Source: Fimbriimonadia bacterium (GTDB taxonomy: Bacteria > Armatimonadota > Fimbriimonadia > Fimbriimonadales > JABRVX01). From it: a DNA stretch of 64,000 nucleotides. The translations under genes and the position numbers were made by a program. The notes beneath the pieces are model-generated. The model saw nothing but the letters and a program-made list of their open reading frames with translations, did no database searches and had not been told where the DNA came from. The stretch lies in contig JBGPGO010000011.1 of NCBI GenBank assembly GCA_041483895.1, positions 32,001 to 96,000 on the forward strand, read 5' to 3'. Each line of letters begins with the position of its first letter. Within the stretch, counting starts at the first letter, position 1. Of this stretch, positions 1 to 64,000 are shown in pieces.

Positions 1-45
1 CTTGACCCGAAGGGTCACGCTATAGGAGGGTGATGTGATTGCCAT
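1..45 (-). CDS. 5' end of a gene running off the window; possibly ACT-domain NAD-dependent malic enzyme
   Basis: ATG at 45 reads MAITSPSYSVTLRVK, resembling the N-terminal P-S-Y/F-S-x-T-L-R start of ACT-domain malic enzymes; only 15 codons visible. Confidence 0.45.
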   Translation of the reverse strand, partial: MAITSPSYSVTLRVK

Positions 46-153
46 GCCCCTAGTGTATCCGTTGCTGTGCGGCAAGTTATGCCATTGATACGAATGACAT
101 CATGGGTTGCCTGTCAATGGTAGGAGTTTTGACTGACTTGGTGAGTTCTTAGC

Positions 154-331
154 GATGTGTTGGGGTTCACTGCCGCCGGCATCCCCCGGGCTTAGATGTG
201 TTGGGGTTCACTACCGCCGATATCCCCGGCCCGCCACCAACCTAGACCCCAACACGGCCTAAGGTGTTTGATGTGTTGGGGTTCACTTCCACCGATACCG
301 ATGGCCTGCCACTATCCTAGACCCCTACACG
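154..331. repeat. REP-like palindromic repeat cluster, family A
   Basis: GATGTGTTGGGGTTCACT at 154, 195 and 270; complementary arm ACCCC(A/T)ACAC at 246-255 and 321-330. Confidence 0.85.
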
Positions 332-333
332 CA

Positions 334-1893
334 TCAAGCCAGCACCTTCGTCACAACCTCCCCCTCCACATCCGTCAGCCGGAAGTTGCGGCCCTGGAAC
401 TTGTAGGTCAGCCGCGTGTGGTCCAGGCCCAGGCAGTGCAGAATGGTCGCCTGCAGGTCGTGCACGTGGATCGGATCGTCCACGGAGGTGAGGCCAAGGT
501 CGTCCGTCGCGCCGATAACCGCCCCGCGCTTGATACCCCCGCCCGCCATCCAAATCGTAAACGCCGTCCGCAGATGGTCGCGCCCCGCGTCCTCCTTCGT
601 CACCGCCGACTGCGCCATCGGTTGCCGACCAAACTCTGACCCCCAAATCACAAGCGTCTCGTCCAGCATCCCGCGCTGCTTCAAATCTTTGATCAGCGCC
701 GCCGCGCCCTGGTCCGTCTCCTTGCAGCGTTGCGGCAGGCCGGTGATCAGGTTCTGGTCGCCGCCGCCATGATGGTCCCATCCGCCATGGTCCAGCTGCA
801 CAAACCGCACGCCCCGCTCGATCAGTCGCCGCGCCAGCAGGCAGTTGTTGCCGAACGAGGTCTTCCCCGGCTCCGTCCCGTATAGCTCGTGCATCGCGGG
901 CGGCTCCTTGGCGATGTCCATCAGCTCCGGCACGCTGGTCTGCATTTTGAAGGCCATCTCGAACGATTCGATGCGTGTGGCGATCTCGGGGTCGCCGACG
1001 TCGGTCAACTCGCCCTGGTTCAATTCTTTAAGAGTGTCTAGCTGCTTGCGGCGAACATCGGCCGAGACGCCGGATGGGTTGGCGAGATACAGCACCGGAT
1101 CGCCCGCCGAGCGGAACGGCACGCCCTGATACACGCTGGGCAAAAACCCGCTGCCCCAACAGATGGTGCCGCATCGCCCGGACTTGCCGCTGGTCAGCAC
1201 CACAAAACCGGGCAGGTCCGCGCACTCGCTGCCCAGGCCGTAGGTGACCCACGAGCCCATGGTCGGCCGGCCCATGCGCGGCGAGCCGGTGGAGAGCAGC
1301 AGTTGCGCGGGCACATGGTTTATCTCGTTGGTGTGCATCGAGCGGACGAAGGTGATGTCATCAATTATCGAGGGCAGGTGTCGCATCAGCTCGCCGATGT
1401 ACATGCCGTTTTGGCCGTATTGCCCGAACTTCCAGGGCGATTGGAACACCTTCATGGTGTCCTTGTTGGTGAACGGCCCCAGCCTTAATCCTTTCACCGC
1501 TTCTTCCGGGATGTTCTGCCCGTTGTACTTGGCCAGGGCGGGCTTGTAGTCGAACAGGTCCACCTGGCTGGGCGCGCCGGTCATGTTGAGGAAGATGACG
1601 GCCTTGGCGGTGGCCGGAAAATGCCCCTTCTTCGGCGCCAGCGGGTCGGTCCGCACCCGCCCATCCCCACGCCCACTTCCATCCCCTCGCCCGATCCGCC
1701 CTTCATCCCCCGTATAGGTCTTATATGTCCTATCCGTCCTATAGGTCCCTGAGGTCGCTTCCGTCCCTGCCGTCCCCGCCGCCAACACCCTCTCATCCAA
1801 CAGGAAGGCAAGGGCAATCCCCCCAATCGCCGCCGCCCCGGTCTTTTGGAGAAAATGCCTACGGGTTATAAGTTTGATATCGTCGTTTTGCAT
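334..1893 (-). CDS. DUF1501 family protein (Tat-exported, sulfatase-like)
   Basis: Tat motif TRRHFL; family motifs AKAVIFLNMTGAPSQVDLFDYKP, ARRLIERGVRFVQL, WGSEFGR, HVHDLQATILH, GRNFRLTDV. Confidence 0.92.
   Translation of the reverse strand: MQNDDIKLITRRHFLQKTGAAAIGGIALAFLLDERVLAAGTAGTEATSGTYRTDRTYKTYTGDEGRIGRGDGSGRGDGRVRTDPLAPKKGHFPATAKAVIFLNMTGAPSQVDLFDYKPALAKYNGQNIPEEAVKGLRLGPFTNKDTMKVFQSPWKFGQYGQNGMYIGELMRHLPSIIDDITFVRSMHTNEINHVPAQLLLSTGSPRMGRPTMGSWVTYGLGSECADLPGFVVLTSGKSGRCGTICWGSGFLPSVYQGVPFRSAGDPVLYLANPSGVSADVRRKQLDTLKELNQGELTDVGDPEIATRIESFEMAFKMQTSVPELMDIAKEPPAMHELYGTEPGKTSFGNNCLLARRLIERGVRFVQLDHGGWDHHGGGDQNLITGLPQRCKETDQGAAALIKDLKQRGMLDETLVIWGSEFGRQPMAQSAVTKEDAGRDHLRTAFTIWMAGGGIKRGAVIGATDDLGLTSVDDPIHVHDLQATILHCLGLDHTRLTYKFQGRNFRLTDVEGEVVTKVLA
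1713..1775. repeat. 9-bp degenerate minisatellite inside the DUF1501 N-terminal linker
   Basis: TATAGGTCT TATATGTCC TATCCGTCC TATAGGTCC CTGAGGTCG CTTCCGTCC CTGCCGTCC; encodes GTAGTEATSGTYRTDRTYKTY. Confidence 0.75.
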
Positions 1894-2074
1894 TCTTGCT
1901 ATTTCAGTCCTTAACTGATATTACCGCGAGAATATGGCACCATGTAACCCCGCATTACAACGCTCATTCTAACAAGGGTCGCCGCCAACGGTTCAGGACC
2001 AGATTCTATGGGGCGGAGCGATTGGGCAAAGATTCACCCAGTTTCGATCCTACAGTTGATGATCACCGACCAGG

Positions 2075-5000
2075 TTATAGCGCCATCTCTACGGCCCCTT
2101 TTAGCTCTCGCAAGACCTCCGCCAATTCCTCGCCTAGCTCTCCTGACGACAAGGCTTCAATTTTCTGCTTGAAGGCTCGCTTATGCGCATCTGGCAATTC
2201 AATGAATGCATCGGCGGAGTGGTGAAGGGCGTTCGCAAGCCATTTCAGCGCTTTGACGTCTTTTCGCTCAAGCAGTTTTTCAAAATTGTCTCGGAGATGC
2301 TTGGAGAACTCTTGCTCAAGCACGCGGGCGCTGACAATTTCGGCACCAAATTCGTCCAATATCGGACCTGGAGTCTCCGACTCCCAGATCAAATCTAACA
2401 TTGAAGAGAGAAGGGACATCCTATGATCCTCTGAGATGGTGGGAAGGAGTGAACGAAGTCCAGGTGGTTGTTTCGGTGGCTTTGGACCGAGCAATCGCTT
2501 CTTAGCGTAGCCCTTGATCGCATCCGAGAGAGGGAAGGAAACTGTGATAGGCCTTTCCGTTTCAGCTCGGTGCAACAAAATGTCGATAGTCATCTCCGAA
2601 TGCTCCAAAGCGTGCAACCAGTCCTGTTCCCCCATCGCGCGGAGCCCCTTAGTAAGAAACGACGTGAATTGCTCATCCTCTGGATCGTCAATCTCGCAGT
2701 ACAGTCGGGCCCTTTCTCCTTTGAATGGTTCGGATGCAGTTATGTGTCTGAGTTCGGTTCGACCGCCTGAACCCACGATTGTAGCGAATTTTTCGTCTGA
2801 GTAGTTTTGCTGAAAGACATCTAGAATCGGGAGAATGTTGTCGCGGAAGAGCCTCGGGCTTGTCTTCTCATCTCTGACCAACTCATACAAAATACTAGCA
2901 ATTGCAGGCCGGAAACGTTCGACCCGACCCCCAATCTCTATAAACTTGTCGATAAGGTCGTGGTCCGCAACCACCATTGCAATGGCGCGGGCGAAGTCAC
3001 TTGATCCCGTGGGCTCAAACAAGAACGTATTGAATGCATTCCAGCCCGAAGTCGCGTCCTCTGACGGCAGTTCTGGTTCTTGACTATCCTGCAGGATAAT
3101 GAAATGTGCCACCGCTGATTCTGCGGCGGCTGACATTCCTTCTGGTTCTTCCATCAAACGTAGTTGGCATGCCAACACTCCTCTTGTGACGAGCCCAGAG
3201 AGTATGGATGTGGCTTGATCATCGATGGGTGAGAGGGCGGTTGGACGCCATAACCGGAGCAAGGAACAGATCGCCGCTTCTGCCTCAACTGCCGTTAGCT
3301 CTGCTTGCAAATTCAGTCGGTTTTCCAGCTTAGTTGCAATCGGCTCGGTGGGCCACGTCTTCTCATATCGGACAATGGTCTTTAGGGCTGCCGCATACTT
3401 ACGGTCCAGCAACCCGTTCTCAATAATGCTCTCGAGTTCGCCGACCACTTGCGGCAGATGTTGTCCAGGATCAAACAGGGGGAGCCAATTATTACTTTCA
3501 TTGGCGAGCTCGGTGTAAATTTCAAGGAGGAACCATTCTTTGTCGGCAAGGAGATTGGGTACGGAGATAGATGGATGGTATTCGAGAACGATTTGTATCA
3601 AGCCCTTAACTATCAGGAACCAACCTAAAGCCCTTGTCCGCCTTGAAATACCGTCGGCTGCGTCGATTGTTGCGGCACCGTTCAGAACGGAAACCAGTAC
3701 GTTGGCGTGGAAAGTTTGCTCAGTCCGGGCCTGGAGAATCGCAGCCAGGCCGTCCCGAGATGCCGGGTCGAGATCATTCATGCTCTCCAGTGTAGTAAAC
3801 CGATATGCGATGTCCCGTAACATTGATTCACGGTACCTAGTCTCAAGGCGCTGAAGATTCGCTATCGCTCCGGCCGCCTTCATTCTGCTGCTCAGGGCGC
3901 CCTCTTCCAACAATTGATGGAGATGTGACTCCAATTCGATCGCAAACCACTCTGCCTCCACTTCATCGTCAATTAGGCCATCGAAAGAGCCCGCATCGAA
4001 TCCGGTGCCAATCTTCGGACCCACCAACACTTGCAGGGCCTTATCGGCGTCAACTCCATATTTCATGGCCGCAAGCATTTTGCAGGTATCCAGGGTGCGG
4101 AGCTCTGCTGGCAGTTGCAACCAGACTGCAGCAGACGTGTCTGAGGCCATCTTCACAATGTCCCAACTCGAGTCTAAAATGGCAGCATACGCTGCTTGGA
4201 CACCCAGGGGGAACTGGTGCTGCCATTGGCGGTGAAGAGATCCCAGCTTGTTAACGAAAACTTTGACATCTCGTGGAGTGACCGTGCCCTTCTTCGCATT
4301 TTGAGAGCGATGAATTCTGAAGACGATGTCAAAGTCCTCTTCGGGATGATCTGGCATCGCTTTCCGAAGCTGTGCCATAAGATATTCGCGCCAGTTCGAA
4401 AGTACAAGAGGGGGCACGCGAAATTCGACTTGAAACGTCTTATCCCGAAACGCTTGGCCAATCGGAGCAGGCTGTCCTTCGTTATTAGACCACAAACCGC
4501 CTAAGGCGGTGGGATCAAATGGCACGACTAACCATGTCTTCTGCTTCCAATTTGATTCCTCCGTCACTTGGAAATCGAAAAAGGTCTGCAAAGTCGACCA
4601 AATTGCCAGCGCGTCGTCCCGATCCGTTCGATCTAAATTGTCAATGACGATAACAAGCTTCTTTGCCGAATTGCCATTCAAAATCATCAGTTCTTGGAAA
4701 TGGCGCTGAAACTCCAAGGACGAAGGCTCTGGACCCTCCAACTGCGTTGACTCATCGATCTTTCGGTGCAAATTGACCATGCTTCCAACAGCATTGACCA
4801 GAACGCTCTTCATCTCCTGGGCATAAGAACGCTTAAAGATGGCTGCACCAAGTACCGCTAGCAACAGAAGAAAGAAGACGATTAATTGGGCGACGTTGAA
4901 GTAGAGCCAACTCGGAGACAGCGGCAGAGCCTTCTTGAGGAGTTCCACGGCAACTGGTAACCCGAGTATCACGAAAGGTATCACAATGCAGCCAGCCGTT

Positions 5001-5425
5001 GTCAACATCGGGGAGGAATCGGTTACAATTTCCTTTTTCCTCCCTGAGATTTCCCTCCTCCGTTCTTCTGCGGCCTCTTCCGTAATGACTTCTTTCCGTT
5101 TCAGAAAGTTAATTAATTCTTCCAAGAATGCGCGCCTTAGCGGATCGCCCCTATGCGACCACGCGTCGAAAATGAAAAGTTCTCCATCCTCTTCAATCGC
5201 ATTCCCTAGCATTTTGACAACGGAGGACTTCCCTCCACCCCATGCGCCTGTCAGGGCGACACGGCGTCCGCCAGACTCGACTTGAATCATCTCGCATATG
5301 GCTTCGGCAACCGCGCGGTGGGTCTGAAAATCATCTGAGCCAGTAGGTTCGTCGCTTAGCAGGCGCGTTGAGCACCTAGTACGGCTCGCTAACGCAGTTT
5401 TCTTGGAGTCGGATTCCGTAGTCAT
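2075..5425 (-). CDS. KAP-family P-loop NTPase with two TM segments and long helical C-terminus
   Basis: N-terminal DEPTGSDDF; Walker A GAWGGGKS; FDAWSHRGDPLRRAF; two hydrophobic helices; Walker B LVIVIDNLDR; TPRDVKVFVN. Start placed at ATG 5425 (MTTESD). Confidence 0.85.
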   Translation of the reverse strand: MTTESDSKKTALASRTRCSTRLLSDEPTGSDDFQTHRAVAEAICEMIQVESGGRRVALTGAWGGGKSSVVKMLGNAIEEDGELFIFDAWSHRGDPLRRAFLEELINFLKRKEVITEEAAEERRREISGRKKEIVTDSSPMLTTAGCIVIPFVILGLPVAVELLKKALPLSPSWLYFNVAQLIVFFLLLLAVLGAAIFKRSYAQEMKSVLVNAVGSMVNLHRKIDESTQLEGPEPSSLEFQRHFQELMILNGNSAKKLVIVIDNLDRTDRDDALAIWSTLQTFFDFQVTEESNWKQKTWLVVPFDPTALGGLWSNNEGQPAPIGQAFRDKTFQVEFRVPPLVLSNWREYLMAQLRKAMPDHPEEDFDIVFRIHRSQNAKKGTVTPRDVKVFVNKLGSLHRQWQHQFPLGVQAAYAAILDSSWDIVKMASDTSAAVWLQLPAELRTLDTCKMLAAMKYGVDADKALQVLVGPKIGTGFDAGSFDGLIDDEVEAEWFAIELESHLHQLLEEGALSSRMKAAGAIANLQRLETRYRESMLRDIAYRFTTLESMNDLDPASRDGLAAILQARTEQTFHANVLVSVLNGAATIDAADGISRRTRALGWFLIVKGLIQIVLEYHPSISVPNLLADKEWFLLEIYTELANESNNWLPLFDPGQHLPQVVGELESIIENGLLDRKYAAALKTIVRYEKTWPTEPIATKLENRLNLQAELTAVEAEAAICSLLRLWRPTALSPIDDQATSILSGLVTRGVLACQLRLMEEPEGMSAAAESAVAHFIILQDSQEPELPSEDATSGWNAFNTFLFEPTGSSDFARAIAMVVADHDLIDKFIEIGGRVERFRPAIASILYELVRDEKTSPRLFRDNILPILDVFQQNYSDEKFATIVGSGGRTELRHITASEPFKGERARLYCEIDDPEDEQFTSFLTKGLRAMGEQDWLHALEHSEMTIDILLHRAETERPITVSFPLSDAIKGYAKKRLLGPKPPKQPPGLRSLLPTISEDHRMSLLSSMLDLIWESETPGPILDEFGAEIVSARVLEQEFSKHLRDNFEKLLERKDVKALKWLANALHHSADAFIELPDAHKRAFKQKIEALSSGELGEELAEVLRELKGAVEMAL

Positions 5426-5709
5426 ATAGTGACCTTGATTCGACGATTGCACAACGTGCTCCCTGCTACCTCGCAATCGAAATTCGTGTGTCGCATCGCT
5501 AATTCCTGCACTCAGATGCGCTAGCGGGTCTCCGATGTGCTGGGGTGTCCGCACCGTGCACTGACATTCCCCTGTCTCCCGCCCGGAACTCACTCCGCCC
5601 AAGCCGTGCATCCGGGGTCTGAGAACACGAGGCCCAGGAGGTCCGGGCATTGCGCGGCGCGCATGCCCTTCCCGCCCGGGACCTGAGTGGGGCAAAGGTC
5701 CTATACCAG

Positions 5710-5739
5710 TAGACAAACTATACCAACAGGTGTTATAAT
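5710..5739 (+). promoter_or_regulatory. Putative sigma70 promoter with extended -10
   Basis: TAGACA (5710-5715), 18-nt spacer ending TGT, TATAAT (5734-5739); CTATACCA direct repeat at 5701 and 5718. Confidence 0.55.
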
Positions 5740-5941
5740 GTCTGGTAATGCTATAGCAGGCACTAAGCCGAGAGAAAACAGTCCACTGGTGGCTGGTCCT
5801 ACACTACGGCGTGGCAGCTGAACCGCGGCCGTACGTTAGGTTCATAAAATGGCGCCGTCTGCGCCCAGGTCAAGACTAACCTGGCCCCAGACGAAGACCT
5901 GTACTAAGCGATGCCGAAAAAGCTCGCCCCGACCGAAGGCG

Positions 5942-6085
5942 ATGGCTAAACGCGAAGCCCAAGCCGAGGCCGAAGGACAGGTATGGAGGTACACCGTCAC
6001 GGGTTGGCCGAAAGCCAAGCCGGGGCTCGCCCTGCGCGCAGCCGAACGCGCCAACCCGGCGGTTACCGCCAAACAATTGAATTAA
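5942..6085 (+). CDS. Small hypothetical protein (47 aa), doubtful
   Basis: MAKREAQAEAEGQVWRYTVTGWPK..., downstream of the 5710 promoter; no recognisable domain. Confidence 0.25.
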   Translation: MAKREAQAEAEGQVWRYTVTGWPKAKPGLALRAAERANPAVTAKQLN

Positions 6086-6154
6086 CAGCGGTCCGTGCAA
6101 CCCGGGGCGAATTTTCACCGCCGGCGGGGGTCCTCCCGGTTGCCTGATGCTTCC

Positions 6155-6238
6155 CCTCCCCCTTTTTCGGCCTGTCGCAGCACCTTTCCGATGGCCAGGA
6201 CCTAAACCGAAAAAGGGGGAGGATCAAGGTGGGGGTTC
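6155..6238 (-). repeat. Palindromic element family B, intergenic copy
   Basis: 16-bp perfect inverted repeat CCTCCCCCTTTTTCGG (6155-6170) / CCGAAAAAGGGGGAGG (6207-6222) followed by GGTGGGGGTTC tail. Confidence 0.85.
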
Positions 6239-6323
6239 GTCCGCAGAAAAAGAAAAATGAATCATTCCGGAATCGAACGTTGCGGACGATGGCGACTTAG
6301 GTTCGATAGGAAACCGGCTGAAC

Positions 6324-6392
6324 GATGAAGAACCCCCACCCAACCCTCCCCCTTTTCCAGGCTGACGCCTGAAAAAATGGGAGGGCTTTCCG
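6324..6392 (+). repeat. Palindromic element family B, intergenic copy just after DUF1553 stop
   Basis: GATGAAGAACCCCCACCCAACCCTCCCCCTTTTCCAGGCTGACGCCTGAAAAAATGGGAGGGCTTTCCG. Confidence 0.9.
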
Positions 6393-6394
6393 GA

Positions 6395-9300
6395 TTATCC
6401 CTTCGTTATCGTTTCGTCCATGTTGAGGAGGACGTTGGCGACGATGATGAGGGCGGCGAGGGAGGGATCGTCGCCCATTTCGCGCGCGTCTTTGATCACC
6501 GCGGTGGCAGCAGCCGGGTCCGCGCGGTATTGCGTGAGCGAAATGGTGAATAGTTTCATTAGCGCCGACAATTCTTGCTTTGTCGGGCGGCGGGATGTGC
6601 ATGCGCGGAAGCCGTACTCGATCCCCAATGGCGGATTCCAATTCGTAGTGTCGCCGCCGTGCTTTAGCATCTCCATCGCAAGCCCGCCGGCGCATTCGAA
6701 GAACAGCGGGTCGTTGAGAGTGCTGAGCGCCTGCAGCGGGGTGTTGGTGCGCGTGCGTTTGGCGCTGCACGTGTCGCGGCTGTTGGTGTCGAAGGTCAGC
6801 GCGGTGGGGAACGGGGCGGTCCTTCGCCAATAGGTATAGAGGCCGCGGCGGTATCGGTTCGGCCCTTCCTCGTCCTTCCACCGCTCTTTGGTGTCGTAGA
6901 AGCTGAAGCTGTCTTCCCAGATGCCCGGCGGCTGCGGGGGCATGACGCTGGGTCCGCCGATTGCGGGGTTGAGGCGGCCGCTGGCGGTCAGCGCGATGTC
7001 GCGCACCATCTCCGATTCCGCCCGGAACCTCGGGCCGCGGGCGTAGAGTGTGTTGTAAGGGTCTTTCTCCAGCAGTGATGAAGAACCCCCACCCAACCCT
7101 CCCCCTTTTTCCGGTTTCTGGCTGGCAGTGGATATCGGAGGTCGGGAAAAAGAGGGAGGGCTTTTCTTTGCGGATGGACCCCCACCCCGACCCTCCCCCT
7201 TACTCGTTCCTCGCAAGAGGGAGGGGGGCAAAGCACTTGATTGCCGATAGGTGGCGGATAGGACGATCAGTTTCTGCATCGCCTTGACATCCCAGCCGAC
7301 CCGCACGAACTCCGTCGCCAGCCAATCGAGAAGCTCGGGGTGAGTGGGGCGTTCGCCCTGGGAGCCGAAGTCCTCCATGGTGGAGACCAGGCCGCGCCCG
7401 AAGAACTGCTCCCACAGGCGGTTGACGGCCACGCGGGCGGTCAGCGGGTTCTTGCCATCCACCAGCCAGCGCGCCAGTCCCAGGCGGTTGGGCGGACCGT
7501 CAAAGTTCCCAAAAACCTCGGGGGTGGCGGGAGTGACCAGGTCGGCGGGTGTGCGGAAGTCCCCGCGCGTCAGCAGGTGAGTTTCGCGCGGTTTTTCCTG
7601 CTCTTTCATCACCATGACCGTGGGCGACATGTTGTTGATTTCGTCCTGGCGTCCCCTGATGGCGGCGATGCGCGTTTGGATTTCCTGGAACGGCGCGGCA
7701 TGCTGCAGGTAATAGTCCTCCAGCTTTTTCGCCTGTTCTTTCGTCCGGTCTTTGGCGTCAAGGATTTGAGAGATTTCCGCGGTCGGCGGCGTTTCGCTCG
7801 CGAGCTCTGAGTCTGGGGTGACCGAGAGGCGGAAGCGACCGATGTTGTGGTGGGCGAATCGTTTGCTGGGATGGAGCGTAATGACTAATGTATCGCCTTC
7901 ATGCGGGTGGATCGGCATGGCGAGGCGCAGGACGGCTGCGTGGTCCACGCGGTTTTCCGGCTCGAACCCCGCGATGGCCCAGCCGAGACCGTCGCCATTG
8001 ATCAGGTCCCGTGCCTTGTGCCCGCCTTGCGCAAAGTCCACGTGCGCATCGGCGAGGGGGATGTCTGTGATGTTGCCGAGGAAGTCGCGCATCTGCACCT
8101 GAACCCGCGCCACCACGAAGTTGCCGTTGACGTTGCGCCCGCTGCTGCCGAAGGGGAGCGATGGATGAGTGAGCGCCTCGAGCCGCAACCCAACAAACGG
8201 AGCGCGCGGATGCAGCTCCACGGTGTATGTGTCCGCCTCCGGGTCCTCTCCGCCGGCCACCACGGAGCCGTCTCCCAAGATCGTCGTCGTCGCGCCGGCC
8301 CGCACGCTTGTTGGCATCGCAACTTGCCATCCCTTTGATTGACGCTGCTCCCAAACCGCCTGGTCTCGCGGCACCGAGTCCAACTCTTTCACCGCGCGGG
8401 CCATGGATTCCGTCAGCCGTCCCATTTCGGATTTCTGTCCATCGTTCAGCACGCGCAGGATGGGGTCGGGGTCCCGGCCGTTGTCTTCGCTGGTGTTGAA
8501 GAAAGCATAAAACTTGTAGTAGTCGGTCTGCGGGAAGGGATCGTATTTGTGGCTATGGCACTGGCAGCAGGCGAGGGTGGTGCCCATCCAAGTGGTTGCG
8601 GTGGTGTTCACCCGATCCATCACGGCCACCACGCGGAACTCTTCCGGGTCGATGCCGCCCTCGTCGTTGAGCAGGCTATTCCGGTGGAAGGCGCTGGCGA
8701 TTCTCTGCTGATCCGTCGGGTTGGGAAGCAGGTCTCCGGCGAGCTGCGCGATGGTGAACTCATCGTAGAGCATGTTCTGGTTGAAGGCGTTGATGAGCCA
8801 GTCGCGATACAGGTACATCTGTCGCGGCAGGTCTTTCTCATAGCCGTTGGTGTCCGCGTAGCGTGCCAGGTCCAGCCAGATTCGGGCCATGCGCTCGCCG
8901 TAATGCGGGGACGCAAGCAGCCGGTCCACCAGTTTTTCGTAGGCATTCGGGCTCTTGTCGGCGAGGTAGTCGTCCACCTCTTCGACGGTCGGCGGGAGGC
9001 CGGTTAGGTCCAGGGAAAGGCGGCGGATGAGGGTCTCTTTGGTGGCTTCTTTCTGGGGCGTCAGTCCTTCTTTCTCCAGCCGAGCGAGGATGAAGCGGTC
9101 GATCGGGATGCGGGGCCATACGGAGAGCCCGCCCCTTTTTTCAGGCGTCAGCCTGGAAAAGGGGGAGGGTTGGGAGGGGGTTTTCTTCATCATGGCAAGG
9201 AGCTGGGCATCCGTCGGCGGCGCCGGCCGTTTAGGCGGAATGTAGGCCCAGTGCTTTCCCGCCGCGCCACCGAATGCCGCGCCTTCATCGATCCATCGCT

Positions 9301-9607
9301 TGATGAGCGCGATTTGGTCGTCCGGCAGCGGGTTGAATCCCATTGGCATGCGCGGCTTATCGTCAAGACCGCGCAGGCGCCTGACCAACAGGCTGCGGTC
9401 GCCCTCCCCGGGGATGATCAGCGCGCCGCTCTGACCGCCCTTGCGTATTCCCTCGGTCGCGTCCAACCGCATGCCCGCCGACTGCAACCCTGCCCCGTGG
9501 CATTGGGCGCAGTGGGCCTTCAGGACCGGCAGGATGTCCTTGGCAAAGTCGACCTTGGGTTTTTGGGCGGATCCGCTCAGCAGCGCAAAAACAGAAAGTG
9601 CGCCCAT
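6395..9607 (-). CDS. Planctomycete cytochrome c / DUF1549 (PSCyt2) / DUF1553 (PSD1) domain protein
   Basis: [80 protein letters not shown]. Confidence 0.93.
7078..7231 (+). repeat. Two family B palindromic elements inserted in-frame in the DUF1553 gene
   Basis: GAAGAACCCCCACCCAACCCTCCCCCTTTTTCCG...CGGGAAAAAGAGGGAGGGC and ACCCCCACCCCGACCCTCCCCCTT...AAGAGGGAGGGGGGC. Confidence 0.88.
9121..9192 (-). repeat. Family B palindromic element inserted in-frame in the DUF1553 gene
   Basis: Reverse complement nearly identical to 6324-6392; encodes [24 protein letters not shown]. Confidence 0.9.
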
Positions 9608-9730
9608 GCCCCCGATGAAATGAGACTTCTTCGTGTCTTGTCACCTCTCTGGAGATTAGGCCAATGATAACCCCCATTCGCTAAAATGTCTACGTGCGCA
9701 AGCTCAAATGACTGTAGAAGTTCGCCAGTC

Positions 9731-9970
9731 CTAGTTGCTGTCGCGTTCAAAGTTCAATAGGACAAGATTGAAGTCATATAAATCCGTGATGCCGTCCCAA
9801 TTAACATCGCTATCTCTAAATCCATGTACGACGTTAAAACCCGAAATAATCGTGGGATCACAAGAGAAAACCGGCCCAGAGTCTATATGTGGACATTCAG
9901 CAGGCGTCTCTGCCATTTTCTCCTGGATTTGAACCGCACAAATAGTGTATCCTATCGGATAGGTTCGCAT
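9731..9970 (-). pseudogene. Dockerin/EF-hand-like C-terminal fragment, probable gene remnant
   Basis: Ends DSDVNWDGITDLYDFNLVLLNF; no signal peptide; frame stays open ~30 codons upstream of the ATG without a canonical start. Confidence 0.5.
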
Positions 9971-10087
9971 TGTGGAATAGTCATTCCCAGGCGGCCAACA
10001 AACGATCCCGGTGGGATCTACGCTTTCGCTCTCGATGATATCCCTTTTGGCGGTCCTGAATCAGCCAATTCCTCAAGGAGGAGACCG

Positions 10088-10231
10088 ATGGGTAAGAAGA
10101 CAAAACCGAACTTTCGAAACTCGGCAGGTAGCGCAAAAAGCACACCTGAGGTTGCAAAGAAGCCACTGCAGAAGCCAGGTAAGTTGCAGCGGCCCGTCGG
10201 GAATCCGCGGGCCCAGCGCGGTAACAAGTAG
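10088..10231 (+). CDS. Small highly basic protein (47 aa)
   Basis: Strong SD AAGGAGGAG before ATG 10088; MGKKTKPNFRNSAGSAKS...RAQRGNK. Confidence 0.65.
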   Translation: MGKKTKPNFRNSAGSAKSTPEVAKKPLQKPGKLQRPVGNPRAQRGNK

Positions 10232-10285
10232 ATATTCACTGTTGCCCGCAATGTTTCCGCCAGTCCCGGCTCCGAAAGAATTATT

Positions 10286-10349
10286 GAAGACCGCCACCCA
10301 ACCCTCCCCCTTTTTCAAGGCTAACGCCTGAAAAAAGGGGAGGGCTTTT
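10286..10349 (+). repeat. Palindromic element family B, between convergent genes
   Basis: GAAGACCGCCACCCAACCCTCCCCCTTTTTCAAGGCTAACGCCTGAAAAAAGGGGAGGGCTTTT. Confidence 0.88.
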
Positions 10350-10669
10350 CAGAGTTCAATCGGCTCAAAGCCGGGGAACATTTCGTGGCTTTCGGGGATT
10401 TGGTCGAGCGTGATATAGTCGCAGGCCGCTTCATAGCGCTTCCACAGTTTTATCACCTCCGGGTTGGTGTGCGCCGCGTTGATGGCCTCCTGCGATTTCC
10501 ACTCGAACACCTCGATCACCGTCCCGTCTTTCGCAAGCATCGCGTGGCAGGGGCGATCCGTGATGAGGCCCTGCGCGCGTAGGACCGGCATGTGATCGCG
10601 CGTGAGCCGCAGCAGGTCCGCCTCCTTGCCCGGTTTCGGGCGGAAAGCAGTGATTACGAATATTCCCAT
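10349..10669 (-). CDS. Dimeric alpha-beta barrel (ABM-like) protein
   Basis: FRPKPGKEADLL...VIEVFEWKSQEAINAAH pattern; SD GGAG upstream. Confidence 0.8.
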   Translation of the reverse strand: MGIFVITAFRPKPGKEADLLRLTRDHMPVLRAQGLITDRPCHAMLAKDGTVIEVFEWKSQEAINAAHTNPEVIKLWKRYEAACDYITLDQIPESHEMFPGFEPIEL

Positions 10670-10686
10670 TTCACTTCTCCATAGGT

Positions 10687-10896
10687 TTCAAACGTGGGTC
10701 GTGGTGGTTGGCAGACGAAACGGGATTGCCGATCCGATCCACGGCTACCGGCCAGTCATACGTGGGTCTTGGTGATTGGCAGGCGAAAGGGGATTGCCAA
10801 CCCGACCCACGGCTACGGGCCACCTCTGTTCAAACGTGGGTATTGGTGGTTGGCAGGCGAAACGGGATTGCCAACCCGACCCACGGCTACGGGCCA
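10687..10896 (-). repeat. REP-like tandem palindromes, family C (3 copies, GTAG-initiated)
   Basis: Units begin CGTGGGT at 10693, 10761, 10835; minus strand reads GTAGCCGTGGGTCGGGTTGGCAATCCC...TGCCAACC...ACCCACG. Confidence 0.9.
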
Positions 10897-12344
10897 CCAC
10901 CATTTGTTGCAGGTGGAGTATCTCGCGGCATCATATTCGGCTGGCACGCGGTGATATACACTGCTACCGCCTCATTCGTCGAACACTGCACCATATACTC
11001 CGGTTTGATCTGCTCATAGTTGTCATATTGCGTGTGATGGATGTAGTTATAGTCCATCGGTCCAGACTTGTCCCAGAAGAATGCCGGCACTCCCACCGCA
11101 TTGAACGACATATGATCGCTTCCGCCGCCGCGTGGAATGCGTTGCACTGTTCGTATCTTCATCTGACAGTCCGGAAACGCGGCGTTCGTGGTATCGATGA
11201 TCGGCTGAATATATGGCACCATGGCTTCGAGCGCGTAGGTTCCGCTTTCGTAGTTCGCGCCGTTGTCTTCGATGAACACTGCCGATATCTTCGGCCACTC
11301 ATCCTTGTGCTTCTCTACATAAGCGCGCGATCCAAAAAGGCCCTGTTCCTCCGCCGTGAACAACACAAATCGGATGGTGCGTTTCGGTTTCGCTCCGACC
11401 TTGCCAAGAATGCGAGCCGCCTCAATGGCGCACATCGATCCGGTGCCATTATCCTGCGACCCCTCACTGCCGGGTCCGTCCCAACTGTCCAGATGTCCGC
11501 CGACAATGACGACCTCATCCGGCTTTTCCGTCCCCGGAATCTCCGCGACGACGTTGAACAGCTTGCGCGGTCCCTTGATCCACTTTTGATTCACGTCAAA
11601 TTCCAAGACGACCGGCTTATTCGCATCCATGTCCGCGACAATCTTAGCCATGTCGGATTTTCGGACGGTGATGTTCACGTCGGTTGGGTGCTGCTCGAAG
11701 GTCTTGTCGCGGTAGTTTCCGGACGTGATCACCAAGTCGCCACCGGCCGGGCTGACGGAACCGAGGATGCCGGCGCCATTGATCGCCTCCCGCAAATCTT
11801 GCGCGGCTTTTTGCTCCGGTGTTAGCTCCGGCGGCGGATCGCCTGGTCGCTGGCGACGCGGTCCCCCTCGGAAGCCCCCAGTCTTGTAGATCAGCCAGGC
11901 GCCCTTGAGTTTGTCCTTCATGGCAATGAACTGCTCCATGTTGTCGGGCGCATAGATGGCGGGGCCCTTCTTCTTGCCGTGCGTGCCTTCGCTCCAGGAC
12001 TGCGTAGTGAACTCGAAATTGACCTTCTCGGGCGACACCATTTTTCCGGAGCTCTTGCCGCGCTGGAAGCCGACGGGCCATTCGCCCCATTCCTCCAAAT
12101 GCACGTTCTGGCATCCCACCTCTTTGAACTTCTTGACGGTCCATGCGTAGGCTTTATCGAGATTCTCGGAGGTCGAGAGCCGAGCGCCGATCTTTTTGCT
12201 GAGGTATTTGAGGTGCTCCATCACCTTGTTGTGATTCTTCCCCTCGTCGACGATTTTGGCTACGGTGGTGGGATCAGCCTGCGCGCCGACCGCGACCGCG
12301 GAACTGATAAATAAAGCTAGGGTGAAAATACGAAGATGTTTCAT
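10887..12344 (-). CDS. Secreted M28 family peptidase (carboxypeptidase Q-like)
   Basis: Signal peptide; GGHLDSWD, DNGTG, AEEQGLFGS, GGSDH, HHT zinc-peptidase motifs. Confidence 0.9.
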   Translation of the reverse strand: MKHLRIFTLALFISSAVAVGAQADPTTVAKIVDEGKNHNKVMEHLKYLSKKIGARLSTSENLDKAYAWTVKKFKEVGCQNVHLEEWGEWPVGFQRGKSSGKMVSPEKVNFEFTTQSWSEGTHGKKKGPAIYAPDNMEQFIAMKDKLKGAWLIYKTGGFRGGPRRQRPGDPPPELTPEQKAAQDLREAINGAGILGSVSPAGGDLVITSGNYRDKTFEQHPTDVNITVRKSDMAKIVADMDANKPVVLEFDVNQKWIKGPRKLFNVVAEIPGTEKPDEVVIVGGHLDSWDGPGSEGSQDNGTGSMCAIEAARILGKVGAKPKRTIRFVLFTAEEQGLFGSRAYVEKHKDEWPKISAVFIEDNGANYESGTYALEAMVPYIQPIIDTTNAAFPDCQMKIRTVQRIPRGGGSDHMSFNAVGVPAFFWDKSGPMDYNYIHHTQYDNYEQIKPEYMVQCSTNEAVAVYITACQPNMMPRDTPPATNGGGP

Positions 12345-12389
12345 AGAATTCTTAGCTTAGCAGATGAAGCGCTTGGACTACAATTGCCC

Positions 12390-13235
12390 ATGCCGCAAAA
12401 TGATGCGCCCAGCAACACCGCGATGGCCGTCCTGCTGGGTGTTTGGCTGACCGCCTGCGATCCCAAGACGCGGGGCCTGGTTTCGCCGGAGGTGCGCGAC
12501 TACACAGACCGCGCCTTGGCCGCGCTGGGAAGTCCCTATCGTTTCTTGTTGAAACTAGGCATCGTGCGGTGGGTGGCTCGGCGAAAAGAGGCGGGTCTGT
12601 TGGCAGGCGTCTGCAGCCATTACGCGGTGCGAAAGCAGGAGATTCATGGGTTGGTCGAGCACGTGGCTCCGCAGCGGTTAGTTGTTGTTGGCGCGGGATT
12701 CGATGGTCTGGCGTATCGTTTTGCGGATCGGATGGAGACCATCGAATATGACCACCCCGCGACGCAGGAGAGGAAGCGACAGATATTGGCGGCATTGCCG
12801 CATCGGCCTGTGGGGCTGCGGCCGGCCGATCTGAGCGACGAGAGCTTCCGATTCCACCTTTCCCGCAATGGGCGGACGCTGTTCGTGCTGGAGGGAGTGA
12901 CGATGTACTTGCAGGAGGCCCGCATACGAAATCTGTTGCATAAGATTGCCGGTATCGGGGAGTTGATCTTTACTTTTATGACACTGGATGAGCGGGGTAG
13001 GCCGACTTTTGGCGCGACACAGAACCAGATCGATCGATACCTGGCAAGAGTTGGCGAACCGTTTCTTTGGGGAATCTCACCGGAAAACCTGGAAGGCTTT
13101 TTGGATCGCGAAGGATGGCAGCTGCGGCAGGTGATTGGCGCTCCGAATCCGCGAATGCCCTTTTTGCGGCCGGCTGAAGCCATGATCGCCGGCGAGTGGA
13201 TCGCTTATGCTACGCCGAAAAGTGATTTGAGATGA
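12390..13235 (+). CDS. Class I SAM-dependent methyltransferase, LCM family
   Basis: VVVGAGFDGLAYR, EYDHPATQ, ADL, LEGVTMYL; start at ATG 12390. Confidence 0.85.
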   Translation: MPQNDAPSNTAMAVLLGVWLTACDPKTRGLVSPEVRDYTDRALAALGSPYRFLLKLGIVRWVARRKEAGLLAGVCSHYAVRKQEIHGLVEHVAPQRLVVVGAGFDGLAYRFADRMETIEYDHPATQERKRQILAALPHRPVGLRPADLSDESFRFHLSRNGRTLFVLEGVTMYLQEARIRNLLHKIAGIGELIFTFMTLDERGRPTFGATQNQIDRYLARVGEPFLWGISPENLEGFLDREGWQLRQVIGAPNPRMPFLRPAEAMIAGEWIAYATPKSDLR

Positions 13236-14617
13236 AGATACCAATCGCTGCATAGTATCTCGTTTGGATCCCGCTTACGTTTCTCGCATAGAATCTGCTC
13301 CATCATTGGATAGGACCGTTCGATCTGCTCCCTGGTGGCCCATCGATGATAAGTGAGGTAGAAGGTGCCCCCAAATCCCTGCGCCAAATCGATCAGCGTG
13401 CGAAACTGTGTCTTGGCACGTTCGAGTCCAGGCGGGTCGTGATCGACGTGAAGGTTGAAGATTACGCAGGCCCAATTTTGGGTTGCCCAAGGAAGGAACG
13501 TCTCCTTCTCCCTTTCGACCAGGCGGATGGTGCCATATATCACTTTCGCAGCGTTTTGACGCATTTCCGATCGGCAAAGATCGAGAAAGGTGGTGAGCGA
13601 TTCTCGCGGGACGTATAGCTCCGTTATCATCTCCGATCCGGGACAATGAGCGCGGGTCCGGCGGTCCATCTTTCGGTGGTAATCGTCCAGATAGGGCGTC
13701 ATTTGGTGCAGATCGGACCAGTAGATCTGGCCATCAGTGCTTTTGTAGAAGTCCGCATAGAGTCGGAACGCCTCGGATGGATTGGCGTGGGCGAGATAGA
13801 CAAGATGGTGCCATGCCCGGCGCGGAACCTCCTTCTGATTGGCGCTGATGGCTGTGGTGTCCGGCACCGGTTCGTAGCAGGCGAAGACACCGGATCGCAG
13901 GAAGTCATCCGATTCCGGGTCGATTGCGAACTGAAAATCCCCAAACTCATATCCCTCACGGATTCGGTCATCAAACGCCTCAATAAGACCATCCACTGAT
14001 CGCACCTCTACTCGCCGGCGGAGTTTGTGCCGCCGAACCAGGCGAAGCTCGGCCCCAGTGATCACGCCGAAGAGACCGTATCCGCCGATGACGAACGGAA
14101 ACAGATCCGCGTTTTCTTCCCGGCTGATTCGCAGCAGTTTCCCTTCCGGCGTGATGAGGTGAAGGGCCTCGATATCTTCCACCATAGGCCGCATCGTCAA
14201 ACCCCGACTATGGATGTTCGAGGAGATGCTGCCGCCAAGCGATAGCCGATCGCCGCCTGTTTGCTTTTGGCGAAATGTCCATCCAAAGTCATCGCCGCTT
14301 TGCGCCTTGCGCAGCTCCCGGTACAGTTCCGGCCAAAGGATTCCCGCCTCCACCATCGCAATGCCACGATCACGATCGAGCGACAGGAGCCTTTTGAGCC
14401 CGCGCATATCGAGCAGGATGCCGTTGGATAGGAACGCTTGCCCTCCCATGCTGTGCCGACCACCGCTGACCGATAGCGGCTCTCCTTGCTTCACGATCGC
14501 CGCCACATGCTCTGGGCTCTTAGCGCGAACGACGCGACGAACCTTTGCCGCGTTGAGGGCGGAGTGAATGTCATTAACCCAGACCGGAAAGGGAAGCCTC
14601 TCGCGCCAAGAGCTCAT
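13205..14617 (-). CDS. FAD-binding oxidoreductase (arabinono-lactone oxidase/DprE1-like)
   Basis: GGRHSMGGQ, SLGGSISSNIHSRG, IGGYGLFGVI, GGTFYLTYH. Confidence 0.88.
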   Translation of the reverse strand: MSSWRERLPFPVWVNDIHSALNAAKVRRVVRAKSPEHVAAIVKQGEPLSVSGGRHSMGGQAFLSNGILLDMRGLKRLLSLDRDRGIAMVEAGILWPELYRELRKAQSGDDFGWTFRQKQTGGDRLSLGGSISSNIHSRGLTMRPMVEDIEALHLITPEGKLLRISREENADLFPFVIGGYGLFGVITGAELRLVRRHKLRRRVEVRSVDGLIEAFDDRIREGYEFGDFQFAIDPESDDFLRSGVFACYEPVPDTTAISANQKEVPRRAWHHLVYLAHANPSEAFRLYADFYKSTDGQIYWSDLHQMTPYLDDYHRKMDRRTRAHCPGSEMITELYVPRESLTTFLDLCRSEMRQNAAKVIYGTIRLVEREKETFLPWATQNWACVIFNLHVDHDPPGLERAKTQFRTLIDLAQGFGGTFYLTYHRWATREQIERSYPMMEQILCEKRKRDPNEILCSDWYLHLKSLFGVA

Positions 14618-14639
14618 ATCTTCTTAGTATGGCCTTGGT

Positions 14640-15356
14640 TCACTTTTTGTGTGGTTGTTCTTCTGTGAAAACATCCTTCACCAGATAGCCCAAGTTCGTA
14701 TAGAAGTTGCCGCCCAAAGGGCGAACGGCTTGGAATTGCAGGTCCGGGCCGCCGACGTAGGGCCGGAATATCCACGCCATTTGGGTCCCCACGAACGCAT
14801 ACACGATGAGCCATGCGCGCAGAATCGCGAGACTCGAACTCGGCTGATGGTCGGGATTCGCAAGTGCCGCAATGTGCCGAACACCGGAAGCAAGATATGA
14901 CACTCCATACAGCCCGGAAATCGCGAACGCGGCCACATGGAGCAGCATGATGAAGCTGTAGTCGCGGCTGCTGATCATAAAGAATATGACGATAGGGGCC
15001 GTCGCTGCCAGCATCACGGACGAAACTGTGAGCGCCCCGAGCCAAAGCATCACCATCGGGCCGAATGCCAGGCGCGTCCCGAGCAGCACGTTGGAAACGT
15101 AGAGCGCGGGAAGGCAGACGATGAGCGTGGCGATGAAGAGCAATGGTATCTTGATCACGTCCGCCACGGCAAAGCGCCAATAGCCGTCGCCCCACCCCCA
15201 AAACGAACCCATGACCACGCCGTAGAAAGCGGTCAGCAGCAGGTAGATCCACACCAGGTCGCGGGCCAATTGGCCGTAGTCGGATTTTTGGTGTACGTCG
15301 TTGAAAAATGAGCTCTTGTCTCGCAGCAGTTCCTCGATCTTCGTTAGTTGTCGCAT
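14640..15356 (-). CDS. Multi-pass membrane protein (Yip1-like)
   Basis: About five TM helices; KIPLLF...CLPALY and YAFVGTQMAWIFRPYVG motifs; SD GAAGGGGGA before ATG 15356. Confidence 0.75.
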   Translation of the reverse strand: MRQLTKIEELLRDKSSFFNDVHQKSDYGQLARDLVWIYLLLTAFYGVVMGSFWGWGDGYWRFAVADVIKIPLLFIATLIVCLPALYVSNVLLGTRLAFGPMVMLWLGALTVSSVMLAATAPIVIFFMISSRDYSFIMLLHVAAFAISGLYGVSYLASGVRHIAALANPDHQPSSSLAILRAWLIVYAFVGTQMAWIFRPYVGGPDLQFQAVRPLGGNFYTNLGYLVKDVFTEEQPHKK

Positions 15357-15484
15357 TGGGTCCCCCTTCGGCGCCACAGGTCATTGTACGCAATCTATGT
15401 CACATTTATCACCGCGCTCGTCAAAAAGAAGGAGTCCGATTGGCAGGACAGGAACTAATGGGAATCACCGTTTGAGGAGTGGTT

Positions 15485-15925
15485 ATGAACTGTACCAATC
15501 ACCCTAGCGTGCCTGCCTTTGGAACGTGCGTCAATTGCAACCGACCGTTTTGTCCCAATTGTCTCGTTGATGTTCAGGGCCAGAGCTATTGCATGAATTG
15601 CCGAAACTTGGCGGTGCGCGGCCCGCAGCAATACGCCCCACCGCCTTACGGCGCGATGCCGCCGATGGAGTGCAATGAAGCCAAGGAAGCGCTTACCTAC
15701 GCCCTCATCGGAATCATTTGCTTGGGAATCATCCTCGAACCGATCGCCATCATCAAGGCGCTCAAGGCGAAAGAGCTAATTCGGATGAATCCGACGTTGG
15801 AAGGAATTGGAAAAGCGAATGCGGCACTGGCGATTGGAATCATCATAATAGCGCTTAATTTGCTGTACTTCGCTGTTTTGATTATGGGTGCGGCATCAGG
15901 AGCGAGCACTGGTCGTTTCCGGTGA
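15485..15925 (+). CDS. B-box zinc finger + DUF4190-like membrane protein
   Basis: CTNHP...CVNCNRPFCPNC...CMNC, Pro-rich linker, two TM helices. Confidence 0.78.
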   Translation: MNCTNHPSVPAFGTCVNCNRPFCPNCLVDVQGQSYCMNCRNLAVRGPQQYAPPPYGAMPPMECNEAKEALTYALIGIICLGIILEPIAIIKALKAKELIRMNPTLEGIGKANAALAIGIIIIALNLLYFAVLIMGAASGASTGRFR

Positions 15926-16530
15926 TTGCGGCTTGTCCTCGGTGTTCCGGGCCATTGGAACATGTATCCGAAGACGACGTGCGATGCCGGATATGCGGCA
16001 TGGTGTTTCGGGTCCTGTTTTCTCGCGCACCTATCGAATCGCCTGCCCCGATTCCGCAACCACATCCCGATCAAATGTGCGCGCAACATCCGCAGGCGCC
16101 CGCCCAATCGATTTGCATATCTTGTGGAGCCCCGATTTGTGCGATTTGTGATTTTCTCACATCCGATGGGCAGCACGTCTGTCCGGGATGCGTGACGAAG
16201 AGCGCGCCGCCGATCGTCGAGAAAGGCACGTCTAAGATGCTGGGATGGTCGTACGTTATGGCCATCATCGGTTCGGTCGGATTTGGCCTTTTGTTTCTTG
16301 TCGCGTATTCCAACATGCCAAAATTGGAAACTGAAGCGCTCAGCATGTTGGTGGGACTCATAACATATTTGCCGACTCTCGCCGGATGCGGTCTGGCGGT
16401 TGGGGCGATGGGGAGAAATCCTGGCCAATTTGCGTCCGCATGGATTGCGTTGGCTTGGAATGCTGGGATTCTTATAATTGCCTTCATGCTGACGATGGCG
16501 GGAGCGCTGATGGAAGGTGGAGCGAAATGA
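15922..16530 (+). CDS. Zinc ribbon + B-box membrane protein
   Basis: CPRC...CRIC; CAQHP...CISCGAPICAIC...CPGC; three TM helices; GTGA overlap with upstream gene. Confidence 0.75.
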   Translation: MIAACPRCSGPLEHVSEDDVRCRICGMVFRVLFSRAPIESPAPIPQPHPDQMCAQHPQAPAQSICISCGAPICAICDFLTSDGQHVCPGCVTKSAPPIVEKGTSKMLGWSYVMAIIGSVGFGLLFLVAYSNMPKLETEALSMLVGLITYLPTLAGCGLAVGAMGRNPGQFASAWIALAWNAGILIIAFMLTMAGALMEGGAK

Positions 16531-16802
16531 ATGGGAAGATTTCCGGATCAGACCTTTTAGTGACGCGCTACATAAAGTTCGACACTCGAAAGCGCATTCT
16601 CGAGGGTCAAAACTCGGCGCTCTTCTTGGTCGGCAAGAAACGGTTCCGATTCGATCAGATCGATTTGGTTCTCTATTCCGCGGATCATCAGCTAACGGTG
16701 ACTTCCGGCACCGAGATGCTCACTGTTCCCATAATCGCCAACAATGCGAAGCACAAAGCCGCCCTCGATATGTTGCTCACTGCGCTCCGGCGAGGGCGTT
16801 GA
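16527..16802 (+). CDS. Hypothetical protein (91 aa)
   Basis: ATGA overlap with upstream gene; ends 1 bp before the next start. Confidence 0.6.
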   Translation: MNGKISGSDLLVTRYIKFDTRKRILEGQNSALFLVGKKRFRFDQIDLVLYSADHQLTVTSGTEMLTVPIIANNAKHKAALDMLLTALRRGR

Positions 16803-16803
16803 G

Positions 16804-18891
16804 ATGGTGATCCCAGCGATTCTCTCCATCCTGATCGCCAGTACGTTTGCTCCACCCGGCGACGTGAAGCTGCGGCCGTTTGACTATCGTGGAGTTAGGA
16901 TCGACAGCGGTCCGTTTCGGCAGCAGTTGGACGAGGTAAAGAACTTCTATCTTCGTATCCCCAACGATGATCTGCTGAAGGGGTTTCGAACGCGGGCAGG
17001 ATTGCCAGCTCCAGGCGTCGATTTGGGTGGATGGTACTCGGCGGATGTGTTCCATATCTTCGGGCAGATCATATCCGGTCTTTCTCGCCTGTATGCCGCG
17101 ACGGGGGACACCGCATGCAAGGACAAGGTGTTTGCGCTTGTCGGCGAATGGGGGAAGACGATTGCACCCGATGGATATTTTTACTACACCACCAAGCCGA
17201 ACGCGCGCCACTATATCTACGACAAGATGGTATGCGGCCTGGTCGATGCGTATCTGTACTGCGCCGATAGGGAGGCATTAGGATATCTGAGTAAAATCAC
17301 GGATTGGGCGATCAAGAATCTGAGCCGCGAACGAACGTACAATTTCACCTCAGGGAACGGTTATACGGAGTGGTACACCTTGTCTGAGAACCTGTACCGA
17401 GCATATGACATAACGCGCGATCGAAAGTACCTGAACTTTGCGAAAGTGTGGGAGTACACCGAATATTGGGATCTCTATGCCGCTAGGAAGTATATCTTCT
17501 CGCGCGCAACCGGTTATCACGCATATAGCCATGTAAACACCCTCAGTGGCGCAGGCGCTGCATACATGCAAACTCAGGAGCAGCATTATCTGGACACGAT
17601 TAAGCACGCATACGAATATTTGCATGGCAATGAGTGTTTCGCGACCGGAGGATACGGTCCCAACGAGTCGTTGTTGCCGCCAGCATTGCTGCCGAGGACA
17701 CTCGAAAATTGGACCAACCACTTTGAGACGCAGTGCGGGACGTGGGCGGTTTTCAAGCTGTGCAAGTATCTGATCATGGCCACCGGCGACGGCCGCTATG
17801 GCAACTGGGTGGAGGAGCTTGCATACAATGGGCTTGGTGCGACGATTCCCATGTCGCCGGACGGCAAGGTGTTCTACTATTCCGAATACAGCGTCGATGG
17901 ATCTTCTAAGCGGAATTCGGATACCGGCTGGACGTGCTGCGCGGGCACGCGGCCCCAGGCGGTTGCGGATGTCGTGGATCAGATCTACTACCAAGATGGG
18001 CTGGGCTTCTTTATCAATCTTTTTGTGCCATCCACCGTCCAATGGCAGGGTCACAGCATTACTCAGCGCACGAGGTTTCCGGAAAGCGGATGGGTGGCAA
18101 TTACTATTCATGATGCAAATCACACTCAGTTCAGCATCCATCTTCGAGCGCCCGACTGGCTCGACGGCAAAATGACCGCCGCGGTCAATGGTGAGGCGCT
18201 GGATTTGCTTCCTCCTCGCCAAGGATGGTTCACGGTCCGCCGGTCGTGGCAAGACGGCGACGTTCTCTGGATTCGGCTGCCGATGAAGATTTCGCAGAAG
18301 CCGATCGCGAAAGATGCGAAATATCCGACCGCGATCACCTACGGCCCCGTTGCGATGGCGTTTCGGTCCTCCGCAAATCCCGGCGATATCGTCAATTTCG
18401 GTGCGTTATCGGCCAATTTCATCCCCAGCTTAGGGGAGCCGCTCACATATCATTTGAAGTCCGACCCTTCTGTTCTGGTCCGGCCGTTCTATGCGTTCAA
18501 GGCGGGCGAGTCATACTATCTTTATCTAGACCCTGCGGCGAGGAACCGGGTCTCGTGGCGCGCGGTGAAGCTCGACAAATGGTATGGCGACGCGGGATAT
18601 ATGCGGTACACGGACACCATCGGCGCGACTGCGGAGTATACTTTCGAGGGCACAGGAATCCGTTGGCGTGGGCAGAAATTCGATGACGGAGGGCAGGCGA
18701 AGGTGGAGATTGATGGGACTCTCGTCGGGATCGTTGATATGTATGGGCCTGGCCGCGGACTGCCATTCGACTGGCGCCACACGGATCTGCCGAAGGGCAA
18801 GCATACGATTAAGATAACACTCATCGCCACCAAATCCACAGAATCGAAAGGCACCTTTTTGAACCTGCAGGGATTCGAGGTGATTCCGTGA
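16804..18891 (+). CDS. Glycoside hydrolase family 127 (beta-L-arabinofuranosidase-like, DUF1680) with C-terminal CBM-like domain
   Basis: Signal peptide; HAYSHVN, FATGGYGPNE, FETQCGT, WTCCAGT, YGPVAM. Confidence 0.87.
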   Translation: MVIPAILSILIASTFAPPGDVKLRPFDYRGVRIDSGPFRQQLDEVKNFYLRIPNDDLLKGFRTRAGLPAPGVDLGGWYSADVFHIFGQIISGLSRLYAATGDTACKDKVFALVGEWGKTIAPDGYFYYTTKPNARHYIYDKMVCGLVDAYLYCADREALGYLSKITDWAIKNLSRERTYNFTSGNGYTEWYTLSENLYRAYDITRDRKYLNFAKVWEYTEYWDLYAARKYIFSRATGYHAYSHVNTLSGAGAAYMQTQEQHYLDTIKHAYEYLHGNECFATGGYGPNESLLPPALLPRTLENWTNHFETQCGTWAVFKLCKYLIMATGDGRYGNWVEELAYNGLGATIPMSPDGKVFYYSEYSVDGSSKRNSDTGWTCCAGTRPQAVADVVDQIYYQDGLGFFINLFVPSTVQWQGHSITQRTRFPESGWVAITIHDANHTQFSIHLRAPDWLDGKMTAAVNGEALDLLPPRQGWFTVRRSWQDGDVLWIRLPMKISQKPIAKDAKYPTAITYGPVAMAFRSSANPGDIVNFGALSANFIPSLGEPLTYHLKSDPSVLVRPFYAFKAGESYYLYLDPAARNRVSWRAVKLDKWYGDAGYMRYTDTIGATAEYTFEGTGIRWRGQKFDDGGQAKVEIDGTLVGIVDMYGPGRGLPFDWRHTDLPKGKHTIKITLIATKSTESKGTFLNLQGFEVIP

Positions 18892-20510
18892 TAGCATATT
18901 TGATCGCCGTCGCACTTGCGGCCAACGTGCAATCACCATTCACCGTCCGAGGCATCAAGGGATTATGGTGGGAGGGGATTGATAAGTATGAAAAGGCGTT
19001 GCCGTGGCTGGCGGAGCATGATCTGAATTTCCTTATGCTCTGCTACAGCTCGTTCAAGGCGAGCGGGGCGGATTGGCGATCCGACTACACAACGGCGGAG
19101 AAGGAGCAGTTCCGCAAGCTGGCGGAGGAGGGGCGGCGCGGCGGCGTAACGGTGTGCCTCTCATTCAATCCCGGCATCTGGAGCAAGCCGGCGCTCACCT
19201 ATTCCAGCGAGGACGACTACGCAATGATCATTGGTAAAGTTCGGTCCATCCATGCGCTTGGCGTTCGCTGGTTCGCGCTCTGTCTCGATGATATCAATAC
19301 GGAACAGCAGCCGAATGACAAGACGAAATTCGGCACGCTGCAGGACGCGCAGGTCTATTTGGTCAATCGTCTGTGGGACGACATGAAAGCAATGACTCCT
19401 CGACCGACGCTGATCTTTTGTCCCAGCGCATACACCACCGAATCGGCGCGGGCGAATATGGCCTACATCAAGCGAATCGGCGATATCGATCCGGATGTGA
19501 TGATGTTTTGGACCGGGCCCGAAGTCCGCTCGCCCAGTATCACCGCGAAGGACGCACAGGAATTTGGAAAGTGGATCAAGCGTAAGCCGTTTGTGTGGGA
19601 CAACTATCCGGTCAATGATGATGGTCCTTGGCGTCCGTATTTGTGCCCATTGAAGAATCGTTCCGCCGATCTGGGCGGGGCGGTGTCCGGGTATTTGGCC
19701 AATCCGATGAAACAGTGGTACGCCTCCACGATTCCGCTCGAATCAACTGCGTCCTACCTCTGTCATCCCTCAGAATATGATCCGAAAAAGGCGCTGGAAT
19801 CTTTATTGACACGATTCGAGCCGAAACAGCGCGAGACTGTGCGTCTATTGGTTAAGTTGTACGGCTCGAAATTCCTGGGCGAGAAAGACTATCCGACGGA
19901 CATTCATAAGGTGCCGAGGGACGAGGCGAAGAACCGGCTTAATGAGTACTACCGGTTGCAGACCCTGTTGCAAGCCGATTCCACGCTTGCCAATCTCTAC
20001 GCCGATGTGCGGCCGACACTCGAGCAGGACATCAGCGATTTGGCGCGGCGAGCCCGCGATCGGGCAAAGGAGTCGCCTCTCAAGGCGATGGGGGACGATT
20101 TTGATGGGGGCGCGGGTTCCGTGTACGGCTATCGCTACTTCGATAGACCCGTCAACTATGTCTATGCGCGCTCGACCGGCAAGAACAGGATGAGCGCCAG
20201 CTTCTATCTTGCTTCGCCAATACCGGCGACGCTGCGATTGACCGCGCGGATGGACGACCGCGACAGCCGGTTTCCAATTAGAATTTCCATTAATGGGCAT
20301 GTGATTGTCGAAGGCGACTCTTCATACGATGGAAAGGGGTTTTCCACGAAGGAGTTCCCCGTCGCCGCTTCCATGTTAAAGAAGGGCGCGAACAGGCTGG
20401 TGATCGAGAACCTTGTTCCGACCGGCGGCCTCGGCATGCCGCCATGGTTTATGGTGTCGGAGGCGGAGTTCGTCATCACCGATGGCCTCCCACGCGGGTC
20501 TTTGTGGTAG
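18888..20510 (+). CDS. GH84 beta-N-acetylglucosaminidase-like protein
   Basis: FALCLDDI (catalytic DD), FCPSAY, FWTGP, VWDNYPVND, LANPM. Confidence 0.85.
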   Translation: MIAYLIAVALAANVQSPFTVRGIKGLWWEGIDKYEKALPWLAEHDLNFLMLCYSSFKASGADWRSDYTTAEKEQFRKLAEEGRRGGVTVCLSFNPGIWSKPALTYSSEDDYAMIIGKVRSIHALGVRWFALCLDDINTEQQPNDKTKFGTLQDAQVYLVNRLWDDMKAMTPRPTLIFCPSAYTTESARANMAYIKRIGDIDPDVMMFWTGPEVRSPSITAKDAQEFGKWIKRKPFVWDNYPVNDDGPWRPYLCPLKNRSADLGGAVSGYLANPMKQWYASTIPLESTASYLCHPSEYDPKKALESLLTRFEPKQRETVRLLVKLYGSKFLGEKDYPTDIHKVPRDEAKNRLNEYYRLQTLLQADSTLANLYADVRPTLEQDISDLARRARDRAKESPLKAMGDDFDGGAGSVYGYRYFDRPVNYVYARSTGKNRMSASFYLASPIPATLRLTARMDDRDSRFPIRISINGHVIVEGDSSYDGKGFSTKEFPVAASMLKKGANRLVIENLVPTGGLGMPPWFMVSEAEFVITDGLPRGSLW

Positions 20511-20620
20511 GTTATAGTTTGGGTAGCGGCAATCTGACCCGCGCCTACAGATAAAGATTCACGCGGGTCTTTGTGGTAGGTTATAGTTTGGGTATCGGAG
20601 ATCTGACCCGCGCCTACAGA
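20491..20620 (-). repeat. REP-like tandem palindromes, family D (2 x 61 bp, GTAG-initiated)
   Basis: CACGCGGGTCTTTGTGGTAGGTTATAGTTTGGGTA..ATCTGACCCGCGCCTACAGA at 20491 and 20560; arms CGCGGGTC/GACCCGCG. Confidence 0.9.
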
Positions 20621-20640
20621 ATTGCAGGAGGTTTTGTTGA

Positions 20641-22104
20641 ATGTTGTTGTTCTTGATCATCACCATATTGCAAACCGCAAAGCCAGCCTTCCAAGATCGC
20701 TCGACCGAAATGGGACTGACCATCGGAGCCGATGCCGCATGCTGGGTGGATATAGACAACGATGGGTGGACGGATTTGATAACATCCGGTGCCGTTTGGA
20801 AGAACGAAAAAGGCAAGAAGTTCACCAAGATCGCCGATGTCGGTTCTGTGGTGGCGGCCGATTTTGACAATGATGGTTTCGTCGATCTGTTCTCATGGTC
20901 ACAGATGAAACTGTATCACAACATCGGCGGCGCCAAATTCGAGCCGATCCCCCTCCCAGAACTGCCACCCACCATTTCTCGCGGCGCGTGCTGGGGCGAT
21001 TTCGACAATGACGGGTTTGTGGATTTGTACATTGGCGGGTTCGAGGATTGGGAGAAGCAGATCGCCTACCCGGACATGATACTCATGAATCAAGGCGGCA
21101 AGTCGTTCAAACTTGCGTGGAGTGAGATCAAGTATCGCGCACGGGGCGTGACGGCGTGCGATTTCGACCGAGATGGCGACGTTGATATCTACGTCTCCAA
21201 CTATCGCCTGCAACCGAATCTATTGTGGATTAATGACGGGACCGGCCACTTCAAAGAGATGGCCGCCGATTACAACGCCGTCGCAACTTCGCCAGGTTTT
21301 CCGGGCGGGCATTCGATTGGGGCATGCTGGGGCGATTTTGATGATGATGGGTTTATGGACCTGTTCGCGGGCAACTTCGCTCACGTAGATGATCGCGGGG
21401 ATCAGCCGAAGTCACGTTTCCTGCGAAACCTGGGTCTCAATAAGGGATTCAAGTTTGAAGATATGGGAACGTGCGGCGTGTTCTATCAGGAGTCGTACGA
21501 CACCCCCGCCGACGGCGACTATGACAACGACGGCGACCTGGACCTTTACTTCACCACCGTCTACCCTATCGCGTCGTTCAACAGACCGAACCATCCCGTG
21601 CTGTATCGAAACGATGGGAAGTTTGTGTTCGCGGATGCGACGGCCTCAGCGGGGTTGGCCGGCCTACCCACAACCACACAGGCGGCATGGGCGGACTTCG
21701 ATAACGATGGAGACCTGGATCTGGTGACTGGGGGCAAGCTGTTCGTCAACCAAGGAAATGGCAATCACTGGCTGGAGGTCCGCCTGCATGGCGATGGACA
21801 CATTGTCAATCGGTCCGCCATCGGCGCGCAGGTGCGAATCAAGCTAAAAGGGAAAACCCTGACGCGGCAGGTAGAGTCCGGGACGGGCGAAGGCAATCAG
21901 AATGATCTGCGGCTGCACTTCGGTCTTGGCGACACCAAGGGCAAAGTTGATTTGGAGATTTTGTGGCCCGGCGGCCATCTGCAGCGAGTTCAAAACGTCA
22001 AGATAGATCGAATCACGGATGTGGATTTGCATGTTTCCGCGCCAAAAAGTACACGACCGGAACCCGTGCCTCCGACCGTGCGACCAAGGCATGGAGGAGG
22101 CTAG
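20641..22104 (+). CDS. CRTAC1-like FG-GAP repeat protein with ASPIC/UnbV domain
   Basis: Multiple WGDFDNDGxxDL repeats; NRSAIGAQVRI...LHFGLG...LEILWPGG. Confidence 0.9.
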   Translation: MLLFLIITILQTAKPAFQDRSTEMGLTIGADAACWVDIDNDGWTDLITSGAVWKNEKGKKFTKIADVGSVVAADFDNDGFVDLFSWSQMKLYHNIGGAKFEPIPLPELPPTISRGACWGDFDNDGFVDLYIGGFEDWEKQIAYPDMILMNQGGKSFKLAWSEIKYRARGVTACDFDRDGDVDIYVSNYRLQPNLLWINDGTGHFKEMAADYNAVATSPGFPGGHSIGACWGDFDDDGFMDLFAGNFAHVDDRGDQPKSRFLRNLGLNKGFKFEDMGTCGVFYQESYDTPADGDYDNDGDLDLYFTTVYPIASFNRPNHPVLYRNDGKFVFADATASAGLAGLPTTTQAAWADFDNDGDLDLVTGGKLFVNQGNGNHWLEVRLHGDGHIVNRSAIGAQVRIKLKGKTLTRQVESGTGEGNQNDLRLHFGLGDTKGKVDLEILWPGGHLQRVQNVKIDRITDVDLHVSAPKSTRPEPVPPTVRPRHGGG

Positions 22105-23048
22105 GGGATTGGGATCGCGTTCTTGTTCGCCTCCAGCCACTGGGCGAATGTCTGGAGCTTCGGGTTTAGCTCTCGCGAAAACGCGATGCTCCGCGCGCCG
22201 CAGTAGTAGTCGTTGAAATCGCGCTTGAACTGGAACATATTTCCCAAATCTTCCGCGCCGGGGAAACCGAGCGCCCGGTAAGCATCCGGCGATATCGGAT
22301 AAAAGCCGACCTCGCGCCCAATCGCTTTCGTGAACGCCGCCGCCATCTCCACCCCGCTCAGGTGCTCGCCCGCGATGCCGACGGTCTTGCCGATAAATTC
22401 CGGCCGTTTGAAAATGCTATATGGGCAACCGCCTATGTCTCCCGCCGCGATTCCGGGCAGCTTCTTATCATCCATGGGGAACGCAATCATCAGTTTTCCG
22501 TCCGGCCCGGGCTGCGGCCCCATGCCGAAGTGGATGAAGTTGTCCCAGTAGAAGGAGGTCAGTAGGAACGTTGTCGGCACGCCCATGTCCCGGAAGAATT
22601 GGTCTGACTGGCCCTTCGCATCAAGATGCGGGACCTTGTATTCGCCCATCAGGGTCGGCATGCTGCTGTCGCTCAAGGGGACCCATTTTCGGGTGTCTTC
22701 CAGCGTGGACCAGATGGCGTGCCGGACGCCGCTGTCCTTCGCCGCTTGCGCCATGTTCCTTGCCGAAGCCGTCTCGGCGTCCGGCGAGCAGTGCGCCCAA
22801 AAGAATGTGACGCAATAGGCGCCATACGCGCCTTCGAACGCCTTTCGTAGGCTCGCGACGTCGTCCACGTCCCCCTGCACAACCTCCGCGCCGCGCGCCG
22901 ACAACTGCCGAGCCTTTTCGGAATTTGGATCCCTTGTGACGGCGCGCACGGCAAATCCGCCGGTTGGATCGTTAAGGATCGCATCTGCCACACCGCCGCC
23001 CTGCGCGCCTGTCGCACCGACGACCGCGATTACTTTTTTATCAGCCAT
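22101..23048 (-). CDS. NmrA/HSCARG family NAD(P)-binding protein
   Basis: VVGATGAQGGGVA, VRAVTRDPNS, VPHLDAKG. Confidence 0.9.
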   Translation of the reverse strand: MADKKVIAVVGATGAQGGGVADAILNDPTGGFAVRAVTRDPNSEKARQLSARGAEVVQGDVDDVASLRKAFEGAYGAYCVTFFWAHCSPDAETASARNMAQAAKDSGVRHAIWSTLEDTRKWVPLSDSSMPTLMGEYKVPHLDAKGQSDQFFRDMGVPTTFLLTSFYWDNFIHFGMGPQPGPDGKLMIAFPMDDKKLPGIAAGDIGGCPYSIFKRPEFIGKTVGIAGEHLSGVEMAAAFTKAIGREVGFYPISPDAYRALGFPGAEDLGNMFQFKRDFNDYYCGARSIAFSRELNPKLQTFAQWLEANKNAIPIP

Positions 23049-23068
23049 TCCACTCCCCTCGCATTAGA

Positions 23069-24574
23069 TTACTGCATCAGGTCTTCGACAACGTGCCCGT
23101 GGACATCGGTGAGTCGAAAATCACGTCCCTGGTACGGGATGGACAGGAGCTTGTGGTCTACGCCCATCAGCCACAGCAGCGTCGCTTGCAGATCATGAAC
23201 GTGGACCGCGCCATTGGTGAAATCCTGCTTGGTCGGTTCCATCGCGTTGCCGTCCGGATCGGCGATGTTGTAGCCATAGTCGTCCGTTCGTCCGTAGGTC
23301 GTTCCCGCCTTCACGCCCCCGCCCGCCATGAACACGGTGAAGCAGCGCGGATGGTGGTCGCGGCCGAAGACGGCAGGCTCCAGCGGACCCTGCGAGTAGC
23401 TGGTGCGCCCGAACTCGCCGCCCCACACAATCAGCGTGTCTTCCAGCATTCCTAAACGCTTGAGGTCCTTGATAAGCGCGGCGGTCGGTTGGTCCGTGTC
23501 TTTGCATTGGACCGATATTCCGCTGACCAGGCTGCCATGCTGATCCCAGCCTTGGTGATACAGTTGGATAAAGCGGACTCCTTTTTGCGCCATTCGGCGG
23601 GCGAGGAGGCAGTTGGCGGCAAAGGTGCCCGGCTTCCGCGAATCCGGTCCGTACAACTCAAATACTTCGTTCGGCTCTTTGCTGAGATCGGTGACATCGG
23701 GGACGCTTGTCTGCATTTTATAGGCCATTTCGTATTGGGCGATTCGGCTCTCGATTTCGGGATCGAGCTCCTTTTCATATTCGTGCCGATTCAATTCGCT
23801 CAATCGATCCAGCATCGCCCTGCGACCCGAGCCGCAGATTCCATCGGGGTTGGACAGATACAGAACCGGTTCTTTGCCCGCGCGGAATCGCACGCCCTGA
23901 TATCGGGAGTCCAAGAAACCGCTTCCCCATAACCTGGAGTAGAGCGGCTGGTCGCCCTTGCCGACGCTTGCGAGCACGACGAAGGTGGGCAGGTCTTCGT
24001 TCATCGTACCGAGGCCGTAGGAGACCCATGAACCGAACGAGGGTCGGCCGGCGATCTGGCTGCCGGTCTGGAAAAACGTGATTGCGGGATCGTGATTGAT
24101 CGCTTCAGTGAACATGGACTTGACGAAGCAGAGATCGTCGGCCACGCCGGCGATATTTGGAAGGATCTCGCTGAGCCAGGCCCCTCCCTGTCCGTGTTGG
24201 GCGAACTTGAACGGCGAGCCGGCGAGGGGAATGACGCTTTGGTGCGCGCTCATAGTGGTGAGGCGCTGGCCGTGCCGGACGGCTTCCGGGAGCGGCTGGC
24301 CGTGCATTTTGTTGAGGAGCGGCTTGTAGTCGAACAGGTCCTGTTGCGCGGGCCCGCCTGCCTGGAAGAGGTAGATAATCCTCTTGGCCTTTGCGGGATG
24401 GTGGAGCTTGCCCAGGACCCCGTTGACCTTTGTATCGTCGCCGAGTACCCAGCTTGGCATGAGGGATGCCAGGGCAAGCGCCCCAAACCCCTGCGCGGCC
24501 CGGCCAAAGAACTCCCGTCGGGTGAGGCCGACGAGGTCGTCAATCCTCATTCGTTTGTCTTCAGGTCTCATCAC
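23069..24574 (-). CDS. DUF1501 family protein (Tat-exported)
   Basis: TRREFF; AKRIIYLFQAGGP; INHDPA; WGGEFGRT; GRDHHP. Confidence 0.92.
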   Translation of the reverse strand: MMRPEDKRMRIDDLVGLTRREFFGRAAQGFGALALASLMPSWVLGDDTKVNGVLGKLHHPAKAKRIIYLFQAGGPAQQDLFDYKPLLNKMHGQPLPEAVRHGQRLTTMSAHQSVIPLAGSPFKFAQHGQGGAWLSEILPNIAGVADDLCFVKSMFTEAINHDPAITFFQTGSQIAGRPSFGSWVSYGLGTMNEDLPTFVVLASVGKGDQPLYSRLWGSGFLDSRYQGVRFRAGKEPVLYLSNPDGICGSGRRAMLDRLSELNRHEYEKELDPEIESRIAQYEMAYKMQTSVPDVTDLSKEPNEVFELYGPDSRKPGTFAANCLLARRMAQKGVRFIQLYHQGWDQHGSLVSGISVQCKDTDQPTAALIKDLKRLGMLEDTLIVWGGEFGRTSYSQGPLEPAVFGRDHHPRCFTVFMAGGGVKAGTTYGRTDDYGYNIADPDGNAMEPTKQDFTNGAVHVHDLQATLLWLMGVDHKLLSIPYQGRDFRLTDVHGHVVEDLMQ

Positions 24575-24575
24575 T

Positions 24576-27500
24576 TCACCGTTTCCATATTACCGCGTCG
24601 GAATTCATAACCGTTTGCACCATGACCGTCATCGCCGCAAGTTCAACGGGGTTCAGCGCCGAGTCCGCCTTGGAATCGCCGAAGGAGATCAGTCTGCGGG
24701 CAGAATCGGGGTCCAATCGAAACTGTCGCCGCTGCTCAATAAAAGTTTGCATAAGGAGCACGGACTCCCTGGCGTCCGGCGAGCGCCCCGCCAGCCGGAC
24801 GAATACGGTCTTGATCCGTGCCGCGTCCCCAGTGTTCATCTGCAACACGCGTTCGGCAAGCACACGGGCGGCTTCGACAAACTGCACATCGTTGAGAAGT
24901 ACGAGCGCTTGCAGCGGCGTGTTTGTCGTGGGGCGGCGCACGGTACAGGCTTCCCGCGAATTGGCGTCGAAAATCAGCATGCTGGGGACCGGGGAGGTGC
25001 GTTTCCACGTCGAGTAGATGCTTCGCCGATACAGCTCGGTCCCGGTGCTCTGGACAAACTGCGGTGTCATGCCGTTGTTCTCCGTCCAGATGCCGGCGGG
25101 CTGGTAGGCGTTGACCGGCGGTCCACCCATCTTGGGATTGAGAAGACCCGAAGCGGCCAGCACGGTGTCGCGCACCATTTCCGCGGACAGTCGCAGACTC
25201 GGTCCGCGCGCATAAAGCCGGTTCAATGGATCAGCGTCAATGAGCTTCTTCGTCCTCACGCTATCCTGCCGATAGGTGGAAGACAATACGATTTCACGTA
25301 TCAATTCCTTGACGTTCCAGCCGGAATCAATGAAGTGACGGGCAAGATAGTCGAGCAGTTCCGGGTGCGTCGGTCGCGATCCCTGAATGCCAAAGTTTTC
25401 GCTTGTCTCGACAAGGCCGACGCCGAACAGCATTTGCCAAATCCGATTGACCGCGACGCGGGCTGTCAGAGGATTATCCGGCCTGGTGACCCACTTTGCG
25501 AGGGCCAGGCGATCGTTGCGAGTGGTCGACCCCAACGCCGGCAGGGACTTCGGCACGCCTCGCGTCACACGATTTTCCGCTGTTCGCGGAGCGTCATATT
25601 GTCCCCGCCGCAAAACGTATGCGGGATTTGGTGTGGGCGCATCTTGCATCACGGATATCTCCATGATGCCCTCTTCGAAATTAGCGAGATCGGTCTGCGC
25701 TTTTTGCACGGCGGCTTGCGCGGACCTGGCCTGTTCATCCAGCGCTGAGATGTAATACTCGCGAAGACCTATTGCGGGTGATTTTAGGACCGCGGTAAGC
25801 GGCACGCCGTCATATAATTGGGTGATCTCCAAGGGACTCAGCGCACGCTGCGCGAACGTCAGCTCATCCAGCTTGCCGCCCTTGAACCCGGCGTCCCGAA
25901 ATCGCTGACCAAACGCCCAATCGCCGCCGCTGGGACCGAGGTCCCCGTACCCATTGATCTTCTTCCAAAGTTGGTCGACAATGATAGTGGTCTTTGCGGG
26001 GCGGCCGTCTATGTATAGCTGTAGGCCTGCCGCTCGTCCGCTGCCGTCCCACGACCAGCCGATGTGCGACCATGCGCTCTTTGGCACCTGACTCTGGGTG
26101 CGGATCGCCACCGCATTCCCGGGCCAATGCCGCATGACTCGCGCGGTCAGATAGCCGTTTTCCAGCATCAGATCGAAGCCGCAAAAACCGACGTCCGTTC
26201 CTCCGGTGCGATGCAGCAGAACCACCGGTCCGGTCTGCCGCGGGTCTGCAATCCAAAACGACCAGGTGAACGCCTCCCAGCGCTCTTTCGCCGGCAATCC
26301 ACGCACAGTGATTCCGTTGTCGCCGTCGAATTCCACGGCTTTCCCACTCTTGCCCGGCACCAGCTCGACATTTCCGAGCTTTGCCCCAAACGCCTTGCCG
26401 ACGCTGCTGGGAAACTTGTCGGCATCGATTGTGTCCAAAGAAATGTGGGCGACAACATCGGGGGTCTCCGCGCGAACGGGCCTGCCTGCCAACCAGTGTT
26501 TGTAGCGCGGTTCGGCGTCCTTTCCGGCTTGGTCGCGGGCGCGCAGAGCGGCGTCAGATTCCGAACGCAGTTTGCCGAGCTTTGCTTCCTGCTCAGGTGT
26601 CGGCAAGAGCAGCGAAGGGGTGGGCACGATCTCCGAGCTCAGCAGAAGGCCATATTCGTTGATCGAGTTGAAGTATGCGTAGAACTGGTAGTACTCCCTT
26701 TGCGTTATCGGATCGAATTTATGATCGTGGCAGCGGGCGCAGCCGACGGTCAGCCCAAGCATTGCCGTGCCAAACGTATCCACTCGATCTACCGCATATT
26801 CATTCTTGAACTCCGCGGCTATCGAACCACCCTCGTTCGATTGTCGGTGCAACCGGTTAAACGCGGTCGCAAGCCTCTGATCCCGCGTCGGTGAAGGCAG
26901 CAGATCACCCGCAAGTTGATTCATGAGAAACTGATTGTATGGCAGATTTTCGTTGAACGATTTGACGACCCAATCGCGATACGGCCACGTCGGCATCAGC
27001 AGATCGGACTGGTAGCCATAGCTGTCGGAATAGCGCGCGGCGTCGAGCCAATCGACGGAGATCCGTTCGCCATAGTGCGGACTTGCCAATAGCCGATCCA
27101 CAACGCGTTCATAGGCGTTGGCGCCGGTATCGGCCAGAAATGCCGCAATCTCATCTTCCGTAGGTGGAAGCCCGGTGAGATCGTAGGTGGCGCGCCGCAG
27201 CCATCGCTCTCTTGGCGCGGGTGGACTTGGCGAAAGATTCTCGCGAATCAAACGAGCGAGCACAAATCGATCGATATCGTTGCGGGGCCAATTGCTTTTG
27301 ACGTTCGGCACCGGGACGGAAGCGGGAAGCGATTCGAACGACCATAGCTTGCCGTAGTGCGCGCCTTCCGCGATCCATTGCGTAATCGTCGCAATCTCTT
27401 CCTTGCTGAGAGTCTTCCCGCTAAAGGTCGGCGGCATCTCATGAGCTGTAATCCGTTTCACGACGAGGCTCTTGCTCGGTTGCCCTGGGACGATGGGCCA

Positions 27501-27737
27501 TTTGCCGCCGCGATCCGCGAAGGCTCCTTCCGGCGAATCGAGCCGCATATTCACCATGCGGCTCTCCGAATCGGGGCCGTGACACTTGAAGCACTTGTCC
27601 GAGAGAATGGGAAGTATGTCGCGCGAAAAGCTGATCTTAGCCGGAGCGGCCTGCACGGCGTTAAACGCCGATGTTGTCAGCCAACTCATGCCGACAACCA
27701 GCAAAAAGAGCGTGGAGACCCCGCGACCGACCTTCAT
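24576..27737 (-). CDS. Planctomycete cytochrome c / DUF1549 / LamG / DUF1553 protein
   Basis: CFKCHG, CARCHDHKFDP, LamG-like WSHIGWSWDG...[22 protein letters not shown]; start placed at ATG 27737. Confidence 0.92.
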   Translation of the reverse strand: MKVGRGVSTLFLLVVGMSWLTTSAFNAVQAAPAKISFSRDILPILSDKCFKCHGPDSESRMVNMRLDSPEGAFADRGGKWPIVPGQPSKSLVVKRITAHEMPPTFSGKTLSKEEIATITQWIAEGAHYGKLWSFESLPASVPVPNVKSNWPRNDIDRFVLARLIRENLSPSPPAPRERWLRRATYDLTGLPPTEDEIAAFLADTGANAYERVVDRLLASPHYGERISVDWLDAARYSDSYGYQSDLLMPTWPYRDWVVKSFNENLPYNQFLMNQLAGDLLPSPTRDQRLATAFNRLHRQSNEGGSIAAEFKNEYAVDRVDTFGTAMLGLTVGCARCHDHKFDPITQREYYQFYAYFNSINEYGLLLSSEIVPTPSLLLPTPEQEAKLGKLRSESDAALRARDQAGKDAEPRYKHWLAGRPVRAETPDVVAHISLDTIDADKFPSSVGKAFGAKLGNVELVPGKSGKAVEFDGDNGITVRGLPAKERWEAFTWSFWIADPRQTGPVVLLHRTGGTDVGFCGFDLMLENGYLTARVMRHWPGNAVAIRTQSQVPKSAWSHIGWSWDGSGRAAGLQLYIDGRPAKTTIIVDQLWKKINGYGDLGPSGGDWAFGQRFRDAGFKGGKLDELTFAQRALSPLEITQLYDGVPLTAVLKSPAIGLREYYISALDEQARSAQAAVQKAQTDLANFEEGIMEISVMQDAPTPNPAYVLRRGQYDAPRTAENRVTRGVPKSLPALGSTTRNDRLALAKWVTRPDNPLTARVAVNRIWQMLFGVGLVETSENFGIQGSRPTHPELLDYLARHFIDSGWNVKELIREIVLSSTYRQDSVRTKKLIDADPLNRLYARGPSLRLSAEMVRDTVLAASGLLNPKMGGPPVNAYQPAGIWTENNGMTPQFVQSTGTELYRRSIYSTWKRTSPVPSMLIFDANSREACTVRRPTTNTPLQALVLLNDVQFVEAARVLAERVLQMNTGDAARIKTVFVRLAGRSPDARESVLLMQTFIEQRRQFRLDPDSARRLISFGDSKADSALNPVELAAMTVMVQTVMNSDAVIWKR

Positions 27738-27808
27738 GCCCACTAGGTTACCGAATCTTGAGCGATCATTGCGAATGGCTCCCATTCCGTCTATGTCACA
27801 ATGAGCGG

Positions 27809-29599
27809 GTGCACTCCACGTCTCAGCAAGCAGGGCTCCGCAGGCTATGGCGTTATGCCCGCCCTCACCGCAGCCAAGTAATCTTCGCCACCACGTACAC
27901 CACGCTCGGCAAGGTGATGGACGTTGTGCCGGAGGTTCTGATCGGGGCGGTGATCGATGTCATTGTCCGTGGAAATGACTCGTTCGTTGCCACGCAGTTT
28001 GGAATTGGGGATCGGTGGCATCAACTGCTGGCGCTTGCGGCGGCCAATGTCATTGCATGGATATTGGAGTCAGTATTCGGTTACCTGTCGTTGATCACAT
28101 GGCGAAATCTCTCGCAAACAATCGAGCATGAGCTGCGCCTGGACCTGTACCGCCACGTGCAGACGTTGGAGGTGGCATGGTTCGAAGACCGGACGAGCGG
28201 CGGACTGCTCAGTATTCTCAATGATGATATCAATCAGCTGGAACGGTTCCTCGATGGCGGCGCGAGCTCGATCATAACTTTGTTCTGGAACATAATCCTC
28301 GTCGGCGCGGTTTTCGCCGCAAGCTCGCTCCTCGTTACTGTCTTGGCCTTTCTGCCCATTCCTATCATTGTTTACGGATCAATTCTCTATCAGCGAAGGC
28401 TGCAGCCGTTATATGGCAGGGTCCGGGAAGCGGTTTCGGAACTGAGCTCGACAATGAGCACGAATCTGGGCGGCATTACCACCATCAAGGCCTTTACCGC
28501 GGAGGCGCGCGAGTCCGAGCGGGTAGGCGGTGTTTCTGATGACTATCGGTTGGCGAATCGCGATGCGATCCGATATTCCTCCGCCTTTGTCCCGCTGATC
28601 CGCATGGCGATTCTGACCGGCTTTAGCTGCACATTGGTTGTCGGCGGCTGGTTGGTTCTGCACCGTCAGATGGAGGTCGGCATCTACTCGGTGCTCGTCT
28701 TTATGACCCAACGATTGCTGTGGCCGATGACATCGCTTGGCGAGACATTGGACCAATACCAGCGCGCGATGGCATCGACACGGCGCATATTCGGACTGCT
28801 GGAGATTCGGCCCACGATGCAGGAGGGTTTCAAGCCGCTGGCGGAACCGATTCGCGGAGAGATCTGTCTTAGGGATGTGTCGTTTGGCTATGGCGACGGC
28901 GTGGATATTCTTAACGGGATCAATATCACCATTCCCGCAGGAGAATCGCATGCGATTGTGGGCGCGACCGGGGCAGGAAAATCCACGATCGTTCGCCTGC
29001 TCTTGCGGTTTCACGATCCGCGCGTCGGCACTGTTTCGATTGACGATCAGGACCTGCGCACGCTCAGCTATTCCAGTCTTCGCGGGGCGATCGGCTATGT
29101 CAGCCAGGATGTGTTTCTCTTTCATGGCACCGTGGCGGACAACATCGCTTACGGGCGGCCCGGAGTTACCGATGAGGAGATCAGAGAAGCGGCGCGGTCG
29201 GCGGAGGCGCATGAGTTTATCCTCGACCTGCCGAACGGCTACAATACCGTCGTGGGCGAACGGGGTCAGAAGCTGTCGGGCGGCCAGAGGCAGAGGCTGT
29301 CGCTTGCGCGCGCCATCATCCGCGATCCGGCCATCTTGGTCTTGGACGAAGCCACGTCGGCTGTGGACAACGAGACGGAGGCGGCTATACAGCGGTCCCT
29401 TGCGCGGGTGACGAAGGGCCGGACTTCGGTCGTCATCGCGCACCGACTCTCAACCGTGCGCGACGCACACAAGATTTGGGTGTTGGAGGCGGGCCGGGTT
29501 ATCGAATCGGGGACCCATGACGAACTGGTTGCAAGGTCAGGTCTCTACGCCGCTTTGTGGCGGGTCCAGACCGGCGAGCTGATGCACGCAGCGAAATGA
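27809..29599 (+). CDS. ABC transporter, fused permease/ATP-binding (MsbA/MdlB type exporter)
   Basis: N-terminal TM domain; GATGAGKST, LSGGQRQR, LVLDEATS, IAHRLST; GTG start at 27809 inferred. Confidence 0.92.
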   Translation: MHSTSQQAGLRRLWRYARPHRSQVIFATTYTTLGKVMDVVPEVLIGAVIDVIVRGNDSFVATQFGIGDRWHQLLALAAANVIAWILESVFGYLSLITWRNLSQTIEHELRLDLYRHVQTLEVAWFEDRTSGGLLSILNDDINQLERFLDGGASSIITLFWNIILVGAVFAASSLLVTVLAFLPIPIIVYGSILYQRRLQPLYGRVREAVSELSSTMSTNLGGITTIKAFTAEARESERVGGVSDDYRLANRDAIRYSSAFVPLIRMAILTGFSCTLVVGGWLVLHRQMEVGIYSVLVFMTQRLLWPMTSLGETLDQYQRAMASTRRIFGLLEIRPTMQEGFKPLAEPIRGEICLRDVSFGYGDGVDILNGINITIPAGESHAIVGATGAGKSTIVRLLLRFHDPRVGTVSIDDQDLRTLSYSSLRGAIGYVSQDVFLFHGTVADNIAYGRPGVTDEEIREAARSAEAHEFILDLPNGYNTVVGERGQKLSGGQRQRLSLARAIIRDPAILVLDEATSAVDNETEAAIQRSLARVTKGRTSVVIAHRLSTVRDAHKIWVLEAGRVIESGTHDELVARSGLYAALWRVQTGELMHAAK

Positions 29600-29655
29600 A
29601 TCACGTGCGCCTTCTGGTGCTCAGATTGCCTAAGAGCACGATGCACGCCTGCCGG

Positions 29656-30486
29656 TTATTCGTTGAACCGATCAATTGGATCTTGGCTAAGCCGCATCGG
29701 GCCGACGTAGCTCGTCGAAATCACTACATCATCGAACCAGACGCGGTTGATTCGCTTCGAATCGTGCACATACAGATCGAGCGAGAAGGAATTCAGGCGC
29801 AGATCGGTGGTCTCGCGCCAACGAATTCCTTTCCATTCGCCCTGCTTGACCCCATCAACCCAGAACGCCTGCTCGCCATCCGACTTGCCCGGCGCGTTCA
29901 CCTTGATCATCATCTCTAGGCAGACCCATTTGCCACGCGGCATCACGAACGGCTTCTCCGGCATGAATTGATTGCCCCAGTACGGACCCGTTTTGTCCGG
30001 CTTCATGTCGGGGTAGTAGGTGTAGAAGTTCATTGCGCCGGGGGGAGGGTATTTGCCATACGCCCTCCACGGTTCCAGGTTCGAAACAAAGAAATCGGTC
30101 CCAGTTGGCTTTTTGCCCGCCTGCCCGGCGGCAGACCACTTGTTGTCGGTTCGGTTCCCAGCGAGCGCGCACAGATGCATCAGGTTTCCCTGGTCGAAGT
30201 CTTCGGCGAACTTCACATACCATCGAACGTAGACCTGATCGTATCCCGGGAGGAACCATCGCACCATGTGCCCGCCGGCGCCTTTTCCCACCTTTGCCGT
30301 CATCTCCACTGAGCGCTTGCCCGAATGCACGTTCGCGGCATCTGTAGTAAGGCGCAATCGAGTGGTGTCGTCGAATCGCGCGTCACCCCAGTGGTCCTTC
30401 AGTTCGCCTTTCTCAAAACCGTCCTGGAAGATGACATCGGCATGGGACAACGTCATCATAGCAAACGCTATTAGCAAACAGTTCAT
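29656..30486 (-). CDS. Secreted beta-jelly-roll protein, polysaccharide lyase-like
   Basis: Signal peptide; VYVRWYVKFAEDF, GKWVCLEMMIKVNAPGKSDGEQAFWVDG, VWFDDVVIS. Confidence 0.65.
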   Translation of the reverse strand: MNCLLIAFAMMTLSHADVIFQDGFEKGELKDHWGDARFDDTTRLRLTTDAANVHSGKRSVEMTAKVGKGAGGHMVRWFLPGYDQVYVRWYVKFAEDFDQGNLMHLCALAGNRTDNKWSAAGQAGKKPTGTDFFVSNLEPWRAYGKYPPPGAMNFYTYYPDMKPDKTGPYWGNQFMPEKPFVMPRGKWVCLEMMIKVNAPGKSDGEQAFWVDGVKQGEWKGIRWRETTDLRLNSFSLDLYVHDSKRINRVWFDDVVISTSYVGPMRLSQDPIDRFNE

Positions 30487-31748
30487 ATCCCGCTATTCTC
30501 ACTCATGGCGATGCTTCCCTGCACCGGCTTGCTCGACTTATCCACGCATGCCGCCTTTTGGATGATGGCTTTAGGATTTTGATTCGTTATCGGATCCGCG
30601 GCGCGGTAGTTGCGCATGCTGCATCCGACGAGGGAAATCGACACGGTATCGGCGCCTTCGACAAGCAGAAAGTCCTGGGACTGGCCCAGGGTTGTCAGAG
30701 CGCCGTTGGGTCCGGAGAACGACTCCACGTTGGTCATCGATACATGGCCTTTGCCCCGAACAATGATCGGATGTATGTCTTCGATCCGCGGCCCGCAATT
30801 CGCGATAATTGATCCGTTGCACAGCATCCACGTGCGATTGAAATCGTTGTCACCCTGCTTGAGGATGCCTACCGTTACGCAGTCGAAGTTGAAGTTCGTA
30901 ATCTGTCCATACGACGCAGGGCCGCAGGAAAGCCCACCGTATGTGCCAAACGTGAACACACCCTCCAACTGTGCGTTGTCCGTGTGATCGATGTCATAGG
31001 CGAACGTCTTTTTGGCAACGACGGAATCGATGACCGCCTTGGAATACCCGCCCCGGAACAGACGCAAATTGGCAGGATTAACATGGCACTCCAACACGCG
31101 CGGAATGTCGTAGCATCGATCGATTCGCACGAACCGGCCGCTAAGCGGGTAACCGTAGCAATGCTCGATCAGAATCTGTTCGCACGGGGCGCTGGGCGCG
31201 GCGGCAAAGTCCATCGCGGTGTACTCTCCATAGAAGGTCAGGCAGGAAAGTGTGACGCCTTGCGCCGGACTGGTCTGCGATACTTGAATCGTTGGAGGGT
31301 AGGCGATTATTTTGGCCGGATCGGATAGCGTCTGGTCGGGATACCAGAACTGAATCCCTCTCACCTGTGTAGCGGCTTCGACCGTTAGGAATGGCCGTTC
31401 CCTATCACGAATTGCGATTACGCTTCCGACGGGCTGGGCCTTCGTCGGATGCTTCGTGCCGCGGCCGACCGGACCGTGCACGCCGATCAGGGATACGTTC
31501 CGGCGCAGGACGATTCCGCCGCCAATCGGATACGGCTCGTCCGAGGGTTCGACGTACAGAGCGGCTCCGCGGGAACTGGCCCAGTCGATGGCGGCTTGGA
31601 GCTTCAGGGCGTTGAGTTCCGGGGTGTTGGTCGGCAAAACGCCGAAGGACTGGATGCTCCTGCCGACCAACACATTCATCGCACCGTCAGTTTGTGGCGG
31701 TACGCAGAGCGTGCTGAGCGCAATCAGGAGTGTCATTTGGCAGATCAT
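30483..31748 (-). CDS. Secreted right-handed beta-helix (pectin lyase-like) protein
   Basis: Signal-like N-terminus; LQAAIDWASSRGAALYV...NVSLIG typical of pectate_lyase_3-type N-termini. Confidence 0.65.
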   Translation of the reverse strand: MICQMTLLIALSTLCVPPQTDGAMNVLVGRSIQSFGVLPTNTPELNALKLQAAIDWASSRGAALYVEPSDEPYPIGGGIVLRRNVSLIGVHGPVGRGTKHPTKAQPVGSVIAIRDRERPFLTVEAATQVRGIQFWYPDQTLSDPAKIIAYPPTIQVSQTSPAQGVTLSCLTFYGEYTAMDFAAAPSAPCEQILIEHCYGYPLSGRFVRIDRCYDIPRVLECHVNPANLRLFRGGYSKAVIDSVVAKKTFAYDIDHTDNAQLEGVFTFGTYGGLSCGPASYGQITNFNFDCVTVGILKQGDNDFNRTWMLCNGSIIANCGPRIEDIHPIIVRGKGHVSMTNVESFSGPNGALTTLGQSQDFLLVEGADTVSISLVGCSMRNYRAADPITNQNPKAIIQKAACVDKSSKPVQGSIAMSENSGI

Positions 31749-32152
31749 GTGGCTAGTATGGCCGCAATCGATCGCATTATCACTTGGCAAAAGTCATTGG
31801 CGCTCGGAGATACGCGAGGATTGTTGTCAGCAGGTCGATCCAAAGTGACCAATCTGCGCAACTCGTAGCAAAAATAAATACCAGACCTACCAAAATGCCT
31901 CCCACAATTTCTCCATCGCAAACGGTCATAGTCCGCGACCATCTCGTAGGCGGTAAGGGAGCCGTCGTTCTTATTATCCATAGTGAGGACGAGAAAGGAA
32001 CTCAGCGGATCGTCTCCTTCCTGCACTCCGTGGCAGGCAAATTGCAGGTATCAGTCCTTCCCAGCCTCCGCTTTCGTGCAGTGTCCCTAACCTTCACGGA
32101 GAGAAATGGTACTCGATCCTAAGCACTTTAGATGTGCATCGTAAAGTGATCA

Positions 32153-34147
32153 TTGGATTTCACGCAAATGTTGGATATCGTGCGATTTGCGATGGTAGAT
32201 ATTCATTCCACCCGGGACACGTCCAGCCAGAACCTAGCGATTCAGACTCCTGAATTTGCGGCCGCACTCGCTATGACAGCGGATCAATATCAAGCCCGGT
32301 TAGACTCGCTTGTTCGTCAGGGATATCGTCAGACCTGGATCCAAGGACACGGTACAGATTCCGGACCGGCATTGTTCAACGCGATTTGGATTCGTGATCC
32401 GGACCCTCCAGCATGGATCGCGGATTTGGACAAGCCCGCAACAGAGTATCTAGCCGCGTTCAAAGAGCGCGCCAAAGCCGATTTGCGTCCTCGCTGCATC
32501 TCGTTTTATCGTTCCTTCGGTGAATATCTATTCGCCGCCGTGTGGGACGGGGCCGCGTACGGAACAGTTTGGATCGCCTGCGATGGCGCCGACGATGCCA
32601 ATTGTCGAACCGTATTCGAGGATCTGGGTCGCCAAGGATTTAGGCCGGAATTGATAGAGCCCGAACGATTTCCCGCCGATACCAATGGTGCTCTTGACAT
32701 CGACGCCAGAAAACTTCATGCCGAAAACTTGTTGGCTGCGGTACACGACAGGCAGCCAGTTGTCTTCTGTGGATATGACACCGAAGCCGGGACTAAGTTC
32801 TGCGCGCATTGGGCAAAAGTGAATCGAGAGTTTCACAGAATTGGAAAGTCGCTGCTGACTCCGGCGGATACGGAAACCATTCACAAAACCATCGAAACCT
32901 TCATGGCGAAACGCAATATTCCCAATGCATCCCTCGCGATCGCAAACGACGGCAAGCTCAAATTTGCCTATGGGTATCATTACGCATCGGATCATCGCGC
33001 CCCTTCCAATGAATTATCACTTTTCCGAATTGCCAGCATCAGCAAACCGATAACCGGTGCGGCGATCATGAACCTGGTGGAGGATGGCCTGCTTGATCTG
33101 AATGCCCCAGTCTTTCCGTTTTTAGGAATCCACGCCGAACATCCTGGGCAGAATGACATCACAATTCGCCACCTCCTGCAACATCTCGGAGGCTGGAGAA
33201 TCGCCGCCGATATCGACGAATCGATGCTCCGACTTGGCTTCGAGCTTCCGAATCCCGAGGCCGCCAAGTGGATCGATCCGATGTTCCTGGATGACTTCGT
33301 TCCCACCGAACACTTTCCGATAAGCCAACAGCAGATTATCGATTTTGTGGTGAAGAGAACTCTGGATCACATCCCCAGCACGGTATATGAATACTCCAAT
33401 TTTGGCTATTGTCTCTTGGGCCGAGTGATTGAGCAGGTCACAGGAAAAGCATACGAAGACTATTGCAAAGAGAAGATTCTGTCACCCCTCGGAATCGTTC
33501 GCACGAAAGTCGGAAGTACTCTCTTCGAGAAGAAGGACCCGGACGAGGTTCATTACTTCACTCGCGGCGCGGGCCTGTGCCCAAGTGTGATGGGGGGGCC
33601 TCCTCGTCCGGAAGCGATGATGGCTTACGGTGGATTCAATTTAGAAAACATGGATTCCCACGGCGGCTGGATTTCATCCGCGGCAGACCTGGTGCGATTT
33701 GGTTCTTGCTTTGACGATCCGGCCACTTGCAAAATCTTGCGGCAAGATTCCGTCGAAATGATGTTTGCGCCGCCGCCTGCTCCATTCCCCCTCGCGCCTG
33801 ATGCCAAGAGCTGGTATGCGTGCGGATGGAGGGTGGAGATTGACGCAAACGGCCGGATGATGACGAGACACGCCGGCAGCCTACCGGGGACCGCAACCGA
33901 GTTGGTCCGCCGCCACAATAACCAAGGAAGTCGCTGCACATTCTCCGTGCTGCTCAACAAGCGACATCCATCCGCGGATCCGCCCAATGATCTGCCCGGC
34001 TTTCTTGAATACCAATCGAACCCGGATCCAAATCCCGACATCGATTGGAACATCCGCGGCATCGTGGAGGGACTGATCGACAGCATATCCTCTTGGCCCG
34101 ATGGAAATCTGTTTGGACAGTATTATCCGCATCCCCAGGGCATGTGA
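32153..34147 (+). CDS. Serine hydrolase (beta-lactamase-related) with N-terminal BTRD1-type repeats
   Basis: FRIASISKPIT (SxxK), YSNFGY (YxN), HAGSLPG; repeats YQARLDSLVRQGYR...FNAIW; start uncertain (32153/32168/32192). Confidence 0.83.
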   Translation: MDFTQMLDIVRFAMVDIHSTRDTSSQNLAIQTPEFAAALAMTADQYQARLDSLVRQGYRQTWIQGHGTDSGPALFNAIWIRDPDPPAWIADLDKPATEYLAAFKERAKADLRPRCISFYRSFGEYLFAAVWDGAAYGTVWIACDGADDANCRTVFEDLGRQGFRPELIEPERFPADTNGALDIDARKLHAENLLAAVHDRQPVVFCGYDTEAGTKFCAHWAKVNREFHRIGKSLLTPADTETIHKTIETFMAKRNIPNASLAIANDGKLKFAYGYHYASDHRAPSNELSLFRIASISKPITGAAIMNLVEDGLLDLNAPVFPFLGIHAEHPGQNDITIRHLLQHLGGWRIAADIDESMLRLGFELPNPEAAKWIDPMFLDDFVPTEHFPISQQQIIDFVVKRTLDHIPSTVYEYSNFGYCLLGRVIEQVTGKAYEDYCKEKILSPLGIVRTKVGSTLFEKKDPDEVHYFTRGAGLCPSVMGGPPRPEAMMAYGGFNLENMDSHGGWISSAADLVRFGSCFDDPATCKILRQDSVEMMFAPPPAPFPLAPDAKSWYACGWRVEIDANGRMMTRHAGSLPGTATELVRRHNNQGSRCTFSVLLNKRHPSADPPNDLPGFLEYQSNPDPNPDIDWNIRGIVEGLIDSISSWPDGNLFGQYYPHPQGM

Positions 34148-34312
34148 TCTTCCCCGTCACCCGTATCATTTCCTAGGGCGCGCATTGAATCTCGAGAGGA
34201 AGTTTTCGATTGCCAATGGCCCTCACAACGGGGGCAGGTCATTGGGACTGGAATATCAAAAGGCATTTAGCCTCCTAATCTGCGAGCGGGCGCCCAGGGT
34301 AAGATTTACGAC

Positions 34313-36043
34313 ATGAGCCTCTTGATTGCCCTTACCATGCTGTTCGCTTCCGGAGTTTTCGTCCAAAGCCCTGACCCCTATGCCAACGAGACGGTGTCGC
34401 AGCGCGATGCCCGCATGAAGTGGTTTCGCGAAGCTCGCTTTGGGTTGTTCATCCATTGGGGCGTCTACTCGGTCCCTGCCGGAACCTATGACGGCAAAGA
34501 AATCGACGGGGCCGGCGAGTGGATCATGCATGAAGGCAAAATCCCGACCGCTCGATACCAAGCCTATGCAAAACAGTTCAACCCCGTCAAATTCAACGCC
34601 GAAACTTGGGTCCAAATCGCGAAGAGCGCGGGAATGAAATACATCGTGATCACCTCAAAACACCACGATGGGTTTGCCATGTTCAATTCGGCGACCTCCC
34701 CTTGGAGTATTACGCAAGCGACGCCGTTTGGCCGCGATCCGCTAAAGGAGCTGGCCGCCGCCTGCAAGAAATACGGCATGAAGTTGGGCTTTTACTACTC
34801 CCAAGCCCAGGACTGGAATCATCCGGGCGGCGCCGCCGCCGGAGGGCATTGGGACAAAGCGCAAGACGGCGACATGACCGAGTACATCAAGAACATCGCG
34901 GCGCCCCAGGTTCGGGAGATTCTCACCAAGTACGGAAAGGTGGCCTGTCTTTGGTGGGACACCCCCTATGACATGACGAAGGAGAGAGCGGACCTGCTTC
35001 TGCCATTGCTCAAGTTGCAGCCAGGGATCATCAACAACAATCGCCTTGGCGGCGGCTATCACGGCGACACCGAGACCCCCGAACAGTTCGTTCCCGCCAC
35101 GGGCTATCCGGGACGGGACTGGGAAACATGCATGACCATGAACGATACCTGGGGGTACAAGAGCACCGATCACAACTGGAAGTCCTCGACGGAATTGATT
35201 CGAAATCTGGTTGATATCGCATCCAAAGGCGGCAACTACTTGCTCAACGTCGGGCCGACGAACTTAGGGGAGATTCCGGCCGCTTCGGTGGAGCGGCTCC
35301 AGGCGATGGGAGAGTGGATGCACGAGAATAGCGAGGCCATCTATGCAACGACGGCAAGCCCGTTCAAGAAACTCAGTTGGGGCCGATGCACGAAGGTGCT
35401 GAACAGATCAGGCGCGACTCTCTACCTTCACGTTTTCGACTGGCCGGCGAATCGAGAGCTGCTGATTCCTGGACTAAAGAACGAGACGTCGGGCGCCTCG
35501 ATGCTCGTCGGCGGTGAGAAACTGGTTGCTAAAAACACCCCGGACGGAGTGGTTATTTCGCTGCCCGCGAAGGCCCCGGATTCTGTCTCCTCGACAGTTG
35601 TCCTCAAGGTCAAGGGTTCGCTGGCGATCGAGCAGCCTGTCATCACTCAAAGCGCTGACAAGTCTCTCTCCCTCCAACCTGCCGACGCGATCCTACATGG
35701 CGCCGGCATCCAAACTGAAGGTGGCGGCGAACACGAGAATATCGGCTACTGGACGAACCCTGGTGATTGGGTCGAGTGGCAATTCAAGGCCCTCTCCTCC
35801 GGGAAGTACGCCTTGTCCGCTGAGGTGGCATCGCAGGCGGGCACGTCAATCGCCCTTACTATGGGAGGGCAGACGCTCAATGTGACGATTCCAAAGACCG
35901 GGAGCTATTCGGACTATCAGCGGCTGACTTTCGGGGAGATCGAGATACCCCGAACCGGTCTGACATCGTTGGCGATTAGAGCGGTTACGAATGGATGGCA
36001 GCCCTTCAACCTGAGAACGATCAACATGGTACCGGTTCGATAA
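34313..36043 (+). CDS. GH29 alpha-L-fucosidase with C-terminal CBM-like domain
   Basis: WFREARFGLFIHWG, TSKHHDGF, LWWD, WETCMTMNDTWGY, GGNYLLNVGP. Confidence 0.92.
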   Translation: MSLLIALTMLFASGVFVQSPDPYANETVSQRDARMKWFREARFGLFIHWGVYSVPAGTYDGKEIDGAGEWIMHEGKIPTARYQAYAKQFNPVKFNAETWVQIAKSAGMKYIVITSKHHDGFAMFNSATSPWSITQATPFGRDPLKELAAACKKYGMKLGFYYSQAQDWNHPGGAAAGGHWDKAQDGDMTEYIKNIAAPQVREILTKYGKVACLWWDTPYDMTKERADLLLPLLKLQPGIINNNRLGGGYHGDTETPEQFVPATGYPGRDWETCMTMNDTWGYKSTDHNWKSSTELIRNLVDIASKGGNYLLNVGPTNLGEIPAASVERLQAMGEWMHENSEAIYATTASPFKKLSWGRCTKVLNRSGATLYLHVFDWPANRELLIPGLKNETSGASMLVGGEKLVAKNTPDGVVISLPAKAPDSVSSTVVLKVKGSLAIEQPVITQSADKSLSLQPADAILHGAGIQTEGGGEHENIGYWTNPGDWVEWQFKALSSGKYALSAEVASQAGTSIALTMGGQTLNVTIPKTGSYSDYQRLTFGEIEIPRTGLTSLAIRAVTNGWQPFNLRTINMVPVR

Positions 36044-36368
36044 GAGTTGGTTCTCCTCTTGCAATCCTGAGGGATCACCTTTGATCCTCGCGCATGTATG
36101 TCAGTGCTGGTTAGCGCCGTGATTCGTCATGCCGCGGGCTAGAACCTTGTCTATGTGGAAGATCGGTCGGCCAAGTTTCAGTCCGACAAAGTGCGTGGCG
36201 ATTTCATAGCGGTCTCCGCCGTTTACACTCTTCATATCTAGCGTTTGCCGTCGAACCAGCCCATTCTTCATTAAACCGAAGATATCACAAGTGATATACG
36301 AGCCGCGACGTTTCAAGAATCGATTCACCCAAATAGTTCCCGCCACGGGGCAATTCCGGTCAAATTGA

Positions 36369-37331
36369 TTAAGCAACTGAGCGTCTCTTCAAGCGGTCCA
36401 GAAGCACGGCGGCGAGAAGGATCGCGCCGCTGATGAGATACTGATAGAAAGTGGGAACGCTCTTCAAATCCATAATGTTCTGCACGGTGCCCATGATCAG
36501 CACGCCGACAATCACGTGGTGGATCGAGCCGATACCGCCGGTTAAGGAAACTCCTCCAAGCACACAGGCGCTGATGACCCGCAATTCGAGCCCGACCATC
36601 CCCTTCGGGTCGCCTAGCTGCTGTTGCGCGGCACTCACTACGCCTGCGAGCCCGGCAAGAAACGACTGAAGTGTAAAGATGGCGATCTTCGTCCGCACCG
36701 TTGGGATGCCGGCCAGCCGCGCCGCCTCCCGGTTACCGCCGATCGCCAATGCGTTTCGTCCAAATACGGTCATATGGAGGAGAAATCCGAAGGCCGCGAC
36801 GCAAAGGATGAAGGTCCAGATCGGTACTGGCAGACCGAGAAAGCTGTGGGTACCAAGGCTTGCGAAAACCTCGCTGCCAATCCCAAGCGAGTTGCCGTCG
36901 TGCAACAGGTAGGCCAATCCCCGGACGATCTGCATTGTCGCCAACGTCGTGATTAGGGCGTTGATGCCGAACGAAGCGATGATGATCCCATTAAACAGCC
37001 CGATGCAGGAACAGGCGAGGAGACAGATGGGAACCGCCAAGATGGAGCCACCCATTCGATCGAGCAGAACCGCGGTGAGCATCCCAGCGAACGCCGCCAC
37101 CGATCCGACGGATAGATCGAAGTCGCCCGCCGCTAGGCAGAGCAGCATGCCACAGGAGACAATCCCCGTGGTGGTGACGGAAAGGCCCAGAGAATAGATC
37201 AAGTTCGTCTGGGTGAGAAAGTTGTTCACGGTGAGCGACGCGAAGACGAAGAGCGCGCCGAACAGGATGACCATCCCGCCGTTGTCCCAAAGGTTCCGGA
37301 ACCACTCGGCACGTTTCGATTCGGTCTTCAC
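36369..37331 (-). CDS. araH: L-arabinose ABC transporter permease
   Basis: WDNGGM, AAGDFDLSVGS, INALITTLATMQIVRGLAY, ELRVISACVLGGVSL, TFYQY. Confidence 0.85.
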   Translation of the reverse strand: MKTESKRAEWFRNLWDNGGMVILFGALFVFASLTVNNFLTQTNLIYSLGLSVTTTGIVSCGMLLCLAAGDFDLSVGSVAAFAGMLTAVLLDRMGGSILAVPICLLACSCIGLFNGIIIASFGINALITTLATMQIVRGLAYLLHDGNSLGIGSEVFASLGTHSFLGLPVPIWTFILCVAAFGFLLHMTVFGRNALAIGGNREAARLAGIPTVRTKIAIFTLQSFLAGLAGVVSAAQQQLGDPKGMVGLELRVISACVLGGVSLTGGIGSIHHVIVGVLIMGTVQNIMDLKSVPTFYQYLISGAILLAAVLLDRLKRRSVA

Positions 37332-38836
37332 GATGCCGACTCCGACTGCGGCAGGGCGAGTTCCAAGAGCGCGTCAGCCGTCGCGTTCTCGCGGGTGAGC
37401 TCGCCAACCAGCACACCCTCCCGCATGACGTACACACGGTCGCTCAGACCAAGCACCTCTGGGATCTCGCTCGACGCAAAAAGAACGGCGGCCCCGCCCT
37501 TCGCCAGGTCACGAATGATCCCGTAGATCTCTTCCTTTGCGCCGATGTCGATTCCTCGCGTCGGTTCGTCCAGCAACAAAACTCCCACTTTGTGGCTTAG
37601 CACGCGGCCCAGGATCGCCTTTTGTTGATTCCCGCCAGATAGGTTTTCGATCGATTGCGACAGGCCGGCAATCCGGATACGAAATCGTTCGACCGCCGCT
37701 TTCGCATTCCGTCGCTCGCGCCGGGGGTCGATCACGAAACCAAGCGGCGAAAACCGGTGGCGGACGCCGAGGTTGATATTGTCCTGCACGCTGGCCATCG
37801 GCACGATGCCTTCCGCCTTGCGATCCTCTGGGCACCAAGCCAATCCGCGGCGAAGCGATGCTGTTGGAGTGCTCGTCGCAATGGGACGTCCGTTCGCCTG
37901 CACTCGCCCGCTTCGTCGTTTCGTCGCGCCGTAAATCAGTTTGAGCGCCTCCGTTCGGCCCGCCCCGACAAGTCCGAACAACCCAACGATCTCGCCACCC
38001 CGAACCGAGAGCGTGACGGGGCGCGCGATCCCAGGCCCCATCACATCCGATACATCGAGCGCCACACCGCCGTGGGGTTGGGTCCCAATTGGAGCGATGA
38101 GGCCACCCACCTCTCGCCCCACCATCAGCCGAACCAAATCCTTCTTCGTGACAGTCTCCAATTGGGGAAAGGTCTCGATATGCTTGCCGTCCCGAAACAC
38201 CGTGACCGCGCCGCACAGTTCGAAGATTTCTTCCATTCGATGTGACACATAGAGGATCACTCTGCCCTCATCTCGCAATTGGCGAATCACCGCAAACAGC
38301 CGAGCCACCTCCCTGCCGCTGAGGGAACTGGTCGGCTCATCGAAGGCCAGCACCTTCGCGTCATACGACAGCGCCCGAGCGATCTCCACTATCTGCCGCT
38401 GACCGATGGGAAGGGACCCCAATCGCGCTCGCGGGTTGATCTCCTCTCCTACCCAACGAAGCAGCCGTTCCGCCTCACGTGCCAAGGTTCCGCGGCGGAT
38501 GCAGCCAAACCGGTGAGGCAGGTGACCGAGGAACAGGTTGTCCGCGACGGAAAGATTGTCGACGAGCTGCAGCTCTTGATGGATGATCGCGATGCCGCCT
38601 GCGATTGCCTCGTAGGTGTTGCGAAAATTCCTCTCTTTGCCGCCCAGCCGGATGAGGCCTTCGTCGGCGCGATACGCGCCGCTCAATATCTTGAGCAGCG
38701 TGCTCTTACCCGCCCCGTTTTCTCCGATCAGGGCATGGACGGTACCAGCGCCAACTCCAAACGAGATGGCGTCCAATGCACGGACGCCGGGGAAGCTTTT
38801 CCCGATGCCCTCGAACTCCAGGAACGGTGCGCTCAC
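37328..38836 (-). CDS. araG: L-arabinose ABC transporter ATP-binding protein
   Basis: Double ABC domain: GENGAGKST, AFDEPTSSLS, CPEDRKAEGIVP, LSGGNQQK. Confidence 0.87.
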   Translation of the reverse strand: MSAPFLEFEGIGKSFPGVRALDAISFGVGAGTVHALIGENGAGKSTLLKILSGAYRADEGLIRLGGKERNFRNTYEAIAGGIAIIHQELQLVDNLSVADNLFLGHLPHRFGCIRRGTLAREAERLLRWVGEEINPRARLGSLPIGQRQIVEIARALSYDAKVLAFDEPTSSLSGREVARLFAVIRQLRDEGRVILYVSHRMEEIFELCGAVTVFRDGKHIETFPQLETVTKKDLVRLMVGREVGGLIAPIGTQPHGGVALDVSDVMGPGIARPVTLSVRGGEIVGLFGLVGAGRTEALKLIYGATKRRSGRVQANGRPIATSTPTASLRRGLAWCPEDRKAEGIVPMASVQDNINLGVRHRFSPLGFVIDPRRERRNAKAAVERFRIRIAGLSQSIENLSGGNQQKAILGRVLSHKVGVLLLDEPTRGIDIGAKEEIYGIIRDLAKGGAAVLFASSEIPEVLGLSDRVYVMREGVLVGELTRENATADALLELALPQSESAS

Positions 38837-38844
38837 GATTGCAG

Positions 38845-39879
38845 TTAGTGCGGAAGCCCTTGGCTATCCAGAATTCGCCTGTAGTTGTCGCGCGTGATCA
38901 GGATTCCGTCGGTGTAGGTGATCTTCGGCGGCTCTTTCCCCTCCGTGAGCCACTTGAACATCATCTCACATGTGTCGAAGCCGTGCCGCTTCGCCTGCAG
39001 AAGAATGGAGCCATACAGGCCGGTCGGCCTCGGCTTTTTGAGGTCTTCCACCGCCGAATCACCGTTGATGCCGATGCCGATCACTCGGCCGGCAGGGATA
39101 TTGAATGCTTCCGTCGCGCGGACGGCGCCCATCACACCCGTGTCGTTCATCGAAGCGATAAGCCAGTTCTTCACGTTCGGGTTTTGCGTGAGCACGACGG
39201 TCGCCGCGTCGCGGCTGCCGGGAATGTCCGTCGTCTTAATCGGCGAGCGAATGATCTTGTCCTTCGGAAATCCACCGGCGATTGCCGCCTCGATCGCTCC
39301 CTCTGTTCGCTCACGCGCCGTGTCGAGCTGATCGTAGGTCAACACCATCATCGAGGTTTCTTCCGTTTTCCATGCGCGCTTCTTCATTTCTCCGAGAATC
39401 AAAGTGCCGACGGTGTTCCCGATCTTGCGGGCACTGATGCCGACGTGAGGCACGTCGAGGAACTTGCCGTCCGGCCCAACCAACTGGTCGTCAACCGTCA
39501 ACAGCTTGAGGTTTCGCTGCTTCGCGCGGGCAACGATCGCGGATCCAAGTTTCACGTCGGGCGTGCAGAGGATGAGCCCCTGGGCGCCCTGCGCCGCCAC
39601 GTTCTCGATCTTAGAGAGCACCTGGTCGCCGTCGGGCGCGCCAATTGTGATTAGCTCGAAGCCGTATTTCTTCGATGCCTCGCCGGCGAACCGCCATTCG
39701 AGCTGAAACCAGGGTTCTTCCGGCTGCTTCACCATGAAGGCGATTTTCACCTTGCCCTGCGGCACTTTGCCCGTTCCTGTGGTGGTCTTGTCCGAGCTGC
39801 AGCCCGCGAACAGCGTGAGGATAGCTACGGCAAGGAGTGGCCGGACTGGGTTGAATGGCGGGATGTACTTGTTTCGCAT
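38845..39879 (-). CDS. araF: L-arabinose-binding protein (lipoprotein)
   Basis: VKQPEEPWFQLEW, CTPDVKLGSAIV, VDDQ, LDTARERT, MND as in AraF; lipobox LFAGC. Confidence 0.88.
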   Translation of the reverse strand: MRNKYIPPFNPVRPLLAVAILTLFAGCSSDKTTTGTGKVPQGKVKIAFMVKQPEEPWFQLEWRFAGEASKKYGFELITIGAPDGDQVLSKIENVAAQGAQGLILCTPDVKLGSAIVARAKQRNLKLLTVDDQLVGPDGKFLDVPHVGISARKIGNTVGTLILGEMKKRAWKTEETSMMVLTYDQLDTARERTEGAIEAAIAGGFPKDKIIRSPIKTTDIPGSRDAATVVLTQNPNVKNWLIASMNDTGVMGAVRATEAFNIPAGRVIGIGINGDSAVEDLKKPRPTGLYGSILLQAKRHGFDTCEMMFKWLTEGKEPPKITYTDGILITRDNYRRILDSQGLPH

Positions 39880-39898
39880 TTTTTGATCTTCCCTTTGA

Positions 39899-40213
39899 CT
39901 GGATGCGACCGGTCTCCCGACCGAGTCGCAAGTTCATCGCAAGTTTCCTGGATGCCTCTGGATGCGACCGGTCTCCTGACCGAGCCGCAAGTTCTCAGAT
40001 TGCGCCGATAACCCTCTGGATGCGACCGGTCTCCTGACCGAGTCGCAAGTTCTCAGATTGCGCCGACAACAATGCTACTAACCCTCTGGATGCGACCGGT
40101 CTCCCGACCGAGTCGCAAGTTCTCGGATTGCGCCGACAACAATGCTACTAACCCTCTGTATGCGACCGGTCCCCTGACCGAATCGCAAGTTCTCGGATTG
40201 CGCCGAAAACAAT
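39899..40213 (+). repeat. Tandem array of five 37-nt hairpin repeats, family E
   Basis: CTGGATGCGACCGGTCTCC(C/T)GACCGAGTCGCAAGTTC at 39899, 39958, 40016, 40086, 40156 (last degenerate); linkers mostly near-identical. Confidence 0.92.
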
Positions 40214-40372
40214 GGTACGACGAAACAATGCGATTCTCCTGGGCGCCACGCGATTCGAATGGGGCAGCGCACCGGTCCGGAGCCACGATGCTGACGGAAT
40301 CACGACAAAATCTACCTGTGGCAGTGATCCACGGTGTCCTCGCGCTGCTGTACGACATCCGCTCGCCGGCTG

Positions 40373-40720
40373 TTATTCTCCTGGACCACCGGCCGTCTTG
40401 GCGGATTTCAGCATGGTCAAGAGCATCACCATGGGGGCCTTCGCGACAACCCTGTGGGAGAGGTTGGCGGGCATGTACGCCAAACTGCCTGCCGACGCCT
40501 CGTGGACCTCATTGCCGAGGGCCAGGGTCGCCGCTCCACTCAAGATGTGAATGATGGCGGGAACCGAAGCAGTATGCTCCGAGAGTTCCTGACCGGCATC
40601 GAACCCGAAGATGACAATCCGCACATTCTCGTTTGATACCAGCGCGCGGCTCGTGATACCATCCTTCGGGATTTCGACCTCTGCCATCAGGTCAGCAATG
40701 GTACGATTTTCGTCGGTCAT
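40373..40720 (-). CDS. Cupin domain protein
   Basis: FGFDAGQELSEHTA...MPANLSHRV. Confidence 0.88.
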   Translation of the reverse strand: MTDENRTIADLMAEVEIPKDGITSRALVSNENVRIVIFGFDAGQELSEHTASVPAIIHILSGAATLALGNEVHEASAGSLAYMPANLSHRVVAKAPMVMLLTMLKSAKTAGGPGE

Positions 40721-40773
40721 GGGCAGCCTCACAGCGATCATAGCTCAAAATGGGACGCCGGGGCGCGGCTGCT

Positions 40774-43314
40774 TTAGCCCGGCTTGTCGGCAATCTTCAC
40801 AACGATGCAACCGCGAACGGGGCGCAAACGAAGCGCCCCAAGCGACTCGGTCAGGAGACCGGTCGTATCCGGAGTAAGCGACTCGGTCAGGAGACCGGTC
40901 GTATCCAGGTGGCTGCCTCCCGGACGCAGTGCCACCATCCGACCGGCGTGGCGGAGTGCGTTCACGCGCACGGTAACCTCCGGTGTCTTTGCGAACGCCA
41001 CAACCAGAAGATGGCCGCCGGGAACTCGAAAGAGATTGGCCTTTGCCCGCCCCGACACTACCTGCACGGGATGAGCCGTAAGCACCCACTTCCGCCCGCG
41101 CAACGCGTTGAATAGGGGGCCGTAGTCCGCATACAGCTTGTCCACTTCGGGCGAGGGAAGGATCGTGTGATCGTTTCCGGGGAGGGGCACAGTTGGAAAC
41201 GCGCCCATATAAAGGTGGCGCTGGAAGTAGGCGTCGGGGTCCGGCTGCAGCGTTGCCGGCTCCGGCGTCCAACAGACCTGCGGCTTGCGGAGGCACAAGA
41301 ACGAGCAGAGATTGAGCTTATATCCTATGTTCCCAAATTCGTCGTAAACACCGTCCACGTGGCGCATCAGATCGGGCCGTTGGATCATGCAGTTGACGTA
41401 GATCACCTTGCCCGCGCGATGCATCGCAGGACCAAGGATGGAAAGCAACGAGATCCAAGACCGATAGAGACTGCGGCGCTTCCCGTCGATCCAAGTCACG
41501 CCGTCGTCCGCGTTCGGATTGAATCGAGAGAGCCAGTCCATGCGGTCGATACAAATGCCGTCGGAAGCCGGGAGCTTCTCGATGTGCCGCTTCGCTTGCT
41601 CCAAAAGGAAACTCCGATAGCCAGGATCGCCGCAATCCATCACCACCGCGCCGCCCCACGTCCACATCGGGCCGGGCGTCCGTAGGATCGCGCCAGGGAA
41701 TCGATCGATGAGAAAACCGGTCGGATCATCCCAGCCGGACGGGTGTGCCCTGTCTCGCTTGGGCGGCAGCTCGATGTTCCCGCCAAATTCGGTCACGTTG
41801 AAGTAGTTGAGGACGTGGAAACCAGAGGCGCGCATCTGCTTAGAGTAGGCCGCCATCTGCCGCAGGGACGTCTTTCCGTACCGCCCCTCATCCGCCGATC
41901 CGTAAGACCCGCCTCCGCCGCCGGCAAATCGGTTCCATTCCTGGTCGTCCGAGGTGACGGGCGGCAGGAAGAGGCCCATGAACGGGAAATCAAGACTGGC
42001 CTTCCAGTTCATCGAAAACCCCATCGCATGGAGTTTGGCCGCATCGAGCGGACCCTCATAACCGGAGTAGGCGCCCCCGCCTCCCACCTCGTAAGTGCGT
42101 GGATTCGGCGGATCGAAGAACTTGGGGTATCGCTTTGCGATCCATCCGAGCGCGCAACGCGGATCGGCCGGGTGTGGCACGAGGTCCATTACAAATTGGA
42201 CATCGTGGTCGCCGAGACGCAAGAATGCGCGAGAGAACGATAGGTCCCACCGCTTGCCGCGCGCGGCCGTCGCGAGCTTCATTTCGATGAGTGTGTCCTC
42301 CGGCGACTCGATGAGACTTAGCGCGCGATCTCCATCCAGGATGGTCATGAGGGGCAATGAGAAACCGTCGTCGCGAGAAAAAAAGCCGCCGTAGTCGAGT
42401 GTCATTTCGCGGAACGGCTTGGGAATGAGCGGATCTTCCCACGCCGCTCCATGCCCCCATGCTGTCCAGAAACGCGTGCCCGACCCCGCCGGCCAGAAGA
42501 GATGGGTATCGACCGGCGTGCTCCAGTTCTTGCTTGACGTATGAATTTTGACCGTCCATCTTATGCTGGACTCGGTCGGGCGAAAACTCTCCGTGACAAC
42601 GCACGCTCTGCCGCCGCAGACTGTGTCGCGGATAAATAAAAGCTCGCCCGACTTCCGGCGCGCCACCTTGGTCTTGCCATTTCGCGCCTCGCCGAAGAGA
42701 GTTGAAAAGCCCGACGCCCGCACCCCCCGGCGACCCAAATTGAGGCCGACGACCTGACCGTCCTTGGAAAGAGCTACGCGGAGACCCTTCGTTCGTACCG
42801 CATAAACCTCTTTTGCTGTGACGTGCGCGGGCGGTGTTGGTCCATCGCCTATCAGCGTCGGATCGCACCAGTCGGCGTGGTCAGCGTAGATTCCATCTCC
42901 CGCGTCCGTCACAACGAGACGCAAGGTCTGCACTCCCAGAATGTCGAGGTCCACTTGCCTTGCCGAATCATTGGGCCGCATGACGCCGCTGTCGAATCGC
43001 TTTTTGCCATCCGTGAACACGAGGAATTGGACGGAGCCGCGGGGATAGTCCTTCGTGAACGCATCCATGCCGACCCAGGCCGTGAAGCGTCGATACGCTC
43101 CTCCGATGAGATAGACAAGGTCGCTCCTCGCGTGGGTGCCGATGCCGTGCTCAAACGGTCGATCGCCAATCTGCAGCTTCCCACCGCTGACGCTCTTATC
43201 GACTCCGAGAGTCCCCCAACCTTGCTCGGCCATCCGGGGATTCACGTGTTCAAGTCTGGCTGCATGTGTAGCGGCGGCGAAAATGACGACAGGGATCATG
43301 GCGAGGAACCTCAT
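40774..43314 (-). CDS. Secreted NPCBM/NEW2 domain protein with uncharacterised glycoside hydrolase-like catalytic region
   Basis: QGWGTLGVDKSV...HGIGTHA...DAGDGIYADHADW (NPCBM); C-terminal TIM-barrel-like YFNVTEFG, DGICIDRMDW, DGVYDE. Confidence 0.75.
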   Translation of the reverse strand: MRFLAMIPVVIFAAATHAARLEHVNPRMAEQGWGTLGVDKSVSGGKLQIGDRPFEHGIGTHARSDLVYLIGGAYRRFTAWVGMDAFTKDYPRGSVQFLVFTDGKKRFDSGVMRPNDSARQVDLDILGVQTLRLVVTDAGDGIYADHADWCDPTLIGDGPTPPAHVTAKEVYAVRTKGLRVALSKDGQVVGLNLGRRGVRASGFSTLFGEARNGKTKVARRKSGELLFIRDTVCGGRACVVTESFRPTESSIRWTVKIHTSSKNWSTPVDTHLFWPAGSGTRFWTAWGHGAAWEDPLIPKPFREMTLDYGGFFSRDDGFSLPLMTILDGDRALSLIESPEDTLIEMKLATAARGKRWDLSFSRAFLRLGDHDVQFVMDLVPHPADPRCALGWIAKRYPKFFDPPNPRTYEVGGGGAYSGYEGPLDAAKLHAMGFSMNWKASLDFPFMGLFLPPVTSDDQEWNRFAGGGGGSYGSADEGRYGKTSLRQMAAYSKQMRASGFHVLNYFNVTEFGGNIELPPKRDRAHPSGWDDPTGFLIDRFPGAILRTPGPMWTWGGAVVMDCGDPGYRSFLLEQAKRHIEKLPASDGICIDRMDWLSRFNPNADDGVTWIDGKRRSLYRSWISLLSILGPAMHRAGKVIYVNCMIQRPDLMRHVDGVYDEFGNIGYKLNLCSFLCLRKPQVCWTPEPATLQPDPDAYFQRHLYMGAFPTVPLPGNDHTILPSPEVDKLYADYGPLFNALRGRKWVLTAHPVQVVSGRAKANLFRVPGGHLLVVAFAKTPEVTVRVNALRHAGRMVALRPGGSHLDTTGLLTESLTPDTTGLLTESLGALRLRPVRGCIVVKIADKPG
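40842..40908 (-). repeat. Two family E hairpin repeats inside the 3' end of the NPCBM gene
   Basis: GCGACTCGGTCAGGAGACCGGTCGTATCC twice at 36-nt period; encodes DTTGLLTESL twice. Confidence 0.9.
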
Positions 43315-43410
43315 GTGATTGCGATTCGCCGCTTGGTGTTAGACCCCTGCCTCGATGTTGGCTGGGTATCAACCAGGTCAGTCGGCGTCAGCGCATGGTA
43401 AGATCGGTGC

Positions 43411-44664
43411 ATGATGGCCTGCATTGCGCTCATCGTCGCATTGGCAGTCGGGTCCGTCGCGAACGACGGGGACACTCATTTGGAATGGTTTCGCAACGCC
43501 CGAATCGGCATGTTCATCCATTGGGGACCAGTGATCCTAAAGGGTACGGAGATTGGGTGGTCTCGCGGAGACCAGGTTCCAACCGAGGAGTACGACAGCC
43601 TCTACCGGCGATTCAATCCGACGAAGTTCGATGCGGACGCTTGGATGAAGCTTGCAAAAGACGCGGGAATGCGCTATGTAGTCCCGACGGCAAAGCATCA
43701 TGACGGCTTCTGTCTCTGGCCTTCGAATCAGACGGACTATACGATTGCGCACACTCCCTTCAAGCGCGACGTGATGGCTGAGATCGCTCGGGCGGCGAAG
43801 AGGCATGGGATCGCGATGTGCTCGTACTACTCGATCCTCGACTGGCACCATCCGCTGTATGGCACGGACAGCCCAGGCGGGTCGGCGCCCAAGCCGCATC
43901 CCGACATGCCGGCCTACATGAAGTACGTGAAGGCACAGCTCACCGAGCTTGTCCAAAACTACGGCCTGAAGATGCTCTGGTTCGACGGGCAATGGGAAGC
44001 GCCATATACTCCCGAGATGGCAAAGGACCTGCGTGATTTTCTTCGACAGCTAAAGCCCGACCTCGTGGTCAATAACCGCGTTGGAAAGCTGGCTGCGGAC
44101 GGCGACTATGACACGCCGGAGCAAGTGGTGGGCGGCTTCCAGCGTGGCCGAGCCTGGGAAACTTGCATGACCCTTTGCCAACAGTGGGCGTGGAAGCCGA
44201 ACGATACGCTAAAGTCTTTCGACGAGGTCCTCAAAATCCTTGTGCAAACAGTAACCGGAGACGGCAACCTGCTCCTCAACGTCGGACCAACCCCGGAGGG
44301 CGAGATCGAACCTAGGCAGGCCCAGCGGCTGAGAGAGCTTGGGGCCTGGCTGAAGCGATACGGGGAAAGCGTCTACGGTACGCGCGGCGGACCGTACATG
44401 AATGGACCGTGGGGTGGCTCAACCTGCAAGGGAAAGAACGTCTACCTGCATCTCCTCAACTGGAATGGCGGCGAGATGCGCTTTCCCCCGTTGGCGGCGA
44501 AGGTCCTTCGCTCCCGGTGCTTGACGGGTGGCGATATCGATGTTCAACAGAGTCCCGAGGGACTGTCCGTCAAAGCAAGGTCTTTGGGGGCGATGCCGGT
44601 CGATACGGTTGTCAAACTCGATCTCGATCGAATAGCCTTCGAAATTGAACCGATTCGGCGGTAG
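43411..44664 (+). CDS. GH29 alpha-L-fucosidase
   Basis: WFRNARIGMFIHWG, TAKHHDGFCLW, LWFDG, WETCMT, GNLLLNVGP. Confidence 0.92.
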   Translation: MMACIALIVALAVGSVANDGDTHLEWFRNARIGMFIHWGPVILKGTEIGWSRGDQVPTEEYDSLYRRFNPTKFDADAWMKLAKDAGMRYVVPTAKHHDGFCLWPSNQTDYTIAHTPFKRDVMAEIARAAKRHGIAMCSYYSILDWHHPLYGTDSPGGSAPKPHPDMPAYMKYVKAQLTELVQNYGLKMLWFDGQWEAPYTPEMAKDLRDFLRQLKPDLVVNNRVGKLAADGDYDTPEQVVGGFQRGRAWETCMTLCQQWAWKPNDTLKSFDEVLKILVQTVTGDGNLLLNVGPTPEGEIEPRQAQRLRELGAWLKRYGESVYGTRGGPYMNGPWGGSTCKGKNVYLHLLNWNGGEMRFPPLAAKVLRSRCLTGGDIDVQQSPEGLSVKARSLGAMPVDTVVKLDLDRIAFEIEPIRR

Positions 44665-44675
44665 CCTTTAGAGAT

Positions 44676-47600
44676 ATGATTTCAGCATTGATCGGCTTTG
44701 CCCTCATCGCGACTCTTCTTCCAGACCAAGTTCTGTGGCAAATCGGTGGGGCGGCGCTCGCGTTGGCGCCAGACGGCTACCGCCTTTATCAAAGCGACGG
44801 CCTTCATATCGTCGGCCAGTCGAAGGATGTCGCGTGGCCATATGTTCTGCCCGGTCCAGTGGATGCGTGGGCCGGACATCGCAGCCACGAACATGACGTG
44901 TGGTTTGGGTTGAAACGGTTGAAGCCCGGAGCGCGCTGCCGCGTAGTCGTGCGGCTTCGGGATTCGCATTGGAGCGCCCCACCCAAAATCGCTCTCGTCG
45001 TCAACGGCAGTGTCGTCGGTCAATTCCAGACTCCGACCGGCCATAGTGACGCCTCGCTCACGGGCGACGACCGCGAGGCCTCACCGTCCGAGTGGGTCAT
45101 CCCATTGCCGACGGCCCGATTGCGAATAGGAAACAACGTTGTCGGGCTGCGCAACGGCGTCGGCAGCTGGGCGGTGATCGATAGCGTCCGGATGGAAGGC
45201 GATGGGCTGGAGCCGGCCCCTGTCCAGCCGGATGTGCTTGTCGCAGCGCAGGCTCAAGAGCAGGCAATCTACCGCACGGCGACCGGCCCCGTCCAGCGCG
45301 TCAACCTCGAGATCACGAATATCGGCCCGCCGGCAGAAGCAACCTGGAGGCTGAAGGGCGGCGCGAAAGGGACGCTCCGGCTTGCGGCGGGAAGGCAGGT
45401 TGTGTCGCTGGAGACGCCTGCCGCGAAGGCCACCGCGAAGCGCAGATGTGAACTGAAGCTCGGCAACAAGACAGTGGTCAGATCGGTTCTGATCGAGGCG
45501 ATCCGGCCGTGGAAGGTACTGCTCATCCCGCATTCGCACGTGGACGTAGGCTACACCAACTTGCAGCCGGAGGTGGAAATCATCCACAAGAACGCGATGC
45601 TCGACGCCGTGGCCCTTCATCATGAGACGCGCGCATTCCCCGACGAAGCGAGGTATCGCTTCACAGTGGAGACGATGTGGCCGCTCGAACGTTTTCTAAG
45701 CAAGGGGTCGATCGCCGAGACGCAACCGGTCCTGGATGCTATGAAGCAAGGCTGGATGGGTATCGACGCCGCGTATGGGAATTTCTGCTCGGCTTTGATG
45801 CGTCCCGAAGAGTTGATGCGAGCGTTTCGATGGGCCGGGGAGTACCGCGCCAAGTACGGACTTCCGATCAGCGTCTCCAGCCAGACGGACGCGCCGGGCG
45901 TGACGTGGGGAGCGGTGAGCGCCCTACATCAAGCGGGCCTGCGTTATCTCGTTCTTTGGCCGAATAACACCGATCGGATTGGCGGAGCGCGCAAGTTCCA
46001 CGAGGACAGACCGTTCTACTGGGTCTCGCCATCGGGGAAGGAGCGGGTACTCGTCTGGCAGATGGCCGCGTACGGCGTCGCCCATGCTCTGCGTGGTGGG
46101 CGCTTCACCGACCGATTCCACGCGTATCGTTCTGACGATCCGACGCGCGACTTCATCGAACCGTACATTTTCCCGCACCTGCGTTCGCTGGCCGATTCTG
46201 GGTACCCATACGACGTGTATGCAATGCCATGGAGCCTATCGGACAATTGTCCTATCGATGCCGACGCGCCGTATGCTGTGAGGGCTTGGAACAAGAGGTA
46301 CGTGACGCCGAGGATTGTCCTCGCGACGGCCGCCGAAGCGATGCGAGAGTTGGAGGCCAAGTACGCAAAGCGGATTCCGATCCTCCACGGCGACTACTCG
46401 CCGTATTGGGAGGACGGCGCGGGTTCGTCCGCTGCGGAAACAGCTATGAACCGTGCTTCGGCCGACCGTATCGTCCAGGCGGAATCGCTCTTCGCAATGC
46501 TGCGGCCCGCCGCGTTCCCGGCGGCAAAGGCTGGGGAGGCATGGCGCAACGTTCTACTATATTCCGAACACACCTGGGGCGCTTACAACAGCATCAGCGA
46601 ACCGGATTCGGACTTCGTGAGCAAGCAATGGGCGATCAAGCAGTCCTTCGCACGCGAAGCCGACAGACTCTCGCGAGAGTTGGTGGGAGAAGCCGTGGGC
46701 GCGGAGGCCGGTCCTGCCATGGTGGACGTGTTCAACACCAACTCTTGGTCACGGTCCGACCTCGTACTCATTGCCGCGAGCCTCTCGACGGCCGGTGACC
46801 TTGTCGAGGACGAGCGGGGTTCGCCGCTTCCTTCCCAGCGCCTCGCGTCGGGCGACCTGGCGGTTCTCGTCAAGAATGTTCCTGGATTTGGGGCGCGCAG
46901 ACTATCGATCAAGGCCGGCCGAGCGAGCGTGCCGGATCGGCCGGTCGCGGCCAAGAGTACGACGCTGTCCAGCAGCCGATACGAGATTGTTATTGAGCCG
47001 ACAACCGGCAATATTCGATCAATCAGGGATTTGCTTCTCGGAAAGGACCTGATCGATTCCAAGGCCCGCCATGGATTCAACGAATATCTGTATCTGCCGG
47101 GAGCCGATCTCAAAGACCTGAAGACCTCCCGTGGCGCAAAAGTAGCGATTGTTGAATCCGGGCCGTTGGTGGCCACACTGCGGATCACCTCCGATGCTCC
47201 CGGCGCTACGAGGCTCACGCGTGAAATCGCTCTGGTGGCGGGGCTCGATCGCATCGGCATTACCGACCAGATCGACAAGCTGCCCATTCGTGAAAAGGAG
47301 GGTGTACACTTTGCCTTTCCGTTCGCGGTTCCAGACGGTCAGATGCGCGTCGGCATTGCTTGGGGAGTCGTGCGGCCCGACCTGGACCAGATACCCGGTT
47401 CGTGCAAGGAGTGGATGAACACTCAGCGCTTCGTCGACGTATCAAACGATTCGTTCGGCGTGACATGGACCTCGCTGGACGCGCCGTTGATCGAGGTAGG
47501 CGACGTCACGGCGCGCGTTCTTGGCGCTCGCAATAACCCGGACGAATGGATGCGGCATCTGCCGAAGACGCAGACTCTCTATTCCTGGGCGCTGAACAAT

Positions 47601-48017
47601 CACTGGCACACGAACTATCGCGCGGACCAAGAAGGACTCCTCACTTTCCGGTACTGCATCGCATCGCACGGCAAGCTCGACACAAGCGCGGCGGAGCGAT
47701 TCGGCACGGAGCTCTCGCAACCGCTCGTTGTCGCGCCATCGGTGGGAGCGTCCGTCGCTGAGCCGCCGCTGGTTCTCTCGACGAACAAAGTGATCGCGAC
47801 ATCTCTCAAGCCGAGCGAGGACGGAAAGGCGCTCATTCTCCGGCTCTATGGCCCATCCGGTAAAACAGAGCGTGTCAGGCTTCGGTGGCGCAAGGGACTG
47901 CTTTCCGGCTGCTTTTTCTCGGACCTATCGGAAAGGCGCGGCGAACCGGCCGGCGAACCCGTGACAGTCCCTGGCTACGGGGTCGTTACTCTCCGCGCGG
48001 AACTGGCGCGGAACTAG
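44676..48017 (+). CDS. GH38 alpha-mannosidase-like protein with N-terminal PL4 domain III-like module
   Basis: PHSHVDVGYT, YWEDGAGS, LYSEHTWG, NNHWHTNY, KPSEDGKALILRL. Confidence 0.87.
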   Translation: MISALIGFALIATLLPDQVLWQIGGAALALAPDGYRLYQSDGLHIVGQSKDVAWPYVLPGPVDAWAGHRSHEHDVWFGLKRLKPGARCRVVVRLRDSHWSAPPKIALVVNGSVVGQFQTPTGHSDASLTGDDREASPSEWVIPLPTARLRIGNNVVGLRNGVGSWAVIDSVRMEGDGLEPAPVQPDVLVAAQAQEQAIYRTATGPVQRVNLEITNIGPPAEATWRLKGGAKGTLRLAAGRQVVSLETPAAKATAKRRCELKLGNKTVVRSVLIEAIRPWKVLLIPHSHVDVGYTNLQPEVEIIHKNAMLDAVALHHETRAFPDEARYRFTVETMWPLERFLSKGSIAETQPVLDAMKQGWMGIDAAYGNFCSALMRPEELMRAFRWAGEYRAKYGLPISVSSQTDAPGVTWGAVSALHQAGLRYLVLWPNNTDRIGGARKFHEDRPFYWVSPSGKERVLVWQMAAYGVAHALRGGRFTDRFHAYRSDDPTRDFIEPYIFPHLRSLADSGYPYDVYAMPWSLSDNCPIDADAPYAVRAWNKRYVTPRIVLATAAEAMRELEAKYAKRIPILHGDYSPYWEDGAGSSAAETAMNRASADRIVQAESLFAMLRPAAFPAAKAGEAWRNVLLYSEHTWGAYNSISEPDSDFVSKQWAIKQSFAREADRLSRELVGEAVGAEAGPAMVDVFNTNSWSRSDLVLIAASLSTAGDLVEDERGSPLPSQRLASGDLAVLVKNVPGFGARRLSIKAGRASVPDRPVAAKSTTLSSSRYEIVIEPTTGNIRSIRDLLLGKDLIDSKARHGFNEYLYLPGADLKDLKTSRGAKVAIVESGPLVATLRITSDAPGATRLTREIALVAGLDRIGITDQIDKLPIREKEGVHFAFPFAVPDGQMRVGIAWGVVRPDLDQIPGSCKEWMNTQRFVDVSNDSFGVTWTSLDAPLIEVGDVTARVLGARNNPDEWMRHLPKTQTLYSWALNNHWHTNYRADQEGLLTFRYCIASHGKLDTSAAERFGTELSQPLVVAPSVGASVAEPPLVLSTNKVIATSLKPSEDGKALILRLYGPSGKTERVRLRWRKGLLSGCFFSDLSERRGEPAGEPVTVPGYGVVTLRAELARN

Positions 48018-50779
48018 TCCTTTCCCTCACTCCGTATCGGGACATGCGGGAGGATCACATCTTTCCGGCGGCTCCCCGGTGTCACGACAAGCCTCACTAT
48101 CATGCCGCTCTTCGCCTCACACTCAACGACGGTATTGCCTGGAGCCCGAAGACGGAAGCGCGCGTCCCATTTCTTCGGCCATGCCGGCAGGACCCGAATC
48201 GCGCCGCCTTCCTCCAGCGAGTCGCACTGCAACAGCATAAGCTGGGTGGTCTCCAACAGGTTGCCGCCGTGGTTCTGGTCGGGCAGCCAGTCGAAGTTCG
48301 GGCCCCATGTCGCCGGCCAGCGGTACGCGGGGTTGGAATTGGCGCACTTGACCTGCAAAATCCGGCCCGCCTCATCGGCTAGGCCGAGCAAGGCGGCGCA
48401 ATTGCCGTCATAGCCCCATCCCACATCGAGGTGGTTGTGCCGCTTTTCGTATGCGGCAGTCGCCTCCCGCAGGAAGTGCGGGCGCGAGAGCGACACCTCG
48501 CGGTATGGCCAGATGGCGTACAGCGCCGGGTTTTCGCAGTTGGTTTCCTTGGGCTCGAATTTCTCCGCAGGTTGGAGTTGGCCCTCGCTCACCGGCAAGT
48601 CCGGGCAGGCGACTTTCATTCGGGCGAAGAACGCCCTTTGTTGGGCGGTCGTCATCGCTTCCGGCAGCCCCGTGAGCCGCCGCGTTACCGCAATCAGCCC
48701 CACTGTCGTCGGCATGTCGTTAACTACCCCCGACCAGTAGGTCTCGACAGCCTGGGCTGGGTCCAGCACGATCTTCCCGTCCTTCTTCGCGAACCGCGTG
48801 TCGAAGTAGCGCAGAACCGCCTCGGCCATCGGCAGCGCTTCCGTCTTGAGGAACTGGGAATCGCGCGTCCAGTCCCACCGGTCCAACATGAGCGAAACCA
48901 ACTCGGGACCTTGATTCCATGCGTACTGCCACCAGGGACACTGGCAATCCTTGGGTTGGAGTCCCTCCCGCTTCCAACCATAATCGCCGCCTGAATAGGT
49001 GCCGAAGACGGTCATTGTCTCCGGAAAGTACACGCCCTCGCATCCGTGATATTTCTTCGAGCGGGATTCGGCGAGCGGTACGGCCTTCTCGTACAACCTA
49101 AAGAGGGGCCGCATCATCTCGAAGTCCCCCGACATCAGCATCGGGTGATACATGTGGCGCACGTTCTGCCACCAATGGCAGTCGCCCCAATTTCGGAAGT
49201 CCGCGTTGTACGGCATCCCCATCGCCTTCGGCTCGACTGTGTAGTAGCCGCCGTTGAATTTGATGGGAAACTCCCCGCGTCCCTGGCATGCCTGAACGAA
49301 GCGCTGCAGGATATACCCTCTAGTTATCGCGGAGCCGGTCATGCCGTCGCGATGAGCGAGGCGCTTTCCATCCAGGTAGATCGCCGCTTCGGCCGTCCGG
49401 GCGTCGTACGTGGCCGCGACGTGAGTCCACCGACCGGCCTCTAAGCAATGGGGGGCCGCAAGGACGGTCTGACCGACGATCAGCCGCAGGCCGTCGCCGG
49501 GGTTGGTGTCGAACAGGAAACCGTCCGAACCACCCGCCGTCACCTTGTCAAATATCCGCCCATCCTTCAAGGAGTCGGACTTGAACCAGGCTTCCAGGGT
49601 GAGGCCTCGATCCAGATCGAGTTTCCCTCCATATTCCATATGGTTGTTGGGTTTGGGAAGGTCGGTCCCCGTCCAGGAGGCAAACCGGCCCTCCGCAATC
49701 GGCGCGACGCCGTCCTTCGATTGGAAGAGCTGTTGGACCTCGCTCTCACTCAACACACGGGTGTAGACGCTTGCCCGGCGCAGTTCACCGGGAAGGAGAT
49801 TTGAACCCGTCGATGCCGCGCCAATGCGCAGTTGGTGCATGTTCGTCGGTATGCCGCCAGAGCTGTCGCCCTCCACAAACACCCACGATCGCGACCAGAA
49901 CTCCTCCCACCACGCTTTCGTAGCAGCTTCCGATTTGGCGGCGTTGGCAGATCGCGCCTCTTCCTGTTTCAGTCCGGTCAGCCATTGATCGACTGTGTCG
50001 GTCTGTGCGGTGAATGTGGCAATCCGCAGGTCGATCGACTTGGTTTGCTTCGATACCAGTGATCGCTCCCCATGAGGCGAGAAACCTGCGCCGTTCATTC
50101 TGCCGCCGAAGGTTCGGTGGAGGATCGGATCAAAACAGCCGGGAAGGCCGGCGAGAGACTGATTCTCGAGGAGCCTTGGCACTACGGAAGTCTCATTCCG
50201 GTGATACCAAGTCACGCCTTCTCCCTTGACGAACACGTCGGGCGTTTCGACAAGCTCGAACGGCGCGTCGTGCACCGCCCAGGCGCTCCGCATTTCGCCG
50301 CCCTCCACAGTATGCGCCTTGTTTCGCCAGTTTTCCACCGACGCCCTAACGATGACGGACGTCGAAGATGAACACAAGACGTGGACGACATTCGCCTCCG
50401 AGTCTACGAACAGCCGGACCTTCAGACCGCCTCCCGAGATGACGATCGCGCCTTCGCGCAGCCGGAGTTCTTGGCGGAAAGCGCCTTGGATCAAGAGTTT
50501 TGGCTGAAAACTTACCCTGATCATTCCAAGTTTCAGGAACCGGCTGATTTCCGAAAGCGCGTCCGTACGGGCAATATGGAACAGCAGGTCTCCAGTTGAC
50601 TCTTCTACCCATGCGTTCAGCACGACCTCGCCGTTTCCCAAGGGCATGCTGCCGGCGGCATCCTGGGAAGGCGTCGCCCACACGACGTTTTGTTTATCCA
50701 GTTCGGCGGGGACCTTATCCGTCGAGAAACCGGTCATCGTCGCCATGATGGAAAGAACTGCTATCGCCAAGAGCTTCAT
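48014..50779 (-). CDS. DUF5703 domain / GH95-like six-hairpin glycosidase with inserted LamG domain
   Basis: Signal MKLLAIAVLS with SD GGAGG; GSMPLGNG, PIKFNG, WWQNVRHMY, NFDWLPDQNHGG, VLPAWPKKW; LamG WTHVAATYD. Confidence 0.8.
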   Translation of the reverse strand: MKLLAIAVLSIMATMTGFSTDKVPAELDKQNVVWATPSQDAAGSMPLGNGEVVLNAWVEESTGDLLFHIARTDALSEISRFLKLGMIRVSFQPKLLIQGAFRQELRLREGAIVISGGGLKVRLFVDSEANVVHVLCSSSTSVIVRASVENWRNKAHTVEGGEMRSAWAVHDAPFELVETPDVFVKGEGVTWYHRNETSVVPRLLENQSLAGLPGCFDPILHRTFGGRMNGAGFSPHGERSLVSKQTKSIDLRIATFTAQTDTVDQWLTGLKQEEARSANAAKSEAATKAWWEEFWSRSWVFVEGDSSGGIPTNMHQLRIGAASTGSNLLPGELRRASVYTRVLSESEVQQLFQSKDGVAPIAEGRFASWTGTDLPKPNNHMEYGGKLDLDRGLTLEAWFKSDSLKDGRIFDKVTAGGSDGFLFDTNPGDGLRLIVGQTVLAAPHCLEAGRWTHVAATYDARTAEAAIYLDGKRLAHRDGMTGSAITRGYILQRFVQACQGRGEFPIKFNGGYYTVEPKAMGMPYNADFRNWGDCHWWQNVRHMYHPMLMSGDFEMMRPLFRLYEKAVPLAESRSKKYHGCEGVYFPETMTVFGTYSGGDYGWKREGLQPKDCQCPWWQYAWNQGPELVSLMLDRWDWTRDSQFLKTEALPMAEAVLRYFDTRFAKKDGKIVLDPAQAVETYWSGVVNDMPTTVGLIAVTRRLTGLPEAMTTAQQRAFFARMKVACPDLPVSEGQLQPAEKFEPKETNCENPALYAIWPYREVSLSRPHFLREATAAYEKRHNHLDVGWGYDGNCAALLGLADEAGRILQVKCANSNPAYRWPATWGPNFDWLPDQNHGGNLLETTQLMLLQCDSLEEGGAIRVLPAWPKKWDARFRLRAPGNTVVECEAKSGMIVRLVVTPGSRRKDVILPHVPIRSEGKD

Positions 50780-51050
50780 CGAACCTCCGAGACTATTAGT
50801 ACGACGGCACGCCCTACCCTTCCCAGTCGGCAGAGGCTTCCCCGTCAACAATGAGGTTCGTGACGGATGATGGAGGCAGTGCATTTGCCATTCTCGACAA
50901 TCCTCCCCACCCCGCGACCAACTTTTGTTCATCGGGGATGCTTGGGAGGCAGTCAAAGCCGGGCCGGTTTTCGTCGTGGGAAGGAGCGTACCAATGGGAG
51001 TCGTCTCCGAGCCGGCGCGCAGGGGTGTGGATTCACTATGGTTCAACGCC

Positions 51051-54029
51051 TCAGGGCGATTGCCCCTTCATCAGGTAGTCGATGAGAGCCTGGTACATGT
51101 AGTCCGGCTTATTGAACGACGGCATCTGGGTTCCCGGGCTCACCGCTTGCGGGTCCTTCAGGAACCGGAACATCCAGTCCCGCTTCAGCCTCGCCGGTAC
51201 GAGGCCCAGGTCAGGGCCGAGTTTCTTGACGTCGCCCCCAACCACCATCTGCTTTCCGCCGACCGGATGACAGCTTTGGCACTTCAGATCGGCGAAGTAC
51301 TTGACCCCCGCAACGGCCAACGGATACACCAACTGTTCCGGCGGCGTGTACTCATAAGGTTCCGGCTGGTTGGACAGAGCCATCAGATACTCGGAAAGCT
51401 TCGTCGCCTCGGCATCGCTCAAGCGGAAATCGGGCATGCGGGCGTCTTGCCACCAACGTATTCGAAAGGGCCGTTTCAGGAACTTGAAAAGCCAGATGGG
51501 CTGAACGCGCTCTCCCTCCCTGGTCAGTTCCGGGCCTATTTTTCCTCCCTGGCCCGAGAATGTGTGACAGGCTGTGCAATCGTGTTGTGCGACGAGCCGA
51601 GCGCCCGCCACCAGTGGCGAATTCTCGTCCGCCATGCCCTGTTTATATTCGAGCGGCAGCTCTTGGGAGGTCAGCGAGAGCAGGTAGACCGCGATTGCGT
51701 TCACTGCGGCGGAATCGAGCCCAAACTTCGGCATGCGCGCCTTGAACTTGTCGGTGTCAAACGTCTTTGGATCCTTTATCTTGGCGAGCATCCAATCGTA
51801 CGTCGTTCGTTTGACCCCCTTGGCGTTGCCGAACTCCAGTAGGTCCGGTGTCTTGTCGCCCACGTGGGTAAGATCGGGCGCGGCCATCTTATAGAATCCC
51901 CGGATGTCGTGGCAGCCGGCGCATCCCTTATCGGCGACTAACTTGGCGCCGGCCTCGGCAGCGACGGTGTCGCGAAAGTCGAGGGGCAGGCCACGTCTCG
52001 CCGGCATATCACTTCCCAGCGAGAGCAGGTAGTCGCCTATCAAGACGCATTCATCGCTCGTCAGACCGAACACCGGCATTCTGCCATTCGGTAGATAGGC
52101 CTTGGGATTCTGGAGCCATGCGTAGAGCCAATCGGGCCGAACCTTTCGGCGCAGATTCGTAAGTTCGGGGCCGACAGTCGCTCCCTGGCCGAGTATCGTG
52201 TGGCATCCCATGCATCCCAACGTCTTGACCAATCGTTGTCCCGCCGCCAACCGCTCGGGGGACGGCGTGGGCATGGTGATCGGTCTCTGGTTGGCGCTTG
52301 TCAAGCCCTGTTGGGTGAGCAGGTAGGTCGCCACTTCCCTCGCTTGCTCGTCGCTAAGACCCAGGTTCGGCATTCGGGCATCCAGCGAGTGGGACTTGGG
52401 GTCTTTGACCCATGGCGCCAGCCATTCGGGCCTCAGCTTCTCGGCGACTCGGTCCAAAGCCGGGCCGCGTTTCGTCGTGGGCAGACCAAGGGCCTCCACC
52501 TTGTGGCAGCCGATACAGCCTGAAGCCTGGAAGAGCTGTGAACCCTCCAAGTACGTACTTTCGCCGACCAGTTGCCTAGAGTCTCCGTGGCACTTTCCAC
52601 AGGATGCCTGTACGGTCTCGCCATACAGAAGCGGCCTACCTTTTCCGACCAATTCCCCGTGCGCCTCGGACCGAGAAAGCGGCGTACCCCAACCGCCATG
52701 ACACGTGACGCACCCGAACCTCTCGACGGGATGCCACTGAAGCATCTTGACCGGGTGCGATCGGAACGGCTCCGGTGCGTTCTGGAACGCGGGATTATCA
52801 ATCGCCAAGTGACAGGTCGTGCAGCGGTCGGTGGTTCCGAGCCGCTCGCAGTAGATCTGCTGGACCTCGCGACCCCCGTTCCTGTTCCTCTCAAGGCGAC
52901 CTTCCACCAGTCGCAGGTCTCGCCGCACCGTGGCGACATATTCATCCAACTTCCGCTTCGATTCCTGAAGGCGTTGGTTTTCCTCCGGCGTCCGGCCGTC
53001 GGCCTCGGTCTTGTTGAGCTCCACCACATCTCGGGCCCACCGGGCCATCTGGGCGGCGGCCTTTACGTCGCCCTTTGCGCTTTCGACCTTCACTCCCGCA
53101 AGCGCACTGACGAGCGATTGTTGGGCCTCCTTCAGTTGCAGATCTGCCAGGTTCCGCTCCGCGGTGGCTTCGGACGGAAGCCCGATCATTTCCCTGCTGT
53201 GAAGGCGTTCCGATACCAGCAGATTGCGTCTGGCCGCCTCAACGCTCGAGTCGGCTTCGTCCACGTTCACTTGGATGTTTGCTTCTTCGAACGTGAGGCT
53301 CAGGTCCTCCGGTGCTTTGGCGTTGGGATAGGTGGTCTCGGTCTCGGGTTGGGTAGCTGCAGGCGCCTGAGAGCCTTTCGGGGCTTTCGAATCCTTGAAC
53401 TCCTTGTCAAGCTCGTCCATCTCCTTGGAATTCGCTTGCTGCGCGCCCCCCGGAGTACTCCCCCCTTTGCGCTCGCCTTGGCCTGCAGTCTTGTCATTGG
53501 GAGCTGGAGCGAGTTTGGGAGGTTGTCCTCCGACAGCCCCATTGCCTGAGGAGCTCTTATCTTGAGCGAACTCCTTGTCGAGCTCATCTAGCTCGCTCTT
53601 GGAGGCAGGCGCCGCGTTGGTCGCAGCCCCCGAAACTGTCTTAGGTTCAGTTCCGCCCTCACCGCTCGCGGACCCTTTGGATTGCACTCGCAATTCCGCC
53701 TCACCGAGATCGGCGTCAACCGCTTCCAGCTCTCCGGAAGCTTGGTCGAACGCTGCTTGCTCGACCAGATAGCGTTTCTTGGCAACGAGATAGTCGCCGA
53801 CGTAGTCGGGGTGCTGGAGTTTCCTGAGCAACTCAGCCCGTTGCGACAGAAGAATCTTGCGTTCAAGCACCGCGAAGCGATCCGCATATCTGATCCATTC
53901 CGGATGGGTGTCCACCCACATGGAGATGCCCATGACGATCATCACAAGGACACTGGTGACGAGAAACACGAGGTTCATCTTGAGGCTAGTCTGCGAGGGT
54001 CGCGGCCGTCCTCTCACTGCCACGGCCAT
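51051..54029 (-). CDS. Membrane-anchored octaheme c-type cytochrome
   Basis: N-terminal TM; eight CxxCH: CTTCH, CVTCH, CGKCH, CIGCH, CMGCH, CAGCH, CTACH, CQSCH; last five in GPxL...MP class I-like domains. Confidence 0.92.
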   Translation of the reverse strand: MAVAVRGRPRPSQTSLKMNLVFLVTSVLVMIVMGISMWVDTHPEWIRYADRFAVLERKILLSQRAELLRKLQHPDYVGDYLVAKKRYLVEQAAFDQASGELEAVDADLGEAELRVQSKGSASGEGGTEPKTVSGAATNAAPASKSELDELDKEFAQDKSSSGNGAVGGQPPKLAPAPNDKTAGQGERKGGSTPGGAQQANSKEMDELDKEFKDSKAPKGSQAPAATQPETETTYPNAKAPEDLSLTFEEANIQVNVDEADSSVEAARRNLLVSERLHSREMIGLPSEATAERNLADLQLKEAQQSLVSALAGVKVESAKGDVKAAAQMARWARDVVELNKTEADGRTPEENQRLQESKRKLDEYVATVRRDLRLVEGRLERNRNGGREVQQIYCERLGTTDRCTTCHLAIDNPAFQNAPEPFRSHPVKMLQWHPVERFGCVTCHGGWGTPLSRSEAHGELVGKGRPLLYGETVQASCGKCHGDSRQLVGESTYLEGSQLFQASGCIGCHKVEALGLPTTKRGPALDRVAEKLRPEWLAPWVKDPKSHSLDARMPNLGLSDEQAREVATYLLTQQGLTSANQRPITMPTPSPERLAAGQRLVKTLGCMGCHTILGQGATVGPELTNLRRKVRPDWLYAWLQNPKAYLPNGRMPVFGLTSDECVLIGDYLLSLGSDMPARRGLPLDFRDTVAAEAGAKLVADKGCAGCHDIRGFYKMAAPDLTHVGDKTPDLLEFGNAKGVKRTTYDWMLAKIKDPKTFDTDKFKARMPKFGLDSAAVNAIAVYLLSLTSQELPLEYKQGMADENSPLVAGARLVAQHDCTACHTFSGQGGKIGPELTREGERVQPIWLFKFLKRPFRIRWWQDARMPDFRLSDAEATKLSEYLMALSNQPEPYEYTPPEQLVYPLAVAGVKYFADLKCQSCHPVGGKQMVVGGDVKKLGPDLGLVPARLKRDWMFRFLKDPQAVSPGTQMPSFNKPDYMYQALIDYLMKGQSP

Positions 54030-54721
54030 ACCCACTTCCATTCCGGACCACGGAAGTACACTCCTATGAGAACCAACACCGTCAACATCAGTACAAACGT
54101 AACGAACCATCGTCTGCGAGCCCGTTCGACGCGTTTCTCATCGTCGAACATCGGACTTAGGACCAGTTTCGACAGAAGCAATGCGCTGACGATGAGCAGG
54201 ATGAAAGTTGGAATTCCATAGACCCTAATCGCGTCGGCGAAATCCGGTGCGACGGTGTGAATCCCGTTCCAGATGAGCCCGTCGACCGTCGGCACGGCGA
54301 CCGTGGCGATGAGAAACCCGATGGGCAACAGCACCATCCTCCCGCGGAAGAACGGTATCGCGCAGGCGGTAAAAACGAGCAGACCCGGCACGACCACACC
54401 GGCGATGAATGGCGGCGAATAATGCAGAAGCTCCTGGAGCGAGAGGAAGTACCATGGCGCCTTCGCTGGATTCGGAGTCTTTCCCGGATTGGCGAGTTCC
54501 TCGAGCGGCGAGGCAAAAAGGAATGACACGAGAAGCAGGGCCGCGAACATCAACCCGAACGCCAGGAACTCCCGCGCGACGAGATGCGGATATGTGCTGA
54601 CTCGATCATCGTCCTGTTCGACCGTGTGCGGCGGCCTGCCCTCTATGAACCCGAGAATGCCGTATTCCTTGCCCTCCGATGGGTGCACGGAAGAGGTGTT
54701 ATCCTCGCCAGATTGCGTCAT
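54014..54721 (-). CDS. Rieske/cytochrome b complex subunit IV (cytochrome b C-terminal, PetD-like)
   Basis: YPHLVARE, PLEELANPGKTPNPAKAPWYFLSLQELL, AIPF, FRGPEW. Confidence 0.88.
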   Translation of the reverse strand: MTQSGEDNTSSVHPSEGKEYGILGFIEGRPPHTVEQDDDRVSTYPHLVAREFLAFGLMFAALLLVSFLFASPLEELANPGKTPNPAKAPWYFLSLQELLHYSPPFIAGVVVPGLLVFTACAIPFFRGRMVLLPIGFLIATVAVPTVDGLIWNGIHTVAPDFADAIRVYGIPTFILLIVSALLLSKLVLSPMFDDEKRVERARRRWFVTFVLMLTVLVLIGVYFRGPEWKWVWPWQ

Positions 54722-55572
54722 TCAAGTCCCCCCGAGAAACCGTCCTTGCGGACGCGCCAGAAATGGTAGGCCATGAGGACAAACACAGCGATCGGCAAGA
54801 AGATGACATGAAACACGTAGAACCGGATCAACGTCGGTTGGTCCACCGAGAAGCCGCCGAGAAGGACGTACCGGACTTTATCTCCGACCGCCGGGATCGC
54901 GCCGGCCATGTTCGTGCCGACCGTGATGGCCCAGTACGCAAGTTGATCCCATGGGAGCAGATACCCAGTGAAGCTCAGCAACATCGTGAGAACCAGCAGC
55001 ACCACGCCGACGACCCAATTCAACTGCCGAGGCGCCTCGTACGCCTTCTGCAGGAATACACGAAGCATATGGAGGCACACCACAATCACCATGGCGTTTG
55101 CCCCCCACCGGTGCATGTTCCGGAGTATCTGACCTAGAGACACGACGTTTCCCAGATCCACCATGTCTTTGTAGGCGTGATCGACCGAGGGCACATAGAA
55201 GAACATGAGCAGGACGCCGGTGACCGTCAGGATGAAGAACAGTCCTGCCGCCAAGCCTCCCAGCCCATAGGTGCAAGAGAACCTGAGGGCGCCTCGACTG
55301 ATCGTTGCCGGGTGCAAGTGCATCCAAGAACTGGTGATCGCGATTTCGGACTGTTCCTTTGGGGTCAACGGGAACGGCTTGGGAAATGCGCACTCCCAGG
55401 CCGTGGAACGGACGATGTCGTTGCGGGCCGCGTTCAGGAAACCCAACGAAAACAGGGTTCGAACCTTACCGAACCACCGCTTGTCAGCTAACTGCCGGCC
55501 CGACTCGGTTTGGGCCCAGGCGCCAGACAGCTTGCGCCACACTCTTCTCTCGTGAACCTGATCGGCGCTCAT
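54718..55572 (-). CDS. petB: Cytochrome b N-terminal subunit (cytochrome b6-like)
   Basis: LTVTGVLLMFFYVP, RNMHRWGA...HMLRVF, TGYLLPWDQLAYWA, RFYVFH...YHFWRVRKDG (four heme His). Confidence 0.88.
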   Translation of the reverse strand: MSADQVHERRVWRKLSGAWAQTESGRQLADKRWFGKVRTLFSLGFLNAARNDIVRSTAWECAFPKPFPLTPKEQSEIAITSSWMHLHPATISRGALRFSCTYGLGGLAAGLFFILTVTGVLLMFFYVPSVDHAYKDMVDLGNVVSLGQILRNMHRWGANAMVIVVCLHMLRVFLQKAYEAPRQLNWVVGVVLLVLTMLLSFTGYLLPWDQLAYWAITVGTNMAGAIPAVGDKVRYVLLGGFSVDQPTLIRFYVFHVIFLPIAVFVLMAYHFWRVRKDGFSGGLE

Positions 55573-56039
55573 GTTCGAAAAGTTTCCCGGTTAGAGAGTG
55601 TTGTCCTCTTGTCCACAATCAACTCCCCACCGGGGCCAAGCGATAGTTCATAGACAGCAAGTGGTTTTGGCGCGGGACCAGCGTAATTCTTACCGTTCTC
55701 ACGATAGCGGCTTCCGTGGCAGGGGCAGAAGAACCCAGTTCCCGAGGCGTCCGTCCGAACCGTACATCCCAGATGAGTGCACACCGACGAAAGCGCAAGG
55801 AACGAATTGCCGTCCCGAACGATGAACACCTTCTGGTCTTCTATATACGTAGCCGTCTTGTCGGGAAAATCCTGAGGCATCCCGGCCTTGAACCGCAGAG
55901 GCTTCCCGAACTGGACGTTCGGGATGAACGAACGGATGGATCCCAGCACAATCAGCGCCACGGAGACGAGGAACGTGATAAGCCCGCCCAGAAAGAACCT
56001 ACGTGACCACTGCTCTTCCCTTTGTGTGTCAAACGGCAC
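55569..56039 (-). CDS. Rieske [2Fe-2S] protein of Rieske/cytb complex
   Basis: Tat-like SRRFFL + TM; CTHLGC and CPCHGSRY; GPAPKPL. Confidence 0.93.
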   Translation of the reverse strand: MPFDTQREEQWSRRFFLGGLITFLVSVALIVLGSIRSFIPNVQFGKPLRFKAGMPQDFPDKTATYIEDQKVFIVRDGNSFLALSSVCTHLGCTVRTDASGTGFFCPCHGSRYRENGKNYAGPAPKPLAVYELSLGPGGELIVDKRTTLSNRETFRT

Positions 56040-57882
56040 GCTGCGCCTCTTCGAATCGTCCCATCCACATGGCGTCGACCGGACATCGTTCGATGCACAA
56101 TCCGCATCGCGTGCATTTTTCCTCGTCCTTCAGCATGACGGACCAACTACCGCCAGTTTCTTTGGACTCGTTCGACATTTCGTCAATAGAAAGTCCATGT
56201 TTGGCTTGGGCGAATTCAGCAACCTTCGAATCGGCATCAATCCTGTCGATGGAGACGATCTTGAGGCATCCGAAGGGACAAATGTCCACGCATCCGCCGC
56301 ACAACACACATTTGGCCGAATCCAGCATAGGGCTGCGGTTGCACTGAAGGCAGCGAGCCGCTTCCGCAACCGCCTGTTCCCGGGTGTAACCCGTTTCCAC
56401 CTCGCTGACCCCGGTTCGTCGGTCCAGCGAAATCGTCGGCACCAAATGGCGCGCCACTCTGTCATACTTTTCCGGCATTTGGTGCATCGGCAATCGAATG
56501 AGACGGGGCCGCTCGGTTTCCTCGTCACTTGGGGCCTGTCCCGACAAGTAGTGATAGATCGCCATTGCTGCCCTGCGACCGTCGGCGATGGCTTCGATGG
56601 CGGTCCGGGCGCCGAACACCACATCTCCGCCGACATACACGCCAGGAACGTTGGTCGCCATCGTTTTTGGCGACGCGTTGACGAAACCGGCAGGTGTCAT
56701 GTCCAACTTGACGTCGTCACCTAAGAACGAAAGGTCCGGCAGTTGCCCTACGGCGAGCAGCACCGTGTCGCATTCGAACAGTTCTTCCGTTCCGTGATCA
56801 AACGTCGGAGCGAAACGGCCTGCCTGATCGAAGACCGATGAGCACCGGACCGTCTCCAAACCGATACACTTGCCGTTGGCCGAGAGAATTCTCGTGGGGC
56901 CACGGGAGTTGTGAATGACGATACCCTCCCGAACGGTTTCGGCGATCTCTTCCTCATGGGCAGGCATCTCTTCCTCGGATTCGAGGCACACCATATGAAC
57001 CTCGGGGGCCCCCATACGGCGCGCCGCCCGCGCGACATCCAGCGCGGCGCCATAGCTCTTGTCGCCGGCGAAATCGATTCCCGCCTCGCGGGCCGCGGTA
57101 CGGGCCACGTCAACGGCGACATTGCCGCCTCCGATGACGACGACCTTCTTCCCGATCTCGACCTTATAGCCCAGATTAACGTTCAGCAGGAAGTCAATGC
57201 CGTTGATCACGCCGTCGGCGTCGACCCCGTCAATCCGCAACTGGCGCCCTTTCTGGGCGCCGACGGCCAGAAACACGGCTTGATAATCATGAAGCAGATC
57301 GGCGAAATTGATCTGCTCTCCGACACGGGTATTCGTCCGGATCTCAACGCCTTTGAGAAGGTTCTCAATCTCTTCCAGGAGCGCGGCTCTCGGAAGGCGG
57401 TATTCCGGTATGCCGAGAAACAGCATGCCACCGAGCTTCTCGGTTGCTTCGAACAGCGTGACTTCGTAGCCCAGCAGCGTAAGATCATGGGCGGCAGTGA
57501 CGCCGCTGGGACCTGCGCCGATGACAGCGACTCGCTTGTTCTGCTTCGGGTGGCGACGAAAATCGCCTCCGGTCCTTCGGCCTCCGGAGGCAAAGTCCAT
57601 GGCGGCTCTTTTCAACGCTCGGATAGAAAGTGGGGCGTCATGACACCCCCTGCGGCAGGCCGTCTCGCAGGGATGGCCGCAAATCCGCGCGCAAATATTT
57701 ACGAACGGATTTGGCTGGCTTGCGATGTCGTAGGCCGCATCAAAATCCCCCGATGCAATGGCTTCGATATACCCCTGCGCGTTCGTATGAACGGGACACG
57801 CAGCACGGCAATTCACAGTCTTTCGAAGCCAGCCTGCGTCAACCAACATCGCCTTGTATCTTTTACCGACGGCTTGTCCCAT
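56029..57882 (-). CDS. FAD- and FeS-containing NAD(P) oxidoreductase (GltD/NfnL-like) with C-terminal 2[4Fe-4S] ferredoxin domain
   Basis: CRAACP...ICARICGHPCETACRR; VIGAGPSG; VIGGGNVAVD; RCLQC; CVLCGGCVDICP; CTRCGLCIERCP. Confidence 0.9.
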   Translation of the reverse strand: MGQAVGKRYKAMLVDAGWLRKTVNCRAACPVHTNAQGYIEAIASGDFDAAYDIASQPNPFVNICARICGHPCETACRRGCHDAPLSIRALKRAAMDFASGGRRTGGDFRRHPKQNKRVAVIGAGPSGVTAAHDLTLLGYEVTLFEATEKLGGMLFLGIPEYRLPRAALLEEIENLLKGVEIRTNTRVGEQINFADLLHDYQAVFLAVGAQKGRQLRIDGVDADGVINGIDFLLNVNLGYKVEIGKKVVVIGGGNVAVDVARTAAREAGIDFAGDKSYGAALDVARAARRMGAPEVHMVCLESEEEMPAHEEEIAETVREGIVIHNSRGPTRILSANGKCIGLETVRCSSVFDQAGRFAPTFDHGTEELFECDTVLLAVGQLPDLSFLGDDVKLDMTPAGFVNASPKTMATNVPGVYVGGDVVFGARTAIEAIADGRRAAMAIYHYLSGQAPSDEETERPRLIRLPMHQMPEKYDRVARHLVPTISLDRRTGVSEVETGYTREQAVAEAARCLQCNRSPMLDSAKCVLCGGCVDICPFGCLKIVSIDRIDADSKVAEFAQAKHGLSIDEMSNESKETGGSWSVMLKDEEKCTRCGLCIERCPVDAMWMGRFEEAQRAV

Positions 57883-57889
57883 TGTTCAT

Positions 57890-59275
57890 TTAGAACGCGA
57901 AGCTAAACACCAACCCAAGCGCATTGTTCTTCCCTCCCGCATTCAGATCTTTGGTGTACTCTAGGCCCGCCCAGAAATTCGTCCTCAAATAGTAGGTGAC
58001 GTTGGCCGTGATTGCTTTGCTGAACAACCCTGAGTTCGCTGGGGCATCCAATAAGCTGCCGCCGTTGACGCGGTTGTATTTCAGCACGGCCATCGCCCGT
58101 TGTCCGATCACGCGGTCGAGCTCTATGAAATAGCCGTGCCAATTGACCTTCTCGCCGGTATCGAGCGGATTGTCCGCGCTCCCGGAGAGGTAGCTTGCCA
58201 GCAGGTTATACTGCTTGATCTTCATGCCGGGCGTCTTCTCAATCAGTTCGCCGAAGCTGATGCTGAGATCGACGCCGCCCATTCGGTAACTGTTGGTGGC
58301 GCCCGACTCCACCGTGGTCCGTCCGGCGAAGCCGACAAGACCGATGAAGGAGTCTCCGCCAAAATAGGCATTCAGTCGCGCAGAAAAGTCCCCGGCATCC
58401 CGTGCTGTGGCGCCACCGGCGCCGTTACTGTTGTAGAAACCGACCTCCCATAGGAAGCCCACCAGCGTGTTCATTGGGTCGGCTTCTTCCATTTCCGCCT
58501 TCTCCTTACCTTGGTCCTTACCTTGGTCCTTCGTGGGCTCGACGGAAGCTCCAGTGGAGTCGGAACCGTTGGAGTCACCCACATCCGGCTTTTCATTGTC
58601 TCCGCTAGGCTTGCTGTGGATCAGCTCCTTGCTCACAGACGAACCGAACGTGCCGAATAACCGCACACCCTGATGCTCTTCGGCAAGATTGACGCCGCCG
58701 AGGTCCAAGTCCTGCAAACTATAGCCGGAGCGCGTGAACAGGTCGTGCTCAGTGACGCCGTGCTCAACAGGATCCAACTTGCCGACTTGCAAGTTGGCAT
58801 CGGTTCCACCAAGGTAGGTTGCGATCAGAGAAACCTTCCCAACATCGGTCCCCCCGTCCTCTGTGGACACTTCGCCAAAGAATCCCAAGTCGGGGGCGAT
58901 GGAATCCGCCGCGAAGATTCGGAAAGCCCATGGGCTTTCAATGCTTGTGGGCGTCTGGTTGCCGTTGACGCTTCGATCAAGATTGAGGTCATTCTCTACA
59001 AGGATCGCAACCGGTATCTGATCCAACAAGCTCAGATTCTTGTCCTCGGGAATGGGTACCTTATTGACAGACCTGTCACCGGGCTGCTGGTAGCCATGAA
59101 GCTGAAAGTTCTTTCCAAATGCGTTCAGCTTCGGAACCGCCGTGTGGCAACGCAAACAGGTCGTTTTGTATTTTCTTGCGAAATACGGGATCGCGATCGC
59201 CTTCTGGAGCACTACTGCTTCACCAACTAACAACGTGGCCAGCGTGAGCCAAGCCACCTTTGATCTACAATACAT
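57890..59275 (-). CDS. Cyc2-like fused monoheme cytochrome c-porin (outer membrane)
   Basis: Signal peptide then IPYFARKYKTTCLRCHTAVPKLNAFGKNFQLHGY; beta-strand-rich remainder; C-terminal Phe (FSFAF). Confidence 0.8.
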   Translation of the reverse strand: MYCRSKVAWLTLATLLVGEAVVLQKAIAIPYFARKYKTTCLRCHTAVPKLNAFGKNFQLHGYQQPGDRSVNKVPIPEDKNLSLLDQIPVAILVENDLNLDRSVNGNQTPTSIESPWAFRIFAADSIAPDLGFFGEVSTEDGGTDVGKVSLIATYLGGTDANLQVGKLDPVEHGVTEHDLFTRSGYSLQDLDLGGVNLAEEHQGVRLFGTFGSSVSKELIHSKPSGDNEKPDVGDSNGSDSTGASVEPTKDQGKDQGKEKAEMEEADPMNTLVGFLWEVGFYNSNGAGGATARDAGDFSARLNAYFGGDSFIGLVGFAGRTTVESGATNSYRMGGVDLSISFGELIEKTPGMKIKQYNLLASYLSGSADNPLDTGEKVNWHGYFIELDRVIGQRAMAVLKYNRVNGGSLLDAPANSGLFSKAITANVTYYLRTNFWAGLEYTKDLNAGGKNNALGLVFSFAF

Positions 59276-59364
59276 ATCCTTCTCCTATCCCGAAATGCGG
59301 ATATCGCTTAACATTGGTCCGTGCGCGACCCGCCACCATCGAAAGGGCGGTCACGACACTTCTC

Positions 59365-59970
59365 CTAGGACACTTTGAATACCACCTTGGCCTCTCCTGA
59401 AGCCGGCACCTGCACCGTCTGGGTGGCAGCTGTGAAGTCTGGGTGCCAGACCTTGATCGTGTAGTTGCCCGGGGGAACGTTGGAAATTTTGAACAGACCT
59501 TTGTCATTGGTCACATCGAAAAATGGGTTGGGCAATATCACAATGTATGCCTTCATGTTTGCGTGGATGTGACACCGAATGGGCACGACGCCAATCTTGT
59601 CGAAGGTCACTTCAGACGAGTCGCCCTTCTTGGTTTGACTGACGTTGAAAGTTTTCGTACGCGAGCTTGAGAAAATGTTGTGAAAGAACGGATCTGAATT
59701 GTTAAAGTGAACTTTCGTACCCTTCATAATCGCCAAGACATGCGGGGCGAATTCCTTGTTCTTTTGATTCATATTGGCCCCCCGAGAGGACGGCGAGAAA
59801 GAGCCGGGGACTTCAGTCAGACTAACAACCGCAAATGGGACGCGTGTGGCGGTGCTTCCTTTGACGGATTCGACCATGCCGATAATATCGCCGTTCGCAT
59901 TGGCAATTGTAGTGGCCGCAAGCGCCAGTACAGCCGTAAGTGGAAAATAGAGCTTTTTCGGATGGAACAT
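59365..59970 (-). CDS. Periplasmic cupredoxin (type 1 Cu) with carboxypeptidase-regulatory-like C-terminal domain
   Basis: Signal peptide; NSDPFFHNIFS and CHIHANM; NVPPGNYTIKVWHP; SD GAGGAGG. Confidence 0.82.
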   Translation of the reverse strand: MFHPKKLYFPLTAVLALAATTIANANGDIIGMVESVKGSTATRVPFAVVSLTEVPGSFSPSSRGANMNQKNKEFAPHVLAIMKGTKVHFNNSDPFFHNIFSSSRTKTFNVSQTKKGDSSEVTFDKIGVVPIRCHIHANMKAYIVILPNPFFDVTNDKGLFKISNVPPGNYTIKVWHPDFTAATQTVQVPASGEAKVVFKVS

Positions 59971-60215
59971 TACAATGATACCTCCTCAAGTTGCACATAT
60001 TGTTTGTGCGGTCGCGCCGAGGGCAAGCGTAAATTGTCTTACGACGTTGCCTTTGCCCGGCAGCTTCCCTCGATCCAGCTATCCGACCCGCATTCTTGCA
60101 CGCGGCTGCACGGTTTCTCAAGCGGCTTTGGACTAATTCATCGTTAGGCTTGCTCCGTCAGCTTCGCTTGTAATAAGAAATAATGACAGAATTGGTTTGG
60201 CGGTGGGCACGATCA

Positions 60216-60244
60216 AGAATACCCATTGATGGAGAGGTTGTCAA
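60216..60244 (-). promoter_or_regulatory. Putative sigma70 promoter of the redox operon
   Basis: Minus strand TTGACA-ACCTCTCCATCAATGGG (17 nt)-TATTCT. Confidence 0.55.
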
Positions 60245-61040
60245 GCCTACCGAGTAAGCACTGGCGAGCGTCCCCGTCGGCAGCAACCGGCGGGCGCACG
60301 GAGATCCCTGCGAACTCGCGAGGCCGCTGGGGTTACCCGTAGACATGAGCTGCTTACCGTGAATCGGTATCATGCCGAAGTCTCGCTGCCGAAGCAGATT
60401 CCAGTATGGTGGGCCCGCTCGGGGTCTTCGACATGCGGTGAATTCCCCTAACGCAAGGACCGACACCATCGCCGAGATCCCCTGCTCCGGTCTCGGCGGG
60501 CTCTGGTACACCTTCCTCAAACTCGAAGCCACCACCCTCGCACTGATCGCCGAACTATGCTTCGGCCTCGCCGTAAGCCCCGGGTTTGATCGTAACCCTG
60601 ATGGTAGAGAACTGACCGGGGGGGACATTACGTGACGGACCCAATAGGAACGCTCTACACCTCATGGGTTGAGAACCTCGTTCGAGATCTTCAACTCACG
60701 CAAGCCGAAGCCGTTGATGTGGAGGCCAAGCGAGCGGAAAAGCAATTGCCCCGGGACATTCATCGGCCGCTGTCTGCATTTGGTAATCGAGAAGGCGGCG
60801 GCATTAGGGCCACAGTCGGATCAATAAGGTTGGTGGTCAAGTCGGGCGGCCTCTCAAGGAGCGGATGCATGCAGTCTGGATCGGCTTTAGGCCGAGGGCA
60901 GAGCAGTATCTTCGGCAGACTTTCGACGTCTCAATGGCAAGCTTCCCGCCTGGGTGTGAGTTTAATTCCGAGGGTGTAAGGTATGGCCGGGCTTCCAGTC
61001 TATTGCTTATACATAACACTTTCCCACAAGGAGGCAAGAA

Positions 61041-62252
61041 GTGACATACATAGCAAATTTAGCCCGACGGCAGACTTCGCGGCCGGCGCTGGCAGCCCTA
61101 ATCGTACTCGCGGTCACCGCACAGGCGATGGCGGCAACCTATTCGGTCAACGTCGGTGCCATAAAGGCGAAGTGGGACGATGTGTCCGGAGCCAACTTCT
61201 CCGGCACCGGAATCACCTACTTATATGACGGCCAGGTGTTGATTGTCCTGCCGTCTGGATACGATTCGATCAAGTTCTCGGCGAACTGCTCTGCGGAGAA
61301 CACGTCCTGGTGGTGGTCAAGAGACTTCAAGTTCCAAATCAGAGTTACCGAGGTCAAGGACGGGAACCCGCCGTACATCGATGCGACGACAGCGGCTACC
61401 GGAGGCTTCAATATCGTCGGCCTCTGGGGTAAGAGCAGCGGCACCGTAACGTCTCCCACGGTTTATGTAGGGACCGGAAACTGGAAAATATTCCGTGTAG
61501 CAGTCTATGTGGAAATAGTGAACAAGAAGAACAGCGGATGGATCGGCAAGGGATTCCCTGTGTTCAAGTACCCATCCCGGATTTGTGGCCTAAGCGCATA
61601 CCGGTCGTGCGAGTGGATCCACGAGGCATACCAGCGCCGATGGGCGTTTGAAGCTCTATACAATGGCCAACTGGATATTACTGGGGGTTCATGGATAAGC
61701 ACGGATGAGCTTTGGTACGAATTCATCAATGCCTTGGGCGACGCCGCCAAAGATGATCCCGTCGAAGTAGGTTTCTGGGGCGTTCAAACGCTCCACAATG
61801 TGTTCAATGCATTCATCGCGGAGCTCAATATGTATATCTTGACCCAAGGTTGGAGATCCTCGTGGTGGACGCAGCTCCTGATGGGCGCGACCAACGACAT
61901 GAGGCTCAACTGCGCGAGCGAACAAGGCTACCTCGAACGGCTGTTTTATTCGTTGGACGATAAGGCAACCAAGATAAGCCAAGTCAAATCCATCGTGACA
62001 ACCGAAAGCAGCCTTTTGGCCAAATTCGGGAACTTCTCATATAGCGGCACCACCGTGTACGGCAAAAGTGGTGAGTACATTTTTTCAACGTACCTGACCA
62101 CTCAAAACTACTACCTGATGTTCTTCGGCACGAAGATCACGGACCCGGCCCTTGGCACGCTGAGGAGCCTAATGCAGTACTACTCGAATCTTATCGCGGC
62201 CGACCAGACCATCGTCAATGGACGGACCAGTGACGCGGGCCTGTTGTATTGA
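61041..62252 (+). CDS. Secreted hypothetical protein (403 aa)
   Basis: SD AAGGAGG before GTG; signal peptide ending AQAMA; no domain recognised. Confidence 0.75.
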   Translation: MTYIANLARRQTSRPALAALIVLAVTAQAMAATYSVNVGAIKAKWDDVSGANFSGTGITYLYDGQVLIVLPSGYDSIKFSANCSAENTSWWWSRDFKFQIRVTEVKDGNPPYIDATTAATGGFNIVGLWGKSSGTVTSPTVYVGTGNWKIFRVAVYVEIVNKKNSGWIGKGFPVFKYPSRICGLSAYRSCEWIHEAYQRRWAFEALYNGQLDITGGSWISTDELWYEFINALGDAAKDDPVEVGFWGVQTLHNVFNAFIAELNMYILTQGWRSSWWTQLLMGATNDMRLNCASEQGYLERLFYSLDDKATKISQVKSIVTTESSLLAKFGNFSYSGTTVYGKSGEYIFSTYLTTQNYYLMFFGTKITDPALGTLRSLMQYYSNLIAADQTIVNGRTSDAGLLY

Positions 62253-62266
62253 TCGCCGCTTGGACC

Positions 62267-62309
62267 GAAGATTCCCCGTGACGGTCTGCGCCACGGGGAA
62301 TTTTCATTT
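62267..62309 (+). terminator. Hairpin, probable intrinsic terminator
   Basis: ATTCCCCGTG (62271-62280) / CACGGGGAAT (62292-62301) followed by TTTCATTT, just after stop 62252. Confidence 0.55.
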
Positions 62310-62570
62310 CGAGTGCGCCGGGTGGTCCTCTATAGGAGATCCAATGCTTACCGGCTCCCCATCCCTTGGCAGCAGAAGACCACAATGCCGCCGTGTTGTG
62401 CTTGGCCGGTGGCCTGGTCAAGGACTTTGCCGAACGCCGCTTGCTTAAGGAATGAGCCGCATGGCTCCTGATTCCGATCCACTCTAACAGAACGAATCTC
62501 CCGCTTGTTCTGAACCTCTTGGGGGATTCCTGGGAGCGGACGGTTGGACTTCATCCTCTCCGGACGGCAC

Positions 62571-62981
62571 TCACCGTTGTACGATGATCGCAACGTTTCC
62601 GGTCGCAGGGGTTGTAAACTCCGCTTTCACGCCCACGCCGAAAGGCTCGAAGTCTGCCTGCCCAATAACGGAACCGTCCTCGGAGATCAGCATTGCCCGT
62701 TGAGGCGCCGCGTCTGCCGGTGCGAAGAGGGTTAGAAGCGTTTGATCCCCAGCCGGCGCGGCGTACAGCTCGAGGGATAAATCCGGCCCGTCGACTTTGG
62801 CGCCTACGTCGGGACCTTCCGCGCCTTCCGCCGACATGGCCACAGCCCGGACCGGCGTGAGGCGGGCTTCCGCGCCTTTCTCCATACAGTCACGCAAGAG
62901 CGCAACGAGCCCACCGGTCGCCAACCTGCCCGTTTCGAGGGCAATCGCGACAGCGGCGACGTGAATGAGACCAGGATTCAT
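62571..62981 (-). CDS. Hypothetical protein (136 aa)
   Basis: ATG 62981 preceded by GAGAGAGG; Ala/Gly-rich; no domain recognised. Confidence 0.5.
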   Translation of the reverse strand: MNPGLIHVAAVAIALETGRLATGGLVALLRDCMEKGAEARLTPVRAVAMSAEGAEGPDVGAKVDGPDLSLELYAAPAGDQTLLTLFAPADAAPQRAMLISEDGSVIGQADFEPFGVGVKAEFTTPATGNVAIIVQR

Positions 62982-63112
62982 TTCGACTTGCCTCTCTCTC
63001 CGTGCGAACACGATTTGAAGTTGACCGACTCGTCCTCGGCTTTCATAAAGATCCTTTACCGATAGCAAAGGACCGGCCAATAACCGCTAATCTACGCACC
63101 CGATTCGCCGGC

Positions 63113-63655
63113 TCAGCGTATCTCCACAACGACCGATTGGGTATTCACCGTCCCTCGCCACTCTGCGTTCGATTGCGCTTTGCCGAGGGTGCTGTCATAG
63201 TGAACGCTTACGGAATACTTGCCCGCACGAAGACCGTCGAAATACCAGATGCCGCCAAAGCCATCGTCTCCCTGCAAACGCAATGCGCCGTTGGCCTCCA
63301 GAAGCGATGCAGAGAGGTGAACGACGTACGAGGCGTCTTTGGCCAGGAGCGGTGTTGTTGTCTTCCCGGGCCGAGTTCCGTTGCGGCCGCCGTCAATCCG
63401 TAGGTCTTTTCCGTCGGTGTCCTTGAGAACCATCCGTACCGTGTCGAAGAGCGAAAACGCCTGCGGCTTCGCATCCCGGTTGGTTATCGTGAGCCGCAGG
63501 TCTATCTTTGTCCGACCCCGGTTCTTTGGAGCGTGCCAAACACTATCGGCGGACACAACGAATTCGGCGCCTTGCGCGAGGATAGGCTTAGACGCCACAG
63601 CGCCCTTCATGGAATGCGGTGGCGGCGCGGACACCTGATAGCACCCGGCCGCCAC
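63113..63655 (-). CDS. Hypothetical lipoprotein-like protein, Ig-like fold likely; true start uncertain
   Basis: Lipobox-like VAAGC; LRLTITN...LRAGKYSVSVHY; hydrophobic signal lies upstream of the GTG at 63655. Confidence 0.65.
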   Translation of the reverse strand: MAAGCYQVSAPPPHSMKGAVASKPILAQGAEFVVSADSVWHAPKNRGRTKIDLRLTITNRDAKPQAFSLFDTVRMVLKDTDGKDLRIDGGRNGTRPGKTTTPLLAKDASYVVHLSASLLEANGALRLQGDDGFGGIWYFDGLRAGKYSVSVHYDSTLGKAQSNAEWRGTVNTQSVVVEIR

Positions 63656-63690
63656 GCAAACAAGGCTGATCCAGATGAACCCGCAGCGTG

Positions 63691-64000
63691 CTACTTTCTC
63701 CTCCTGCGCAAACCCAATACGCCGATTGCGCCGACGGCTAGAGCGGCAAGTGAGCTAGGTTCGGGCACCGGAGTGCAATGATTCTCCCAGCCCCAGAAAA
63801 CTCCACCGTAGATTCTCGCCTGCTTGTTCCCGGTCTCGACCACTAAGTGCAGCTCAGCGTTCCAATAATGGTCCTTGCATCCGTCAGGCCGCTGCGAAAA
63901 GTCGTAGAAGCCGGTGCCGTTCGCAGCGAACCCGTCGTCATAGTACGGAGTCGTGGCTGTAGAGGCAACGTCTACGATATTCTCGACGACGCCGTGACCA
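63691..64000 (-). CDS. PEP-CTERM sorting domain protein, 3' part (begins outside window)
   Basis: ...HCTPVPEPSSLAALAVGAIGVLGLRRRRK*. Confidence 0.9.
   Translation of the reverse strand, partial: GHGVVENIVDVASTATTPYYDDGFAANGTGFYDFSQRPDGCKDHYWNAELHLVVETGNKQARIYGGVFWGWENHCTPVPEPSSLAALAVGAIGVLGLRRRRK

Follow-up and report, generated by a model that had tools for sequence, protein, structure and literature searches.

A Cyc2-family porin and a blue-copper protein share an operon with a flavoprotein-bearing Rieske/cytochrome b complex: a possible NADH-fed route to extracellular acceptors in Fimbriimonadia

The window, a 64-kb stretch of DNA from a Fimbriimonadia bacterium, carries seven co-directional open reading frames (ORFs) on the minus strand at 51051..59970, preceded by two candidate regulatory elements.

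60216..60244, minus strand, sigma-70-like promoter candidate (TTGACA-17-TATTCT, 10/12 matches)
60169..60188, no strand assigned, operator candidate, a 20-bp palindrome (TGTCRT-N8-AYGACA) just downstream of the promoter candidate
59365..59970, minus strand, exported type-1 copper protein, a cupredoxin domain wrapped by a CarboxypepD_reg beta-sandwich
57890..59275, minus strand, Cyc2-family porin fused to a monohaem cytochrome, with AIPYFARKY, CLRCH and PKL motifs, about 16 strands and a C-terminal Phe
56029..57882, minus strand, cytoplasmic FAD flavoprotein resembling GltD/NfnL, with cysteines to bind four Fe-S clusters and CLES at the YRR site
55569..56039, minus strand, Tat-type Rieske [2Fe-2S] protein (Ser110, Tyr112)
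54718..55572, minus strand, four-helix b6-type cytochrome b (haem b ligands His154, His168, His255 and His270; extra invariant His85)
54014..54721, minus strand, subunit IV, of about five membrane helices, with the quinol-oxidation motif APWY and the invariant residues His46 and Glu51
51051..54110 (likely start 54029), minus strand, membrane-anchored octahaem cytochrome c with eight CxxCH motifs

An earlier note on this DNA described the last six genes as overlapping or at most 7 bp apart, and the spacing agrees. Gaps of 89 bp and 7 bp separate cupredoxin from porin and porin from flavoprotein; the flavoprotein-Rieske, Rieske-cytochrome b, cytochrome b-subunit IV and subunit IV-octahaem overlaps are 11, 4, 4 and 97 bp. 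The last falls to 16 bp if the octahaem protein begins at Met28 (54029), a start we favour because it fits a 992-residue database protein. The likely start of the downstream neighbour lies 271 bp beyond the octahaem stop codon. Pfam and NCBIfam models identify the cupredoxin with its CarboxypepD_reg domain, the flavoprotein (Pyr_redox_2, Fer4_20, Fer4), the Rieske protein, cytochrome b, subunit IV and the octahaem cytochrome; the porin has no match in either collection. No terminal oxidase was found within the window, as the note had also stated.

Promoter-like sites number five against 3.5 ± 1.9 expected by chance, so the promoter candidate is weak taken alone. The palindrome recurs in five of seven orthologous upstream regions at no more than two mismatches (mean for shuffles 0.08) and, scored with a matrix built without it, the site at 60169..60188 reaches 17.0 bits, the 99.6th percentile of 3408 upstream regions. 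Further copies lie upstream of a CBS-only gene, a USP gene, a baeRF gene, malic enzyme and a DmsE-like locus; none precedes the aerobic alternative complex III (ACIII)-oxidase operon, or the nitrate-type molybdoenzyme and NarK genes. The candidate thus links the operon, on present sequence comparisons, to stress/low-oxygen-type genes, families chosen post hoc once the hits were known, and many of the highest-ranking sites stand ahead of unrelated exported proteins.

Gene order is kept in all eight other genomes of the class with a cytochrome b orthologue, and six of these hold all seven genes; the porin and cupredoxin genes are therefore conserved together with those for Rieske protein and cytochrome b. 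Full-length porin orthologues number eight among 228 genomes, this one included, and all are located in the operon. Our literature search found no description of the seven-gene combination, the Geobacter ext operon being a partial precedent.

By the definition in the available text of PMC8406198, Cyc2 proteins carry AXPXFAR[Q/K][T/Y] upstream of a single CXXCH, with PXL downstream. The porin reads AIPYFARKY-KTT-CLRCH-TAV-PKL, the only such motif among the genome's 22,847 ORFs; a strict match is seen in 24 of 30 close homologues, and the haem motif is invariant in 26/26 aligned porins. With 461 residues it exceeds the 365-residue minimum for Cyc2, and the model displays an N-terminal helix (residues 2-25), read as the signal peptide, followed by about 16 long strands that we judge to be a 16-strand OprO/OprP-like barrel. 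Mean pLDDT is 68, with the haem region at low confidence; the best structural match is OprP (2O4V; Z 22.9, rmsd 3.1, 297 residues aligned), and no solved sequence relative was found. The FARKY...PxLN pattern resembles Cyc2 cluster 3. The Cyc2-like assignment of the earlier note thus stands, and the likeness to Acidithiobacillus Cyc2, Mariprofundus Cyc2 PV-1 and Leptospirillum Cyt572 extends from signal peptide and motifs to the OprP-like barrel (PMC8406198, available text). In contrast to those systems, the porin goes with a flavoprotein-containing, quinol-oxidising complex rather than with an oxidase, and its partner is an amicyanin-like two-domain cupredoxin rather than rusticyanin.

The copper protein has the ligand set (His97, Cys133, His136, Met139, invariant in 44/44 aligned homologues) and fold of a type-1, or blue, copper site. 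Its model (pLDDT 91.6) is nearest to amicyanin, plastocyanin and pseudoazurin. Rusticyanin is a single domain with a long Cys-x4-His-x4-Met loop. The short Cys-x2-His-x2-Met loop, the amicyanin-like fold and the added beta-sandwich lead us to reject that identity, and with it the rusticyanin analogy drawn earlier; rusticyanin was absent from the five matches at E ≤1 in a PDB sequence search. Elsewhere, a paralogous cupredoxin adjoins a haem-less barrel-like ORF and a GGDEF protein.

Multimer prediction, a check suggested in the note, gives the porin-cupredoxin pair a score of 0.62 against 0.00 for the best of three controls; the mark for this score is reached by 116 of 157 solved pairs and 2 of 215 mismatched pairs. 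Runs have at least 62% of contacts in common, with partner pLDDT of at least 88. On the porin side the interface consists of residues 35-38 and 42, which surround the haem motif; facing them are cupredoxin residues 93-98 and 132-138, so that the copper-ligand loop is predicted to dock on the porin haem motif. This modelled contact gives a Cyc2 protein a named partner and interface.

The flavoprotein resembles the GltD/NfnL/Bfu family (9BOV, 9N5U, 8OH5, 4YLF, 2VDC) in its Rossmann FAD domain and N-terminal Fe-S domain. It differs in an additional C-terminal 2x[4Fe-4S] domain, in the position of its gene between those for porin and Rieske protein, and in having CLES in place of YRR. Cluster residues are Cys25, 29, 64, 68, 72 and 76, cysteines 511/514, 525-535 and 590-600, and Lys91; these would hold four clusters, the FAD-proximal one having three cysteines and a lysine as in the anammox complexes, although Lys91 is unspecific since stand-alone paralogues have it as well. 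The NADP-type YRR is replaced by CLES or CLEA in 12/12 Rieske-linked copies, while the closest solved relatives (9BOV/9BP5, 9N5U, 8OH5) carry YRR. The earlier note spoke of an NAD(P) oxidoreductase; the motif points to NAD(H) over NADP(H). GltD itself is rejected: YRR is missing, the score is below every GltD cut-off and no large-subunit gene adjoins.

The best PDB matches of the Rieske protein, 9RK4 (E 1.6e-27) and 9RK3, are both anammox-type. Its HGSRY motif, with the second-sphere serine invariant in 14/14 and followed by the tyrosine, is the anammox-type signature from which a high potential of about +300 mV is predicted. Hydropathy gives four segments in cytochrome b and five, one weak, in subunit IV (His46 and Glu51 kept in 10/10), a split cytochrome b. 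His85, Arg275 and Lys276 of cytochrome b are invariant in 13/13 sequences of an alignment without a Kuenenia cytochrome b; in the anammox-type complex an extra histidine holds a dimer-interface b haem, together with C-terminal Arg/Lys. That complex also binds haem c_n through the CxGG cysteine, close to a Glu and a His of subunit IV. Here the haem c_n cysteine is replaced by glycine (YGLGG) in a clade of eight (support 100/99), while a sister operon (L133) retains YCLGG.

The octahaem cytochrome comprises a long helical stalk, three closely spaced haems and five class-I domains that all carry a Met-Pro ligand motif. It shares 31% identity over 516 residues (E 6e-81) and similar haem spacing with a 954-residue Candidatus Brocadia cytochrome, and we infer that it is the Kustd1485 orthologue. 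A catalytic octahaem enzyme (HAO, OTR, ONR), which would have the haem core of HAO with one catalytic haem left open, is rejected given the repeated class-I Met-Pro domains and Pfam matches to Cytochrom_C types.

The anammox likeness proposed earlier is therefore borne out by the Rieske and octahaem matches. Shared with Kuenenia stuttgartiensis Kustd1480-1485 and Kuste4569-4574 (cytochrome b subfamily G) are the split cytochrome b with five-helix subunit IV, the cytoplasmic four-cluster flavoprotein with a lysine by the FAD-proximal cluster, the high-potential Rieske signature and the long-stalk octahaem cytochrome (PMC12954380, PMC5600118, available text). Here, however, glycine replaces the c_n cysteine, the flavoprotein gene comes first, and a Cyc2-type porin and cupredoxin stand in front; the host is a heterotroph in which no anammox or carbon-fixation marker was found. 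Since the CxGG cysteine is missing, plain membership of the Kustd1480-85 type is rejected and the five genes are, judged by sequence, a variant of the anammox flavoprotein-bearing complex, whose function in Kuenenia is itself only proposed in the text available (PMC12954380).

Geobacter sulfurreducens extHIJKLMNOPQS likewise clusters a porin with Rieske, cytochrome b, subunit IV-like and multihaem genes (PMC5877670). Three proteins here match the ExtP, ExtQ and ExtS models, all below cut-off (278.2/290, 52.7/150 and 82.9/100 bits), and the operon lacks genes for the rhodanese ExtH and for ExtKL, so membership is rejected. The ext cluster is described without flavoprotein or cupredoxin; the present one is without rhodanese or ExtKL selenocytochrome, and its porin is without an NCBIfam match. 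Geobacter ExtI has been proposed to serve a small periplasmic substrate as channel or redox sensor. Might this porin nevertheless do likewise, and not conduct electrons, with the complex feeding a periplasmic reductase encoded elsewhere? The ext precedent serves selenium/sulfur reduction (PMC5877670, PMC13510729), cytochrome b falls just below the ExtP cut-off, the paralogous cupredoxin has its barrel-like and GGDEF neighbours, and 4 of the 19 genome regions compared have the flavoprotein-Rieske-cytochrome b module but no porin. We think this very improbable: the invariant haem motif and the modelled placing of the copper site upon it speak against it, as does the lack of rhodanese and ExtKL genes in the nine close operons.

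Which way do electrons flow? In two relatives (L150, L154) a member of the same cupredoxin family, then CoxB and CoxA, comes after homologous Rieske-cytochrome b-subunit IV-octahaem genes; in two (L140, L143) such genes are followed by cbb3 subunits, in two (L144, L145) by a DMSO-reductase type II enzyme and in one (L045) by an ExtKL-like cytochrome. We consider outward flow probable, and likelier than Fe(II) oxidation, because the octahaem and cupredoxin of distant relatives precede an oxidase and RuBisCO, ATP-citrate lyase and acetyl-CoA synthase domains were found in none of the nine close operon-bearing genomes. The argument is by analogy, as the flavoprotein is missing from the oxidase-linked relatives and a type II molybdoenzyme may be an oxidase or a reductase.

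In the opposite direction, Fe(II) would reduce the porin haem, the cupredoxin would branch to an aa3-type oxidase and to the octahaem cytochrome, and the complex would run uphill to menaquinol and NADH, extra energy for a mixotroph. Biochemically tested Cyc2 proteins all oxidise Fe(II) (PMC8406198, PMC13741234, available text), the porin fits the definition, the cupredoxin docks on it in the model and its family adjoins CoxB in L150 and L154. A haem-copper oxidase is encoded in 13/13 genomes tested, making a rusticyanin-like branch to O2 conceivable; in the host an aa3-type oxidase with a haem c motif adjoins alternative complex III (contig C13). Against this, none of the nine close operons includes an oxidase gene, and the cell, in which no carbon-fixation marker was found and PntB is there for NADPH, has no evident need of electrons driven back to NAD(P)H. 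The function of divergent cluster-3 homologues is called most uncertain (PMC8406198, available text) and Fe(III)-reducing taxa also carry Cyc2 homologues (PMC6344600, available text). The weight of this indirect evidence is against the Acidithiobacillus-type uphill route of the earlier note, and we regard Fe(II) oxidation as unlikely.

Anammox-style bifurcation would send one menaquinol electron through Rieske, octahaem and cupredoxin to porin or oxidase and the other through the b haems and Fe-S chain to NAD+. With background values for menaquinone and membrane potential, we estimate that a sink near +200 mV yields about 280 mV relative to menaquinol, less than the 250 mV plus membrane potential needed for NAD+ reduction. 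A sugar degrader with complex I (NuoF and two NuoD) and PntB would have little need of it, and cbb3-linked relatives without the flavoprotein likewise lack the c_n cysteine. In its favour are the high-potential Rieske residues and its standing as the favoured proposal for the Kuenenia complexes; loss of the cysteine would abolish competing quinone reduction, the main problem named there (PMC12954380, available text). On balance it seems improbable.

Our preferred reading, held at slightly under even confidence, is of a self-contained respiratory wire from cytoplasmic NADH to an extracellular acceptor such as organically bound Fe(III) or humic matter under low oxygen. NADH would reduce the FAD, and electrons would pass over four Fe-S clusters to the cytoplasmic side of cytochrome b, possibly via a His85-bound haem, and on to menaquinone, for which futalosine-pathway genes are present. 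The APWY site would oxidise menaquinol as part of a Q-cycle, with the high-potential electron passing from Rieske to octahaem, copper protein, porin haem and outside. Assembly of flavoprotein with cytochrome b would parallel the subunit co-migration cited for Kuenenia (PMC12954380, available text). Other points weigh on the scheme. The step from Rieske (about +300 mV) to porin haem (about +200 mV) would be slightly uphill, if the values measured for relatives hold; reloading the quinol pool from NADH by way of a complex of this kind is argued to waste energy (PMC12954380, available text), and the genome has NuoF and NuoD; and without the c_n cysteine the complex may lack the quinone-reduction site on which an NADH-fed mechanism depends. 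Two DmsE-like decahaem loci have barrel-like neighbours, a hint that the cell is electroactive.

The operon joins two questions, the role of flavoprotein-bearing Rieske/cytochrome b complexes and that of divergent Cyc2 in heterotrophs. For the former, sister operons that naturally have or lack the c_n cysteine lend themselves to a comparison bearing on the bifurcation proposal. For the latter, Cyc2 is widely used as a metagenome marker of iron oxidation; if the operon exports electrons, Cyc2-based counts would be in error for habitats rich in organic matter, and a means of respiration on humic matter or chelated Fe(III) would have been overlooked. Should this single operon encode a complete NADH:extracellular-acceptor oxidoreductase, with flavoprotein entry, Q-cycle coupling and exit through a Cyc2-type porin, a reading we put forward tentatively, then Cyc2 would be a terminal reductase in heterotrophs and many supposed iron oxidisers would be electron exporters.

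The seven genes at window 51051..59970 are real open reading frames on the minus strand, packed and co-directional as the earlier note had claimed, and encode a cupredoxin, a porin, a flavoprotein, a Rieske protein, cytochrome b, subunit IV and an octahaem cytochrome. Their GC and GC3 values lie near the genome mean. An artefact or chance neighbourhood is rejected given the conserved gene order and ordinary GC3. The porin and cupredoxin are indeed co-conserved with the Rieske/cytochrome b genes, the order being kept in all eight other genomes that hold the cytochrome b orthologue. This orthologue is present in nine of 228 genomes of the class, the host included, and a full-length porin in eight. 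All seven genes are whole in four regions (L010, L013, L014 and L133); in L011 and L012 all seven occur with the octahaem gene truncated by the contig end, whilst the L009 region begins 214 bp ahead of the porin and that of L050 within the flavoprotein. Both genomes of the host's own family lack the operon, and searches of plasmids returned nothing on it, only four distant flavoproteins and one weak subunit IV match. CcmF-type haem lyase genes adjoin the operon (L010:10425-12755, L133:13568-16249), with similar-looking ORFs flanking it in L014 and L050. Directly upstream in L011 (2227-6889) lies another GltD-like flavoprotein, marked by a basic RKTR motif and joined to 2-oxoacid:ferredoxin oxidoreductase genes, together with an MbnH-like di-haem gene.

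Cyc2-motif porins often occur singly in the class: another 27 of the 228 genomes match the porin at motif level only, and neither operon genes nor respiratory neighbours occur within the 1.5 kb flanks of the seven such loci viewed (L002-L008). Across the Armatimonadota the flavoprotein is matched in 35 of 401 sampled genomes. Among 19 regions fetched from these, four carry a distant motif-bearing porin upstream (21-32% identity), one is L050, four have Rieske and cytochrome b genes without a porin and ten are stand-alone. On this tally the porin link is recurrent in distant lineages and optional for the module of flavoprotein, Rieske protein and cytochrome b. Stand-alone flavoproteins (L049, L051, L053-L056; 38-41% identical) recur in 22 of the 29 genomes of one family, whose cbb3-linked Rieske/cytochrome b locus has no link to them.

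The porin begins with a signal-peptide-like helix, ends in Phe and carries AIPYFARKY-x3-CLRCH-x3-PKL, a motif of the kind by which Cyc2 is defined in the accessible text of PMC8406198, where OprO/OprP is the structural match given. A model built from 26 homologues (mean pLDDT 68) shows some 16 long strands; its Foldseek matches are general porins, and OprP is the top match of a wide structure search (Z 22.9, rmsd 3.1, 297 residues). Motif and fold thus bear out the proposed Cyc2-like identity. No solved sequence relative was found and NCBIfam put a name on none of 69 homologues. The porin profile reaches 3017 cluster representatives (E up to 0.001), and the N-terminal haem motif is present in 144 of 148 new relatives among those listed. 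ESM Atlas matches are hypothetical clusters (Acidobacteriota, Bacteroidota and Aminicenantota) and one cluster with 20% Porin_O_P. One Armatimonadota genome is reported to carry a cluster-3 Cyc2, context not given (PMC9671151), and a humic bog to be enriched in Cyc2 homologues, with Fe(III)-reducing taxa among the carriers (PMC6344600). A channel or sensor role for the porin is improbable, the least favoured of the readings considered.

The four copper ligands of the cupredoxin (His97, Cys133, His136, Met139) are conserved in every one of the 44 homologues aligned. The comparison with rusticyanin drawn previously fails: the ligand loop is Cys-x2-His-x2-Met, the nearest folds are amicyanin, plastocyanin and pseudoazurin, with rusticyanin absent from the fold matches among those listed, and a second β-sandwich is attached to the cupredoxin domain. 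A model of the mature porin with the cupredoxin scores 0.62, the highest of three controls scoring 0.00. Of solved pairs 116 of 157 reach the score mark, and of mismatched pairs 2 of 215, rates that are a rough guide here with our own alignments in use. Runs have at least 62% of contacts in common and a partner pLDDT of at least 88. The modelled interface sets porin residues 35-38, 42 and 64-70 against cupredoxin residues 93-98 and 132-138, such that the haem motif meets the copper-ligand loop. The model supports binding of the two proteins. Elsewhere in the host (L113:2360-5970, contig C12) a paralogous cupredoxin-CarboxypepD_reg gene is followed by a barrel-like ORF lacking haem and by a gene for a GGDEF/phosphodiesterase protein.

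The best PDB matches of the Rieske protein are 9RK4 and 9RK3, which we take to be the Kuenenia Rieske proteins of PMC12954380. Both the Ser and the Tyr that the paper ties to +303 mV are present. Cytochrome b is of the four-helix type, and subunit IV, with about five helices, is a protein of its own; flavoprotein-linked cytochromes b of this kind are subfamily G in the accessible text of PMC5600118. The octahaem protein shares 31% identity over 516 residues with a Brocadia cytochrome, both with 3+5 haem spacing, and similar proteins are known in Nitrospirota, Nitrospinota, Acidobacteriota and Bacteroidota. Each of its five class-I domains has a Met-Pro motif, so it is a carrier and not catalytic; an HAO-type enzyme is rejected on the same grounds. 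The host also has a locus of Rieske, long cytochrome b and nine-haem cytochrome (L116:2030-4976, contig C15) and a cytochrome b fused with a haem c domain (L123:2288-3592, contig C8).

The flavoprotein has cysteines sufficient for four clusters. A glutamate synthase identity is rejected. A metagenome scan gave 49 loci at 32-42% identity that look like generic GltD relatives. CLES or CLEA occurs in 12 of 12 Rieske-linked flavoproteins, at the site that is YRR in NADP-linked solved relatives, and three aligned unlinked paralogues depart from it. The Rossmann rule, as usually applied, reads CLES/CLEA at this site as NAD(H)-type, and on this sequence evidence NAD(H) is favoured.

What do related modules end in? 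Related subunit IV genes occur in 51 genomes, from which 15 regions were fetched. L140 and L143 lead into cbb3 subunits, which L141, L142 and L151 also appear to do; L144 and L145 lead into a DMSO-reductase type II enzyme; the last gene of L045 encodes a distant ExtKL-like cytochrome, of a family whose reduction of polysulfide has been demonstrated in Geobacter (PMC13510729, available text). L150 and L154 hold Rieske, cytochrome b, subunit IV, octahaem, operon-type cupredoxin with intact ligands, CoxB and CoxA. L148, L149 and L152 show no terminal gene within the region viewed. The module thus shows a tendency to finish with an acceptor enzyme, a slot that the porin occupies here. The flavoprotein is missing from the oxidase-linked versions, which weakens this argument for an outward direction. 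Fe(II) oxidation through the porin is a reading we consider unlikely. None of the nine close operon genomes (89-100% complete) gave a match to RuBisCO, ATP-citrate lyase or acetyl-CoA synthase domains; four distant genomes gave weak RuBisCO-like matches in two, a partial citrate-binding match in one and acetyl-CoA synthase in one. A haem-copper oxidase is present in all 13.

Several of these loci merit description. The single runs L150:2137-10737 and L154:7794-16713 are candidate aerobic chains with the two-domain cupredoxin as carrier. L045:1315-15323 combines a Cyc2-motif porin, QrcABCD-like genes, a flavoprotein-Rieske-cytochrome b module, a hexahaem and an ExtKL-like pentahaem cytochrome, in a genome carrying acetyl-CoA synthase. 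L058, L144, L145, L057 and L062 have a flavoprotein module with cytochrome b fused to subunit IV; in three cases a DMSO-reductase type II enzyme of Tat type comes next, and the L144 flavoprotein is split in three pieces. Host contig C7 (L114:11970-17950, L115:3414-7684) has an unusual candidate for a nitrate-type reductase: an 813-residue DMSO-reductase type II-like molybdoenzyme with no evident Tat signal, a 639-residue fusion of an Fe-S protein with a haem c domain, a Rieske protein and a long cytochrome b. NarK and NnrS-like genes are close by. Two DmsE/MtrA-like cytochromes with nine motifs counted (L119:3875-7905, contig C9; L121:1689-4174, contig C18) each precede a barrel-like ORF of 550-624 residues with no Pfam match, the former locus including a UshA-like hexahaem gene.

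The host genome encodes menaquinone synthesis, complex I with NuoF, PntB, and alternative complex III with an aa3-type oxidase. It also has three cytochrome b loci beyond the operon and a pair of DmsE-like decahaem loci, whereas searches of it for bd oxidase, Rnf and FeFe hydrogenase gave nothing. The remainder of the window abounds in glycoside hydrolases and sugar transport, in keeping with the polysaccharide-degrading setting suggested before. Named homologues of window genes (contig C11:32001-96000) come from Fimbriimonadaceae and other Armatimonadota. The window also holds two DUF1549/DUF1553 planctomycete-cytochrome gene pairs with DUF1501 partners (334-1893, 6395-9607, 23069-27785), a KAP-family P-loop NTPase, possibly a defence gene, in a stretch of lower GC, about 52% (2075-5716), an exported-looking ORF of 403 residues with no Pfam match (61041-62252) and, at its end, a PEP-CTERM-like tail (63691-63999).

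A palindrome upstream of the operon is conserved in relatives:

Window 60169-60188: candidate operator palindrome TGTCRT-N8-AYGACA

It occurs upstream in five of seven orthologous regions (0.08 in shuffles), and its matrix finds 48 sites in the host genome, mostly intergenic, against 4 and 9 in shuffles. Neighbours include CBS, USP, baeRF, malic enzyme and LuxR-family genes and also many unrelated exported proteins; the sites are missing upstream of alternative complex III, NarK and the molybdoenzyme. Such a gene mix recalls low-oxygen regulons, and a regulon of this type is offered as a lead, the gene families having been picked after the scan. The LuxR-family protein encoded at contig C1:442629-443387, itself preceded by the palindrome, is a candidate regulator. 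No FNR- or CRP-like box lies upstream at up to two mismatches, and a terminator scan was at chance (11 against 10.6).

The combination of porin, cupredoxin and flavoprotein-bearing complex appears new in the literature searched, although the component systems are already known; the cluster may yet appear in subscription papers, in bioRxiv supplements or in operon maps published only as figures, such as Fig. S1 of PMC5600118. The available text of PMC10654088, PMC13741234, PMC9386147, PMC11535203, PMC9671151 and bioRxiv 855817 does not describe it. A Geobacter cluster combines porin, Rieske, cytochrome b and multihaems (PMC5877670, in the part accessible).

A clear difference from the anammox complexes is at the haem c_n cysteine of cytochrome b, replaced by Gly in a clade of eight (support 100/99) and retained in its sister L133. 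This loss cuts two ways on mechanism. It may abolish quinone reduction, a point in favour of anammox-style NAD+ reduction; against this, cbb3-linked relatives without the flavoprotein also lack the cysteine, and by our estimate the membrane potential would make bifurcation to NAD+ unprofitable. We regard such NAD+ reduction as distinctly unlikely. For Kuenenia, PMC12954380 (accessible text) favours production of NAD(P)H as the reading and calls NADH input wasteful.

Outward electron flow in any form is somewhat favoured. The specific reading of an outward wire fed by NADH, a little short of an even chance, is the one we put first: electrons from NADH would pass through the complex to the porin and outward. 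With the Cyc2 PV-1 potential of +208 mV (PMC8406198, text available) taken as a guide, this flow would be strongly downhill. Plausibly, the operon would provide a low-yield sink for a heterotroph short of acceptors.
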